Part shown: positions 1 through 64,000 of the stretch, one piece after another | Position numbering within the stretch: position 1 is the first letter of the stretch | Layout: each line of letters begins with the position of its first letter | Assembly (NCBI GenBank): GCA_000934665.2 | Contig: KZ538178.1 | Span: forward strand, 1 to 64,000 | DNA from: Catajapyx aquilonaris | Taxonomy: Eukaryota | DNA: 64,000 bases | Direction of reading: 5' to 3' | Notes under the pieces: model-generated | The model's input: the letters and a program-made list of their open reading frames with translations, nothing else | What the model was told of the DNA's origin: nothing | Databases searched by the model: none | Translations under genes and position numbers: made by a program

Positions 1-463
1 CTGAAACTGATATCTTAAAACGGAATATGCCAAAAAAATTCAAAAAATATGGGCGAATTTATTATGTAGTTTCCAAAATGAAGGCTAGTTCCCCATTATC
101 GTGGAGTGAATGGCAGGCCTGCTGCAGAGGCCAACTGACGATCCGCACCAGTGGATATATCTTCTGCTGGGGATGCACTTCATTCACTGCACTGATAAGC
201 CGGATGATCGCGCCACCATCATCAGCAACCCCGATCGGCATGTACCATTTCTTTTTCCTTCGCATTCCCATTCCCTTACGCGTCTAATTACACGGCTATC
301 ACGCGAGATATCTCTCATCCCATTACGACCAACCTGAAGGGCTATCTAATTGCATCGCCCTCTTCTCCCTATCATCTTCTCTCGTTAGACGACACTCTAT
401 CTCAATTCGGCTGCCAATTTTGTTATTTCGGACCGCATAAATTTGCCCAGCCTCTCTCTCCCT

Positions 464-496
<33 letters not shown>

Positions 497-3385
497 CAAA
501 GCCAAAAAAGGGGTTCGATCGTTGAATGGGGTCTTTTTATCCCCCCTGCAGAGCGACCATTTCCCAATCATTGAGAAACGTATATGATGGGCCATAACAT
601 GACAGGATTGGACCGAGCTGGCCACACTCGTTCAGACGGGAGTCGTTGCCGGTCTGTGTTCGCTGGCTATGCACACGTAAAGTCCTGTGCTGTGTCTGGT
701 TGTCGGTGCTGCCTTCCAGCAGCAGAGGGGGCTCTTCACTCTGCCGCCTAGTATTGACCCAGAATTGGGTCGTCGTCTCCTGCCTCCCTCCCCCCAATCC
801 TCCCAGCCAACTCCCTCCCCTTATACACCCTCCATCCCCCGGCCACCACTCGATATACTATAATAATGGCTTATATTCTGATGCCTGATCCAGCACAAGT
901 CGCGTAACAATAATTACATGCAATGGATTTCCAGCCATATGAGCCAGCCAGAGTTTACACTTTGCCAAGCACCGATTCCATGGAGACAGACCGGCCGGCC
1001 TTCACTCACTGGCATGCTCCTTTCCCAGGTTCGCTCTGCTTGCTTTGCTACCCACTCGCCTTGTTCTCTCCCTGGGTATATAGATATACGCGAATGTAAT
1101 GCTGGCCCCTATAATATCGTGCTGGAGAGGGAGAGAGGGAGAGGTATAGAGAGAGAGAATTCGTGGAAGGTCCGATGGAACAGCAGCTCTCATCAAATCT
1201 GGGCCTATATACTCTTGATGGTGCTTGTGGGCGAGGAAGGGCTTCTCAATAACAGCCTTTTCTTTCCCATGGCCTCTCCACAATAGCCCTCCCCCCCCTC
1301 CTCCCCCCCTGCATCCATGGCAACCTCACATCGTCAACCATTTGCGGAACACACGTCGCCTCTCTCTCCTTCTGCTGTGTATATGCTGCCTACAGCAGCG
1401 GCAGGGACACCCACCCACCCACCCACCCACGAGCTCAAATTCTATTCCGGGACATGTGCAGTATACCTTTGAGGACATTATTGCCCACCACCCCCCCCCC
1501 CCTTTCTCTCTCTCTCTCTCTCTCTCTTTCCTTCTTTGCTGCTGCCTGCAAACATTAGGCCAGTCTGACAGGCCAATATCTCCAATTGAGCTCTTTATGT
1601 AACGGGCTTGACATTGCATTTGTTAAAGTATAAGGGTGGAGAAAGAGCCGCATTCGCTTAAAGGACGCGAATTTCCAAGGTTAGCATATGCAGACTGGAG
1701 CAATTTCTTAAGAGCCGAGGTTCGGTTAAATGGCAGCAGTTGCTGCATCTATAATAGTTGCATCACTACATGTATAGTGGACGGGCATCGTGAATCTGGT
1801 TTTAAAGCTGCTGCCCAAGGCTGTAACCGCAGTTAACCACGTCTGTAGAGGGGCACTCGTTGCAAATTGTGCACTGCTGCAGGCATCGTCATTCATCGTT
1901 CGTCCTGAGCAGACAAGATGTCCTGTACTCAGTCACTGCTGATGCCATCGTGTCGACCTCTATATGGATTGTTATACGTGTATTTATAGAACATCGCTGG
2001 AGTCGGCGTAAAGAATGCTGATCACATATACGTATAATAATAGCCAGTCAGTCAGTCAGTCAGTCAGCCTGGGCTAGTCAATGCTGCGCGCCCCTCCCGG
2101 CAGATTAACACCTACTTATCTCCATATGCCCTCCATACACGCACACACGCGTCTATCTCTCTAGTGCATGCTCTAGTGAGGCGGTTTTTTTTGCCATACA
2201 TAGGAAACCCACCGAGTGCTCCATCGCACCCACACCCATTATATAAGGTCAAACTTTCGTTTTTCAAGTGAAAAAAATCCAGGAATGTTATTGGGTCACG
2301 CGGTCATGGGCCAAGTCAGGGCACATCTTTGGATAGTAGTTGTATAGGACATGCGAAGGCCGCATTATCTGAATGCGACCCACTCCGGATCACCCACCGA
2401 GGATGACACCAAGTTGGTCGAGACACCAGTTGTCACATGCCCTACATCTGACTGGACAAAAATTGTCCCTGGCAAAGCAACGCAACTCCGAGTCAAACCG
2501 AGCCCCCATATCGCCCTCGGTTATCGCGGTGGGCCAGGTGTAATTCCTAGCTATTGCCTTTACATATTTCACGTTCTGCAACACTACATTTAACTAGTCC
2601 ACCTGGGCATTTCATGCGTAGTACACGAATCCCTCGCTGTCGGCTTCATTAGCACCCAAACCCTCACCTTTCGAAAATGTCAATCAAATGTACACATACA
2701 GCCAGTCCAATTGTCCAGCAGTGAAGCTAGCAGTATAATTGCGTACTGTATACGTGGCTGTTCTATCAGTCGTTGAGGACTGTCATATTTTGACATTCTT
2801 CGAGGAGTCGAGCCCGTCTCATTACATAACCAAAATTTATACGAGTATAAAAAAGAGGACAGAGATGAATTTTTTTTTTTCCTCCTTCCAAAAACTCGCC
2901 CCCGAAACTTCCCTTTGAGAGAATGCATCGCCATCCATTTCTGGGCAACGTCATCATCTTGACGGAAGGAAAAGTCTTCCTTCGCTCCACAGCTGAATCC
3001 CTCCGAAACTTTTGATGACTTATGAATTATTAACTTATTGACGCTTCCATGCCCATACAGCCCCCCCCCCCTCTCTCCCAAAACTATTTCCATAACCTGG
3101 GGAGACGTCAGCGGAAACTTTACATGGCTGTGCTATACAGTGCTTCCAACCATTCGCGCTTAGTCTGGTCCAATTGGGATAAGTGTGTGCCAATAAGCAG
3201 CATCGAGTTCTCTCCTCCGAGTCCTCTCTCGGGACAACCCAGTCATTGACAGCTCGTTTATCTCGGCTTCATCCGTGCTGATGTAGGCGAATGAATGGAT
3301 TCTGGAAAGAGTCTGATCAACTGCCAGAGTTTCACTGCACTTGACAAGAATTAAAAGTCGCTTATACTTATTACAATATATTGAT

Positions 3386-3861
3386 AGGGTTTCTCGGAAA
3401 AACCCCACATGTCAAGCGACAACTGTTTTTCAGGAAAAACTGCCCATGCTGGGTCTTACCAAGAGCTAATAACTGGTCGTACTAATGGCCTTAGCCAGTC
3501 TGTTGTTTACTGCAGTGTGGATGACACACACCTGCTGCATTCAACTATGCAAATTAGACACTGCAATGGTATTAAAAATGATCGTAATCGGAATTTGAAA
3601 TTTGCGACATATTGGGTTTTTCAGGAGTTATCACAAAAGCTACCTTATTTTCATGGAAATATGTACGTATATTAGACATGTGGGGTTTTGTAGGACAATG
3701 TTGGAAGGAACTTATTTTTCCCATCAATATCTCCAACAACAGATTTTTTTTCAGAAATAGGAGAGAACCATTAGATATGGAGGGCTTCCGAAAGTGTGTA
3801 ACACTACCCTTAACTCATTTTGTCAAATTTGATGACATATGGGGTTTTCCCGAGAAACCCT
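3386..3861. mobile_element. Non-autonomous DNA transposon (MITE) with 29-bp terminal inverted repeats
   Basis: AGGGTTTCTCGGAAAAACCCCACATGTCA (3386-3414) matches the reverse complement of 3833-3861 at 27/29 positions. Degenerate internal copies of the motif occur at ~3606 and ~3676. No ORF. Confidence 0.7.
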
Positions 3862-6800
3862 TCAATTACCTACTGTGTACGTAGAGAATTCAACCAGTTG
3901 TCATTCAGTGCGGATGAGATTCGAATCATCTCAGGGTACGAATAGGTAGTACACTTATTGATGTTATTGCGTGCGTTACAGCAACTTTGGTATCAGTATA
4001 CATTTTACATAAAAATGATCGGTAAAGTGCATAATCACTGTTACATTTCTAGCAGCAAGGGCCCTTTCCAGCAAAGCAATTTACTCGTGTCGTACATCTA
4101 TCTCTCTCCATCTTCATACATCCAATGATATTATGTTATTGGACGTGAAAGCGTTACACTCATCGAAAGTCATGTCTGATGTTCCGCCGGGCCATTACTG
4201 TTATGTCGAGGTCCTAATTGCGATAGGTATAATTTGTCACTTGCTGTCATACGAGCAATGTTCCATTGTCAGTGGAATGAGCAAAACGCAGCTACAACAG
4301 TTATATTCCGGTGACAGGATGAGTAGCCTTGATTAACGTTGTTCCGCATTAATACGTACTACAGTACATAATATTGCAAATGCCATTCATTAGCCTGTTA
4401 TTGTTAATCAACATTCAAGTTGCCTTCTATACATTATTTTCATGTAGTGCATAACGTCGTGAATTCGATTTATACCAAGTCGAACACTGCCTTGTTACAT
4501 ACACGCGCAGTTTACACGTTGAAAACGAGTCCGTTGCGTGAAAAAAACACTTTACTATTCGAGTTAAGATTAAGACGCCCCTTATCGCTTGGTAACTGAT
4601 ACTCATCAGAAATAATAAGAGTTTGCCTGATGACACAAGGATGGGCGAGCCCATGGTATAATTCATTATTTTACCAAAGTATTTCCCATGCCTTCTGAAT
4701 GAGTAGAAGTCAAAGGTTGAGGCGGACAAGGAGCCTTAAATATTGTAATGCACGAATAATTCCGCCCTTCATTACTCTGCGAATAGTTTCATGCTGTAGG
4801 ATATCGAGAGAATCTATCCAGCTTCTACCTGCAATGATCATTGCTAAGACTAGTAAAACCAAGAACCCATGTGAATCGGTCGAAACGAAAGTGCTGGTGT
4901 ACGCACACTATGTTGCATCTCGTTAACTTTGGTCAAATTAATTGGCGCTGATTAGTAATCCAATTAATGCATAGTAATGAGTTTGAATCGGAAGGAGATA
5001 AACCTGCACCACGTGCTGCACTGTCTTGTCATTCCACGCCGATGATTCAGTTGGCAAGGAAACAAATTGTAAGCACTGATCAAGTAAGGGCCGGGGTTAT
5101 GCTGCAATGGGCATTAGTCTTGCTGACGTCACGCTTAATATTGCATTAAGTCTCTGAAAGATACCTAGCTAAATGTATTTATGCATGCACGCTCTTGGCA
5201 CCACGAATTGTTTAGTTAAATAATGACTGACGACTGCCGATAACCAACATGTATAGGAGTGCAGCACACTGAGTCTCTTCCTGGCCTTGCACTAATATTC
5301 ATGTAGTCTATAAGTAGCACTGTTTTACACGCTGTTTTGTCTGGTTGGAGGAGACGGTGGAAATGCGATGGAGCAGGGCACAAGGAACTTAATTCAGTTT
5401 CCTCCGAGGTTTTTAAATTATTCTTAAAGAATTCCTTCGGGCAGTTTTGTTCAGCGCCGAGGACGATGGTGTGTGCTGGGACGAAGACCCTGATGGGATT
5501 ATGAGGTTGGTTTGGGAAATCAGTTGCTGGGTTTGCGAACAGCCCGATTCATCCTTATTAACTATAGAAAATCTCTGTGCAAAGTGCATGGACGAATCAA
5601 TAGATTTATCCTTCCCTGCTGAGCCAGGTATTAAATAATCGTGGCAAAATCGACCTGATTGCACTGCGTGCGTGCTGCGGTTTTCACTATATAGTGTAGT
5701 ACGTTATAGGCTATATATGCCGAAGAAGACGAAAACAAATTTGAATGCTCGGAGCATTGCAGCATTTTAGAGATCGCATTGGGATCAAAATTTATATATC
5801 CCGAATACTGAATGCTGCCCTGGAACGTACCCCTTCCGGAATCCCCTCTTTACATGTATAATCTCCGGAATATAATTCTCCATGCATGTTATACTGGATG
5901 AAGGGTGCATTGTTCTCCTAACCGCAGAGAGAGAGCCTTGCTTTCTCTGCAGTCGGGGAAACATTGCGAATTTGCATCACATTTCGGTGGAATGCGTCTT
6001 TGAGGGTGGGGAAGGATTTAAGATGTTTTCTTCCCGCTCCATCCTGACTGAATTCACCGGGTGTTTTCTCAGTTCCCTCAAAACGGACTTTGCCGAGTAC
6101 TCCCTCTATAATTATTTCTCGCTGCCGGTTTCGTAAGCTACTGTATTATTTATATGTGAATTACTCTGACTCTGATAGGATAGTAGCCTTATGTGTGTTT
6201 ACATTGCGTTAGAAAGATTAGGCAAAGTGCTCGACACCCCCCTAGAGAGCTTGCTTTGGGGCATCGTGTGGTATTATAAATTAATAATCCGCGACTATTT
6301 TATAGACCTATTAGATGAGGTTCCGGGCTGTCATTTATCAATATTACTTTAGCAAAATAATATGTCCCCAGCTAAAAAAATATTTCCACTCGATAAGATC
6401 TGTAAGGTACTGTAAGTAAGGTTCACGAACTACATGTAAGCCAATATTGATTAATGTACAGTACCTCCGGATTGAAAAAGTTCTTGTCCGGATGAGTTAT
6501 AAACAAAACGAAATAGATCTAGATAGACGAAATAAAATGAACATTCTGGATTGTAACAGGCTGTAAAAGTCCAAGTGTGTGGTGCAGCGCACTGTAGTAC
6601 TTGGTTCACCTGTTGAGTGCTGCTCCGACATCCTGCTTCAATTGGCCGGACCCAGCAGCCTGGGGGATGCTGGAGAGAGGGAGCTGACAAAAAAAGAAAG
6701 AGCTAGGGACCAATAAGGACATCATGGACTGGGGTCAGGGATCCGCGTGGCCCTCCATCCCTTTATAGGACTGACTGGGGCTTGAACATTACATAACTCC

Positions 6801-9800
6801 GTGAGAGAGAGGGTGATGTTGGTTGAGCTTTATCTTTTATCCGAGGGATTGGAGAGCGACATTTGCCGAGCAGGACAGGTGATGGATGGTGCAGGTTGAG
6901 GAGCCCATCGGACCTGTGAAGCGGTAACTTTTAAAATACGTGTAAACTGATGGGATTGAGGCAACGAGCCAACTTCGAGTCGAGTTGATACGTAACCATT
7001 GAGGCTGCATGTACTACTCTTCATAATATGTGGAATAAGGCAAGCCCTTCCTTTGCTGCACACCTTTCATTGCATTCATTCCACCTGCTCATCATTATCC
7101 CTCCACAACCATCGCATCCCTCTCTCATTCTCCAGCAGGCTCTCTCCTTATTCTCTCTCTCTCTGGGTGCACGATCAGGCAACAACTTACTGTTGGTTGT
7201 ATCGACTTGGCCGAGCCACGAATTTAATCTTGGTTAGCTTAACTGGCGAGCTTACTGTTTAGTCGGGCTAATCCCACAGGCTTATGATGCGTGTGCTGCT
7301 GGGTGGTGGTGCGACATGTTTTGTGCTGCGCTGTATATACCCACGGTACAATGCACGGTGAGAATATCCAGAACCAAACACAAGCAGGCGGTGGTGGTGT
7401 GGTCAGCATGATGCAGGGGAAGGTGAGCAATTATTATCGGGGGTCTCCAAAGTGTCTTGGAAGAGAGAGAGAGAGAGAGCGCGGACTTTTGCATGGCGAT
7501 GATGATGATGATGGTGATGATGATGATGACAGGCACGGGAATGTCCGTCTGTCACCCACTCAGCGACCCCCTTCCAGGCCCGTTAGATCTGCTAATCTCA
7601 CCCACTGCCCTGCAAGGTGAGACCTTGGACCATGAATCTGATGTGGGGGTAGGTTAGGCGGGGGGGTTGTGATATGCGGAAGGGGGGAGTGGAGAGCAGC
7701 TGTGCGACGATCAAAAAAAGTGTCATCGTCCCCCATGATGCCAGATCTGGTCTCCTCTCTCTCTCTCTCTCCGTGTGTGTCAGGCCAACTAATTGTCAGT
7801 CCTCATGCCGGAAATAAACGCGGCCACGCAGCCAACAGGTCCCCTGCAGTAATATAGGCCAACTTGATCGTACATCTCACATACCCTAGCCACTTCACTG
7901 GATGGGTGTGCGCTGCTGTTCGTGATGCTTCAGCATTGGTTTATGATTTGCCCTATAATAATATTGCCAGCCTCCATGCTGGTGGTTTATGTGCACCTGC
8001 CCTCTCACGTGGCGCGATTGTGGCCATGAATAGTCGCGGAAGTGTAACATACGGCATCATCAGCACAAGGGAGGCACACGCATGATCCCCAGACACAGCA
8101 GGACGAGCAAAAGTGCTTGTCGCTTTCCAGGCGACCGCAGCCATTATGTGGCCACTCTATACGATATAGGGATTAAAATCACAAGTATAAGGAGAGGGGG
8201 GTTGGGCGAAGAGAATCAGTGTGGGCCGCTTTCCCCCGCCAACCCCTCCCACACTATCTCTTCTCTCCAGCAACAGATTTGACGTCAGTGAATTTCCACG
8301 CGTCATGTTTCATTTCGTTTCATTCGAGTTGGAGGTCGGCAAAAGCACCTTACACCAAATGTGATAAATGAATTTATACGATGGTCGCATCTAGTGCACA
8401 GCGTCCGAATCCTCTCTGCTATAGGTGTCAGGAGGTGGAGGTTTCGTCGTCCTGAAATCACATCACATGTGCACAGACTGTCGGTTTGCCTTCGGTGATT
8501 CACCTTGACGCACACATGCTATAGGAACTGATGACGACTGCTGATTGCTGCTGATCAATCTACCGGTACCACACCTCGCGACAAACGCTATACTCCATGC
8601 ATTACGATAATCGTGTTTTGAGGAAGGGCCGGTGAAAGGCGAGTCCGTATATACGCGTGCGGACAAAAGGCCTCCCCCCCCCCCCTCCCATCTAATCCAG
8701 ACAATGTCAACTACTCGACGGAGGAAACATATCGTATCGTGTCGTGCTGATACGTATAATACTCGTATGTTATCTGGGTTATTATCGGAAGGCACCTCTG
8801 CCTCACAGGTGATTGTCGCGTACGGCACTCTCAAAGCTAATCAGGCAATGCTTTCAGAGACACAAACTCGATTTCTGTCACATCTGCACGTCCTGGCCTG
8901 GGGGGGTAAAAATGCTTTCCGTGGACCATTATTACAAGAAATTTCATCATCCCCATTCTCTCCCCATCACCATCCCGTATAGTTGGTCCCCATTTCAAGG
9001 GGGATTCTCCTCCCACGGATCCCCAATTAACGAGATCATCGTTCCGTGGCACTAATCCCATTCACGAGACCTGAATACTCTGTGTATATATAATACTCCG
9101 CCGGGTATAAACCGCGTCAAATTCGCCAGCTTGGCAACTTTCGCACCTCCGAAATCTCCATTGCCTCGTTTACTGTGGTACCTACTCGGCATCTGACTCG
9201 ACATCCCTCCTGACGCTCCTCTGTAACGGACATTGGTCGGCGTATTTATTTAGCGCGGTGTCGATGCGGCTGCCGATCCTTCCCTGCCGCCGTGGCACTA
9301 GTGGCCCAACTGGGTTTAGGGCATGGAGTGTGTGTCACCGGCCGATGACCTCACTCGACCGCTCGGTATATATGGGTCACACACACTCCCTGCTCGATCG
9401 ACCTCTGAGGCTGGATCTATAATACCTTCGGGCAGCCTCTCTTGTGCCGGGGAGTGTGTCCGTGCATGCCATCTGTCATCCCGTGGTGCACAGGGGCATC
9501 GTCATGACGGACCAAGGCAAAAGAGGAGGAGGAGGAGGCAGCCTACAGTTGTAGAGAAGGTCCCTCTCCGCACCCTCCCTCCACCACTGCCTCCTCCTCC
9601 CCACACACACCACTTTCCGAATCAATACCGGCTTTTGCTGCTTGCACTCAGCTGTTGCCACACTTCCTCATTCTATTTGTGTCAAGAGAGCCCCACCACC
9701 CACCGCCGTCCACCCATATCTTTATAAGCGAATATTATTATAATGCCAATCCCCTGTCTGGCGGGCTCGGCTTTTTATTATTTTTATTATTGGATAGCCG

Positions 9801-10863
9801 CGATTGGTGTGGGCCCCCGATCAGAAGAGGCCGCGGCTTCCTCCTCCGTTCAAAGACAGGCAGTCAGCCAGACAAATCCAATGACAATCGATCTGCTCAG
9901 ACTCGGTTTAACTCCCAGCCCCTCTTAGTGCCTCCCCAACCACCACCACCCTCCTTCGGAATCAGACTTGTCACTTATCCTTTCCCTCCGAGCAATTCCA
10001 CTTTGCACTTTGTGACAACAACCCTTCCCTCCTTCCCTCCTTCCCTCCTTCCCTCCTTCCCCCCTCCTTCAGAAGTCTCTGACTCGATCACCACTCCCAG
10101 CAGTTTGATTTTGTCCCCCAATAGAGCCAACCTCTTACGCTACGTGAGTGTATACAGTTTGTTGCACTACAACAGCATCGTACCTGTTGACTCTATACTA
10201 TACACATGCACCCATTCATCCATTCATCCATTCATTCACATCCACCGGATTACACTGATACTTATCCCCTCACGACGTAAACTGCTGTATATACACAAAG
10301 AGATGTTTAATTAATCAAATGAAGAGACTTGGCTGAAGCGTAATTTGCAACGAATTTCACCTCATTGCGCAAAGAAATGGTTGCGAAACCATCTTTAGTG
10401 ACTAGAATCATGTAACTGTGGCAATTTGCGGTGTATAGACGTAAGACTTAAAATGATAGTGCTGCTGGATAAGACGAGGTCTGGCCGCCCGCTGCTGCTT
10501 GATGGGTGGGGGCATAGAGAGGGCCCAAGGTGAAAGTATAGTCGCCCAAAACAACTATCGATTTCCTTGTTACACGACTATTTTTAGACCTCCTCCTCCT
10601 CCTTTCTTCCGATATGTCAAAGCTAAGCCTATCTCCGTGCACTATTTATTACTCGCGTATGGAGTGTGTTGCGGATCGACGGATCCGGTTTGGTGGCCAT
10701 CCTCTCCAGTATACATAGAGGGGAACTAAATAATCCGACGAGCTGCACGCGAATCACTATGTCAGAATATAAGTTGTCATTGCTGAGCGTGTTGTGTGAC
10801 ATCTCTCTCTGCTGTCAAAATGCACGATTTGACTGACCCTACAGTACCCCCATTCTATAGCAG

Positions 10864-11917
<1,054 letters not shown>

Positions 11918-13190
11918 CCTAAACAACCTAGTCTCATCATCGTGTCTCGTGATTGCGTCAATATGCTGTGTCGACTCGTCAAATGATTGCTCTTAAAGAA
12001 AAAAAATAATAACGATTATAATAATTATACGCTGATTTATCTAAAAACAAGATGAAGAGAAATAACTAATTGATATAAGATGCCGCTCTGTATAATAACA
12101 CTGCTCCCTCAGTTTCACGATTGACCAAGAGAATTATTGTGGGCGAATTATGTGGGATTATTGTGGGAGAAGAGGAGGACCGTTGTCTCTGCGTGGTCCA
12201 GAGAGATGGTCAGCGGAGTTGGAAGAAGAAAAAAAAAAAGAGAGAGGAAAAATACGGATCTGCCAATGTTACTTGTATTGTCTCCTTTGTTTCGAACTGC
12301 GGAGGTTATTATTAGTATTGTTATTGGAGCCGCAACAATTATTACTGCCGGGGGTGGGGTGGGAGCATCGGCTGGTGGGCCATTTGCACACGTGCGCTGC
12401 TGCAACAGTTGGAGGGAAACAACGGCAACAATGAGAACAGAATAATCCTTGCTAATAATAATAATAATAATAATAATAATGCCAGTTGTTGGTTGCGTTC
12501 CAGTCAAATTATTGAGAATTGCTATGGAAGAGTCTGAAGGATTAGGCTTGTTGATCAGAAATATTTTTGGTTGCAGCGACGAGTGCTGGCAAATGAGTCG
12601 AGCTCTGATGAAGATGAGGAGGAGTTACTGAGAATCATAATATTAATTATTGGGAGTAATGATGATGATTGATGGGAAGCTGCGTGCAGAAAATGAGGAC
12701 GAGGGCAAAAAAAAAGAAACATATTATATTGCGAGCATTCAAACTGTTTATGTGTATAAAAATTAGCTTCTATCGTTTGCACCCCATATTGTATTGTTGA
12801 TAGGAAATCTGTAAGGATCTCATCCTTGTGGTTTTTGTGTGTAAGTTATGTAAGTATTGAGTCATCTATAAATAGTCGGATGTGTGCAATTGGTTGGAGG
12901 TGGAGAAGTCGAATGATGGGGGAGTGGGAAAAATGAAGTTTTTATTTTTCAAGGCCAGTTTATTTTATTACTAGGAGGTTCTATATGGCAGGGAAGATTT
13001 GAAGAAGAAGAAGAAGAAGAAAAAGGGGACAAGAGATGAATGAAATGAATGAAGGATTCATGAAATGTATAGGTTAGGTGTACATTCCGCTTGAGTGTCG
13101 TTGACCTGATGCCGACAGGTCCATAATAATAAACCACGAGAATAAGGAAAAAAAAGCGATCTTAATTTTGTCATTAAATAACATGGTTCT

Positions 13191-13191
<1 letters not shown>

Positions 13192-13251
<60 letters not shown>

Positions 13252-13270
13252 GGTTATTATTATTATTATT
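13192..13270. repeat. (TAT)n microsatellite
   Basis: Read directly; one interruption. Confidence 0.95.
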
Positions 13271-13578
13271 GCTGTAAATATTACTGTGGAGACGTGAAGA
13301 GCGACAACAATAATACTAATATTATGAATAAATTTGTACATGTAAAAAAAAGAGGGCTGCGAGAAGAGAGATCGAGATGAGGGGGCAACGATGTAAATTG
13401 AACAAGGAGGATTTTTTAAAAAAGAGAGAGAGTAACAAGTAGAGTCAGTTCCATGTGTGTATGTATCATACTGAATGCAAGTTGGATGTCGTTGTGCTGC
13501 GAAGTAAAATGATGGAGAATAAGACACCCGAGGGCTACACCTATTTCAAAAAATAATAGTAGAGAAAAAAAGAGTGTC

Positions 13579-13629
<51 letters not shown>
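13579..13629. repeat. (ATG)n microsatellite
   Basis: Read directly. Confidence 0.95.
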
Positions 13630-14159
13630 GGTGGCCTCTCTGCTCCCGTACCAATCCTTCTCATCCCGCAACAATGGGAAGAGGAGGAATAAAAAGGGAA
13701 GCAACTCAACCCCCACCACTCCCCATTCCTCTTCCCCCCCCCCCCTTTGATTGTTACGATGGTTGTACAGTAGCCGCAGGATGAGAAAATAATAGTCGAA
13801 GGTGGGGGGGGATGGATGGACTCTCTATCGCTGCTCTTGTCATCCATTATTACCTTTCTAGTAGTCACTATGCATATACGGAAGAGAGAAAAAAGAGATA
13901 ATAATAAACCCCACGGCCTTCTTTCCCTGCCTTTCGGTCTATACCATAAGCGGATGAATCATTAATAATAATAAATGGTGACGACACCAGGCCCGGCTTA
14001 GTTGACGACCCGCTGCCCTCGTTTCGACCTTTAGGCCTCTTCCCCCTGGACTCGCGAATTCAAAGCGAGCAGGATTGTTGTAACAATTTTCTACGATGTA
14101 ATGATATACGACCTTCTGTACTAACTCAACCAGCCGGCAAGCAGGGTTGCATCGAAATA

Positions 14160-14160
<1 letters not shown>

Positions 14161-14198
<38 letters not shown>
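14161..14198. repeat. (GATT)n microsatellite
   Basis: Read directly. Confidence 0.95.
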
Positions 14199-14199
<1 letters not shown>

Positions 14200-15583
14200 A
14201 TAACAACTCTGGGCAGCCGAGTCCCGCTGCCGATGATGCTTCACATTCCTTGCAATTAATTTCTCATCCTGCCCTNCCCTGCCCCCCCCCCCCTTGAAGA
14301 CATTGTTTTAAAAAAATTGGAACATAATGACAATGGAGAATGATGAAGATGGCCAACAATCGGCCAGGGAGACGGAGGGAATGACAGGGACGGCAACAAT
14401 GAGAGGGATAGGCCGGTTCAGTGTACATGCGATTGAAAATATTTAAGGAAATAATAATAATACTGTAATAATGATGCTAATAATCGTCCCGACTGAAGAT
14501 GTTGCAAACTTCATCCTATCCAAGGTCTTCTCGAATGGAAAAAGAGACGAGAAAGAAAGAAAGAAAGAAAGAAAAAGGAGTTAACTTGTCAGTGTTTTTG
14601 GAGGAGCTTTAAATCAGTGTATACCGTAACTACCCCCATCGTCCTGGCTACGCCCTCGTTGAAATGTTTCCAGTCACTTTATTTTTTTGAAATAAAAAAA
14701 TGCCCAATAAAAACATAATGGTAGTGTTCTGTGACGACCGTGAACAATGGCGCGTGCTGTATGTCCCTCTCCCTGCACTCTCTCTTTCACCTCCTCCTGA
14801 GACTGCACAAGAATGGGTATATATAGGCAGCATCATGGCCACCGCCAACAACAACAACAACAACGATTAATGACACATCGCTTCCGGAATATTTTTTTTT
14901 GCGGCGGGCAAGGAGAGAGAAAAAGCCGCAGTTCTGTGCCGACAGGGAGGCAATTAATTAACACGATGGAACCACGGATTATTGCGGTCCACACCTTGCA
15001 CTGTACAAGGACACATCATCATCAGCTGTGGTGGATATATACTATACAGAGAGCATTGTTCCGCACCACAGCACATGGTTCGAGTGGCAATAATAATTAC
15101 GCACACGGAGCAAGACTACTCGTTGGGGGAAATCCTTCTCGGCATCACCCCTCCGTAACACCGCTTTTTATTGCCTCTATTCTATTCCATCTTACACTCT
15201 GATAGGACTTGCTGGGTTGGTCCCAAGTTTACATACAGCTGGGACGATGTTGTTAGTGATTGGGGGGTAAATGGGCTACAATGATGATTGTGTTAGTTAG
15301 GTATACACTGCTGGCAGAGAACAATGCCACTTGGGGCCTCCACATATTTCGCCCGAGAGAACTCTGTAGAAGCTCATTTTTTGCACTTAAAATTTAGCTT
15401 CTGCAGTTCTGTTTCGGGAGGTGAAAGGTCACCAGACGCACTCCGCACTGAATGAAATTAATAGCCGACGGAGCTATACATTTGAACAGTGCTGGCCACG
15501 CGTGTAATTGCACAAACAAGCAGCATTCTCTACATATAGTTGCAACTGTTCAAGTGTTGCCGCATAGTGAGAGTCCAGTCGAT

Positions 15584-18500
15584 TCAGTCCCTGAGGTCAG
15601 TCCTGAGTGACCTGAAGAGGGCCCGCGCAGATTGGTCTGCGGTGTCGAAGTGGGCGTCGAGGGCGCCCCCTCGTCCGTCGTCGCTGGCGTCGTCCACGGA
15701 TGAGGGCACCTCCATTAGGGCTGGAAGCAGCGGTGGAGTCGGAAGGGTGCTGTGCTGAGGCTGGTAGACGCTGCTGGGGGTCATCATGGTCACCACCATC
15801 CTCTTCTGCTGCTGCTGTCCGGGTCGCAGGGGGAAGGGCCCGGGGTCAGAGGGCGCTGCCCCCATCATGACCTTCTCCTCCATCCCTCCCCTCCTCCTCC
15901 TCCTGTGCAGGTAGATGCAGAGGAGGCAGACGGACACCACGCACACCTGGAAGAGCGTGCCGGCCACGATGGCGGCCACCAGTACCTCTCGGGTCGTGCA
16001 GAAAAGGTCATCCAGCTCCCGAAGGCCTGTTGTATATGCAAATAGGGTACGAGTGACAAAGTGGGCTTGGAGGGAGCGGGACGAGAGGAGGAGACTCACT
16101 GGTGACGTCGTGGTGAGACACACCTCCGTTGGGCAGGTCAGCCAGGACCACCACATCGTTTACTATTATCTCCTTCTGAAGTGGGGTCTCTCCGTACACC
16201 ACCTGCTGGAAATTACCTGGCTCGTCCTCCTCCTCCTCCTCATCGACATTGGAGGTGACGTTGGAGGAAATCTCTCGACGTCGACGCCTACCGTACGAGT
16301 CCCCAAAATCACACCTGGCCTGCAAACAGGAATGGGAAATAGGAAGAGGAGAAGAAAGAAGGCTTTACATTATGGATGTGACGGTCCATTGCAACTGGAT
16401 CAATGCAGGCCTACCACCATCCTGCATCACCCATTTCACTTCACATCAATCAATCAATCAGTACCAATTAAACTGTCAAAGCCTTGGGAAATTAGTGCAT
16501 TGTATATTCTTCATGCATATTGCCGGTGGATTACGAGTAAAAGAGAATCCTGGCTCCATCGTCTGGGCGTCGTCGGGAGTACGCATACCGTGTGCACCTC
16601 GTATGTAACAACAAGTACACTATACGTACGTACCGGGAGGCAGTCCTGGAGGCAGAACTGGACGTCGAGCTGGAACCTGACGACGGCGTCGTCGGAGAAT
16701 CGGAAGGCCTCGAAGGATCCTTCGAGGCTCTTGGTCCCAGGGATCTGGACCAGCCCTGGGAAGACCGACGGGTCGGTGGGGCAGCCCCTCTGATCCAAAA
16801 GGGTCACCGACTCAGTGTTGGCTCCACTTCGGGCCACCAGGTTGCGGGCGAAGATGCCGTAGATGCCTGGATGATGAGGGATGGTGGGGGGTCACATAAT
16901 AAAATGATTGTGCTGCTGCTGGGTCGATTGACTCACTCTCGTCGTCGATCTCGATCCTGAGCAGCAAGGGCTGCCCCAGGGTGGCCCCCACCACCTCCAC
17001 CCCGCTCCTGTCCAGGATGCGCATCCGGATGTTGGGCGCCGCAGCCGTCGAGTTCACCACCGACGTCGGGATCTCAGCCCTTCCCGCACTTCATTACAAT
17101 CAAACAATGCAAACGTTACAGCCTGTGGTGTATCATACGAGTACTATACACAGCAGCAAGGATATATACTCACTCGACGACGAAGCTGAGGCTGCTGGTG
17201 AGTGTCCGGTTGGAGAGGTCGAACCTGCAGACCAGCCGAATGGCCTTGTCTCCTTTCCTCTGGACCACGGGGTGATGCTGGACCACCACCTATACACACG
17301 GACAAGGGTATATAATGAGCAAGAAGCAGGGGCCTTCTCCGGCTGACTCTGACCTGGTTTGTGTAGACGGCGTTTGGTTCCTCCTCGACACCCCCGCAGG
17401 CCCCGAGCAGGGGCAGCCTGAACTCCGTCTCGGAGTGACCCGTGCCCCTGGTCACGCACTCTGGCCTGCTCTGCGCGTATATCCGACCCAGGAATGGCTC
17501 CTTGGTGTGCAGCCGGAGGAGCATGCTGTCCTTGTTGCAACGGAGTTGAGCTAAACGGACCGTCGATCGTCGGGACAGAGGAAGAGTGCGTGGAAATGTG
17601 TCTCAAGCTATATAAAAAAAAGTTGCAACTGCTGGAATGGTTTTCATACCGTCCAGGCAGAGGTCCTTTTGCCCAAAGTAGCTTCCGGCCCGCCTGAAGA
17701 GTGCAGACCCCTGGATGCTGGTGACGTCGGCGCCGCTCAGCTGGCACTGCGACGCCGAAGGAATCCAGACGAAAGACCGGCAACGGAACGTCGGAGTCTC
17801 CTCGCATATGGCCTGGCACTTGATCCGATAAAAGGCAAGATTCACCAGTGTCAATTAGTAAAATGCTAAACTTAGAAGAGGTGACTGGTGGGGATTGCAC
17901 TGACCTCTTCCTGCGACCTGGCAGTCAGCTGCAGGTCCACGTAGGCGAACTCGTGGTCGTTGACTATTTCGTAGTCGCACGAGGAAGGCACGTCATCTGA
18001 TGAGCATTTGGAGGCAAAATGTGTGTAATTTATATCCCGTGGCTACGCAACCAGCATATCACTCCAGCAGTGTGAAGAGGTGGTTTCTTTTCCCACCCAC
18101 CCAGCACCCTTCCCATAATAATAACCAGAGTCGATTGTCATCAAGTATATCGTACCCGTGGCGCACTGGTTCTCCATGTAGTCTACATCAGGGGTGGTGG
18201 GCCTGAAGGCCAAAGGCTTGGACCTCCTGGTCTCCCTGCTCATCCTGCAGACCCCTCCCCCTGCGGACCAGAACTCTGCGGACCTGCAAGGGAGGCTCCT
18301 CTCCTGCAGGCACATCTCCTGGCACCTCTTCCTGCTCCCGATCCCCTGGACAATGAGGTCGTCGTGTCCCGCCAGCTCGTGTCCAGGAACCCTCTCGAAG
18401 GTCCAGGCCTTCCCGCACCCAGGGGCCCTCAGGCAGATCCTCTCGTAGTAGCTGGTCCTGCCAGGGGCCGGAACCAGCTGGTCCTCAGCACGGCCACTGC

Positions 18501-18976
18501 TGGAGCTGGTGCTGAATCGGAAGCAAGCGGACCTGTCGTAGTGGACCAGGAAGGCCGCGCAGCTCTGGGACGACCGACACCTGCTCGACACACACACACA
18601 GTTCGCAACTTATATATCGGGACCATTTAACGAGACAATGTCGCAATAATGATAGAGAGATGGCTCGAATGTAGTGAATGAGAGAGAGAGAGAGAGAAAC
18701 GGGACCTGTTGTTGCATTCTGCGGTGACGGGGCTTCCGACTGCGGAGTAGAGCGGGAACCGATGAGATGCGTGCGGAGATAACCCATTCACACGCTCGAA
18801 GCTCTCTGTACCGTCGCAACCTTGGCCTACACACACACCCGACAAAATTAGTGCACCGAGCAGCTTATATAGGGACATGGATCAGCAACTGCATTACCTG
18901 AGACGACGCTCCTGGTGCCGATGGTGGACATCCACAGCATGCAGATCAGTCCGCACCACATCAGGTCCATCATCAT
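15584..18976 (-). CDS. Type I membrane apical-ECM protein: signal peptide, 3 PAN/apple domains, ZP domain, furin site and TM helix (trynity/neyo/nompA/cuticlin-like family). Exons: 18898-18976, 18706-18826, 18156-18580, 17905-17996, 17650-17818, 17354-17550, 17174-17289, 16937-17088, 16634-16866, 16100-16319, 15584-16026 (~748 aa)
   Basis: Has an N-terminal hydrophobic leader, PAN-type motifs (CQEMCLQERSLPCRSAEF; CQAICEETPTFRCRSF), ZP motifs (LLDQRGCPTDPSVF; FEAFRFSDDAVVRFQLDVQFC), an RRRRR furin site, and a TM segment VLVAAIVAGTLFQVCVVSVCLLCIYL followed by basic residues. Eleven GT-AG-bounded exons join in frame (2247 nt). The exact orthologue cannot be assigned by eye. Confidence 0.88.
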
Positions 18977-21592
18977 CCCTGATGCGACGGGTTGGCTCAC
19001 CAGGTGCAGACTGACGGGATTCTCGATCTGCCAGGTCAAGTAATAGGTATCATATCGCATCATCTCCAAATGCAAACCAAAAAAAAATTGGAGAGAGAGA
19101 GAGAGAGAGAGAGAGAAAAAAAAATAGCAGATGGGGTAAGGCAGGGTGGCAGTTCCGGGCCCCTTGTGTTTGGAGACGATTCAACCGAGACACATTGACC
19201 TTGGCTCGGGTGATAGGAAAACCCCTCGCATAAATCCACCAGCAGAAGATGATGGTGGTGCCAGTCACACCTCCGTCGTTCCCTCTGCAAATAATCCTCC
19301 CTCGCCCAGAAGAGAATGCATCTTTCCTTATGGACCTATACAAGAGTGTGGTGGGCACGCGGTCGGAACAATGAGCGATCACAATCTGCGGTAATTGCAG
19401 GGGTTGCCTTGATCGGAGTCTGCCTCGCGTATTACGCACAGGAAATTATTGACTGGGGAAGGGGGGGATGCCCGTCATTTAATCCACCCACCACCTTTAT
19501 TTTTTTTTTTCATTTTAAAAAAAAAAGGTGGGGAGGGAATCCTTGAAGAGACGTTAAGGAAGAGGAAACACGCGCCTCCGATCCGCTTTGTACTCTCCTC
19601 AACCAAACATTATTATAATATGACGGCCAAGGGAAATCGAAATGGAAAAAGGGAGGGAGAAATGATTTACTGGTGGTGCTCGCAACACCAGCACATCGTT
19701 ACAGGGTGGTGGTGGACCTTACAATTCTATACATGATAATAATAGATGGAGAAGATTCGCGAGTTTGGAAGAGAAACAAACAACGAAACATGATTGCTGC
19801 TATTACATCCAACCAACAATCTGGGACCGTGCTGGTCATGCTGCTGGGGGCTATGGACCACCCTGTCTGACGCATGCAGTGCACTCCCCGTCTCGCCCCT
19901 GTTGCTTCTGTCTTCCACGACTAATTAACCCGTTCATCAGCGGCACCAGATCTGCCTGTCCATTAATCAGCGCCGTGCACCATCACGCGTGTTTTTACCG
20001 GGACTCGGACCAAAAATAATTGTTGCGCCATCCAAATATGTGCGCGTCTCAGAACCTCCTGGCCATACATGCTCCGTACACATGCGTCGTGTACTGTACA
20101 GCACGTACGGGAGGGAGGCAGGGAGGCGGAATGGAGTCAGCAAAACTTTTCCTTTCATAGTAAGACAAAAGCGTAAAAATTGGGCCGTCCCGCTCTACTG
20201 GCAACAGAGTTATGGGGTCTTTGAAAAACCTGATGAGGGCTCGGAGCCATGAGAAAGACTATATGGAAGCCAGCAGACACATATAAATACTGGTATACAC
20301 ACACTTAATTAATTGCAATGTGATTTTACACTCCAATGCGAATGAAACATCGATGGATGCCCCCTGCTGTGCTGATGAGAATCGGGCGACTCTTCTTCCC
20401 TGATGTGTCGCGACGTCTGATGCCAATTGCAGTGCGCGACGGATGGCGCAATGATTACCTTCCTTGCGTCCACTCAGGATGGCCCAGGCATTACTGATGC
20501 TGATGGGACGAGTCTGACCGGCGGCGCACGTGCTGTACCACACTCACGCAGCAGCCGTCACAGATGATGATGTCTCTCTCTCTCTGTCGCGCACAAGAAA
20601 GGACACTCTCCCAATATATAAAGTGGCCCCCGTCCACCCCACCAACCAACCACCCACCCACCCAAACAAGAAGGTAAAAGCAAGAATATAATATACGCAT
20701 ATGCAGACAGGGGAGGGTGACCCATCCATGCGTGGAAACGAGTCTATGTCATAAACACACACACCACTTTCATTTCTTTTGTCCGACCACCTCTCCTCCT
20801 ACTCTCCTTTGCCTTATTGACCCTCTAAGCACAGCACACACCCAACACAAGTGCCATGTATGCCATACCACACATCCCTTGCGCCCAACTGTGATGCTGG
20901 TTGGTGCACCCCGATCAGTGCTTGGTCCTCCACTGGGTGCTGGTTATAGGACCCGGGCCTCCCGAAATCGTGCACGCGCTCTATTGCGTCAAATTCGCGC
21001 CTGACTGCCCGCAAAACCTGACTCCACACTCCTTCATACTTCAATGCAGTTGCACCACTTTTGTATATCTCGCTTGGATTTATTACTGTCCCACGCCAGC
21101 ATTTGACAGCTAAGGACGGGACCAGCCAAGGGAGCCATGGACCATCCAGGCGGCCTTCACTTCCCGGGCATCATGTAAAGGAGTGGAAAAAACAAAAAAA
21201 GAGGAGAAAACGAGCTGGTTCCTGGTGATGACATCCTCCCTGCCAAGACCCCCTCAGCCATGTCCGTCCCATTGAGTATTCTATTATCCACACTCAATGT
21301 CTCGCATCCCTCTCTTTCACCTTCCCCAGATATATCCAAACTCCTTCCCTTGGTCGTGCTGTTGGCCGTGACATACTGGTCGGTGCCAAGGTGCAAGGCC
21401 ACCGGAACATCTCGGCACTGTCAAAAAATCTGGACGCTTGGTACACGTGGCTGTAACAGATATCGTTTATTCTGGAAATGAAAATTTCACACGTCACCTG
21501 TTGGATGCAATAAAAGACGCTGGAGAAAAATGTGATTGTATATTTTATTTATACAACACACATGCCTCAGTACAAGTCAGAAAATTGGGTTT

Positions 21593-21632
21593 GGGGGGGG
21601 GGGGGGGGGGGGNNNNNNGGGGGGGGGGGGGG
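21593..21632. other. Poly-G run containing an assembly gap (NNNNNN)
   Basis: Read directly; the true length is uncertain. Confidence 0.95.
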
Positions 21633-24389
21633 AGAAAAAAACAATTCAGTTACTTTTCTTCTGTACACTTCACATCTGTTGACATCCATTGTAATTATTA
21701 TTTTTTCCCTAAGTTTGAAACATCAGCAATATATTTTGTTTTTACCGAATTCAAATTGCATTCAAATTCCTACACCTTTGAGAAGCGCTCATCTCTTTCT
21801 CTCTCATTCTCACACATTGCTTCGTCCTTTCACATCTGGAGGAACCTCTTCATTATTACGGCCTCCAATTCTAAGTACATACACTTTTGCAAAATAAAGA
21901 GCCTCTACAAATATTGTATGATTCAATAATGTCCCCAGTTGTTGCACATCATGCAAAAAAAAAAGAAAGAAAAAAAAACAATTAGCACTCTTTGAGATGA
22001 GCGTCTCTACGCCACGATTTCAACTCCTGAAATGACTCTACAAATTGTGGTTTGTACTTTTCATACGACTCGGCACCAGCTCTACGTAAGGTACAAGGAT
22101 ACAAGCGCATTGGCCAATCGACGTCTAATGCCTCTTTTTTTTTCTCTCGCTACTTTTTGAAAATGGAATGTAGGATCGGGGTTGGGGCTCACAAGGTTTT
22201 TTTTTTTTTTTGTCCTTTCCACTTTTGCAGGGAACATTTGACAATCACGGTTCCAGTTGCGCCAATTGCTCTGCAGGACATACGTAGTACTCATTCGGAT
22301 GATGGCCACACCAGTTTCCATTAATCCAAGTGTTATCAACATTACAGGGGAGAATGGGTTGTTGGACCTAACCTAAATTTCCTCGCATTTTTACTATAAA
22401 CTTGTATAAAAAACCTTTGCCAGCTTAAGAAACGATCATATGAACAATTTGGGTTTCTGGCCAGTTATTGTTATTTTTACAACCTGGGGCTGAGGGAGGG
22501 GTAAAGTGTTTCCACAAAATGACCATTTAACTTGCAACCATAAAAATTCACCATTATGTACACAAGAATAAACCTGACACTTTTTTCTTTTTCTTTTGGT
22601 TTCTTGTAATAATTGTATAAAGTCCAGAAATGCAGCCAGACCAGAAGGTGGGGGATGGGAGTGATGGGGTCAACCTTAAGAGCTATCGAATCGACTCTGC
22701 TAACTACAGGGAGGGATAGAAATATTGCCACTACTGCACTTTTTTTTCAGGGTACGCCCTACATAAATTTCCATGTCAAACGGTGGGGTCGAGTGCTGTC
22801 AGTCCTACCTCATTCAAATGAGAAAAAAAAATTATTACTGGTTAGTAAACATGGTCTGAATTGTCACGTGACTGGAAATGAGATCGCCGCAAATTTCTCG
22901 CGCACTGCCCAAGTTACAACTGTGGTGCTAAACCAGTACATGCAGCTGAGAGGCCAAACTATTGCACCACTCATAAAGAAACATGTTCGAAAAACTAATC
23001 ACTCACAAAACCAAGTGCGGATAAACCTGTAGTGCTTTTTCTCGCGCGCTTTGTTTTTTTAAATATTTTATTTTAAGGATTACGAACCCAACGTAAACTG
23101 TTGCCATTACTTATCATTCTTATTCTTTGTCGGGTGCAAATTCAGTCTTGGTTTGTGCAGAGTAAACAACACTGGACTAAGTTTCTTTCTACGGATGATT
23201 TGTACATGATCTTTGCGCTTGCCCACGAAAAAAGAAAACAACCTTCCACGTTCCTTCGAGCAATCGGAAAGCAGGGAATTTCTCTCGACCCACCCACACA
23301 CCTGCTTTGATGTGCATTAAAAACAGGACTAAAAAATTACACTGAATTACAGTTTGGACAAATTTTTTAAGACTCCACAAATATGCTACACTAAATCCTG
23401 ACAGTTTCGAATGGATTTTGGTCCCTTCAGCCTACTTGATTTTTGCAGGTTTGAGTGGAATCCTCACTTACTGTAATTTTCCCCGGGTTTGTGACCAACC
23501 GCAACTCTCTTACTTTTCCTAATCAAATCTATGTGCAAAATTGTCATGAACTATCAGTTGAAAAGGCACTTGGTATACTGTCTCTTTTTTTCCTTTCTCT
23601 TTCTTCCTTGCTGCTCTCCAAAAACTCCTAACCTGACGAAACTACACGGATTCTAAACATCACGACTGAACGTGGGAGGAGGCGGGAAAGGTTGGCTTGA
23701 TCAGGTCTGTCATTTGATTTTCATTGGCACCACTTCTGCTGCACTCACACGTGGTGGGAAACAAAGGTCGTTGCGCAAACACATTTCTTTTTAGCTTCCA
23801 CCCAAACTTATTGGAAGGAAAAGGCATGCCAAGAAACGATGCGTAGAAAATTAATTCCCAAAAGTGGTCATCCCCACACTTCCATTCTACAGACTTCACT
23901 CTAGTAAATGCTGCATAATGCCCTTAAATTATTTCTTAAAGTTCCTGTATAACTGAAGACCGTGAAGTACATGCATGGCTGCGACCATTTATAATCTAGC
24001 TGGAGCTAAGTGGCTATAAAACAGGCCTAACACAAAGCGATAACTACCCTTCTGAAACCTGCCTCCCACCAGAAAGCCTTGGCCAAGTGATGCCCCCACA
24101 AGCCATTTCATCGGATGAGAGGCATTCAGCAATGCAAACAGCTAGTCAAAAACTTGTCCTCTGGACAGATCATAACATGTGCCCATGTAACTTGGGGAAG
24201 ATCGACTTCTTCACCTGACAGCGCAAAGTTCTTTCAGACAAGAGCAGAGGGAGAGAGGCACTGATTCAAATCAATGGGGATCCAAGCCCAATTCCACACC
24301 AAACTCGATCCTGATTTCCTCTTACATCACTGATCACATTTCACCTGCTTCACGTGTGGGAGAAGCAAGCCAAACATGAGAGCTGGAAG

Positions 24390-24505
24390 AGTGAAATCCC
24401 CACCAGTAAGGGCCAGTTGGAATTGAACCAGCCGCCACAATGCTTTGGAACAGAATGCCATCATCTCCCTTCGCAGTTAACCTGACACTGAGCTGCCAGG
24501 AGCCG
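24390..24505 (-). mobile_element. Possible tRNA-derived SINE head
   Basis: Minus strand has an A-box-like TGGCAGCTCAGTG (24486-24498) and a B-box GGTTCAATTCC (24419-24429). No convincing cloverleaf. Confidence 0.3.
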
Positions 24506-26082
24506 AAACAGACCTGCATTTTACATGGATTCAGTTATGAACTGACACATACAAGTCCTCTCCTCTCTGGAAGCATAAGTTTGGTACCGGTTTTTCCACT
24601 CACCAATGCAGGTCAGGTGTAAATGACTTGGCTTACATTTTGTAGCAGAAAAATCAGGCAATGTCTAACAGTCCTGGCAAAACAGCAGCAGTGCTTGAGC
24701 AACTGGTGGCCAACAACATGCCAATGGAATTACGGTTCAACCAGACCTTATTTGCATTTGACATCGCAGACACACTCTAAACTGGTTAAATGCAGGAGAA
24801 ACATGCTCATCTGGCAAAGAGAAAACAAACGGAAGTGTGGAGATTCCCAAACAAAAGGAATATCAACAAACTGCTTTTCCAAACAAACAAACAAAAAACC
24901 CCCCCAGAAAAAAACCCGCCTAATTTGGGCTAAAATTGCTCATTAACACTGAGGACCTCAAATGTCTCAAATGTAGAGTAAAAGGAACTGCGTTTGATTT
25001 GCTGAATGGAAACAAATGGAAAGAAAGAAGCTGCATATTGAGTCAATGTTTTGGAGGTCCATCAGTGCTAACAATATTGAAATGTTATGATCCGAGGAAG
25101 TCTTGCGCCATGTACTTAATAAAAAAAAAAAAGTAAACAAGTCCATCATGCCCTCCCCTAATAACAAAGGGACAAAAATCAGGATAATTAATTGAATGCC
25201 TTTGCCTGAAGGCATTAAGGGGAAACCTCATAAGCGTATGGTCAGGTGGACGAGGGCAGGCCATCTTGTGGATTTAAAAAACATGATAGCATCAGGGTGT
25301 AGCATCAATCTCTTACAAAGTTATTTTTTGGGAGGGGGGGTCACACAAATTATTATATAAAAAAAACAACACCTGGGACACAACAGCTGAAATAAAGGCT
25401 TATAAAATTCAATCCTTTTAAACTTCACTCACACATACACATTTTTGGGGACTTAGGGGGGGAGGGGGGGAACAGTCCTGACTATAAATGTATAAAAAAT
25501 GGAGAGGTGTAAACCAACAAATTCAACAAGTTTTTTTTTGGGCATCTCACTTGATTAGATTAAGGAAAAAAAATTGAACTATGTCCAGTCACTGTCCACT
25601 TCCCTATTATTATTATTTTTTTTGCAAGCGAGGTCTGCACAGTAAGGAAGGGGGGAGAGGAACAAAAATTCTTCCTCCCCTACTGACCCCCACAAAATAA
25701 ATCTAGCTGCTCTTTGTAAAAAAGCAATCCTGGATTCCAAAAAGGATTATTGTAAAAAAATGCGTCCCAGAAATGAAGAGAGCTTGCCAGAGGGACGGAC
25801 ACCTTTTCTGGGGGAGACTTACTATTTGGCAACAAGATGTGGAAACATAATGTTAGCCAGGTGCCATGCTTCTCGCACAAAAAACGAACAGACGGCACTT
25901 TTTTGGGGGGGATGGGGAGGCACAAGAGGGGATGGGGGAAATTAGGAAATTCAGTAAACATTGATCAATGTACATTTGCCCCCTCCATGCAAACTCAATA
26001 AGCGGTCACTCACGGCCCACATCAGTTGAACCATGTGGACACAATTGTTGCCAGTTTCCTACCGAGTGAGCAGGACCCAAGA

Positions 26083-29000
26083 TCAGATCCCCTCGACTTT
26101 GGTGACCACAGGTGCCAGGTGCTGTCTCTTGACCAGCTTCACAGTCCGGCCTGATGCTACTGACCTGTCGTTGTTGTTGTCCAAAAGCGTCGCTGTGGTG
26201 TACAGGTAGTTGCCCTGGATCGTAGATGTGGGGAGGGTCGCAAACTCGACAGTCCCAGACGCAGACAGAGTGACTGGGAGGGTGGTGATGTCAGAGGTTA
26301 TGTTGACCCCGAGGTCCAGCCGATCCTCACCCAAGTCCTCGTATACTCCATTTACCTAAATGCAAGCAAGACATCAGTCCATAACAAGGCTCGATGCAGG
26401 TCAATGAAGAATGCAATGTTCTCGTGCACTGGGATGCAGCCCATGTTGCATGCAAGAACCACATTCTACACAGCTTCAAATGAGCTACAAGGCAATAAAA
26501 ATTACTATGTACTCACCACCTGGTAGGAGCCTTCGTCATCGTCTTCAACATGCATGTGAAGGTCAGCAAGATTTCCCCCTTGCATAGCGCTGAACTGCTC
26601 TAGGCTGATGTACTCAGATGGCTCTGTCTTTATATGAGCAGTGGCAGGGATCTGGCAGGGAGGAGACGGGTCAGTAGGAGTGGTGGGTGGCTCACACTTG
26701 ATGTGAACTGTAGGGATTGATTCAGACGAGGAGGAGGACGACGACGACGACGACGACGAGCTGGATAAGGACGAGGACAAGGTTCCGTTGGTGGATGCCG
26801 AGGCAATGGACACTATGCATGGACCAGGTTGAAGGTTGCTGCTTCCGTTGACTGTTGAACTACAAAAGTGCGATGCCTGATGCAGGGTTGTGGAGGAAGT
26901 GGGGGGGACATTGGGTCCCCCGACTTCCAGGTCCTCGTCTTCACTCTCATCACACGAAACATTCAGGTTCACCTCACGCTTCATCTCTCCGCGCTCCAGC
27001 ATCTCCAGGTTGTCTACAACAAGTGAACCCAGCAGTTACTCACTGACCCTAATTCTGTCTAAACTCTACAGCATGCCTCATGACTCGGAGATTGGAGCAA
27101 ATAATAACTTCAATGCAAATGAAGGGCCAGTATCAGATTGGGAATCAACTAATATGAACTTCACAAGACCTTGGACTGTTTCTCTGGACAGACCAACGAA
27201 TTCAACCAAACCTTGTATTATTTCTGGGATGGACAGACTGTACAATACAAATCAGTAGGGAGTGGCACAAAGCTTCAATACACTTCAGAACGGTTGCACA
27301 TGCAAGGAGATCAATCGAGTGAGGTGAAATATTCCTACCTGGGCAGGCCATGGCCTTCCTGATGGCTGATGGATCCTTCCTGGACCACTTCTGCACCTCT
27401 TCGTCCATCTTGGACACCTTGGCTGGATTCATGGCCCACAGGCATCCCTTCCTCTGGCTCCCGTTCCCCGCAGGCTTCTCAATCTTCTCAAAGCACTTGT
27501 TAAGGCTCAGGTTGTGCCGCACAGAGTTCTTCCATCCGTTGGGTGCTGTCTTGAAGTACGGGAAGTGCTCACTGTTGGAGGAAGAAGGCACGCGATTAGA
27601 GCACTGCAATATGTAGGTAGTAGTGCTTAGGCGGTACACTTACAACCCGATGATGACTGATGTATGTAGGGGGGAGGGGGGGGGGCTAGAGGCTAGAGGC
27701 AGCCTCCCCCCCCCTCCCCCCAACTATTCCTTCCTTTGAAGGAGGAGGAGGTCCACTCCTCTCAAACACTGATCGCGAACTGAAGCCAAACGAAGGCAAA
27801 TCTGTGGCTTTCAAACCCTGCGAGCATCCCCCCCTCTGGTGACGTCCACATATTGCATAAAAGGGTCTCTCTCCCCCCATCCCCACCTGGCCACCCCAAC
27901 CCCCACCCGGTGATACAATTCATTCTATTGCTTCCTTCCTTCCTCTCCCTGGAAATAAAACTGGCCAGACCAGTTACCTCCCACCTGGACCCGGCAGATT
28001 TTTCTAATCTGGAAGAGCAGACCGTTAACCGTCCATCAACGGATTTTTAACGCAACAAAAGTGCAGGGGGAGGTCGGAAGTGGGAGGGGTGGATGGAAGG
28101 GGTGGTTAAATCCCCCCTCCCCACCTTATTCATCCTGCCCTCTTTTTTTTTCCGTCTCTTATTTCCACCCCCTGGCCATCCTAATGGTCTCGTGCCCTTG
28201 CACGTGGCCCAGAAAACAAGGCCAACAAAGTACACACCCACCCCCGTATACAGAATGGTCTTGATTGACCACCACCCCTCACAACCACAGGATCGATCAA
28301 ATAATTGCAAATCATGCCTGGTACATCATCAGCCTTTGGATTATTTTTTTTAAAAATGTTTCCTTTTTTTACCATCGAGTGTACAGCACCTGGAAACCCC
28401 CTCGAAAGAGACGGTTACAAACCCCCATCGAGCGAGGAGGGCTCTTTTACCAGATTCGTTTTTAACCACCACTTCCCCCTCCCCACCTCCCCTCCTTTTC
28501 CTTTAAACTCCGCTTTTCCCACGGCTTTGTGAAAGGAGGAGCCCGTTTTCTCATCGCTCAACACACAAAACGTACTCCCCCCTTTTTTTTAAAACAGGGA
28601 GAAGGGGGGTGAAGCAGTTTTGAATCTTCACCGTTGGACCCAGACTAATTAAGCCTGGAACCCACAGTTGGCTAATAAGTATCCCCACACGTACGGTCCC
28701 AGTCTCTTTAAATCGAGATCTACTTATTATTCTCAACCGCCATTTAAAAAGTACGCTTTGCACCGGATTGCAATTTAAATTGTCCTTAGTTAAGACACTT
28801 CCCGGACTATAAGCGGCTCGCTATTCATCGGCTAATATTCGAGGTACAAAACTAATATTACTTCCCAAAAGTAGGTAGAATGTGGACCATTGCTACCAGC
28901 TGGTAAAACCCGTGACCTCTAATGGATCATCAGTTCTTTTCAATTCCCGAGCCCCAGACAATGCTTCCATCCAACAAAACGTAATTCTTCAAAAATAATC

Positions 29001-32000
29001 ATTTCCTGGACTTTGTAGCGACTCATAATAATTTTTAGTGCAAGTTGTCCCTAACAATACTTCATTGGATGAAAAAGTGAAACAGTTTCACGCCTAATTA
29101 GATCCCCAGAAGAGGAATCGAGATTGGAATCTCCCGGTTGTAAAACTTGAATATATGTATTTTTTGACAATAATTATTGAAAATGCTCATTTTCGAGATG
29201 ATTATTCACTAATATTTAGTTAATATTGTTTGAAATACATGCGACCATCCTGCTCTGTTTGCACAATGTTGCAACCCTTAAATTGAGGCAATGCAATCAC
29301 ATCAATAATTTTAGTAGACACTTTCCACCCTTCCAAAATTGCTCATCTTCTATCATTTCCGTACAAAACCCCGACTATTTTTTTAAAATGCTCCTATCGT
29401 CTCCTGTGGCCACAAGATTTTAAAATACATTATTTTTTAAAAATCTCTCAGACGGGGATCTCAGTAGGCAACCCTGACATGATTTTCATTTTTTCATCAG
29501 ATATCATCAGGAACATCCTCACTAAAAACTATCGCCAAGTAGATCCGACAATTATTATCCAGGAAGGATTCTTTTAATTGATCGCACCCAATCCGAATCT
29601 TACCCAGGTGGGCAGTTTGCGCTGTACAGCAATCGGAAATAACATTCAAACATATGCAGCTAACACAATCGGACAAGTCCTACATGCAATTGCTCAATAG
29701 CAAGAAATAGCGTCCGTATTAGTGCACTGGAACAATACAGCCAAAGACCTTCAATATTCGTAAGTTGGTATTGGCATTCCCAGGTGGCGACATTTATTTA
29801 CCGAGGATTCGATCAAGGAAATCTATATTGTTTGTAAGGTAAAAATAAATCCATCCTTCCGATCCGTTCGATTGGAGCAACACACTTGCTACAGCTCGCG
29901 ATTGTTGCTCCTCTTCCAGTGTTTGTCGAGGTCAGCAATCCCCCCTCCCCAATACCATGCTCTTGGGCCATCATAACACCACCCCCTAGGTGCAACAACT
30001 GCGTCTCCTGGCCATTACTGTGTGCACTTTGAACCCTCCTCGTAATCCAGCCCCCCCAGCAAGTTGATGAGGCTGGCAAGCTGTGCGGAAGTCGTACAAG
30101 AGACCTTGCTCGATCCGATTATTATCAAGTGCTAATACTGCTATCAATGTGCGGCAATCGCACTTGTCCTGCACCTGCGTTATTGTGGAGCAGTTCCATC
30201 CAGAGCAATATGCTGGCTGAGTGGCAATGCTGTTGGGAGGGAGGGTGTAGTGCGCAAGTGTGTGGCACCATGTTGCACTGCCCCCATCCAGGCAAGGCAG
30301 GCCAGGCAGCCAGACCCCCCCCAGCAGCTAGCGCGGTTCGTTCCCCCCTACAACCCACCCAGGACGACTATCGATTGCCTCCCAACACACACACATACAC
30401 TGGAGAGAGAGAGAGAGGGAGCCCCTGCTTTGCTACTTCAAAGCTCAACAACCCCCAACCCACACACCCTATCCCTATATACACCCTTCCCGTCCGGCTC
30501 CCTCATTGCACATCTACTGTACTACATGCCATGCCATGTCTTTCCCTCCGACATCAGTGCCACACAACCGGCCTAATTGAACTGTCACGAGTCTCAAGGA
30601 ATTACACTCGCCTCCTAGTACGCGGGGGGGAGGGGGGGGGATTTGTAGAGAGGGTCAAAGGTCGCTTCCCTCTCACGTCACCCTGCCAAAGGAGTCCAGC
30701 ACTAGGCGGAACACGGGCAATTTAATCTCAGCGCACACATTAATACACACACGCTCCTTATCCCGTCGACTTGGTTGTTTACTGGCCACAGGGCCTTGAA
30801 CCGATGCACCACTAAGCACACCTTATCTCAATCGCTCTATTATTCGTGCAACTCGATACACCCACGCAAACACACACACACACTCTCTCTCTCTTCCTGG
30901 TCGACCCTTCTCGCTCAGACCTGGCCGTACATATTACCACCATCATCATTGGAACATTATTAGTCCGACTCTTGGGCTCATTCCTGAGCTTATTACTAGG
31001 CCACCACGACTTCTGATAATTTGCAATATATTGCTGCTGCGTGTTACGGAAACTTGTTCAGAGCTGGGGAGGAATCCGGAACCTATGAAGACTGGGTTTC
31101 CCTAGTTATTGCCATTATCACCAGTTTCATCACTATTATCGCAGCTGCGAGTGGCCATTTCGTCCTTCCGTTCGATTTATAAATACCAGTCCTCTTGCAC
31201 CTATCATCACCCAGTGACCATTGTAAATCAGCAATAGAGATTGCGAGATAAATCAGATTAATGGAATCAAGTTGACACGAGTAATCAGTAGGTCAGAAAA
31301 TTCCGCCCTTATCGGATTCGGCCCATGGAGAACAAAGGTTTTGTCGCTTTTACGAATGTAACTTTCTCAGGCAAACAGTCGTCATGAACGGGCCATCAAC
31401 AGTGGCACAGACATACGCTCGAACAAGTCCCCCTTTAAAGCATGTAACAACAATGATGCAGTGCGATAACTAATGATTTCTGCTTTGGATCACTCTCTCA
31501 CAACATGTGGCATAATGGAAATCAAAAGGAAATCTTGGGAGCCATCTCCTGAATGTTACGTATTTGCAGCCGTATACGGAAAGGCGTGCCGACAATGGAT
31601 TGCGTAACGCTAACCGTATGTAATGGATCGCGCAGAGGGGCGCCGGCAATCAGCGTCGTTGGGTCGGAGCATTTCAATGGTGCATTCTTCTGATATCAGT
31701 AGTGGTAGTAGTGCTAGAAGACAGCGTGAATTCCCGCATGCAGCCAGTAGATCTGACACCAGAAATGTTGACGCAATAGCCCCCCTTTTTATGTATCACT
31801 TAAGTCATATTGCTGTTGTGTCTTCCTCGAGACGGCCCTGATCCTTCTTTGCCCTCCCAACATCTTTTATTAGGTTGTCTCCGATGTCCAGCATGGTCTT
31901 ATCTGCAGCAAGCCCACTCCGCACACGCTCCTCTCGACCCTTCCCACGTTTGACTGGGTCATATACCGATAAAGATGGACAAAGCAGGAATTGTTCAGAC

Positions 32001-35000
32001 TGGGCCCGGCTGCCTGGCAGACGGTCAGTCAGTCAGCCAGTCCGTCGCCCACCAAGCCTAAGGGCAAGGCAGGCTTCCTTGGCTAACCAAAATCCTACGG
32101 TGAATTCCTCCTCCCCCAGACCCCGTGCCCTACTTTAACAACAGAAAGAAAAAAGCAACAACAAAAATGTCGAGTCGAGGTGTGATGACACAAGCCCTGC
32201 CCCCTGAAGACTCGACAATGTCAGCTACCGTTGAAGGGAGGGATGGAGGTCAAGGCCAGCATGTGTGGTCTCAGGTGGGTGGGGCGGTCAGCATCGCACA
32301 CCTCACCGGCCATTTGAATAAAACCCTATACGCGCCACTCGCAGCTCGAAGGGATCCGTCCCACTGACTGACTGACTGACTCTTTAAAGGTAATCCTCTT
32401 GTTTCCAACATGTCTCCAGGGATGACCCCCATGGAAACCCGCGACGCCATCACAAAGCTCCATTCCCCCGCTACGGGCACACAAAAACTGGTTTCAGACG
32501 AAACAATACTGAACATTCCAGAGCTATGTGGCTCACTCTGGGCGTGCACAAGGACTGCCGGACGGATAAATTCCAGAGGAGAGTTACATCATCAGATACT
32601 TCTGGTGCCTTATTGGGAAATGAACTACACATACAATGTGTGGAGTTGACGCGGAAAATGCGATATAAAGTGGTGAGGGGCAAGTTAAATGTATACAGTA
32701 TGGAGTTTGTCCACATACGTTATAACAGCAAACTCCAAAGTGAATCTTTACTCATATACAGCCGGCACATCAGATAAACCATCGGAAGCAGCAACGTTTT
32801 CCTTCCACACCCGATTCGTACCGCGGTTTTTAACTAGTTTAGATCCTCTTCTCTAAGATAATGTGGCTGAATTTCCAAGGCAGGCATACGGAGTTCATAA
32901 CATAATCGAATTCTGGAATGTACTGATGGAATGAACCACGTACCGGCTATGCCTAAATCAATGTTGCTGGGAGATGATCAATAAGTACAATTCATAGCAA
33001 ATTAAAGGCCCACAACTGAGATCGCCACGTGGAAGTACGAGCGTATATATACGGTGTAATCAATTTCTCCGCGTTCTCTCGAGACATCTGCACATCGCCC
33101 ACCTGAAAGCAAGTAGCGCAATCGGGGAACACAACGGATATTATACCAGGGCTATACAGCCAATTGTGCAGAATATCTCGAGATTTTCCTAATGTGAAAT
33201 TTGCGGATGAGTCACGTCTGTGTACGGCACCCGCCCCTGGAGCCAGCACGTGGCCGGTCCGCCCCCACCCGCCCCTTCCCTCCATTACTACAACACACTG
33301 TCTGGCACACATGTGCTTCGGGAGAGGCACCCACCCGCCCCTGTTGCCAACTGCCCCTGCCCGCCCAATGTCCCTGCCCATGTACGTGGCAACACTGGCC
33401 TCAGGGTCGAGCCCTCCCCAGCAGTCGCTTGAATCCTTCCTTCGCGTGCCACACACGCCACACAATCATATCACTATAGTTGTTGTAGTACCCTACACAC
33501 CCCCCTCCCAGCCCCTCGTCGACGTCACCCCAGGCCTCTGGAGAGGGGATGAGGCGGGTTCAAGAGTATATAGGAAAAGGGGGGTATGGCAGTCGTACTA
33601 AGGCCGACAGAGGGAGAGTGAAAGAGGGGGGGTTACATGCCTGCCTGCCGCTGCGCTTTCCGATTGGGGACGGACGGGGAGGGAGAGGTGAAGGCCCTGT
33701 TTACAAACACCACCACGTGACCTACGTTCATCACGTGACCACACATATTGGCGGACCAGACAAGGACAAACATTATTACCCTGTCACTGGACACCACCTG
33801 CTCAGGGCACGGGCTCATTTTAAATCAAAACGCCAGCAGAGAGGAAGGAAATAAATTGGCCCATACCCTGATCATGCACTGAAAATGAGCACTGCAAGCA
33901 TGCTGAATGCACTACCCCCCTCACACACGTCCTGAACAATGGCAGGGCACTATTGCACCTCAACGTAGGTGCACTTGTCACAAAACAGGTGCAGGCTTTT
34001 AAAATAAAAAAAGAGACCAAGCAAGCCAACTTGTTCTACACGTGGAATGCGAAAGCGTGTACTCACCACATGAAGCTGTAGATCTCCGAGACGGGTAGGC
34101 TCCCCGTCTTGCTGTTCTTGAGCGCCATTGCAATCAGGCACGAGTAGGAGTACGCAGGCTTCGGGTACGACCTGACCTCACCGTCCTTCCCACCTAGTCC
34201 ATTCAGGTCTATACACGATCCATTCGCACCAACCAAACCACTGTTGCTGCCACCGTTAGCCATGGATAGAGTGGAGGTAGACATGCTGCCGCCACTGCTG
34301 CTGGCCACCATGGCGGCTGTGAGGCAGTTGGCCGGCGCTGTGGACGCACTCACTGTCACCAGCTCCTGCTTGATCTTGCGGCTCTGCTGCTGCGTCTGGA
34401 ACACTCGTGCAAAGTTGGTCTGCGCTGTGGCTGGCACTGTCTTCAGGGTCAGTCTGGTTGCTGTTGGAATGGACCCCAGCCCATTTGACGCCTTGGCTAT
34501 CAGAGCAACAGTTGTCGGGGTGAAGGACACTTCACGGTGGTTGGCCAGCAGGGTCACCACATCGCCCTTCAACCCTCTGCTCCCAGTCACCGTCGTGGTT
34601 GTCATGGAGGTTTCTGTGGTGCTGTTTGTGAGCTTGGATGGCTGGCTGGCTGGCACCAGAGCGACTGGCATGATTTGCGAGGGGTCCACCATGACTCCAG
34701 GTGCCATGTCAAAGTCCATGAAGGAATTCGATGCATGACCATTACACGTGGAATTGCTCAATGGTGCTCCCGAGTTCAGCCAGAGGCCCAGATCCCCCGA
34801 TGGATCGTCATCACCACTTCCCATGACATCCAAACCGTTGGTGCCCTCCAGAGGGTCGAGGGAGTCCAGGTCAAATCCAGGCAGGTTGTGCTCCATGCCC
34901 AGATCCATTGTCAGGTCGCCAGAGGCCAAGACATGCTCAATTTCACTCTTCATGTCGCAGTCCAGCATATCCTGAATGGAGAATGGCAGCGAGTCCTGTC

Positions 35001-35019
35001 CCGGAACGTAAAGATCCAT
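26083..35019 (-). CDS. FoxN1/4: Forkhead box N1/4 (jumeau-like) transcription factor; exons 34067-35019, 27339-27571, 26517-27013, 26083-26355 (~651 aa)
   Basis: The forkhead domain [65 protein letters not shown]...RKGCLW is typical of FoxN1/4 and is split by a 6.5 kb phase-2 intron. Phases are consistent (1956 nt). The start ATG at 35019 is inferred. Confidence 0.93.
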
Positions 35020-35749
35020 CGCCTCGCCAGGTGGAGTTGCAGGGCAAATGGATTGAGGGAAGTGCACGCCAAGTGCTATCCACTGCACATCAGGGGCACG
35101 GTCAAATCACGGCTGAAAGCAGAAACCAAAATGCTGTTAGTTCAATGCAACAAGTTTCATTTTACTTGAAACATGCATCAAAATGTGACAATCTTGATCA
35201 CGCAAGTCAAATGCGATATAATAAATGTTTAAAATTGGGTTCATGCAGTGTTTACAAGCTACCACTGCAATGAAGAATGGCATGAATTAACACTTTTCCC
35301 TGTGAACAATAACACATACTATCTGCCAAATATTATTGCTGACAAACATCATTTCCTGCTGCTCATTCCTCACACAGAAAGTGAGGAATGTGCCAGGCAG
35401 TGACAGTCACATGATGCACTAAACAACATTTCTTGTACATATTCGGCCAAGAGCAACAAGAACGACACGCTTAGGATCAGAAAAACACAGTTGAGAGGCT
35501 TAAATGCCCCACAAATTCCACCTCTTGTTGGCAGTTATATTTTTCAACGTGTTATTATGATGAAATGGTTATTTCCAACACTGCCATCAAGATGATTTGA
35601 AAATATCGCACAATTACGTATGACCCCACTGCCAAATTATCTGCTGCATTATTGTTATGATTACTAATATTGTTAGTCCCATTCCACTTGGCTGGTTTGT
35701 CAAATGCACCCCCAGTTTAATGTGGGAAGTAGTGAACCCCTATGGATTT

Positions 35750-37450
35750 CCATAAATTCCGGGTTCTCGCCTGATATTTCGTTCCCTGGTATCCGTTGGC
35801 CCCGGGTGTGACCCGCCCGCCCCGGTTGGAAAGAGCGGTGCAGACCCCATGTCGAGGGCAGCTCCCTCTATCGGGCCCCCCCCCTCCCAGAGGATCCGAA
35901 TCTCCCGCGCCCGCCTTTTCCTGGCGAGCCAATCATGGCCGCCCGGGAAAAGGAAACCTAGGCCTAGCTCGAGCACCACACCAAACCAAGCCTCCTTCGC
36001 GGCCCCTGCTCCCCGCCCCTGGGCCGCCCCTGCAGTCCTCGCCCCTCTCCGCCCTCCCGCTCCCTTCCCCGCCACCCGGCCCCGGGGCCGCCCCCCACCC
36101 CATCATCGCGGCCCCATCCCTTGCGCGCCAAAACCGCCCGGCCAACAAACCCGGTATCGATTTTCCCCGGCTCCTAATCCCGGACCCTCTGCCCTGCCCC
36201 GGGTAAAGCCCGCCTCACACCCGCACCATCACACTCACCTCCTTTGGGCACACCGCAGTTTTTTAAAACGCCCGGCGCACACACCGAACCGTCGTCGCAC
36301 AATTGTCTTTTTAAAAAATACAAAAAAAATGATTGCAAAAAAAAAAACAAAATATGTCCGTTGGGCACTGCACGATGGATCGTTCACCACGTCCACTGCG
36401 TGTGTCCTTCCGATGCGTTGGGTACACGGTGCAGGTCCTGGTACCGTCAGTGCCCGTCGCGTGTAGTACGTACCCCCTTAGTTGTGGTGCCTGTGCCTCG
36501 CTGCCTGCCCTCCCCTGCCCCAGCAGCACCACACCAGACCACACAAAGGCAACGGGCGAATTTGAAAACCGGGCCTCCCCATTGGCTAAGGACGGTCACG
36601 TGGGGATGGATCCGGACAGGGGATTGGCTCCCTGGCGGCCATCATGATTTTGCCCCCCCCCCCACCCAACTCCCCTTCCCCCCCCCCTCTTCCTCCACCG
36701 CCGTTTTCCACCCACCCACCCCCCTAGCCCCCCTCCTTGTCTATTCCGCCCGTTTTTAATACCCGCCAAAATCCCCCCCCATCGAACAATGCATTGGCCC
36801 CGGGGCCGCCCCTGCCCTGAGGGTGCCTCCCCAGGCCAACATGGGGTCAGGGGGGCCCCCGACAGGGGTTGGAAAACATGGTCGGCGGAACCCGCTTCCA
36901 ACATGGCGCCCTCTCCCTCCCGAGAGGGGGGAGACTGAAATTCGAACTGAAATTGCGCGCCGTCACCAAAGGGCGGGGTCGGAGCCGGGGCGGACCAGGG
37001 GCCACTCTTTTTTAAATATTTCATGTTAAAATGTGGGGTCGGAGCATGGGTTCGGCCCCTGGGGTTGCGACGAGGGATCCGCGGCGGAGGCGGGAAATGA
37101 GGAAACATGGCGCCCTCTTGTTCTTGGCGGGAGCAATGGAGGCGCCGGAGGGGGGCTGAACAAAACAATAATATTCCGGCGAGTACGGGCCTGGATCTTT
37201 GTTTTGGCCCAGGGAAATCGGGTGGTACGCGCATTTTTATGCGTAGCAGGCATGCGACATGTACAGTATGTAAGTACGCAATTTTCATGGCCATGCCATT
37301 TTCAGTCTTTTGTTCGATTTTCCAGGGGACTTTGACCGTTTGGAGGGAGGGGGGGGGATGGCCTATCCCCCTCCCCCATGTCCTTGGTGGAGGTTCGCAG
37401 GGGAGGCGGCAGGAGGCGCTGGTAGACACCCACAACCTGTGAGGTTCGGA
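35750..37450. promoter_or_regulatory. GC/CpG-rich divergent promoter region between FoxN1/4 and IRAK4/Tube
   Basis: Visibly GC- and CpG-rich. Contains CCAAT boxes (~35929, ~36581, ~36793), GGGCGG boxes and an identical 15-mer AACATGGCGCCCTCT at 36900 and 37104. A minus-strand AG|gtgagt donor at 36238 fits a non-coding FoxN first exon. Confidence 0.6.
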
Positions 37451-37540
37451 TCCATGCGGACAGGTGGCACCACTGGGTTGGCCGTGGGTGGGACGAGACA
37501 AGTGAGGAGCGGCGGCCGTCTAATATTTTGCTTCAGCAGC

Positions 37541-39243
37541 ATGTTGTTGTCCAAGGGCGAGGGTGGGGCCGTTCAGCCCGGGTGCGAAGTGCGGCACCTG
37601 CCACAGAGGGTGGTCAACCAGCTCTGTCGCATCCTGGACGTCGCCTCCTCCTGGAAGACACTCATGGGGGCAGTCACCGACCACGACAGGAGGATCAAGT
37701 ACACTTCCGATGATGTCCGGTAAATGTGGCCATCACTGCGGCATGGTCGCGTCAACTCGTATTTTGCTATCCTTCCCACAGGCTGGTGGAAGAGGCCAGT
37801 GTCCGCATGTCGAGATCACCCACGTCCATCTTCCTGAATGAGTGGGGCACCAGCGGACGCAAGCGTCCGACGGCCTCCACCCTGCTGTCCATCTTGTCTC
37901 AACTGGAGCTTTTCCGGGCATCAGACTACCTCTCTCAAGAGGTCCTGGGTCTGGGTCCTGCCCCAAGGCCTCTGACCGGTCCTTCCGCTCCTGTCGACAC
38001 TTCCATTGACCTAAGGATCATTGGTGATGGCAGTCCGTCCAGGGTTTCTTACGATTATCTCTGCACCTTGACAGATGACTTCTCAGATGTCCCTGTGAGG
38101 AAGGGTGGACGACTGCTGGGATCAGGAGCATTTGGCTCTGTCCATCTGGGAATACTGCCTTCCGGTGAGAGAGTGGCAGTCAAGAAGCTCTTTCAGACGG
38201 ATGCAAGTCAAGATAGGAACTTCCAAAGCGAGGTGGATGCTCTGTCCAGATTCCATCACGAAAACATTGTTCCACTTCTGGGCTACTCGGACAGTGGCAT
38301 CAACTGGTGCTTAGTGTATGCCTTCATGCCTGGTGGATCCCTCCAGGACCGGTTGTCATGTCTGGATGCCCTTCCACCTCTCACCTGGCGGCAGCGCATA
38401 CGAATTGCATCGGGGACTGCTAAAGGGTTGGCGCACCTCCACGTTGGAAGCCTTGTCCACCGAGATGTCAAAAGCGCCAACGTCCTTCTCAATGCGGATG
38501 GTGAGGCACACATTGGTGACTTTGGTCTAGCCAGGACAGGCCCCAGGGGTCAGTCAACAGCCACAGCACTGGCCTCAACCGTGTTTGGGACATCTGCTTA
38601 CATGGCCCCTGAGGCTTTCAGAGGGGATGTCTCCGCCAAGATGGATGTCTTCAGTTATGGAGTGGTCAGTAATCAAATGGCTAACACAACAAGAAAATGA
38701 CAGCACCTTACACTTTATTATTTTTCCCCAGGTTTTACTTGAGATTTTGACTGGCTTACTGCCGTATGATGAGAACAGAGACGGATGTGATTTGGTAAGT
38801 CCTCGCATGTAGAGGGACACCATTCATCAATTTTCCATCAGCCATGTTACCACCCACATCTTCAAGTGGTGTTGAAGAGATGCTGTCAGGTTAAGAGGCT
38901 TAAAATTGCATCATTCCAACTCCACTTGTGATGCAGGGAATGCCAAAGCTGGCAGCTCGGATGGATGGTGCACCAAACTGTTTGCATGCATTATTAGCAA
39001 AGTGAATGACTTTCTCACTTTCTGCAGGTGACCCACGTAGAGGAAGTCTGTCCAGATGGAGCAAGCATTGTCCCACTGCTGGACTCCAAGGCTGGCGACT
39101 GGCCTCAGGAAGCTTTCACAGTCTTGTTCTCCACCTCCCAGAAGTGTCTCGAGGAGAAGAAAACAAGGCCAACAATGGAGCAGGTTCTAGGAGACCTGGC
39201 AGCCCTGGACGACATTGTTCACCGCATGAGCAGCGTTGCCTGA
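37541..39243 (+). CDS. IRAK4: IRAK4/Tube-like death-domain Ser/Thr kinase; exons 37541-37719, 37782-38664, 38732-38794, 39028-39243 (446 aa)
   Basis: Has a Tube-type death domain (EWGTSGRKRPT...LELFRASDYL) and kinase motifs GSGAFGSV, VAVKK, gatekeeper Tyr (CLVY), HRDVKSAN, DFG and YMAPE. The RD catalytic loop favours IRAK4/Tube-like over Pelle. Splices in frame (1341 nt). Confidence 0.9.
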
Positions 39244-40948
39244 GCATATGCCCCAAGGAACACAAATCCTCCCATGGAGATCCACGTGACTCGAGGGACC
39301 ACCCCAGCAAACACCCTGGAAAAACATTTGTTATTGTACAGTCGAGTTAAATAATAATAATTAATTGGTTACCATACAATAGGCACAGTCTGATTTTTCA
39401 CTAATCACAAGGGCTGCTGTGGGAGGAAACCCACACAAATATGGAGAGAACCCAGTGAAACTCATTCCTGAGGAGAAATCTCTGTCAAACTCAGGATCCC
39501 AGAGGCGGAAGGCTGTGGCACTAAACAATACCCCTACACACAGTAATGAACGTCCTATGCATTTACCCTCTGAGTCCATCATTTTTGTACACTCGTTGCA
39601 ACACTGCTACCAGGTTTCCAGATGCATCTGGGGTTCCTTTTGCTGCCAGCATCGTCCTGGTCTTGGCCACGTCAATTGGAGTAGTTGCTCCTGCTGCAAC
39701 TGCACCTGAAATTGTTGGAAATTCTTAGCAACATGTGACATTACCACTGCCTGGTTCTTGTCCAGCCTCTCATAGCAGGATGAGGCCCCTGTACCTTTGA
39801 TGAGCAAACAGATCTGAGACTTGTTCAAATAGGGTTTTACTGCCCAATGTGTGTTAAGGGTGTGGAAAAAGATGGGGTTGCACTTGCTCTGTATTGACTG
39901 AAATTATGCATAGTGTATCATAGAGCATGGATAAAGTGCGTTTTGCATGGGGCTCATTACCAGCAATGGCCCCACAGATGGCTGACTTGAGCGGAGAGAT
40001 TGTGTCCCCTTCTCCTCCCCAAGTCCTCTTGAGTCCCTCCCAGAGCGGGAACTGTATGATGGAGAAAGGTAGTTCCCTGGCCATTGTTGTCCAGTAGCCC
40101 CTGTAGAGGCCCCTCCAGCCCTCCTGGGCCAAGATGGCTCTCAGAACCCTGTAGCTCTGCCAGCTTCCACCGGACGACATAACCTGAGTCTGGCGCCTCT
40201 GCTTCACCACCTCTGTTGGAACCCGCACTGTGCATGCTGCCTGCAAAGAGAAGGGTTGTACCCTGACTTGCTCTCATGAGAGGCAAGTGACCAGCATTAC
40301 CACTTCCCCGCAGGCAGCGGCCAGCATGTGAACAGCAGGTTGCTCCCACTGCTGCTGCGTTGCCAGCATCTGCTTGACCCCCTCGTAGGTGCAGAAGAAG
40401 AGGGCAGCTGATAGGTTAGAGAGAATTAATTAGCATTAGACGGAGCTGTGACATGGCAGGGCGCAGTAGCTACCGTTTGGTGCAGAGCCGAGAGCAGCAG
40501 GGCCGATCCCCTTGTAGAGGTGCCTGAATCCCCCTGCCCTCCAGAAGCCCTGCTGGCTCTGCAGGCGAGTCTTGACCGTGTCCAGGGGGAAGAGGGAGAC
40601 GTCCACCACCATCCCTGCAACGGCACCAGCCTTTTTGACAAGGAAAGAAAGCAGGCAATAAGTGCTTCGCAGCCTCGGAACATGAGCGTCCTGGCAGTGT
40701 GCATGCCGATGGACTGCAGGAAGTGTGTGAAGATCTGGTAGGCATGACGATTAGTGATGACTTGGTTGTAAGCAAGGTCGCAGTGAGAAGGACATGTGGT
40801 TGCTGAACAGAGAGAGTGTGTCCGTGTGTGTTGCGTTGGTGGTACCCACCATGAGTGGTGCTAGGATGGTGGGTCCTTCTTCCACATCATCGCAGTCCTC
40901 GCAGCCCTCCTCCTCCTCCTCCTCCTCATTGTAGTTGTGTTGGTCCAT
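39219..40948 (-). CDS. SLC25A26: Mitochondrial S-adenosylmethionine carrier; exons 40850-40948, 40474-40630, 40301-40407, 39961-40240, 39567-39705, 39219-39315 (292 aa)
   Basis: Three carrier signature motifs ([30 protein letters not shown]), the SAM-carrier-like [18 protein letters not shown], and a terminal [23 protein letters not shown]. Six GT-AG-bounded exons join in frame (879 nt). Confidence 0.92.
39418..39537 (-). mobile_element. Degenerate tRNA-derived SINE (V-SINE-like) in SLC25A26 intron 5
   Basis: Plus strand reads TGTGGGAGGAAACCCACACAAATATGGAGAGAAC...AAACTC followed by a decayed reverse tRNA-like head. Related to the fragment at 61596. Family assignment is from recalled consensus. 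Confidence 0.5.
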
Positions 40949-41249
40949 CTTAGGGGTGTGTTCCTCCTCTTTCCGAACGATGAAAGGATGAAGCCTGGGT
41001 GACCGGGTATAGAACAAAAAGGAAGGCGAGCAGCAGTGAGGAGGAGGCGAGGCGAGTCGTCGTCCCTCTGCAGGAGGAGGAGGAGTGCGTTGCGTAGGTG
41101 GGTGGGTGGGTTGGGTTGGGTTGGGTGCGTGAGTGTGTGCGTGTGTGTATGGGTGGTGGGCAGGGTGTCGACCAAGGCCCGAATAAAAAAAAGGAAAGAC
41201 TGAAATGGAACGTGCGGAGGAGAGAGTATGAGCAGTTCAGCGAATGGAA

Positions 41250-41420
41250 TGTCCCAAGTTCTGGTCAAAGGGAAAGGCGTGTGGAGGCGGCACGAGGCGG
41301 AGGCCATCTTGGGACGCGCAGCCAATCAGGGGAGAGGGTTGGGAGGCACGAGCCCTGCAGAGCTCCAACATGGAGGACGGCGACTGGATTGTGGCGGCAC
41401 CCGTGGCGGGAGATGGAACT
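41250..41420. promoter_or_regulatory. Putative SLC25A26 promoter
   Basis: GC-rich stretch ~300-450 nt upstream of the ATG, with a YY1-type GCCATCTT (~41303) and GCCAATCAG (~41321). Confidence 0.5.
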
Positions 41421-41744
41421 GAACCGAGGGAGCACTACGGTACCGTAAAAAGTTATGGAAGGACATTCCGAGACACAATCGAGTGGCCCAGTCCCCATTC
41501 ATTGCAGAAAATTCAACCGTTCAGAAGTTGACAATACTGTCGTTTGGTCACATGCTGGGCTCATTTTCGTCCACCTATTTGGCGCTATGGGAATCCTTAC
41601 CATTACATCTAAGGTCCATTCTTATACACCCATGCCTTTAACAGTATCAATTATATTAGTCATGGTCCCGAGAAAATATGTTGGAAACAATGTTATTGGT
41701 GCAAAAGGAGGGGAGCACATTGACATCCGGCATCAATTTTTGTA

Positions 41745-42304
41745 AACCCTATGGCAATGGTGTATGCATATGGGGGGTGGGGAGTTCAAACATGTTTTAA
41801 ACGACTCCCAGACACTCTGCACTGTGCACTCTGTAGTACAACTGGTACAAGTATAAGTACATTTAAACTCTGCGAATCGGCCAGAACGTTGAAACGCTCA
41901 CTCTATTTAGTGTAACTGCATAATAAGAGGAGAAAATAACCTTCATATCAGTGTCCTCTGTGAGAATGAGTGTAACTGCATAATAAGAGGAGAAAATAAC
42001 CTTCATATCAGTGTCCTCTGTGAGAATGCCTTACTCCGTTTCGCCCTGCGTATACACTAAATGCGTCTGAGGAGCAACTCAAAGGACTTTCCTAAACTGC
42101 GGTACCAATTGGCAGCATGCCTCATTGAACATAAGCCTACATGACATTCCCAGGACACAATTATTGAACAAGTGAGTATGGAGAAGAGATGCGTATTATA
42201 TACCCCAGCAATCGATGTCAAGAGCAGAAACGGCTCATACAGTATATAATAATAATTATTGTACTCGTATATGTGTCCCTGATTGCCGAAAATGTAAGGG
42301 TTAA
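41745..42304 (+). mobile_element. Degenerate piggyBac-like transposase 3' remnant
   Basis: Frameshifted fragments KP..., HMGG, WYKY, NAHSI and LRYQLAACLIE occur in the order expected for a piggyBac C-terminal region. The segment ends in AGGG followed by TTAA (42297-42304). Confidence 0.4.
41909..42028. repeat. Perfect 60-bp tandem duplication (2 copies)
   Basis: 41909-41968 is identical to 41969-42028. Confidence 0.95.
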
Positions 42305-43384
42305 ATAATAATACGTAACATTTAATTTAATTCCCTATGGCCTCCTTTTGTATTGCAGTCCAGTTGCACCACACATGTTCCGATAGGGTCGGTTGTACGC
42401 CTACGCAGGTAATGTGGCATCACAAGTGGAGTTTGCGCCACGAGTGATTGAATCGACGAGGGTCGAGGAGGGACAGGATTGCTCGCTCGCAAAGCTCATT
42501 CTGACGTCGATCTGGTCACGTGTGTCGGGGGCCAATGGCGAGGGGTACCTAAGGAGGGCTTTGCATTGGACACGTCGTGTTCAGATGAGGCCGCGGAGTT
42601 GAATAAGGGCAGGCAGGCAGGCGCCCAAATGACCACACACATCGCGCATAGAGGAACCTCGATTGGGTCGAAGAGAGTCATACATGCCGGACCATCGAAG
42701 CACCGCCGACAGAAGAAGGCATGTCCAGCAGAGCAGCACAGGATCCGGTCAGCAGGACTCGTTGCTGTTGTTGTTGCCTGCCACCCTGTAATAGCTCGTC
42801 GTCGGTCACCTGAGTAGACGAGAGACATGTGACCCTCCTCACCTTCATTTACCAAGTGCTGCCCTAGTTTTCCACGCGACAATCATCAAACAAAAGAAAC
42901 AAAACGCGACAAGTGCAATTATCATATTGTCAAGTGAGACCCACCCAGTAATAAGTGCCAAATTGTCAGGCGTCAGTCGGGCGACATCTGATGCTCACTA
43001 CGAAGTAGCTGACCCGTGCCAGATTGACCAACGCAACGCAACAACAGTAAGTACCGATTATTATCCCATCATGATGGAAGGAGTATATAGAGGTTGCTTT
43101 ATTTATTCTGTAGAAAGTTATACACTCAGTAGACTCTGAAACCTGAAACGATAAAAAAAGAAACAAGGCTGCAAAGAGCTGTCTCACGTCATGTTGCTTT
43201 TTCTTCGTGACACAAAAAGCGGCATGCCGACCGTGCAGTGCAGTGCGGTACATGCATTTTTAATGCAAAAAAAAAAAAGCGTGCAGTAACATCGATGAAC
43301 CCTTACAGCAAGGTAACACAACTGCGAACATTATTCTTCACATCCAAATGCCCACCAATTCTGCAGCTATGTCTCGCAAGGATC

Positions 43385-43394
43385 AATAATAATA

Positions 43395-43451
<57 letters not shown>
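43385..43451. repeat. (AAT)n microsatellite
   Basis: Read directly. Confidence 0.95.
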
Positions 43452-43452
<1 letters not shown>

Positions 43453-46400
43453 CCACCCCGGGGGACATTTAAAATTTCTGCCATTATTCAATAACATTGC
43501 TTAACTCCTGATGGACTCTGATTGTGGGAGGCTCGAACCATCTCGAACTATAGTATAGAGACCTGAGAGCGGGAAACTATATACATCCTCTCGCAAGGAG
43601 CTGTAATATCCGCTAATACTGTATACATACAACGGAAACGTAAAGTGAAACGGCCCTGCAAAATTACAGGCGCAGAGCACATTCACTTACCTTATTGCGT
43701 ACCTTATTCCGAGGGGTACTTATTTGGCATAAAAAAACATTACTGGGAATTCGTTTTTTCTTTATTCCTTCTTGTCTACTCCAGCCGCAGTGTTGCATAA
43801 TTCATGTTGGGAATGAAAGCAGGTTTCTCCCGGGCGCATTAAACCTTCCAAATTCGAGGAGAGATTGACCTGCACTTTCTCTGAAGAAATAAAAAGAGTA
43901 ACAAGTACTCGTGCGCATTGAGTGTGTGGAAAGGGTAGCCCCTGGAAGGTCGGCGATAAGTGAGGCAGGCTGAGAAGGTGGGCCACTTACCTCCCAGGAT
44001 AAGAATTGCAGTACATGAACAAGGCTCTATTTACGAAGTGGTCGCAGTATAACATAAGCACAGCTGAGATTGCAATGAATAATAAACGCACACGTGACCA
44101 GAGCAGCTGCAGATAAAAATAAAGCAATAAAGCACTGCGCAAGCAAGAATAATGCAGAACTCGATACATAGTGGCGCAATTGGTGGATATTTTCCATCAC
44201 AAATTGATTCTGCAAGGTTCACTGAAACTGATTCGTGCATTCATTTGGTCAAAACAGAAAAAGATTCCGAGATATATTTCCATGCGCGGAATCAATTCCT
44301 TCGAGAGCAGGCGATGCAAGGGTGCGAATATGGCCAAACGGTGTCCAGGTGGTCAGCCCTGCTTGCATGTGCTAAGAGATTCCGGCAACGCTGCAAAAAA
44401 AGGGGGGGAAGAAAGGGGGTGACCTGACATTGAGCTCCTTTTTCTGGTCAGACGAGAACGGAATCAAGCAGTGAGAGTGAAACTGGGGCGCCATCAAGCA
44501 TGAAAAGGAGTATAGGGGGCAGAAGGGAGGGTGGAAGTTTGAATCCAACCCCCCTTTTAAATCGTCAGGGGGGGCATCGAGTCTTGAAAAGTACAGGCCA
44601 CAAACGACAAATTCGCGTGCGAAAGGAATTCAAGGTGCTGCTGCTGCTGCTGCTGCACTACTCACTCCCTACCTGCTCCCCCCCCCCCCCCCTCACTTTT
44701 ATATCTTGGCACACGAAGGTCGTTACCACCATTTGTGCTTCTTTTAAAAATAAACCCTCTACATGCTCAACCATGGTCCTGATAATGATGGCAGAATGGT
44801 CCGTTATCGGGCCGCCCTTTGCCCAAAACCACATCGGGCCAGGGTCAAATCAATGGTCCAATATTAGCAGTATTCGGAGGTCATACCCACCCGAGCATCA
44901 ATTAGGTCTGGTGACAGACGCACGTGATCATAAGATGAGGGGGCATGGCTATCCTGCTGGTGTTTTATTGACCGTGACGGGGTCGGTGTAATACGGGTAT
45001 GCGTGAAATGCAAGATAATAATAAAAAAAATGCGAGAGAGAAACAAAGGGGCAGGTCCGATGACACGCTACGTCGACCGTCACATTGCACGACTGTATAT
45101 ATTTCCTTCAAGCCTTTCTTTGCCCAACTGCAATCGACTTGGCTGCTGCTGCCATACCCTTGCGAACACTGCCACTGGCACGCGATCCTCCCCCATCGAC
45201 ACCCCCTCCAAAAAACACAGGACACCAAAATAGTAAACACACGTCTGCTCAATAAATGGCAGAATTTTAGAAAATAAATATTTTATATCATATACTGTGC
45301 AACGAATCAGCAGTATTTTGTGGACAGATGGATACGCTATACACTTTTCAAATAAAACCAATATGCATTTTCCAACCAGGAGAATAGCGCGTTATACGAG
45401 TATTGCAGCTGTTGTTTTGTTTTCAGTTACACTAAAATATATAGCGTTGGGTCTGGGGCGGTGAATGCAGGATATTGGTGCGCAAAAAGTGGCAACATTT
45501 TGGCCAAGAAATGAGGACAGCTGCAGCCAGCAGCAGTCAGGAAAAATATAATCAAAGGGAAGGGGGGTTGTTGGATGGAGAGCAAGGGTGGTGGTTGGGG
45601 GTAAGAGCCTATAGATACACCGCTGCAGTGCTCGAGTGAGTGAATCTCGATAATCAATATATATAGTGTCGGTCAGTTTAAGCTGAATTGGACCACACAA
45701 GTCTACTACAGCACTGAGGTATACAGACGTATATCGGGTGGGTCGCCAGGAGTTGTTTGGACCCAGAAGGACACATACACTGAAGGGGAAATAAAGGAAT
45801 CAGGGTGTCCGGTTGGCACACTTAATTAATTGCCATTTCTGCCACCTGTCAAATCTACATAGTCCCTGGATGCAATTTCATAATCAGCAGCCAGTTATTA
45901 ACAGAACCGATGAAAGAAATGATGAGAGTATAGAAATGAGGTCACTGTCAACCCGCTGTCAACAGTCCTGTGCTGTAAAGGAGTCAGTTGCAAGTAAACA
46001 GCAGTGTTGACCACAATAATTATTGCTGTACCCAGCATGGGAAGATCATGCTTTGGTTCGGATGGATGCGTAGGATGGAGTAGGGTAATGGCATATTTCT
46101 TTAAAAATTGCGAAGGACCATAAATCCTGGAAGTGGTGAGAACTTTTTGATACCACCCTGACACCCTAGGTATACGAAAAGAAACCTCAATGTTCCAGAA
46201 CTTGCCAGCGTTCAATAACCTTTTAGGCAAACTGCTTGTTCAAACAGCTAATGTTCATCGTTGTCTTGTTCATTTAGCTATGATGTTCCCTTTCTCTCTA
46301 TTGCCCTCTGCTGTGCAAGTAAAACTATATAAATGAATTATAAGATCCGTATTCAGAGAGACCTCATGACTCAAGATTCGATTGTCTCGCGGAATATCCC

Positions 46401-46460
46401 ACCGGGCACTATATAACTAACCATATATTTTGCTTCGCTTTCTTCTCCAGATAGACCATC

Positions 46461-49400
46461 ATGGCATCCGAAGCAGTGAAAGTGATCGTGAGGTGCCGAC
46501 CCACCAACACCCGGGAGAAAGATATGAAGTGCAAGGTGAGTACACACACAGTGCGCAGTGAAATAGATAATAGTATATGCATATACGGTCTTTGGTATAT
46601 GGCGCACATCAATCTTAATAATTCGGGGTCGTAATTATTTCCGGCATGTAATTATGTTAGATTGTTAGGCCGTCACATATGTCACTCCCATTTCCACTGT
46701 CATCTCGCGAGAAAAATGTGGCCGTCCACGAGTCGTTGAATTCACGCCTGCTGCAGCATAATTATTATGAGCATGCAACCTGACAGTGACGAGTTAATTG
46801 CACTTTGATTGTACTAGTGATGACACCCATTTAAACCGGACTGATTTCATTAGATGATGACCCACGCTGTATGTCCAGAATAGTATAAGGTCTTGTCCAG
46901 TGTCTCTCCAGCAGATATCCCCCATTCACTTGCTATGTATAGTTGCAGCATGCGTGCGTGCTATTTGGCTATACGTAAAGTTGAAGGCGTCCATTCCTCT
47001 CAACCACGCGACGCCTGTATATACGTACTGCTGTAATACACAGTCTGCCTGATACTGGCAGTTTCAACCCACCGTGACGACAAAATCTGTGCTAAGGTCT
47101 GGTGCCGAGACCTACTTTACACCCCCACAAGCATCGATTGCCACTCCCTCAACACCTATATCCGTATATACAGCACACCACCATAGCTCCATTGCACACA
47201 ATGTTGTGGTCGTGCAGATACTTTGAGGGATCTTGTGCAACGCGATACACAACTTCCAAACATAGAATTACAGGAAAAGACAATAGAATAATGTATGTAT
47301 ATATGGAGGGATAAACTTGGCAAGATCTTGGTAATTACAGTATATATTATAGATAATAAATGTAATGGGCGTTATTACAATTTGCTCTCATTGCTACTCG
47401 GGTAATTAGCAGTAGACAGAGCAACCGAGAACCTCTCCATAATTACGACTATACAAGTGGAATGATACACGAGCCATTTTGGCATTATTGTTTGGAAGCA
47501 TTCGCTGCATTCGTTATAGGTTCATACAGTACTGTATCACAATGTCCAACGTCATTCAACTGAATAGTACATTCAAACTGACATTCTGAGATCCATTTAA
47601 TAGTAACATCAAGGTCTTCCAATGTTAAGAAATATTCACTGCGTAACTTCCTAACACATAATATTACACAGTAACGTGTTAAATAATTGTCTCTTGGTCG
47701 AGAATCAAAGGCGTGTAGCTTTTGGCACTGCCGAGAAAAGGTTGCAGTATGTTGCTGTATGTCTTGCCACGTGCAGAAGAATGATTACTGCAAACTACTA
47801 CAGGCTCGTCCCAAAAAGAAAATGAAAGAAAGGGAAGAATGCGCACAACTATTTCTAGCCAGAGGAGTATCTCAGTAGAAAGGCACTGTCCCGACTGGCC
47901 GGGTAAAAACACAATGTCGAATGCTATTTTGCACCGGTATTTTCAATTTTAAACATGTACTGTACTTTCATGAATGGCCTTTCATACATGTCTCGTATAA
48001 GCGTGTATAAAGAGGCAAATGTATGTATGTAATCGCAATGTCATGTACTGTACTTCTGTACACAACCCTGCATACAGACATGCGTATCGGTCAGTCGGGT
48101 CGTAAAAGCTTGAAGGTCAGATTCCGCGAGTGAGCCAGGGCTTAACCAAGCAAGCAGCAGTCTGCGCATATTTGTTTCGCAGCCGTTGCTATAGCGAAAA
48201 GTCCAGCTATAGGCGGGCTATGACTAGCTTGCAATAGACCAATCGATACATAGTACATACGTAGCCACTTCCTTTTCGCACCGAAGGCGACCACCTATAT
48301 ACTCTACATAATAAGCAAATGTCCTGCACCATCTGCCTACCCCTTTGGTATATATTATGCAATATGCGCAACTGCCATGTGTGTCCACATACATGTCGTA
48401 CGTACGTACTAAATGGCTGTATGTCAAAAATGGTAAGAGTTCAAGGTCGTCTTGGGGCAATCCATTCATCACCCTTTCTGGACGCCTTGCTTCTGCGACA
48501 CGTCTCCGCAGCTCCCCTACTATTTTATTCACTACAATATCGGAAAACTCTTCAAGTATTTGCCCCACGTACGGCGACAGCGATCGATTATTTCCTAACC
48601 ACCCAAAGTTGGGTAGGTCCAGCCGACGTTCGTGACCTTTTCCTGGCATTGACCTGCTTGATTTATGACTGACCTTTACGCATAAAAAGAGAGGGAGAGA
48701 GGAAAACCACAGTCGGAACCAATAATCCATGGGCTCCCGAATAATAACAAGAGTGATGCATGTGCGCCTTGGCCAATAAAAAGCACTTCAGCTCCTATAA
48801 ACCCCATCATTAGCGTCAGATGCTTCGGTCTTGATGGATGATTGGCGCAATCTCCTGGACCGATCATTACAGTACGTTTAATGACTCAAATAGCTGCAGA
48901 CGGCTAGTCTCCACTTCGCTCCCAAATGGATCCGAGGCCAGCTAATTACCATTAGCGGCGCCGATTATATATTCGCATATATTTATAGCAGCTCGTCTAG
49001 AAGGCCACGTCCTTTTCGCTGGGAATGACCCTTTACACATCCGAAGAGACCAATTGCTATATAAAAAGGTCGATATGAATAGAAATTGAGAAAATGTTTT
49101 CCTTTCCATTATCTGCTGTAATTTTTCTGTAATAATAATTATTATATAACATGATTTCATCAATACGTAACAGAAACCAGGCTATTTTCGGTCAAAAGCA
49201 TCGGACGTCTTTTTTTTTGTTTCAATTGAGAACTCTGCATTCGCATTATTATTTATGATCATGTTGCATCTTGTTGTTGACGGAAACTCTGCGTGCAAGA
49301 GTGACCCGTCGCAGAATCAACGTCGTAGTCCTGTCCATTGCTGCATGTCTCACTCGAGCATGTAAGTGCATACCTCTCGAGCAAGCAACCTCGAGTCAAG

Positions 49401-52400
49401 TGACGTGAAAGTTTTGAAAGTGTAGTATAGTAGCAGACATGGACAGTTCTCATGTCCAAACTTCCCAGCCCGGTCACGCAATACACCCAGACACACTACT
49501 TTTGTAATAGTTGAGAAAATCCGATGGAAACCTGGGAGAAAAAGGAAAGGAAGGGGGAAAAAAAGCTTCACTGACAGATCTCCGATGTATATACATGCAG
49601 CGTTGACGGCCAACCAAAATAAAGAAAAAAGTGCCTCTATATAGTCATGTGCCGTGTACAGCAGCAGCGAGGAATAAGGCCGCCTTACGTAACACGCGGA
49701 TATCGAACATGCTTCCATAACACATTGAAAATGCGAGGCGGGGGGGGGGGGGGGGGGGGANCTTGGGAGGCGTGATTCATAATTTTCTAGTAACATGAAA
49801 GGGATGAAAAATTGAAGGAGAATGGCCGCAGGCTGGTATAGGTCACGGTTCCTGGAACTTTGTCTTGTCTTTTCACGTTCGATAAAGTGACATCAGTGGA
49901 GGGCGAAGCAGCAGGGAATAAAGGAAACAATGCTGTTCGTGTACTACGGGTTTATTTCAAACGTGTTTCATCGCTGGCATCGCTCATGCCTATATAGGCA
50001 GCTCAGACATTTATGGCTGCTGTAAATAATTATGTGGCTCGTAACTAGTCCACGGGCAATATGCTGCGTATCATAAGCCATCCATATACAGGATCATTTA
50101 AAAATAATCAAACAATAATGAATGTGTATGGCCATATGCACTGAAAAGTGTTTCATATCGTGGGAAAAAACAACGTGAACACCTAAGGCAATAATCACAT
50201 TATGTGGCCTGTTACGGCCTGAACACTTTTAAACACTTTTAAATAAAATCTTGGGCTATAGATGGCAATAGGACAAGACATGCGATTTGTTGTCCTGCGT
50301 GGCAGTATTTATTCAGGCAAATGCACCATCACAGCTGTATAGTAGAGCCTTATGTAGTACAGTACGTGATATACATGTCTATATACATGATGGTGTGCTT
50401 TCCCCTCCTGACTTTAGACGGTGGTGTTCATGGACCCGTCCCAGTACCAGTGCTCGATAATAAACCCGATGGACGCCACGGCTCCTCCGAAGACCTTCTC
50501 CTTCGACGGCGTGTACTTCATGGACTCGACGACGGAGCAGATCTACAACGAGATCGCGTACCCTCTGGTGGAAGGCGTGCTGGAAGGGTACAACGGCACC
50601 GTGTTCGCCTACGGGCAGACCGGGTGCGGGAAGAGCTTCAGCATGCAGGGGGTGCAGAACCCGACCACCCAGAGGGGGATCATCCCGAGGGCCTTCGAGC
50701 ACATCTTCGAGGCCATCGCCACAGCGGAAGACATCAAGTTCCTCGTGCACGCCTCGTACCTCGAAATATACAACGAGGAGATACGGGACCTGCTCGGGAA
50801 GGACGCCAAGAAGAAGCTCGATCTGAAAGAGCATCCGGAGAAAGGGGTCTACGTCTCTGGTACTGCTGTGTACTCGTTATACATATCTTGTATACATCGT
50901 TATAATCATCGTGTCTGCCGAGGCTGACCTGCTGTGTCCTGATGTTTCTATCTTATTCCGTTCAATTATCCATAGATCTGAGCCAGCACCCGGTGCACAA
51001 CGTGGCCGAGTGCGAGATGCTGATGGACCGTGGGTGGCGGAACCGGGCGGTGGGGGCCACCCTGATGAACGCCGATTCCTCCAGGTCTCACTCCATCTTC
51101 ACCATCAACCTGGAGAACATGCACATGTCCCCGGAAGGAGACGACCAGCACATACGGAAAGGGAAGCTCAACCTTGTCGATCTGGCCGGAAGCGAGAGGC
51201 AAGCCAAGACAGGTACGTTGGCATACCACTCCTCATCACCTTAATAAATGTGTGACCTTTGACCCGCTGTGCAGGTGCGACAGGCGACAGACTGAAGGAG
51301 GCGACCAAGATCAACCTGTCCCTGTCTGCCCTGGGCAACGTGATATCGGCCCTGGTGGACGGCAAGTCCAAGCACATACCGTACCGGGACTCGAAGCTGA
51401 CCCGGCTGCTGCAGGACTCTCTGGGAGGAAACACCAAGACGCTGATGGTGGCCTGCGTCTCTCCGGCGGACAACAACTACGACGAGACCCTGAGCACCCT
51501 TCGGTACGCCAACAGGGCCAAGAACATCAAGAACAAGCCAAAGATCAACGAGGATCCAAAGGACGCGATGCTCAGGGAGTACCAGCAGGAGATACAGCAG
51601 CTGAAAGAAATGCTCGAGAAGCAGAAGGCGGCAGCCTTGGAGGCGCCTCCCGTAGAAACCATCACCACAGGTATATACTCACTGTACATATACGGTTAGT
51701 GGCCCTGCAATGACTCTATATATAATGTGTATATGTTCGTATAGTTGTACCGGATGAGCAGGCTCTGGAGGAGGAGAGGAAGAAGGTTCGCAGAGAGTTC
51801 GAGGCCCAGATGCGAGAGATGAAGGAGCAGTTCGAGGCGGAGAAGCTCAGCAGGTCCAAGCTCCAACAGGACATGCTGAAGCTCAAGGAGCACTACGAGG
51901 AGAAGATCAGCACCATCAGCGAGCAACCGGAGGTATATACGATACAGCAAATACATAGCCTCATTGTGCCAGGTATATACAGAATCCCTTAACGATGCAT
52001 TATTGTTTCAGGGTCCCAACCAGAAGGCTGCAGCTGAGGTGCCAAAGGGTGCCAAGGGTGCCAAAGGTGCTCCCATCACTGCTGCAGGTACCAGGACCGG
52101 AAGTGACGCAGCCAACAACGAGGCCACTCTCAGGTACGATATATGCAGGTCACGCAAAGCACGTGCTGACCCATGCATATTTAACCAACTGATTGGGCCC
52201 AACAGGTGATTAGATGGCATTTAGGGGGAGAGTACAGCAGACGGGAAGGGGGGACCCGCATTTTTATCTGCAACTGATGGGCTCAACCCTCTCCGGGTTG
52301 GCATAGGGTAGGGTTTACGGAAGCCGCCCCATTCATAATGGATGGACCCGGATAATGAGAAACCAGTCGCGTCACCACATGGGTTCATTACGAAGAGGAA

Positions 52401-55400
52401 ACGACTTTTGGGGGNGATGTGCGAGCACGTCGATATTGACGTATATACTGGATGCGTTACAGCACGCACCGCGATCGTGTTGGGAGAAAGTCACTGTCAT
52501 AAATCACGCGAATATTATAACCGAGGGAGTACATACAGTATATGCCCCCCGGTCCATTTTACGTCCCCTTTCCCCCCCACCTCCCTCGTGCTGCCCCAAA
52601 ACCAGCCCTGGCAATCAATCTATTGAACGAGCTCCTATAAATTATTATCACCATGGGGGCGGCCTTATAGCCACCCAATAAGGCGACGGGTGCCAGGCTA
52701 TATACAGACTACTATAGGAACAAAAAGAAAAAAACGAATTCACCGATTCGTACTCCTCCACCATCAATCTTCGCCAATTTGTCGCCATCGACATGTAAAT
52801 AACCACATGTGAACTATACAGACAGTTAATATGCCTCGGTACGACACCTGCAATGCACACAATTTTTTTTTTAAAAAAAAGAGGCAGGCCTGCATGGAGG
52901 AAGGGTTGCATACCCGCCTGGATAATGTTTCTGAATTCCATTATTAAAACAAATGGCGATGCCAACCGATGGCATCTGAACATAAAGTGACGTAAGGCTT
53001 TTCCAAGTGCCCAATTTCATCCTGATAGGAAGAGACGTATAGTGAACTGCCTCGTATACATTGGGCAATGATTGAAGGGTAATGGATAAATATACACGGA
53101 ATTACAGGGTAGTAAAACCGTATTCGGATAAAGGGCCGCTTACACCATCAGTATACTATAGTGAATTATTTACGCTATGTAAATTACAGTGACGATCGTT
53201 AACCTAGTACGTACCGGTGATGCAACCGCCTCGAAATGTCAACTGGAATAAGTAGGCCCACTCAAGTTCAACTTTTAAAAAATTAACCTGCTGCTGGACA
53301 GAATGGAATATTGCTACTCGTAGTTTAGTTAAAGATTGATATAAGTTTACATTTTTATTCCAATTACGTATACTGGAATAGGTTATTAAATATGGAATAT
53401 ATTACTGGCTTTCATATTGACCTATGTGTAAATCTAGAGTCAGATTTCACAAAAAAAACAAAAAAACATGAAACCTGTAGGTCACAATCATGAATAAGGA
53501 AGTGGCTGATCTGTGTTTAATGCTTTCATTTACAGGGACCCGAATTCACTGAACGAGATGCAACAAGAAGCCTTGGCAAGGTAAGTTCATGTGGCAAGGT
53601 GTTCCAAAAAGTGCGCTCGTTAATCTCTCGGTCCTTGCGAATTCCCACGTGCAGCAGGACCTGGAAAGGTCCTATAAATGCAATTTCATATTTTTACACA
53701 AGGCGAAGTTGCCCTAGATGACGTCATAAACGCAGGCATCTTTCGTTTCATTTCACAGACGAAAATTAAACCATCATGAAGGGATATGCCCGCAAAGATT
53801 CAATGTTGAATTACTGCATATCTAACAAGCAGGATATTTCATGTAGCCTTCACATGCTCGCCAAAACAGGAATTAATAAATGCGATTACTTTTGTAATGG
53901 AATGTATTGCGTACCAGACGTGCGCACCATTTGGACCATCACCCCACGAGATAACAATGAATGTATAATGCGACGAGTGGTTGCCGATGTTGCAGGCTTC
54001 ACAAGCTGGAGGAGATAATGGTTGGAGGGGAGCGTGCCCACGACAAGGAGCTCCAGGAGAAGCGTCAGAAGAAGAAGAAGGCTGCGGAGAGGAGGTTGCG
54101 CAACCTGGCCGCCAACGTGAAGAAGCAGGACGAGGCGGAGGACGAGGACGCCTTGCTCCTGAGGGTGTACGACAACATCCAGGAGGAGCTGAGGATCAAG
54201 ACGGAGGCGCTGAGGAGGTCCAAGCAGAAGACCAAGGCGCTGGAGAGCGAGATCTCGGACCTGCAGAGCGAGTTCCAGAACGACCGGACGGACTACCTGG
54301 AGACCATCCGGAGGCAGGACCAGCAGGTCAAGCTCCTGCAGCAGGTCGTCGAGAAGGTGCAGCCGACCATCAGGAAGGACTGCAACTACAGGTCAGGAGG
54401 CCTCATCACATTATTGGGTCAGTTTGGACCATCAGTGACTAATGGCTTCCCTTATATATATTCCAGCAACATTGACCGCATCAAGCAGGAGGCCATCTGG
54501 AGCGACGACACCCAGCAGTGGAGGCTGCCTGACCTCGTCATCACGAAGACCAAACTGCCCCCAGCAGGTCAGTATATGGCACACACGCACTCAAGTGTAC
54601 TACAACATCAACAAAGCGAAACGGTATGGTTTGGATCCACCAATCAGCGCGGACCATATATTCTTGGAACAGGCTGATTGTTGGATCCAACCACAACTTA
54701 CTCAAATATAAAGACAAAGATGATTGGCTCATTAGCATCAAAACATCTCTCTGTGCAACTGGTTAGTACGAAAAATACCTCCTTCAAGACCTTGCCGATG
54801 AAGTTCAATTGTAGACAATTGACGTGAAATATTGGTAAACCCCCTGATGGTCACATCATCCAAATGAGCTAATTGCTGCCCCTGCTGCTGGCCGGTTGAT
54901 ATCATGTGACTTATCATCTATACCAAATTGCGAACCATCGAGATATCTCAGTGTACTGACAACCGGCTAATCCAGCGTGGATGTTCCCTGACTGGTACCA
55001 TCGAGAGGAGGGTGCAGGAGGTCAAAATAAGGTTGTGCGACACCCGCATTTTCAGGTCCTCACCTCCACCACCAGCAGCACGGATTCGGCTTTAGGGTAG
55101 GCATGTCCAACCATCACCAGTCCAACAACATGGACGGAGTGTCCGAAGTCGGGGGAGATCCTGGTGGTGGTGGTGAAGAGGATGGTCCTTCCATGGCCGC
55201 CCCTGGTCCCGGTCCAGGAGGAGGAGTCGGAGCCTGGGGCAGTGGACCACGCGTGAGGGTGATGGGGGCCTCCGGGAGGATCCATCCCGGGGGAAGGGTG
55301 CCCTCCCGGACGGCCCCTGCCCGGATGCAGGTCGAGGGAGAGGACGACAGCGACATACTCATAAAGGTGTCAATCCATCTCACGTCAAAACGACGATGTC

Positions 55401-57706
55401 AATGTCACCACACCAGATTTTGTCGCTTACATCACCACACATCCTGTCTCACTTTAGCACCATTCAACACCTGTTTTCACGATGTGCGATTGCGATTATT
55501 AATGCTATAGTGATCAGCAGGAAGTGACCCGTTGCCGCAGCTGTAAACCGCGAATTTGGAAATACACCGCGTCGATATAGAGCGTGACTGCATGCAAGGC
55601 ATTTGGCACCTCCTCGTCGTCACTTATTATTATCGTGGAATGAATGGCCGCGATGAGAAAGTAGGCAGGATCTCACTTCGTTTACTACCAATCTTCATCT
55701 CTCTTTTTTTTTGCCTTCCGTATAGACCGCAGCTGACCAATCGGAATTCGGGATCGATCATCTTCTTCTCGGAATATGAAATATCCATAGGGGCGTCCGA
55801 AAGTGGGTCACGTCGAAGCAGGTCGCAACGCGGGACAGTATAACCTGTGACGCTTTATATACTATATAGCTCGCGTGTCCGGCTGTGTAGACACGCGGGA
55901 CAGACGGACTGATAAAACGTTGTTATACTCTATTGGGGGGGGGATTCCAAATAGAATAATGAGGCCTGCAGCTGCTTTCAAATCACAAAATGGGAGCGAT
56001 GTTTGACATCTATACCACCTATGCAACTCTAAACCTGATGGTTCATCACAGGAAGCATCGTGTAATTAATTATTATTAGCAGCTGGTAAAGCCATAATAA
56101 TTTTCTTTCTGGATTGCTATACTGTATACCATATAGGCTAATGAATTGGTTGTGTATAGTGTAGTCCCCTTTTCCATGGTCTATAAAGTGTACTAGCTGT
56201 CGGTGTGTCGCATTCAGGTGGCCGTCGAAGTGCGGGGTCAACGGCGACGGTACCGTCCTGGGGTGTGACAGGTACCAACGGTACCACCACCACTTCCTCC
56301 TCTGTGACCGTGGTATCCCCGACACACAGCTCTCACAGCTGCCCCGGAGACGCTTCGTCGTCATCCACGCTCGACTATGATGCAATTGCTGCTGCAGCTG
56401 ACCAGCACCAGTCACAGGATGACAAGTTCTTCCAGGTCACTCACCGTCACCCCTTCGCACTTGATTCACGCACCATATTCAAAATGCATGATGCCATTAC
56501 CTTGTACGACACACTATATACCTCGTAGCATGGTCACATCATCTGTTGCATGCTGGGCATGGTTGTGAACGTTCATCAATGTTGATCAGCCAGCACTGAC
56601 ACCTGTCATCATCTGCCCAATTCCAGAAACTGGAACGCAGTGAGCAGGAAGACATTGCCGGAAACTACTTCAAGCCAAAGAGGGCGACAGAGCTGCTGAT
56701 AAAAGCCCAGGAAGACGCCTCTCGAGTCGTCAGTAAGTGGAAGGGTAACGTTGTGTTTTATTCAAGCTATCTGTGGTGTCAGTAGCACAACCTCTGTTGT
56801 ACTTATTGTCCTGCATGCATTCCAATACAGCTGTGTCCATTGACAAATCCTTGACTTTAACAAACAGTGTGCTGAACATCAATGTTCTTGTCTGTGGTGT
56901 CAGTCCAAAGTGAATGGCGTGGCAACTACTAAAGAAACGCCATGCAAATCACATCACCAGAGACCTAATGAGTCCTTTTCTCCTCTTCTTTTTCTCTCTC
57001 TCTCTCTGGCTCCCTCGCCTCTGTTCTCTCTTTCCCCCTGTACACAAAGGAATGGAGTGGGAGCCAATGGACATTAGCAAAGGTAGCCAGTCCATCCATC
57101 AGAAATGCATGCTATACATACTTATATACTGCTGAAAGGCATACAATGTCCCCACTGCCCCTCTATACCCAAAGCCTCTGCAACCCTTGCTCGAGATGAG
57201 AATAGAAAAGTGGTGGTGCTAACAATAATGTCCATCCAATGCTATTATATTTGCCCCAACCACAGACTTTGCCCTGAGGAGCAAGGCTTCCAACAACTCC
57301 CTGAGCACCATGAGAGTCAGTCCTAGCAATTTCCAGCAGATCAACGGGATGAACCCAACTTCGCCCAGGAACATGTCCAACGGAGGAGGGGGGCTCTCCA
57401 ATTCGTGGACCAGCGTCCAGAATGGCCTCAACACCAATGGGCATGTGCCACAAGGTGGAGGAGGAGGAGGGGGCTGGCTTGGTAAGGACTTGCACATATA
57501 CGTTAATCAGTATAGTGTTTCTGGTAATGAGTTCATTATTATGGCTGAATAATGTGTGCTTTTTCATGACAGGTGCAGGGTTCCCATCAAGTCCTGAGCT
57601 GTCGTCAGTGAGCAGGAGACCAACTCGCCTGGATGCCTTGCCATCTTTAGATAGGAAAAACAGGAAAAAGAGCAAGCAAGAACTCAACACAATGGATGTC
57701 ATATAG
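46461..57706 (+). CDS. KIF17: Homodimeric kinesin-2, KIF17/OSM-3 type. Exons: 46461-46535, 50418-50859, 50976-51212, 51275-51670, 51745-51932, 52012-52133, 53536-53580, 53996-54391, 54467-54567, [55056-55366 or 56218-56435], 56627-56732/56744, (57050-57082), 57266-57481, 57573-57706 (~900 aa)
   Basis: Motor motifs [43 protein letters not shown] and [13 protein letters not shown]. Stalk motifs MVGGE and [18 protein letters not shown]. Tail motifs NYFKPKRA and RPTRL, plus a basic C-terminal cluster, as in KIF17/OSM-3. Exon phases are consistent. Confidence 0.92.
55056..55366 (+). CDS. KIF17: KIF17 tail alternative exon A (Gly/Pro-rich, phase 1 to 0)
   Basis: Bounded by a tttcag acceptor and an AAG|gt donor. 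Open in the frame continuing from exon 54467-54567 and joins in frame to 56627. Confidence 0.65.
56218..56435 (+). CDS. KIF17: KIF17 tail alternative exon B (Ser/Thr-rich, phase 1 to 0)
   Basis: Bounded by an attcag acceptor and a CAG|gt donor. Open in phase 1 and ends DDKFFQ, leading into [15 protein letters not shown]. Confidence 0.7.
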
Positions 57707-58947
57707 CATTCCATCATGAACAGCTAGATGCGACCAATGGTTCTGAAAACTTCCGTGCCACGAGAACTACTTGCTAATGTTGTGAATATTATTATTTTTC
57801 TCTCTCTCTGGGAAACTTTTTACAAAATCTGTTCACAAGTGGAAATGCGTTTTAGCAATTCTCGTCTAGTCTACATGTACAGAAGTACAGGTGCAAATGT
57901 GAATCGTGCGGACACATCTCCCTCACACAAACTGAGATATTACGTACAGTGTAACACTGATGGTATCGCATCCCTCACTTCCTTCTTATACAGCATTAAT
58001 AGAATAGGTACGACTTGTTGCTAATCTTGTATTTTCAAAATGTTATTCATGTATATAAAAAGGAAGTCACCCAAGGTTAGTTACAATGTGTAAATAAGAA
58101 GTGTCCTTGAGCTGAGGTGAAGATTTTTAGTGTGGACTGCAAGGCAATGATCACAGTTACTTTTGCCGTCAGGTAACTCCAGTGCATCAGCAACACCATC
58201 CACTCACAAAGCATGTGTCTTCATATGTTACTACGTAGTAAATTCCAAAATAATGCGAGCCCTTTTGAAATGAATGCAGCCTAGCATCCCTTCATGGTGC
58301 TAACACATTCCCTCTCAAATCTGTGATCGCAGTAATGAATTCATACGAATTTATTACTGGTTATGGTTTCTAAATCATATCACTATCAAAACTTTCCCCT
58401 TGTACTTGATATGAGTGCCCTGACACTGTAATTGAAATGTCACTCTATGAGGTTGCTGAGGGCAATGTTGAACCCAGTCTCAGTCTCGTGTATTGTACAC
58501 ATGAAAGGATATTTATTTTTTCTTCAGCCCCGTCCAATCATCCATCCAGAGATCCTTACCTGTGATGATGACAATCATTCCACAAACAGTGCCTGAAATG
58601 TTTTGCATGCAAAAGTGGTCCAGTTCTGCCTGTTATTTTCCAGCCAAAAAGGCTGTCGAAGAGACAGGTGACTGTTTCTTGGTGCATTCATAAAAATGCA
58701 GAAATTAATCGAGCCAGTCACTGACACTTGACATACCTCACTTGATGTATCGTACAACAGCGAGGTATAATCATGTCATGTCACGTCTTGGAAGGAACAT
58801 GGGAAGCCGCAAGCCTTGAGGAAGGGTTTATGCAAGCAAATACAAACTCTGGCTATCAAGCGTGTCATGCTCTTGGTTTTCTTTCCCCAGACCTTACAGA
58901 TCAAATAAGTGTATGCTTTCTTTCGCCATTCCTTCAAATTACTACTA

Positions 58948-59113
58948 CAGTAGACTCCGGATATAACGGACTTCGAGGGACAGTGGAAATCAGTCTGCTA
59001 AAACCGAGGTTTGTTGTAGCCAAATACACAGACCATAATAACATGCAATTATGCTGGGGCCAGCAGCCTTTCGAGTCAATTACAGCTGCGGCTGTTATAT
59101 CCGGAGTAAACTG
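58948..59113. mobile_element. Tc1/mariner (pogo/Tigger-type) MITE
   Basis: 20-bp TIR CAGTAGACTCCGGATATAAC matches 18/20 between the two ends, with TA on both flanks. Confidence 0.8.
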
Positions 59114-59936
59114 TACTTTGATGCAAATCAGCTAGTGCATGGTTTGTTAGAGACTTCTGCGCTCATCAAATCAACATGAAATCTTGGCCTGCAATGGTTA
59201 TGACACACTTACTGCCTGAATAATGCAAGTATTAGCTTTAGCTCTGCAAATCCTAACATAGCTTTCAACCCCTTGTGGCTCCGACCATTTCACTATATTC
59301 GGGGTTATTTTTTCAAATGAAAATGACAGTGGTATTCACTATGGCTAGGAAGGAGTGCATCAAATTGCACAGCTGAAACCAGTGATAACTGATATTGCAG
59401 GTAAGCAAATGAAGTGAAACCTGTGTATAACCTAACCCTCGATATAGAAGGATCTTGCACATTCCACAAGTATCACTTGGTTGAGTACTATTCATATAGT
59501 GACTGTGCAATGTAAGGGGTAGTTGAATGTCATCAATGTAATGACTTCATGATGTAACACGGTAAACCAATGTAAGAAAGCCTTACACCAGCCTTGAATG
59601 TTTGATTCCTTGATTCCAAGAAGCTGGTTCTGCACTGGTGTATCACTAGAACTTACACTGGTGTAAACAAATGGAATGGCTGGAGTAACTCCAATATATG
59701 CAGGTTTCAGAGTACAACCTCTGCGGCCTGGTAATTCCTGAGATTGGGGTTAATAAATTGCTAAGTAGTATATGGCTAAGAACAAGTCAATGTAATTCGG
59801 CATTTTATAAAACACATTTTATACAGGGTATTGCAAGAGGTTCACACTTGCTTCAGGGAGTGCAATGACATGCACAATTATTATAAATGCTACTTTCTCT
59901 AGTTCCTTTTTAAAGTGTATTGATATCATTCGAATG

Positions 59937-60258
59937 CAGTGGGCCCCCATTATCTGTGGGTAATTGGTTCCAAGCCCTCCCATGGATAAACTGAACCTTG
60001 CAATAATAAGTGATTTTTAAGGTACATACCATACATAACTAGGATAGTTTAATTTACAAATTATACACATTAAGACATTAACAAGCACAATTAACAATGA
60101 AACAGGATAGTAATATTACAGCACTATAGTGCAATAAAAATACATGCCAAATTTTTAAAAATGGTACCGCATGTTGTTATTAATATTTATTCCATATTTT
60201 CAAACTGAGGATAACTGAAACCGTGGAAAATGTCCCCACAGGTAATGAGGGCTCACTG
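59937..60258. mobile_element. Tigger-type non-autonomous DNA transposon (Tigger4-like)
   Basis: 24-bp TIRs beginning CAGT match 21/24. Right flank is TA and left flank TG. AT-rich interior with no ORF. Confidence 0.75.
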
Positions 60259-60483
60259 TAATTTTTTTCAAAGCATGAAAGGAATACATAATATACGAGT
60301 AACTACCTGAACAAACCTGAACCTGTTGCACAACACATAGTGATGTGCTATCATCACAATATTATTCTGGACACTGACGTCCTATTCTCATGGGAGGGTG
60401 TCCATGATAAAATTGTGGTCATAGCACATAATGCATAGAATGTACACACAACATGGCAGTCCAAGGCTACGTTTACCTTGGGT

Positions 60484-62987
60484 CTAGAGACCATCTTCTC
60501 CACTGCTGCTTGTGTCATAATCTACAAGGGCTGAGCTGCTGCTGGATGACTGATTAGCAGTAAGTCCCTCCTTGCTTGCCTCCTCTCCACTTCCCTCCTT
60601 TTCATCCTCTTGATCCTTCTCGTCTGCCGGCCCACGGCTGGATTCTCCTGTGTCTGTTGTTGCCACTTGCTTCCCAACCTCCCTTGTAATGGAAACTCCA
60701 AGGAGGGAACGAGTAAGGCTCTTGTTCGGCCTGCTTGCAGAGGAGCTCCTGCCCACCACCTTGGCTGCCAAGCCAGTCTTAAGCCCAACCAATACTGATG
60801 ATGGAGAAGGACGGCTGCCAGCAAACAATGGACGGCTCTCTATCTCCTTCCGTGCCTGCTTCTGGCGCTCCTCGTAGCCTGAAAAATTGACCAACACATC
60901 ACTGTTGTGCCATTCCCTAACAATATCTACTTCATCATACTATCATCCATCCTACATGCAAATGAAGCCCTGAAAAGCAGAATGATCAGAGTGACATTCT
61001 AGTTGAAATAGGATTAAGCACAGTTTAATGCAGTCCTTGAAGCAGTGAAGGGTACTTTCTGATTATGAAGTCAGATTTCCAATAGAAAATTACAGCCTAT
61101 TAGAGAAATATTTGAACATATCCATGGGAGATAACGCAATTTTTCAAACTCTCACACCTTGTAATCATTTCAATGTGATTACATTTCTCAAGTCTTCAGA
61201 TGGTGTTGGACTCCACTCAAATGGTTTTTACTTTCTACAATGGCCCAGCATAAATTCCTGTAATTCTAATAGATGAATGATAATAATTCTTGTTTTCAGA
61301 GGTCACTATTTGAGTACACACCAAATTCAACCTCATAAGTGAAAAACAAAAAAGTTTTATTGAGGAAGGAAAAACTAATACAATTGAATCCAGATATAAC
61401 AAACTTCAAGGGACTGCGGAAATCGGTCTGTTATACCCGAAGTCTGTTATAGCCAAGGTTGTTATATCCGGATTCAACCGTAATAACAACAACAACAATA
61501 ATAGATACCATGAGGGAGGAATGTGGCCTTCTCTGGGTTTCTCTTTTAAACCCATGATTTTATTAATTAATACCTCAATTGCAATGGATTTTCATTGTGG
61601 GAAGAAACAGGAGAACCCTGAGAAAACCCACGCCTTCCTGCTGCTAACATATGAGGTACTCACTGGTTTTAGGAGCCAGCCTGAGCAGGGCAGCCATCTT
61701 TCTGTCCTCCTCAACCTCTGGGACTAGTTGGATGTCCAGACTGGACTTGTCCAGCAGGGCCCTGTCGCTCTCTTGAGCAGACTTGAGCTCCGACTTTCCC
61801 TTCCTGAATGCATCTCTCAGGGCACAGTTAGCGGCATAGTCGTCCCTCCATCTCCTGTCCCTCATGGACTCTAGGGATGCCAGGATGGGGACAGCTCGCT
61901 TCCCTTTTCCCACGTCCTCTTCCACATGCTCCAGTCGGAACATGGCATCCGTTGCCAGTTTGTTGGCCTTCGCCCTTTCATCTGGAGCCACCTGCTCATT
62001 TTCACTCGGGTCCCAACGACGCTCTTGGCGACGTGCACCACTCACTATGATGTAGTCCAGGTTCTGAAAAGCGGTACAATGTGACAAGTTCAAATTGTTG
62101 GCCATACTTCTTTCTGCAGGATTAATGGATCCAGGGCTCTCAAAGACACTGCTGTTTTCATACGTATCAGACTGGCTGTAAGAATGAACCATGAGATGTA
62201 GGTTTGACAAGAGATCTACATGGATGTTGCAAGCACGGTGGAATTTCGTGGAGGATAACCAAATGATCCAAACTTACAGCAGGGTCAGTCTTGATCTCAA
62301 AGTGGTTGTCACAGAGATGGCACTTCATTCGGAACTGGTAAATGGGGGTGGAGTAGTACATCCCGACTTTCTTCTTCTCTGCGTTGTACCTGCATTAAAA
62401 GCATGCGATCACCTCTTGCCCCAGCGTTCAATCATGAGACCAAAGAACACCACTCACCTAACTCCCATGCCAATGTGGTTCTTGCAGCCCTCGCACCAGA
62501 TGTTGTAGGGCATCTCAAAGCGGATAATGAGGATGCCCATGTGCAGCTTCCTCGCCCTTTCTCGGAGGGCATGGGTACCTTGGAACTTGTTGAGGCCGCC
62601 TTTCGCCGGGTTGTAGTCCGGCGGGTAGTACTTGTTCACTCCCTTGCGCTCACCCTGGAAGGATTTATGGTAGGGTAACATTACGTCACACTGCACTATT
62701 ATGACAGGCGAAACAAAATGGGAAATTTCTCTGTCGCAGAAGCCGTCCATAGCAAGGGAAAGCATATTATGGCCGAGTTACACAACTGAAGGTACACCTC
62801 TACCAGATTCTGTTACATGCCGGCGGCATTCCAGAAATAACGTTTAGGTTCGAGGCGGGCTCAGGAAAGTGGGCTCGACGGCCCGTCAACTTTACATTGA
62901 CACATGGGACCTGTTCGTCATATAGTTTCAGGTTGTAATGGCCATGGTATGAATACTAGGGCACAATCGAATTGTTCTTCTTACCAT
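60484..62987 (-). CDS. CCDC130: Splicing factor CCDC130 (YJU2B, CWC16 family); exons 62985-62987 (ATG only), 62458-62654, 62278-62389, 61664-62063, 60484-60878 (368 aa)
   Basis: Reads M|GERKGVNKYYPPDY...IIRFEMPYNIWCEGCKNHIGMGVRYNAEKKKVGMYYSTPIYQFRMKCHLC, with two CxxC pairs and the DAMFRLEH and WRDDY motifs. Splices in frame (1107 nt). Confidence 0.92.
61381..61480. mobile_element. Second, shorter copy of the same MITE family, in CCDC130 intron 4
   Basis: 22-bp TIRs match 19/22 with TA on both flanks. The first ~75 nt align colinearly with 58948-59023. Confidence 0.75.
61596..61633 (-). mobile_element. V-SINE-like core fragment in CCDC130 intron 4
   Basis: TGTGGGAAGAAACAGGAGAACCCTGAGAAAACCCACGC resembles the reverse complement of the recalled V-domain GCGTGGGTTTCCTCCGGGTGCTCCGGTTTCCTCCCACA. 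Confidence 0.5.
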
Positions 62988-63699
62988 GTTTGGTTCCTAG
63001 GTCAGGTCACTTGAAGCAGATGGGACAGAGCACCGGCTGGAGAGCTGGGACGGACAACCAGAAACTTCCCGCCAGCACCCTCCAGACCCTACGAGAAATG
63101 CAACGTTTTATCTATCGGCGCAATTTTATCATAATTGTAATAATTAATTATTAATCCCCAGCAATAAATACGCAATCATAGAGTAAGCAACCCACCCAGT
63201 CCAGCTTGGTTCGTCCTCTGGCCGGTAGGTAGTCGTTCCGGCAAGTGGCGCCGCCACTCTACCAAAATCTTGCCCAAAGTGCGATAGAATTTTTTTGCAA
63301 ATTTTTTTTGCGCAATTCCCACGTTTTTCTACGACGCATCTGGTCGAATAATTGCATGCACGTTAAAGGATTTGAGAGGAATTTTTGATGGAAACAGTGT
63401 GGTGGTCAACGATGCCAGCGAGACAATGGGCAGCAGTAATCATGTGGCCGTGCGGTGCATATGCGCATACTTTCCAAGTAGGCCATTCATGGTACGGGCC
63501 CCAGGGTACGGCAGGGAGACAATAATTTTCTTTACTTCAAGACGGCACCGTCCTGGATTGTCATATTAGCATGATGTGTTGTTACAAGTCTGCAGAGGTT
63601 GTCATCCCTGCCGTTCCTTGCAGGGTCCTGCAACAGAAGCGAGGTATTGGGGAAATTCCGTCGCAATTCTTCAATTTCCTTCCGTCCCCGAGCGCTTTA

Positions 63700-64000
63700 T
63701 TGCATGATTCGAGGCTCCCTTTTCGATGGGGCCACGACGGGCCGGGGCGATGCAACATGGCCGTCGTCCGACCCTGCCCGTTCCAATCCTCCCCTCCGTC
63801 TGCTGCTGGAAATCACCAAAGAAAATGAGGGGAGAGGAGAGGAGGGTGGAGGGCGGTGACGTCAGGAATGGTGACGTAGGAAGGGAATCCCTGCCCCGGA
63901 TTGGTGGGAAGGGGGGGCCCCAAGATGGCGGCCCTCCCTCCCTCCCCCGCAGCAGGCAGAGGGGGGGCGAGCAGGCAGGCAGCAGCACCAGTCCGTCCGA
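63700..64000. promoter_or_regulatory. GC-rich promoter upstream of CCDC130, probably shared with a plus-strand gene continuing beyond the window
   Basis: GGGCGG at 63851, palindromic CRE TGACGTCA at 63857-63864, half-CRE at 63872, ATTGG at 63900 and a YY1 consensus CAAGATGGCGGC at 63921-63932. Confidence 0.55.

What the first reader, a model, noticed from the sequence alone, without database searches (positions are those of the whole stretch)
39219..39243. Coding sequences of IRAK4/Tube kinase and SLC25A26 overlap tail-to-tail by 25 nt
Seen: the kinase last exon (+) ends ...GTT CAC CGC ATG AGC AGC GTT GCC TGA at 39243. The SAM-carrier last exon (-, acceptor at 39316, [31 protein letters not shown]) ends with TGA at 39219-39221. 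These 25 bases are therefore coding on both strands, with third codon positions coinciding. This exon is missing from the ORF track. Established: CDS-CDS antisense overlap between two conserved genes is rare in animals. Inference: each 3' UTR must run through the partner's last coding exon, forming an obligate cis-antisense pair that could couple Toll signalling to mitochondrial SAM import through dsRNA, editing or transcriptional collision.
Basis: partly seen in the sequence, partly recalled or inferred. Interest (0 to 1): 0.8.

Follow-up and report, generated by a model that had tools for sequence, protein, structure and literature searches.

The report
Two facing genes share 25 bases
An immune-signalling kinase gene and a mitochondrial SAM-carrier gene on opposite strands really do end 25 bases inside each other, but this looks like an ordinary, if uncommon, case of two facing genes packed too closely, not a new regulatory device.

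Summary
The + strand kinase frame ends with TGA at 39241-39243. The - strand carrier frame ends with TGA at 39221-39219. So 39219-39243 is coding on both strands, with third codon positions facing each other.

Both genes look real and intact. One is a 446-aa IRAK4/Tube-like kinase with a death domain and all catalytic motifs. The other is a SAM carrier (SLC25A26) with three carrier repeats.

Spliced contigs from one public run confirm all three kinase introns. One contig matches 39027-39316 without a difference, so it crosses the overlap. The carrier's last exon rests on homology, in-frame GT..AG sites and the need for helix 6. No splice joint was seen for it.

Both C-terminal tails are unconserved and of ordinary length.

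In four distant relatives' contigs the kinase has other neighbours.

I read this as a lineage-specific convergent sense-antisense pair with a short coding overlap, a known though uncommon kind. Coupling of Toll signalling to SAM import is untested speculation. Strand and 3' ends of the RNAs remain unknown.

The parts
37541..37719 (+). Kinase coding exon 1 (start ATG 37541; N-terminal part of the death domain)
   Evidence: ATG located. The donor agrees with RNA joint 37718|37781 (cut +1), GT..AG. The start codon itself is inferred.
37782..38664 (+). Kinase coding exon 2 (rest of the death domain, most of the kinase domain)
   Evidence: Pfam Pkinase E 4.1e-40 and Death_2 (Tube death domain) E 2.3e-9 on ORF 37714-38700. 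RNA joints on both sides. Motifs GSGAFG, VAVK, HRDVK, DFG, APE present.
38732..38794 (+). Kinase coding exon 3
   Evidence: RNA joints 38663|38731 and 38793|39027, both GT..AG (cut +1). tblastn to homologues.
39028..39243 (+). Kinase terminal coding exon (holds the RPTM motif near the kinase C-terminus, my label from recall; stop TGA 39241-39243)
   Evidence: Acceptor confirmed by an RNA joint. The frame stays open from the ATG: 1341 nt, 446 aa, a single terminal stop. Aligns to 7 of 9 homologues.
39219..39243 (.). The 25-nt stretch coding on both strands
   Evidence: Codon tables of both strands. Sequence.
39219..39315 (-). SAM-carrier terminal coding exon (last transmembrane helix; stop TGA 39221-39219)
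   Evidence: Acceptor ttccag|G and in-frame junction. tblastn to 7 of 8 SAM-carrier homologues. RNA contig 4 ends exactly at 39316. No splice joint seen.
39567..39705 (-). SAM-carrier coding exon D (third carrier repeat, first half)
   Evidence: Pfam Mito_carr E 4.1e-9. GT..AG sites in frame. Reading through its donor gives GGG TAA, an immediate stop (sequence).
39961..40240 (-). SAM-carrier coding exon C (second carrier repeat)
   Evidence: Pfam Mito_carr E 2.6e-15. RNA contig 40057-40218, depth 2.7. Splice sites.
40301..40407 (-). SAM-carrier coding exon B
   Evidence: Splice sites and frame. Inside the long collinear tblastn HSPs (40675/40630 down to about 39905-39959), which read through the short introns between exons A, B and C.
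40474..40630 (-). SAM-carrier coding exon A (first carrier repeat); its 5' boundary is inferred
   Evidence: Pfam Mito_carr E 1.4e-11. 5 of 8 homologue alignments start exactly at 40630. Acceptor aaaaag|GCT.
40850..40948 (-). Candidate first coding exon of the SAM carrier (33 aa, acidic run, donor ATG|gtgggt); inferred only
   Evidence: No in-frame ATG lies upstream within the ORF that holds exon A. This exon's end fits the homologues' N-terminal pattern. No RNA support.
39350..39361 (+). Candidate poly(A) signals of the kinase (three overlapping AATAAT), inside the carrier's last intron
   Evidence: Hexamer scan. No AATAAA, ATTAAA or AATATA within 1 kb downstream of the stop. Inference only.
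38714..38719 (-). Candidate poly(A) signal of the carrier (AATAAA on the - strand), antisense of the pyrimidine tract of kinase intron 2
   Evidence: Hexamer scan. The sequence shows a GU/U-rich stretch just downstream on the - strand. A weaker AATAAT lies at 38995. Inference only.
39027..39316 (.). RNA contig (record 4, 290 nt, depth 42.1) crossing both stop codons
   Evidence: table 8: 0 other letters, 0 gaps. It has 192 nt to the left and 73 nt to the right of the overlap.

Best explanation
Two intact, conserved genes face each other: an IRAK4/Tube-like death-domain kinase on the + strand and the mitochondrial S-adenosylmethionine carrier SLC25A26 on the - strand. There is no intergenic DNA, and each stop codon lies 22 nt inside the other gene's reading frame.

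The shared 25 nt encode only the last seven residues of each protein. These residues lie beyond the last conserved motif of each family. The two frames face each other at their third codon positions, so the overlap costs little.

Because every mRNA needs a 3' UTR, each transcript must run antisense through the partner's terminal coding exon. The locus is therefore an obligate 3' convergent sense-antisense (cis-NAT) pair. The only plausible poly(A) signals lie in the partner's introns.

I think it most likely arose as a lineage-specific by-product of close packing of two short genes. Any regulation would be of the generic cis-NAT kind (transcriptional interference, dsRNA or endo-siRNA), not a dedicated Toll-to-SAM link.

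Shown: the sequence, the gene identities, the kinase splicing, and an RNA contig across the overlap. Inferred: use of the carrier's last exon, the poly(A) sites, the origin, and the absence of a dedicated function.
For: - **Overlap and phase:**
- **Gene identities:** Pfam Pkinase plus Death_2, and three ORFs with Mito_carr. Best relatives are named IRAK4-like, at 39-55% identity among the top 20 rows; 1136 proteins had E<=0.001 among 7040 candidates. For the carrier they are named S-adenosylmethionine mitochondrial carrier; 434 of 585 candidates had E<=0.001.
- **Full-length models:** my spliced models are collinear with homologues to within a few residues of both C-termini. All kinase motifs and three carrier signatures are present.
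- **RNA:** joints confirm the three kinase introns, and contig 4 (39027-39316) matches perfectly.
- **The carrier's last exon is needed:** without it, reading on past the previous exon's donor stops at once (GGG TAA), before the stretch that aligns with the homologues' last helix.
- **Tails are ordinary:** the kinase tail after RPxMxxV is 18 aa against a median of 14. Of 104 homologues carrying that anchor (120 were aligned), 93 are shorter, 3 equal and 8 longer. The carrier tail after F[LF]GxY is 8 aa against a median of 12. Of 110 with that anchor (120 aligned), 2 are shorter, 5 equal and 103 longer.
- **Tails are unconserved:** the alignment shows no conservation in them.
- **Adjacency not shared:** none of 80 metagenome loci with kinase relatives holds a carrier match. 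The four loci I chose as genomic-looking, with 0.75-7.3 kb downstream, show no Mito_carr among 55 ORFs.
- **Literature:** convergent partial overlaps are the commonest class and mostly species-specific (PMC2330155, passages).
Against: - **No joint for the carrier's last intron.** No contig lies on 39317-40056, and contigs carry no strand. Use of the carrier's last exon and the direction of the RNA over the overlap are therefore not directly shown.
- **This region is not tightly packed.** One forkhead gene has an intron of about 6.4 kb, and I found about one recognisable gene per 8-9 kb. 'Genome compaction' alone does not explain why these two genes abut, which leaves room for selection.
- **No close relative's genome could be examined.** The best protein identities are about 55-60%. 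'Lineage-specific' therefore rests on distant relatives only.
- **The carrier's start codon is not settled**.
Confidence: 0.75

Rival explanations
1. The overlap is a selected regulatory device. Convergent transcription or the RNA duplex (endo-siRNA, editing, collision) couples expression of the Toll-pathway kinase to that of the mitochondrial SAM importer.
For: The antisense relation is obligate, because the coding overlap forces the UTRs to overlap. The surrounding region is not otherwise tightly packed. A precedent exists: 3' UTR-mediated regulation between two convergent coding genes, ppk29 and sei, in Drosophila (PMC3953951, abstract). Another is the 371 3' convergent siRNA loci found in Drosophila cell lines (PMC4079977, passages).
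Against: I have no data on strand, small RNAs, editing or co-expression. [quoted passage not shown] The adjacency is absent in the four distant relatives' contigs. The overlapped residues are unconserved tails. A full-text search for IRAK4 together with SLC25A26 gave 2 papers. Going by their titles, the start of their abstracts and the one or two mentions counted, neither is about such a gene pair; I did not open them.
Confidence: 0.1
2. Gene-model artefact: the carrier normally ends in another exon or the copy is a decaying pseudogene, so in practice only one coding sequence uses 39219-39243.
For: No splice joint for 39566|39315 and no contig on the carrier's last two introns or on exon D. 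Carrier depth is low, 2.7 on one 162-nt contig. The start codon is unresolved.
Against: Five exons with canonical GT..AG sites, in frame, with no internal stop. 53-60% identity over 253-258 aa to seven SAM carriers. Three intact carrier signatures. The last exon aligns with the stretch that forms the homologues' last helix, and no other match to that region was found in the window. RNA contig 4 stops exactly at the base where spliced and genomic sequence would diverge, which is what a graph branch at a used acceptor would give. That last point is an inference from how such assemblers behave, from recall.
Confidence: 0.07
3. Local misassembly or sequencing error created the overlap, for example a collapsed intergenic segment or a lost stop.
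For: None found. The window comes from a single assembly that I could not inspect; no genome is held for it.
Against: A contig from a public run that shows spliced joints matches 39027-39316 with 0 other letters and 0 gaps, spanning both stops. Both tails have ordinary lengths.
Confidence: 0.02

Closest known systems
3' convergent cis-natural antisense pairs of protein-coding genes in arthropods (3'-cis-NAT loci of Drosophila; ppk29/sei)
   Same: Two coding genes on opposite strands whose transcripts overlap at their 3' ends. The RNAs could pair, be diced or interfere with each other (PMC4079977, passages; PMC3953951, abstract).
   Different: There the overlap is between 3' UTRs. Here the stop codons themselves lie past each other, so the overlap does not depend on poly(A) site choice. 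No small-RNA or functional evidence exists for this locus.
Opposite-strand gene pairs with overlapping coding exons in human and mouse
   Same: Conserved protein-coding genes sharing coding bases on opposite strands. This is a documented minority class: 51 of 615 human and 28 of 497 mouse opposite-strand pairs (PMC2335118, passages). It is counter-selected relative to UTR overlaps (PMC2330155, passages).
   Different: Different genes and a different lineage. The IRAK4-like/SLC25A26 pairing appears in no paper found by my one search. The conservation of this pair is unknown.
Short convergent coding overlaps of prokaryotes that share third codon positions
   Same: Same geometry: tail-to-tail, a length of 1 modulo 3, third positions facing. 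One preprint calls this phase 2 (10.1101/2025.11.07.687268, passages).
   Different: Those occur in intron-less, densely packed genomes. Here both genes are spliced, and the likely poly(A) signals sit in the partner's introns.

Membership tests
IRAK4 / Tube-like kinase | N-terminal death domain of the Tube/IRAK4 type | tested here: met
   Pfam Death_2 (Tube death domain) E 2.3e-9, 37.8 bits against a cut-off of 25, on ORF 37714-38700. Exon 1 supplies the N-terminal part.
IRAK4 / Tube-like kinase | Ser/Thr kinase domain with intact catalytic motifs | tested here: met
   Pkinase E 4.1e-40. GSGAFG, VAVK, HRDVK, DFG, APE and RPTM found in the spliced model.
IRAK4 / Tube-like kinase | Closest relatives are IRAK4/Tube orthologues rather than Pelle/IRAK1 | tested here: inconclusive
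   The top named hits are all 'IRAK4-like', and one is named 'tube'. I built no tree against Pelle/IRAK1.
SLC25A26 (mitochondrial SAM carrier) | Three tandem mitochondrial-carrier repeats with the P-x-[DE]-x-x-[KR] signature | tested here: met
   Mito_carr hits on three - strand ORFs. PLDTVK, PTEVVK and PIDVAK in the spliced model.
SLC25A26 (mitochondrial SAM carrier) | Closest relatives are SAM carriers, over the full length | tested here: met
   The best hits are named S-adenosylmethionine mitochondrial carrier. 53-60% identity over 253-258 of 259 modelled residues.
SLC25A26 (mitochondrial SAM carrier) | SAM/SAH exchange activity | not testable with these tools
   Needs a transport assay.
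3' convergent cis-NAT pair | Convergent genes on opposite strands whose mature transcripts share sequence | tested here: met
   The stop codons lie 22 nt past each other, so any complete mRNA of either gene covers partner coding sequence. An RNA contig spans 39027-39316. The strand of that contig is unknown.
3' convergent cis-NAT pair | Both transcripts present in the same cells | not testable with these tools
   One run of unknown tissue holds contigs from both genes. Nothing finer is available.
3' convergent cis-NAT pair | Small RNAs, editing or reciprocal regulation from the overlap | not tested
   No small-RNA or stranded data could be reached.

The most novel reading that the evidence does not exclude
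The overlap is kept by selection. Each gene then terminates on a poly(A) signal hidden in the other's intron (the antisense of that intron's pyrimidine tract). Induction of the Toll-pathway kinase would necessarily send polymerase and antisense RNA through the last exon of the SAM importer, and the reverse. Innate-immune activation would thereby be tied to mitochondrial methylation capacity.
Probability: 0.06. Interest if true: 0.6.

Novelty: new member of a known kind. Interest (0 to 1): 0.2.

Why it matters
If the pair merely abuts, it is one more example of a known minority class of animal gene overlap. It is mainly a caution for annotators: ORF tracks and gene callers that forbid coding overlap would truncate or miss the carrier's 97-nt last exon. 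If the overlap proved conserved and regulatory, it would give a clean natural case where antisense coupling cannot be escaped by alternative polyadenylation, linking an immune kinase to mitochondrial one-carbon supply. Nothing here shows that.

Tried and rejected
- **Run search:** no RNA holder was listed. The one holder, X1, has unknown kind, but its contigs show GT..AG joints.
- **Gaps in X1:** no contig lies on 39317-40056 or on most carrier exons. This is a gap in cover, not evidence. One search also listed no other letters, no loose ends and no start or end pile-ups. Contigs drop rare variants, so this says nothing on editing or poly(A) sites.
- **Whole genome of the window:** not held. 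Paralogues and the genome-wide frequency of such overlaps could not be measured.
- **Earlier notes of this scan:** none for this genome by place or by sequence.
- **Conservation test:** one scan of metagenome contigs with a kinase alignment matched 602 stretches, of which 416 were relatives and 80 were kept. The carrier model found no match in any of the 80 at E<=1e-4. With 121 carrier queries at E<=1 there were 89 weak pieces, best E 0.003, none in L001, L002, L007 or L018. These relatives share only 31-57% identity, so this is a weak test.
- **Pfam on the two terminal exons alone:** no hit, because they are too short.
- **Carrier start codon:** the ATG just upstream of exon A is in another frame. 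I considered an assembly indel there and dropped it in favour of an upstream exon. Neither is proven.
- **Depth argument:** contig 4 has depth 42, against 15 plus 5 entering from the left. I considered this as proof that both mRNAs cover the overlap and rejected it. 3' bias of the kinase alone could give the same figures.

Full report
**1. The observation**

Reading 38600-39800 and listing stop-to-stop frames shows a + frame, 39010-39243, ending ...[11 protein letters not shown]. It also shows a - frame, 39219-39368, ending ...[13 protein letters not shown].

The codon tables place the kinase stop TGA at 39241-39243 and the carrier stop TGA at 39221-39219. So 39219-39243 (25 nt) is read on both strands, seven sense codons and the stop of each gene.

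Third codon positions coincide (39219, 39222 ... 39243), and position 1 of one gene faces position 2 of the other. One preprint calls this geometry phase 2 of convergent overlaps (10.1101/2025.11.07.687268, passages). The only nuance is that the carrier's acceptor AG is at 39317-39316, so the exon starts at 39315.

**2. What the two genes are**

- **Pfam:** Pkinase (E 4.1e-40) and the Tube death domain Death_2 (E 2.3e-9) lie on the large + strand ORF 37714-38700. Mito_carr lies on three - strand ORFs.
- **Kinase relatives:** a search with the kinase ORF gave 1136 proteins at E<=0.001 among 7040 candidates. The best rows are named IRAK4-like, mostly from crustaceans and insects, at 39-55% identity among the top 20. 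One row is named tube.
- **Carrier relatives:** a search with a carrier ORF, restricted to longer proteins, gave 434 of 585 candidates at E<=0.001. The best rows are named S-adenosylmethionine mitochondrial carrier, from Daphnia, an amphipod and shrimps.
- **Source organism:** no hit was close enough to come from the same or a sister species. It is an invertebrate whose nearest sampled relatives for these proteins are pancrustacean arthropods. I did not try to name it.

**3. Gene models**

I ran tblastn with 9 kinase and 8 carrier homologues, inspected splice sites and used the RNA joints.

*Kinase.*
- Exons are 37541-37719, 37782-38664, 38732-38794 and 39028-39243.
- That is 1341 nt and 446 aa, with one terminal stop.
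- The motifs GSGAFG, VAVK, HRDVK, DFG, APE and RPTM are all present.

*Carrier (- strand).*
- Exons are 40630-40474, 40407-40301, 40240-39961, 39705-39567 and 39315-39219.
- All have GT..AG sites and are in frame.
- Together they give 259 aa with three P-x-[DE]-x-x-[KR] signatures.

*Carrier start codon.* It is not in the ORF that holds exon A. A 99-nt exon at 40948-40850 (33 aa, donor ATG|gtgggt) fits the N-terminal pattern of the homologues. It is inferred only.

*Fit to homologues.* blastp of the models against seven homologues each shows collinear alignments. They reach model residue 432-440 of 446 for the kinase and 253-258 of 259 for the carrier.

**4. RNA evidence**

One public run, X1, holds the region. 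Its kind is not on record. Its contigs skip 37719/20-37781, 38664/5-38731 and 38794/5-39027 with GT..AG ends, so it is RNA-derived. All six laid contigs are at least 99% alike to the window.

- The three kinase introns are confirmed, including the acceptor of the terminal exon.
- Contig 4 (290 nt, depth 42.1) lies on 39027-39316 with no differences. It crosses both stops, with 192 nt to the left and 73 nt to the right. That argues against a local misassembly. It also shows that RNA from at least one of the genes covers the partner's whole terminal coding exon.
- Contig 4 starts at the kinase acceptor, where a spliced contig (depth 15) and an unspliced contig (38767-39056, depth 5.3) join it. 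It ends at 39316. That is the last base before spliced carrier mRNA and genomic sequence would diverge. I read this as a graph branch at a used acceptor, with both low-depth continuations trimmed. This rests on my recollection of how such assemblers clip tips and is only a hint.
- The carrier itself is represented by a single contig, 40057-40218, depth 2.7.
- Contigs carry no strand and no ends, so neither 3' end is known.

**5. Why both terminal exons are obligatory**

The kinase's last exon holds the RPTM motif near the kinase C-terminus (my label for it, from recall) and aligns to 7 of 9 homologues.

The carrier's last exon aligns with the stretch that forms the homologues' last helix (...[19 protein letters not shown]...) and matches 7 of 8 homologues. 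The eighth, P0137, has a divergent C-terminus. If the preceding donor is not used, the frame reads GGG TAA and stops at once (sequence). No other match to either C-terminal region was found in the window.

**6. The overlapped residues are free tails**

In alignments of 120 homologues each, I measured tail length after the last conserved motif.

| Gene | Anchor motif | Window tail | Median | With anchor (of 120) | Shorter | Equal | Longer |
|---|---|---|---|---|---|---|---|
| Kinase | RPxMxxV | 18 aa | 14 | 104 | 93 | 3 | 8 |
| Carrier | F[LF]GxY | 8 aa | 12 | 110 | 2 | 5 | 103 |

Neither tail is abnormal, and the tails show no conservation across homologues. The overlap therefore falls where both proteins tolerate almost any sequence, and in the phase where degenerate positions face each other.

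**7. 3' ends (inference)**

No AATAAA, ATTAAA or AATATA lies within 1 kb downstream of the kinase stop. Three overlapping AATAAT sit at 39350-39361, inside the carrier's last intron.

On the - strand the first AATAAA is at 38719-38714, 500 nt past the carrier stop. It is the antisense of the pyrimidine tract of kinase intron 2 and is followed by a GU/U-rich stretch. A weaker AATAAT lies at 38995.

If these signals are used, the carrier's 3' UTR would run antisense through kinase exon 4, intron 3 and exon 3. The unspliced contig over intron 3 would fit this, though it fits intron retention equally well. The kinase's 3' UTR would cover the carrier's whole last exon.

**8. Surroundings and conservation**

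Pfam scans of all 217 stop-to-stop ORFs of 85 aa or more outside the two genes found:
- a Ras-family GTPase (+, 10861-11784);
- a PAN domain (-, 18046-18609);
- a forkhead gene split by about 6.4 kb (-, 34066-35106 and 27205-27639);
- a kinesin motor (+, 50418-51696);
- Yju2 (-, 61647-62777).

The region is thus not uniformly compact. These two short-intron genes are packed more tightly than their neighbours.

No genome is held for the window. A scan of metagenome contigs with a kinase alignment kept 80 loci. None holds a carrier match. I picked four loci that look genomic and have 0.75-7.3 kb downstream of the kinase. In L018 the downstream genes include a convergent HAT-repeat Syf1/CRNKL1-like gene. 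In L007 there is a convergent cyclin. None of the 55 ORFs scanned has Mito_carr. These relatives are distant (31-57% identity), so this only shows that the adjacency is not ancient.

**9. Comparison with what is known**

- Convergent partial overlaps are the commonest overlap class in human, mouse and fly. Coding/coding overlaps are strongly under-represented, and overlaps are mostly species-specific (PMC2330155, passages).
- Only 51 of 615 human and 28 of 497 mouse opposite-strand pairs share coding exons (PMC2335118, passages).
- In Drosophila the dominant endogenous cis-NAT siRNA class comes from convergent 3' UTR overlaps, but bidirectional transcription does not guarantee siRNAs (PMC4079977, passages).
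- One convergent coding pair, ppk29/sei, is regulated through the 3' UTR (PMC3953951, abstract).
- A search for IRAK4 together with SLC25A26 found 2 papers. By their titles, abstract openings and the one or two mentions counted, neither is about such a gene pair; I did not open them.
- Earlier notes of this scan on other genomes judged abutting convergent genes ordinary. I did not test those.

**10. Verdict**

The overlap is real. Both genes look functional, and the antisense relation of their mRNAs is unavoidable. It is a new member of a known kind: a 3' convergent cis-NAT pair with a short coding overlap.

The proposed link between Toll signalling and SAM import has no support beyond the geometry. 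Stranded RNA data and close relatives' genomes would decide use of the carrier's last exon, the 3' ends and conservation.

Noticed in passing
window 38714-38719 (-) and 39350-39361 (+): The only plausible poly(A) hexamers for each gene lie in the partner's introns. Each is the antisense of that intron's T-rich 3' tract, a cheap way for convergent spliced genes to terminate inside each other.
   Followed up: partly
window 38767-39056: An RNA contig (depth 5.3) runs unspliced through kinase intron 3, while the two shorter introns show only spliced contigs. It could be intron retention or the carrier's long 3' UTR; the strand is unknown.
   Followed up: partly
window 40631-40948 (-): The SAM carrier has no in-frame ATG before its first carrier repeat. 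A candidate 33-aa first exon with a run of glutamates (40948-40850) would supply it. An out-of-frame ATG lies just upstream of exon A.
   Followed up: partly
window 27205-27639 and 34066-35106 (-): A forkhead-domain gene is split by an intron of about 6.4 kb, in contrast to the 62-255 nt introns of the kinase and the carrier.
   Followed up: no
window 41909-42028: A perfect tandem duplication of a 60-nt unit (2.0 copies, 100% match), about 1 kb upstream of the carrier's candidate start. An (AAT)22 microsatellite lies at 43385-43451.
   Followed up: no
window 36001-38000: The most G+C-rich block of the window (61%) lies upstream of and over the kinase start. It holds a 307-codon low-complexity open frame on the - strand (36599-37519) with no Pfam match.
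   Followed up: no
window 10861-11784 (+), 18046-18609 (-), 50418-51696 (+), 61647-62777 (-): Other recognisable genes in the window: a Ras-family GTPase, a PAN-domain protein, a kinesin motor and a Yju2/Saf4 splicing factor.
   Followed up: no
L007 9809-11461 and 11950-12530: In a distant relative's metagenome contig, a death-domain kinase sits in a single 551-codon ORF. A convergent cyclin gene's C-terminal ORF begins about 0.5 kb from its end. Close convergent neighbours of this kinase therefore occur elsewhere, with other partners.
   Followed up: no
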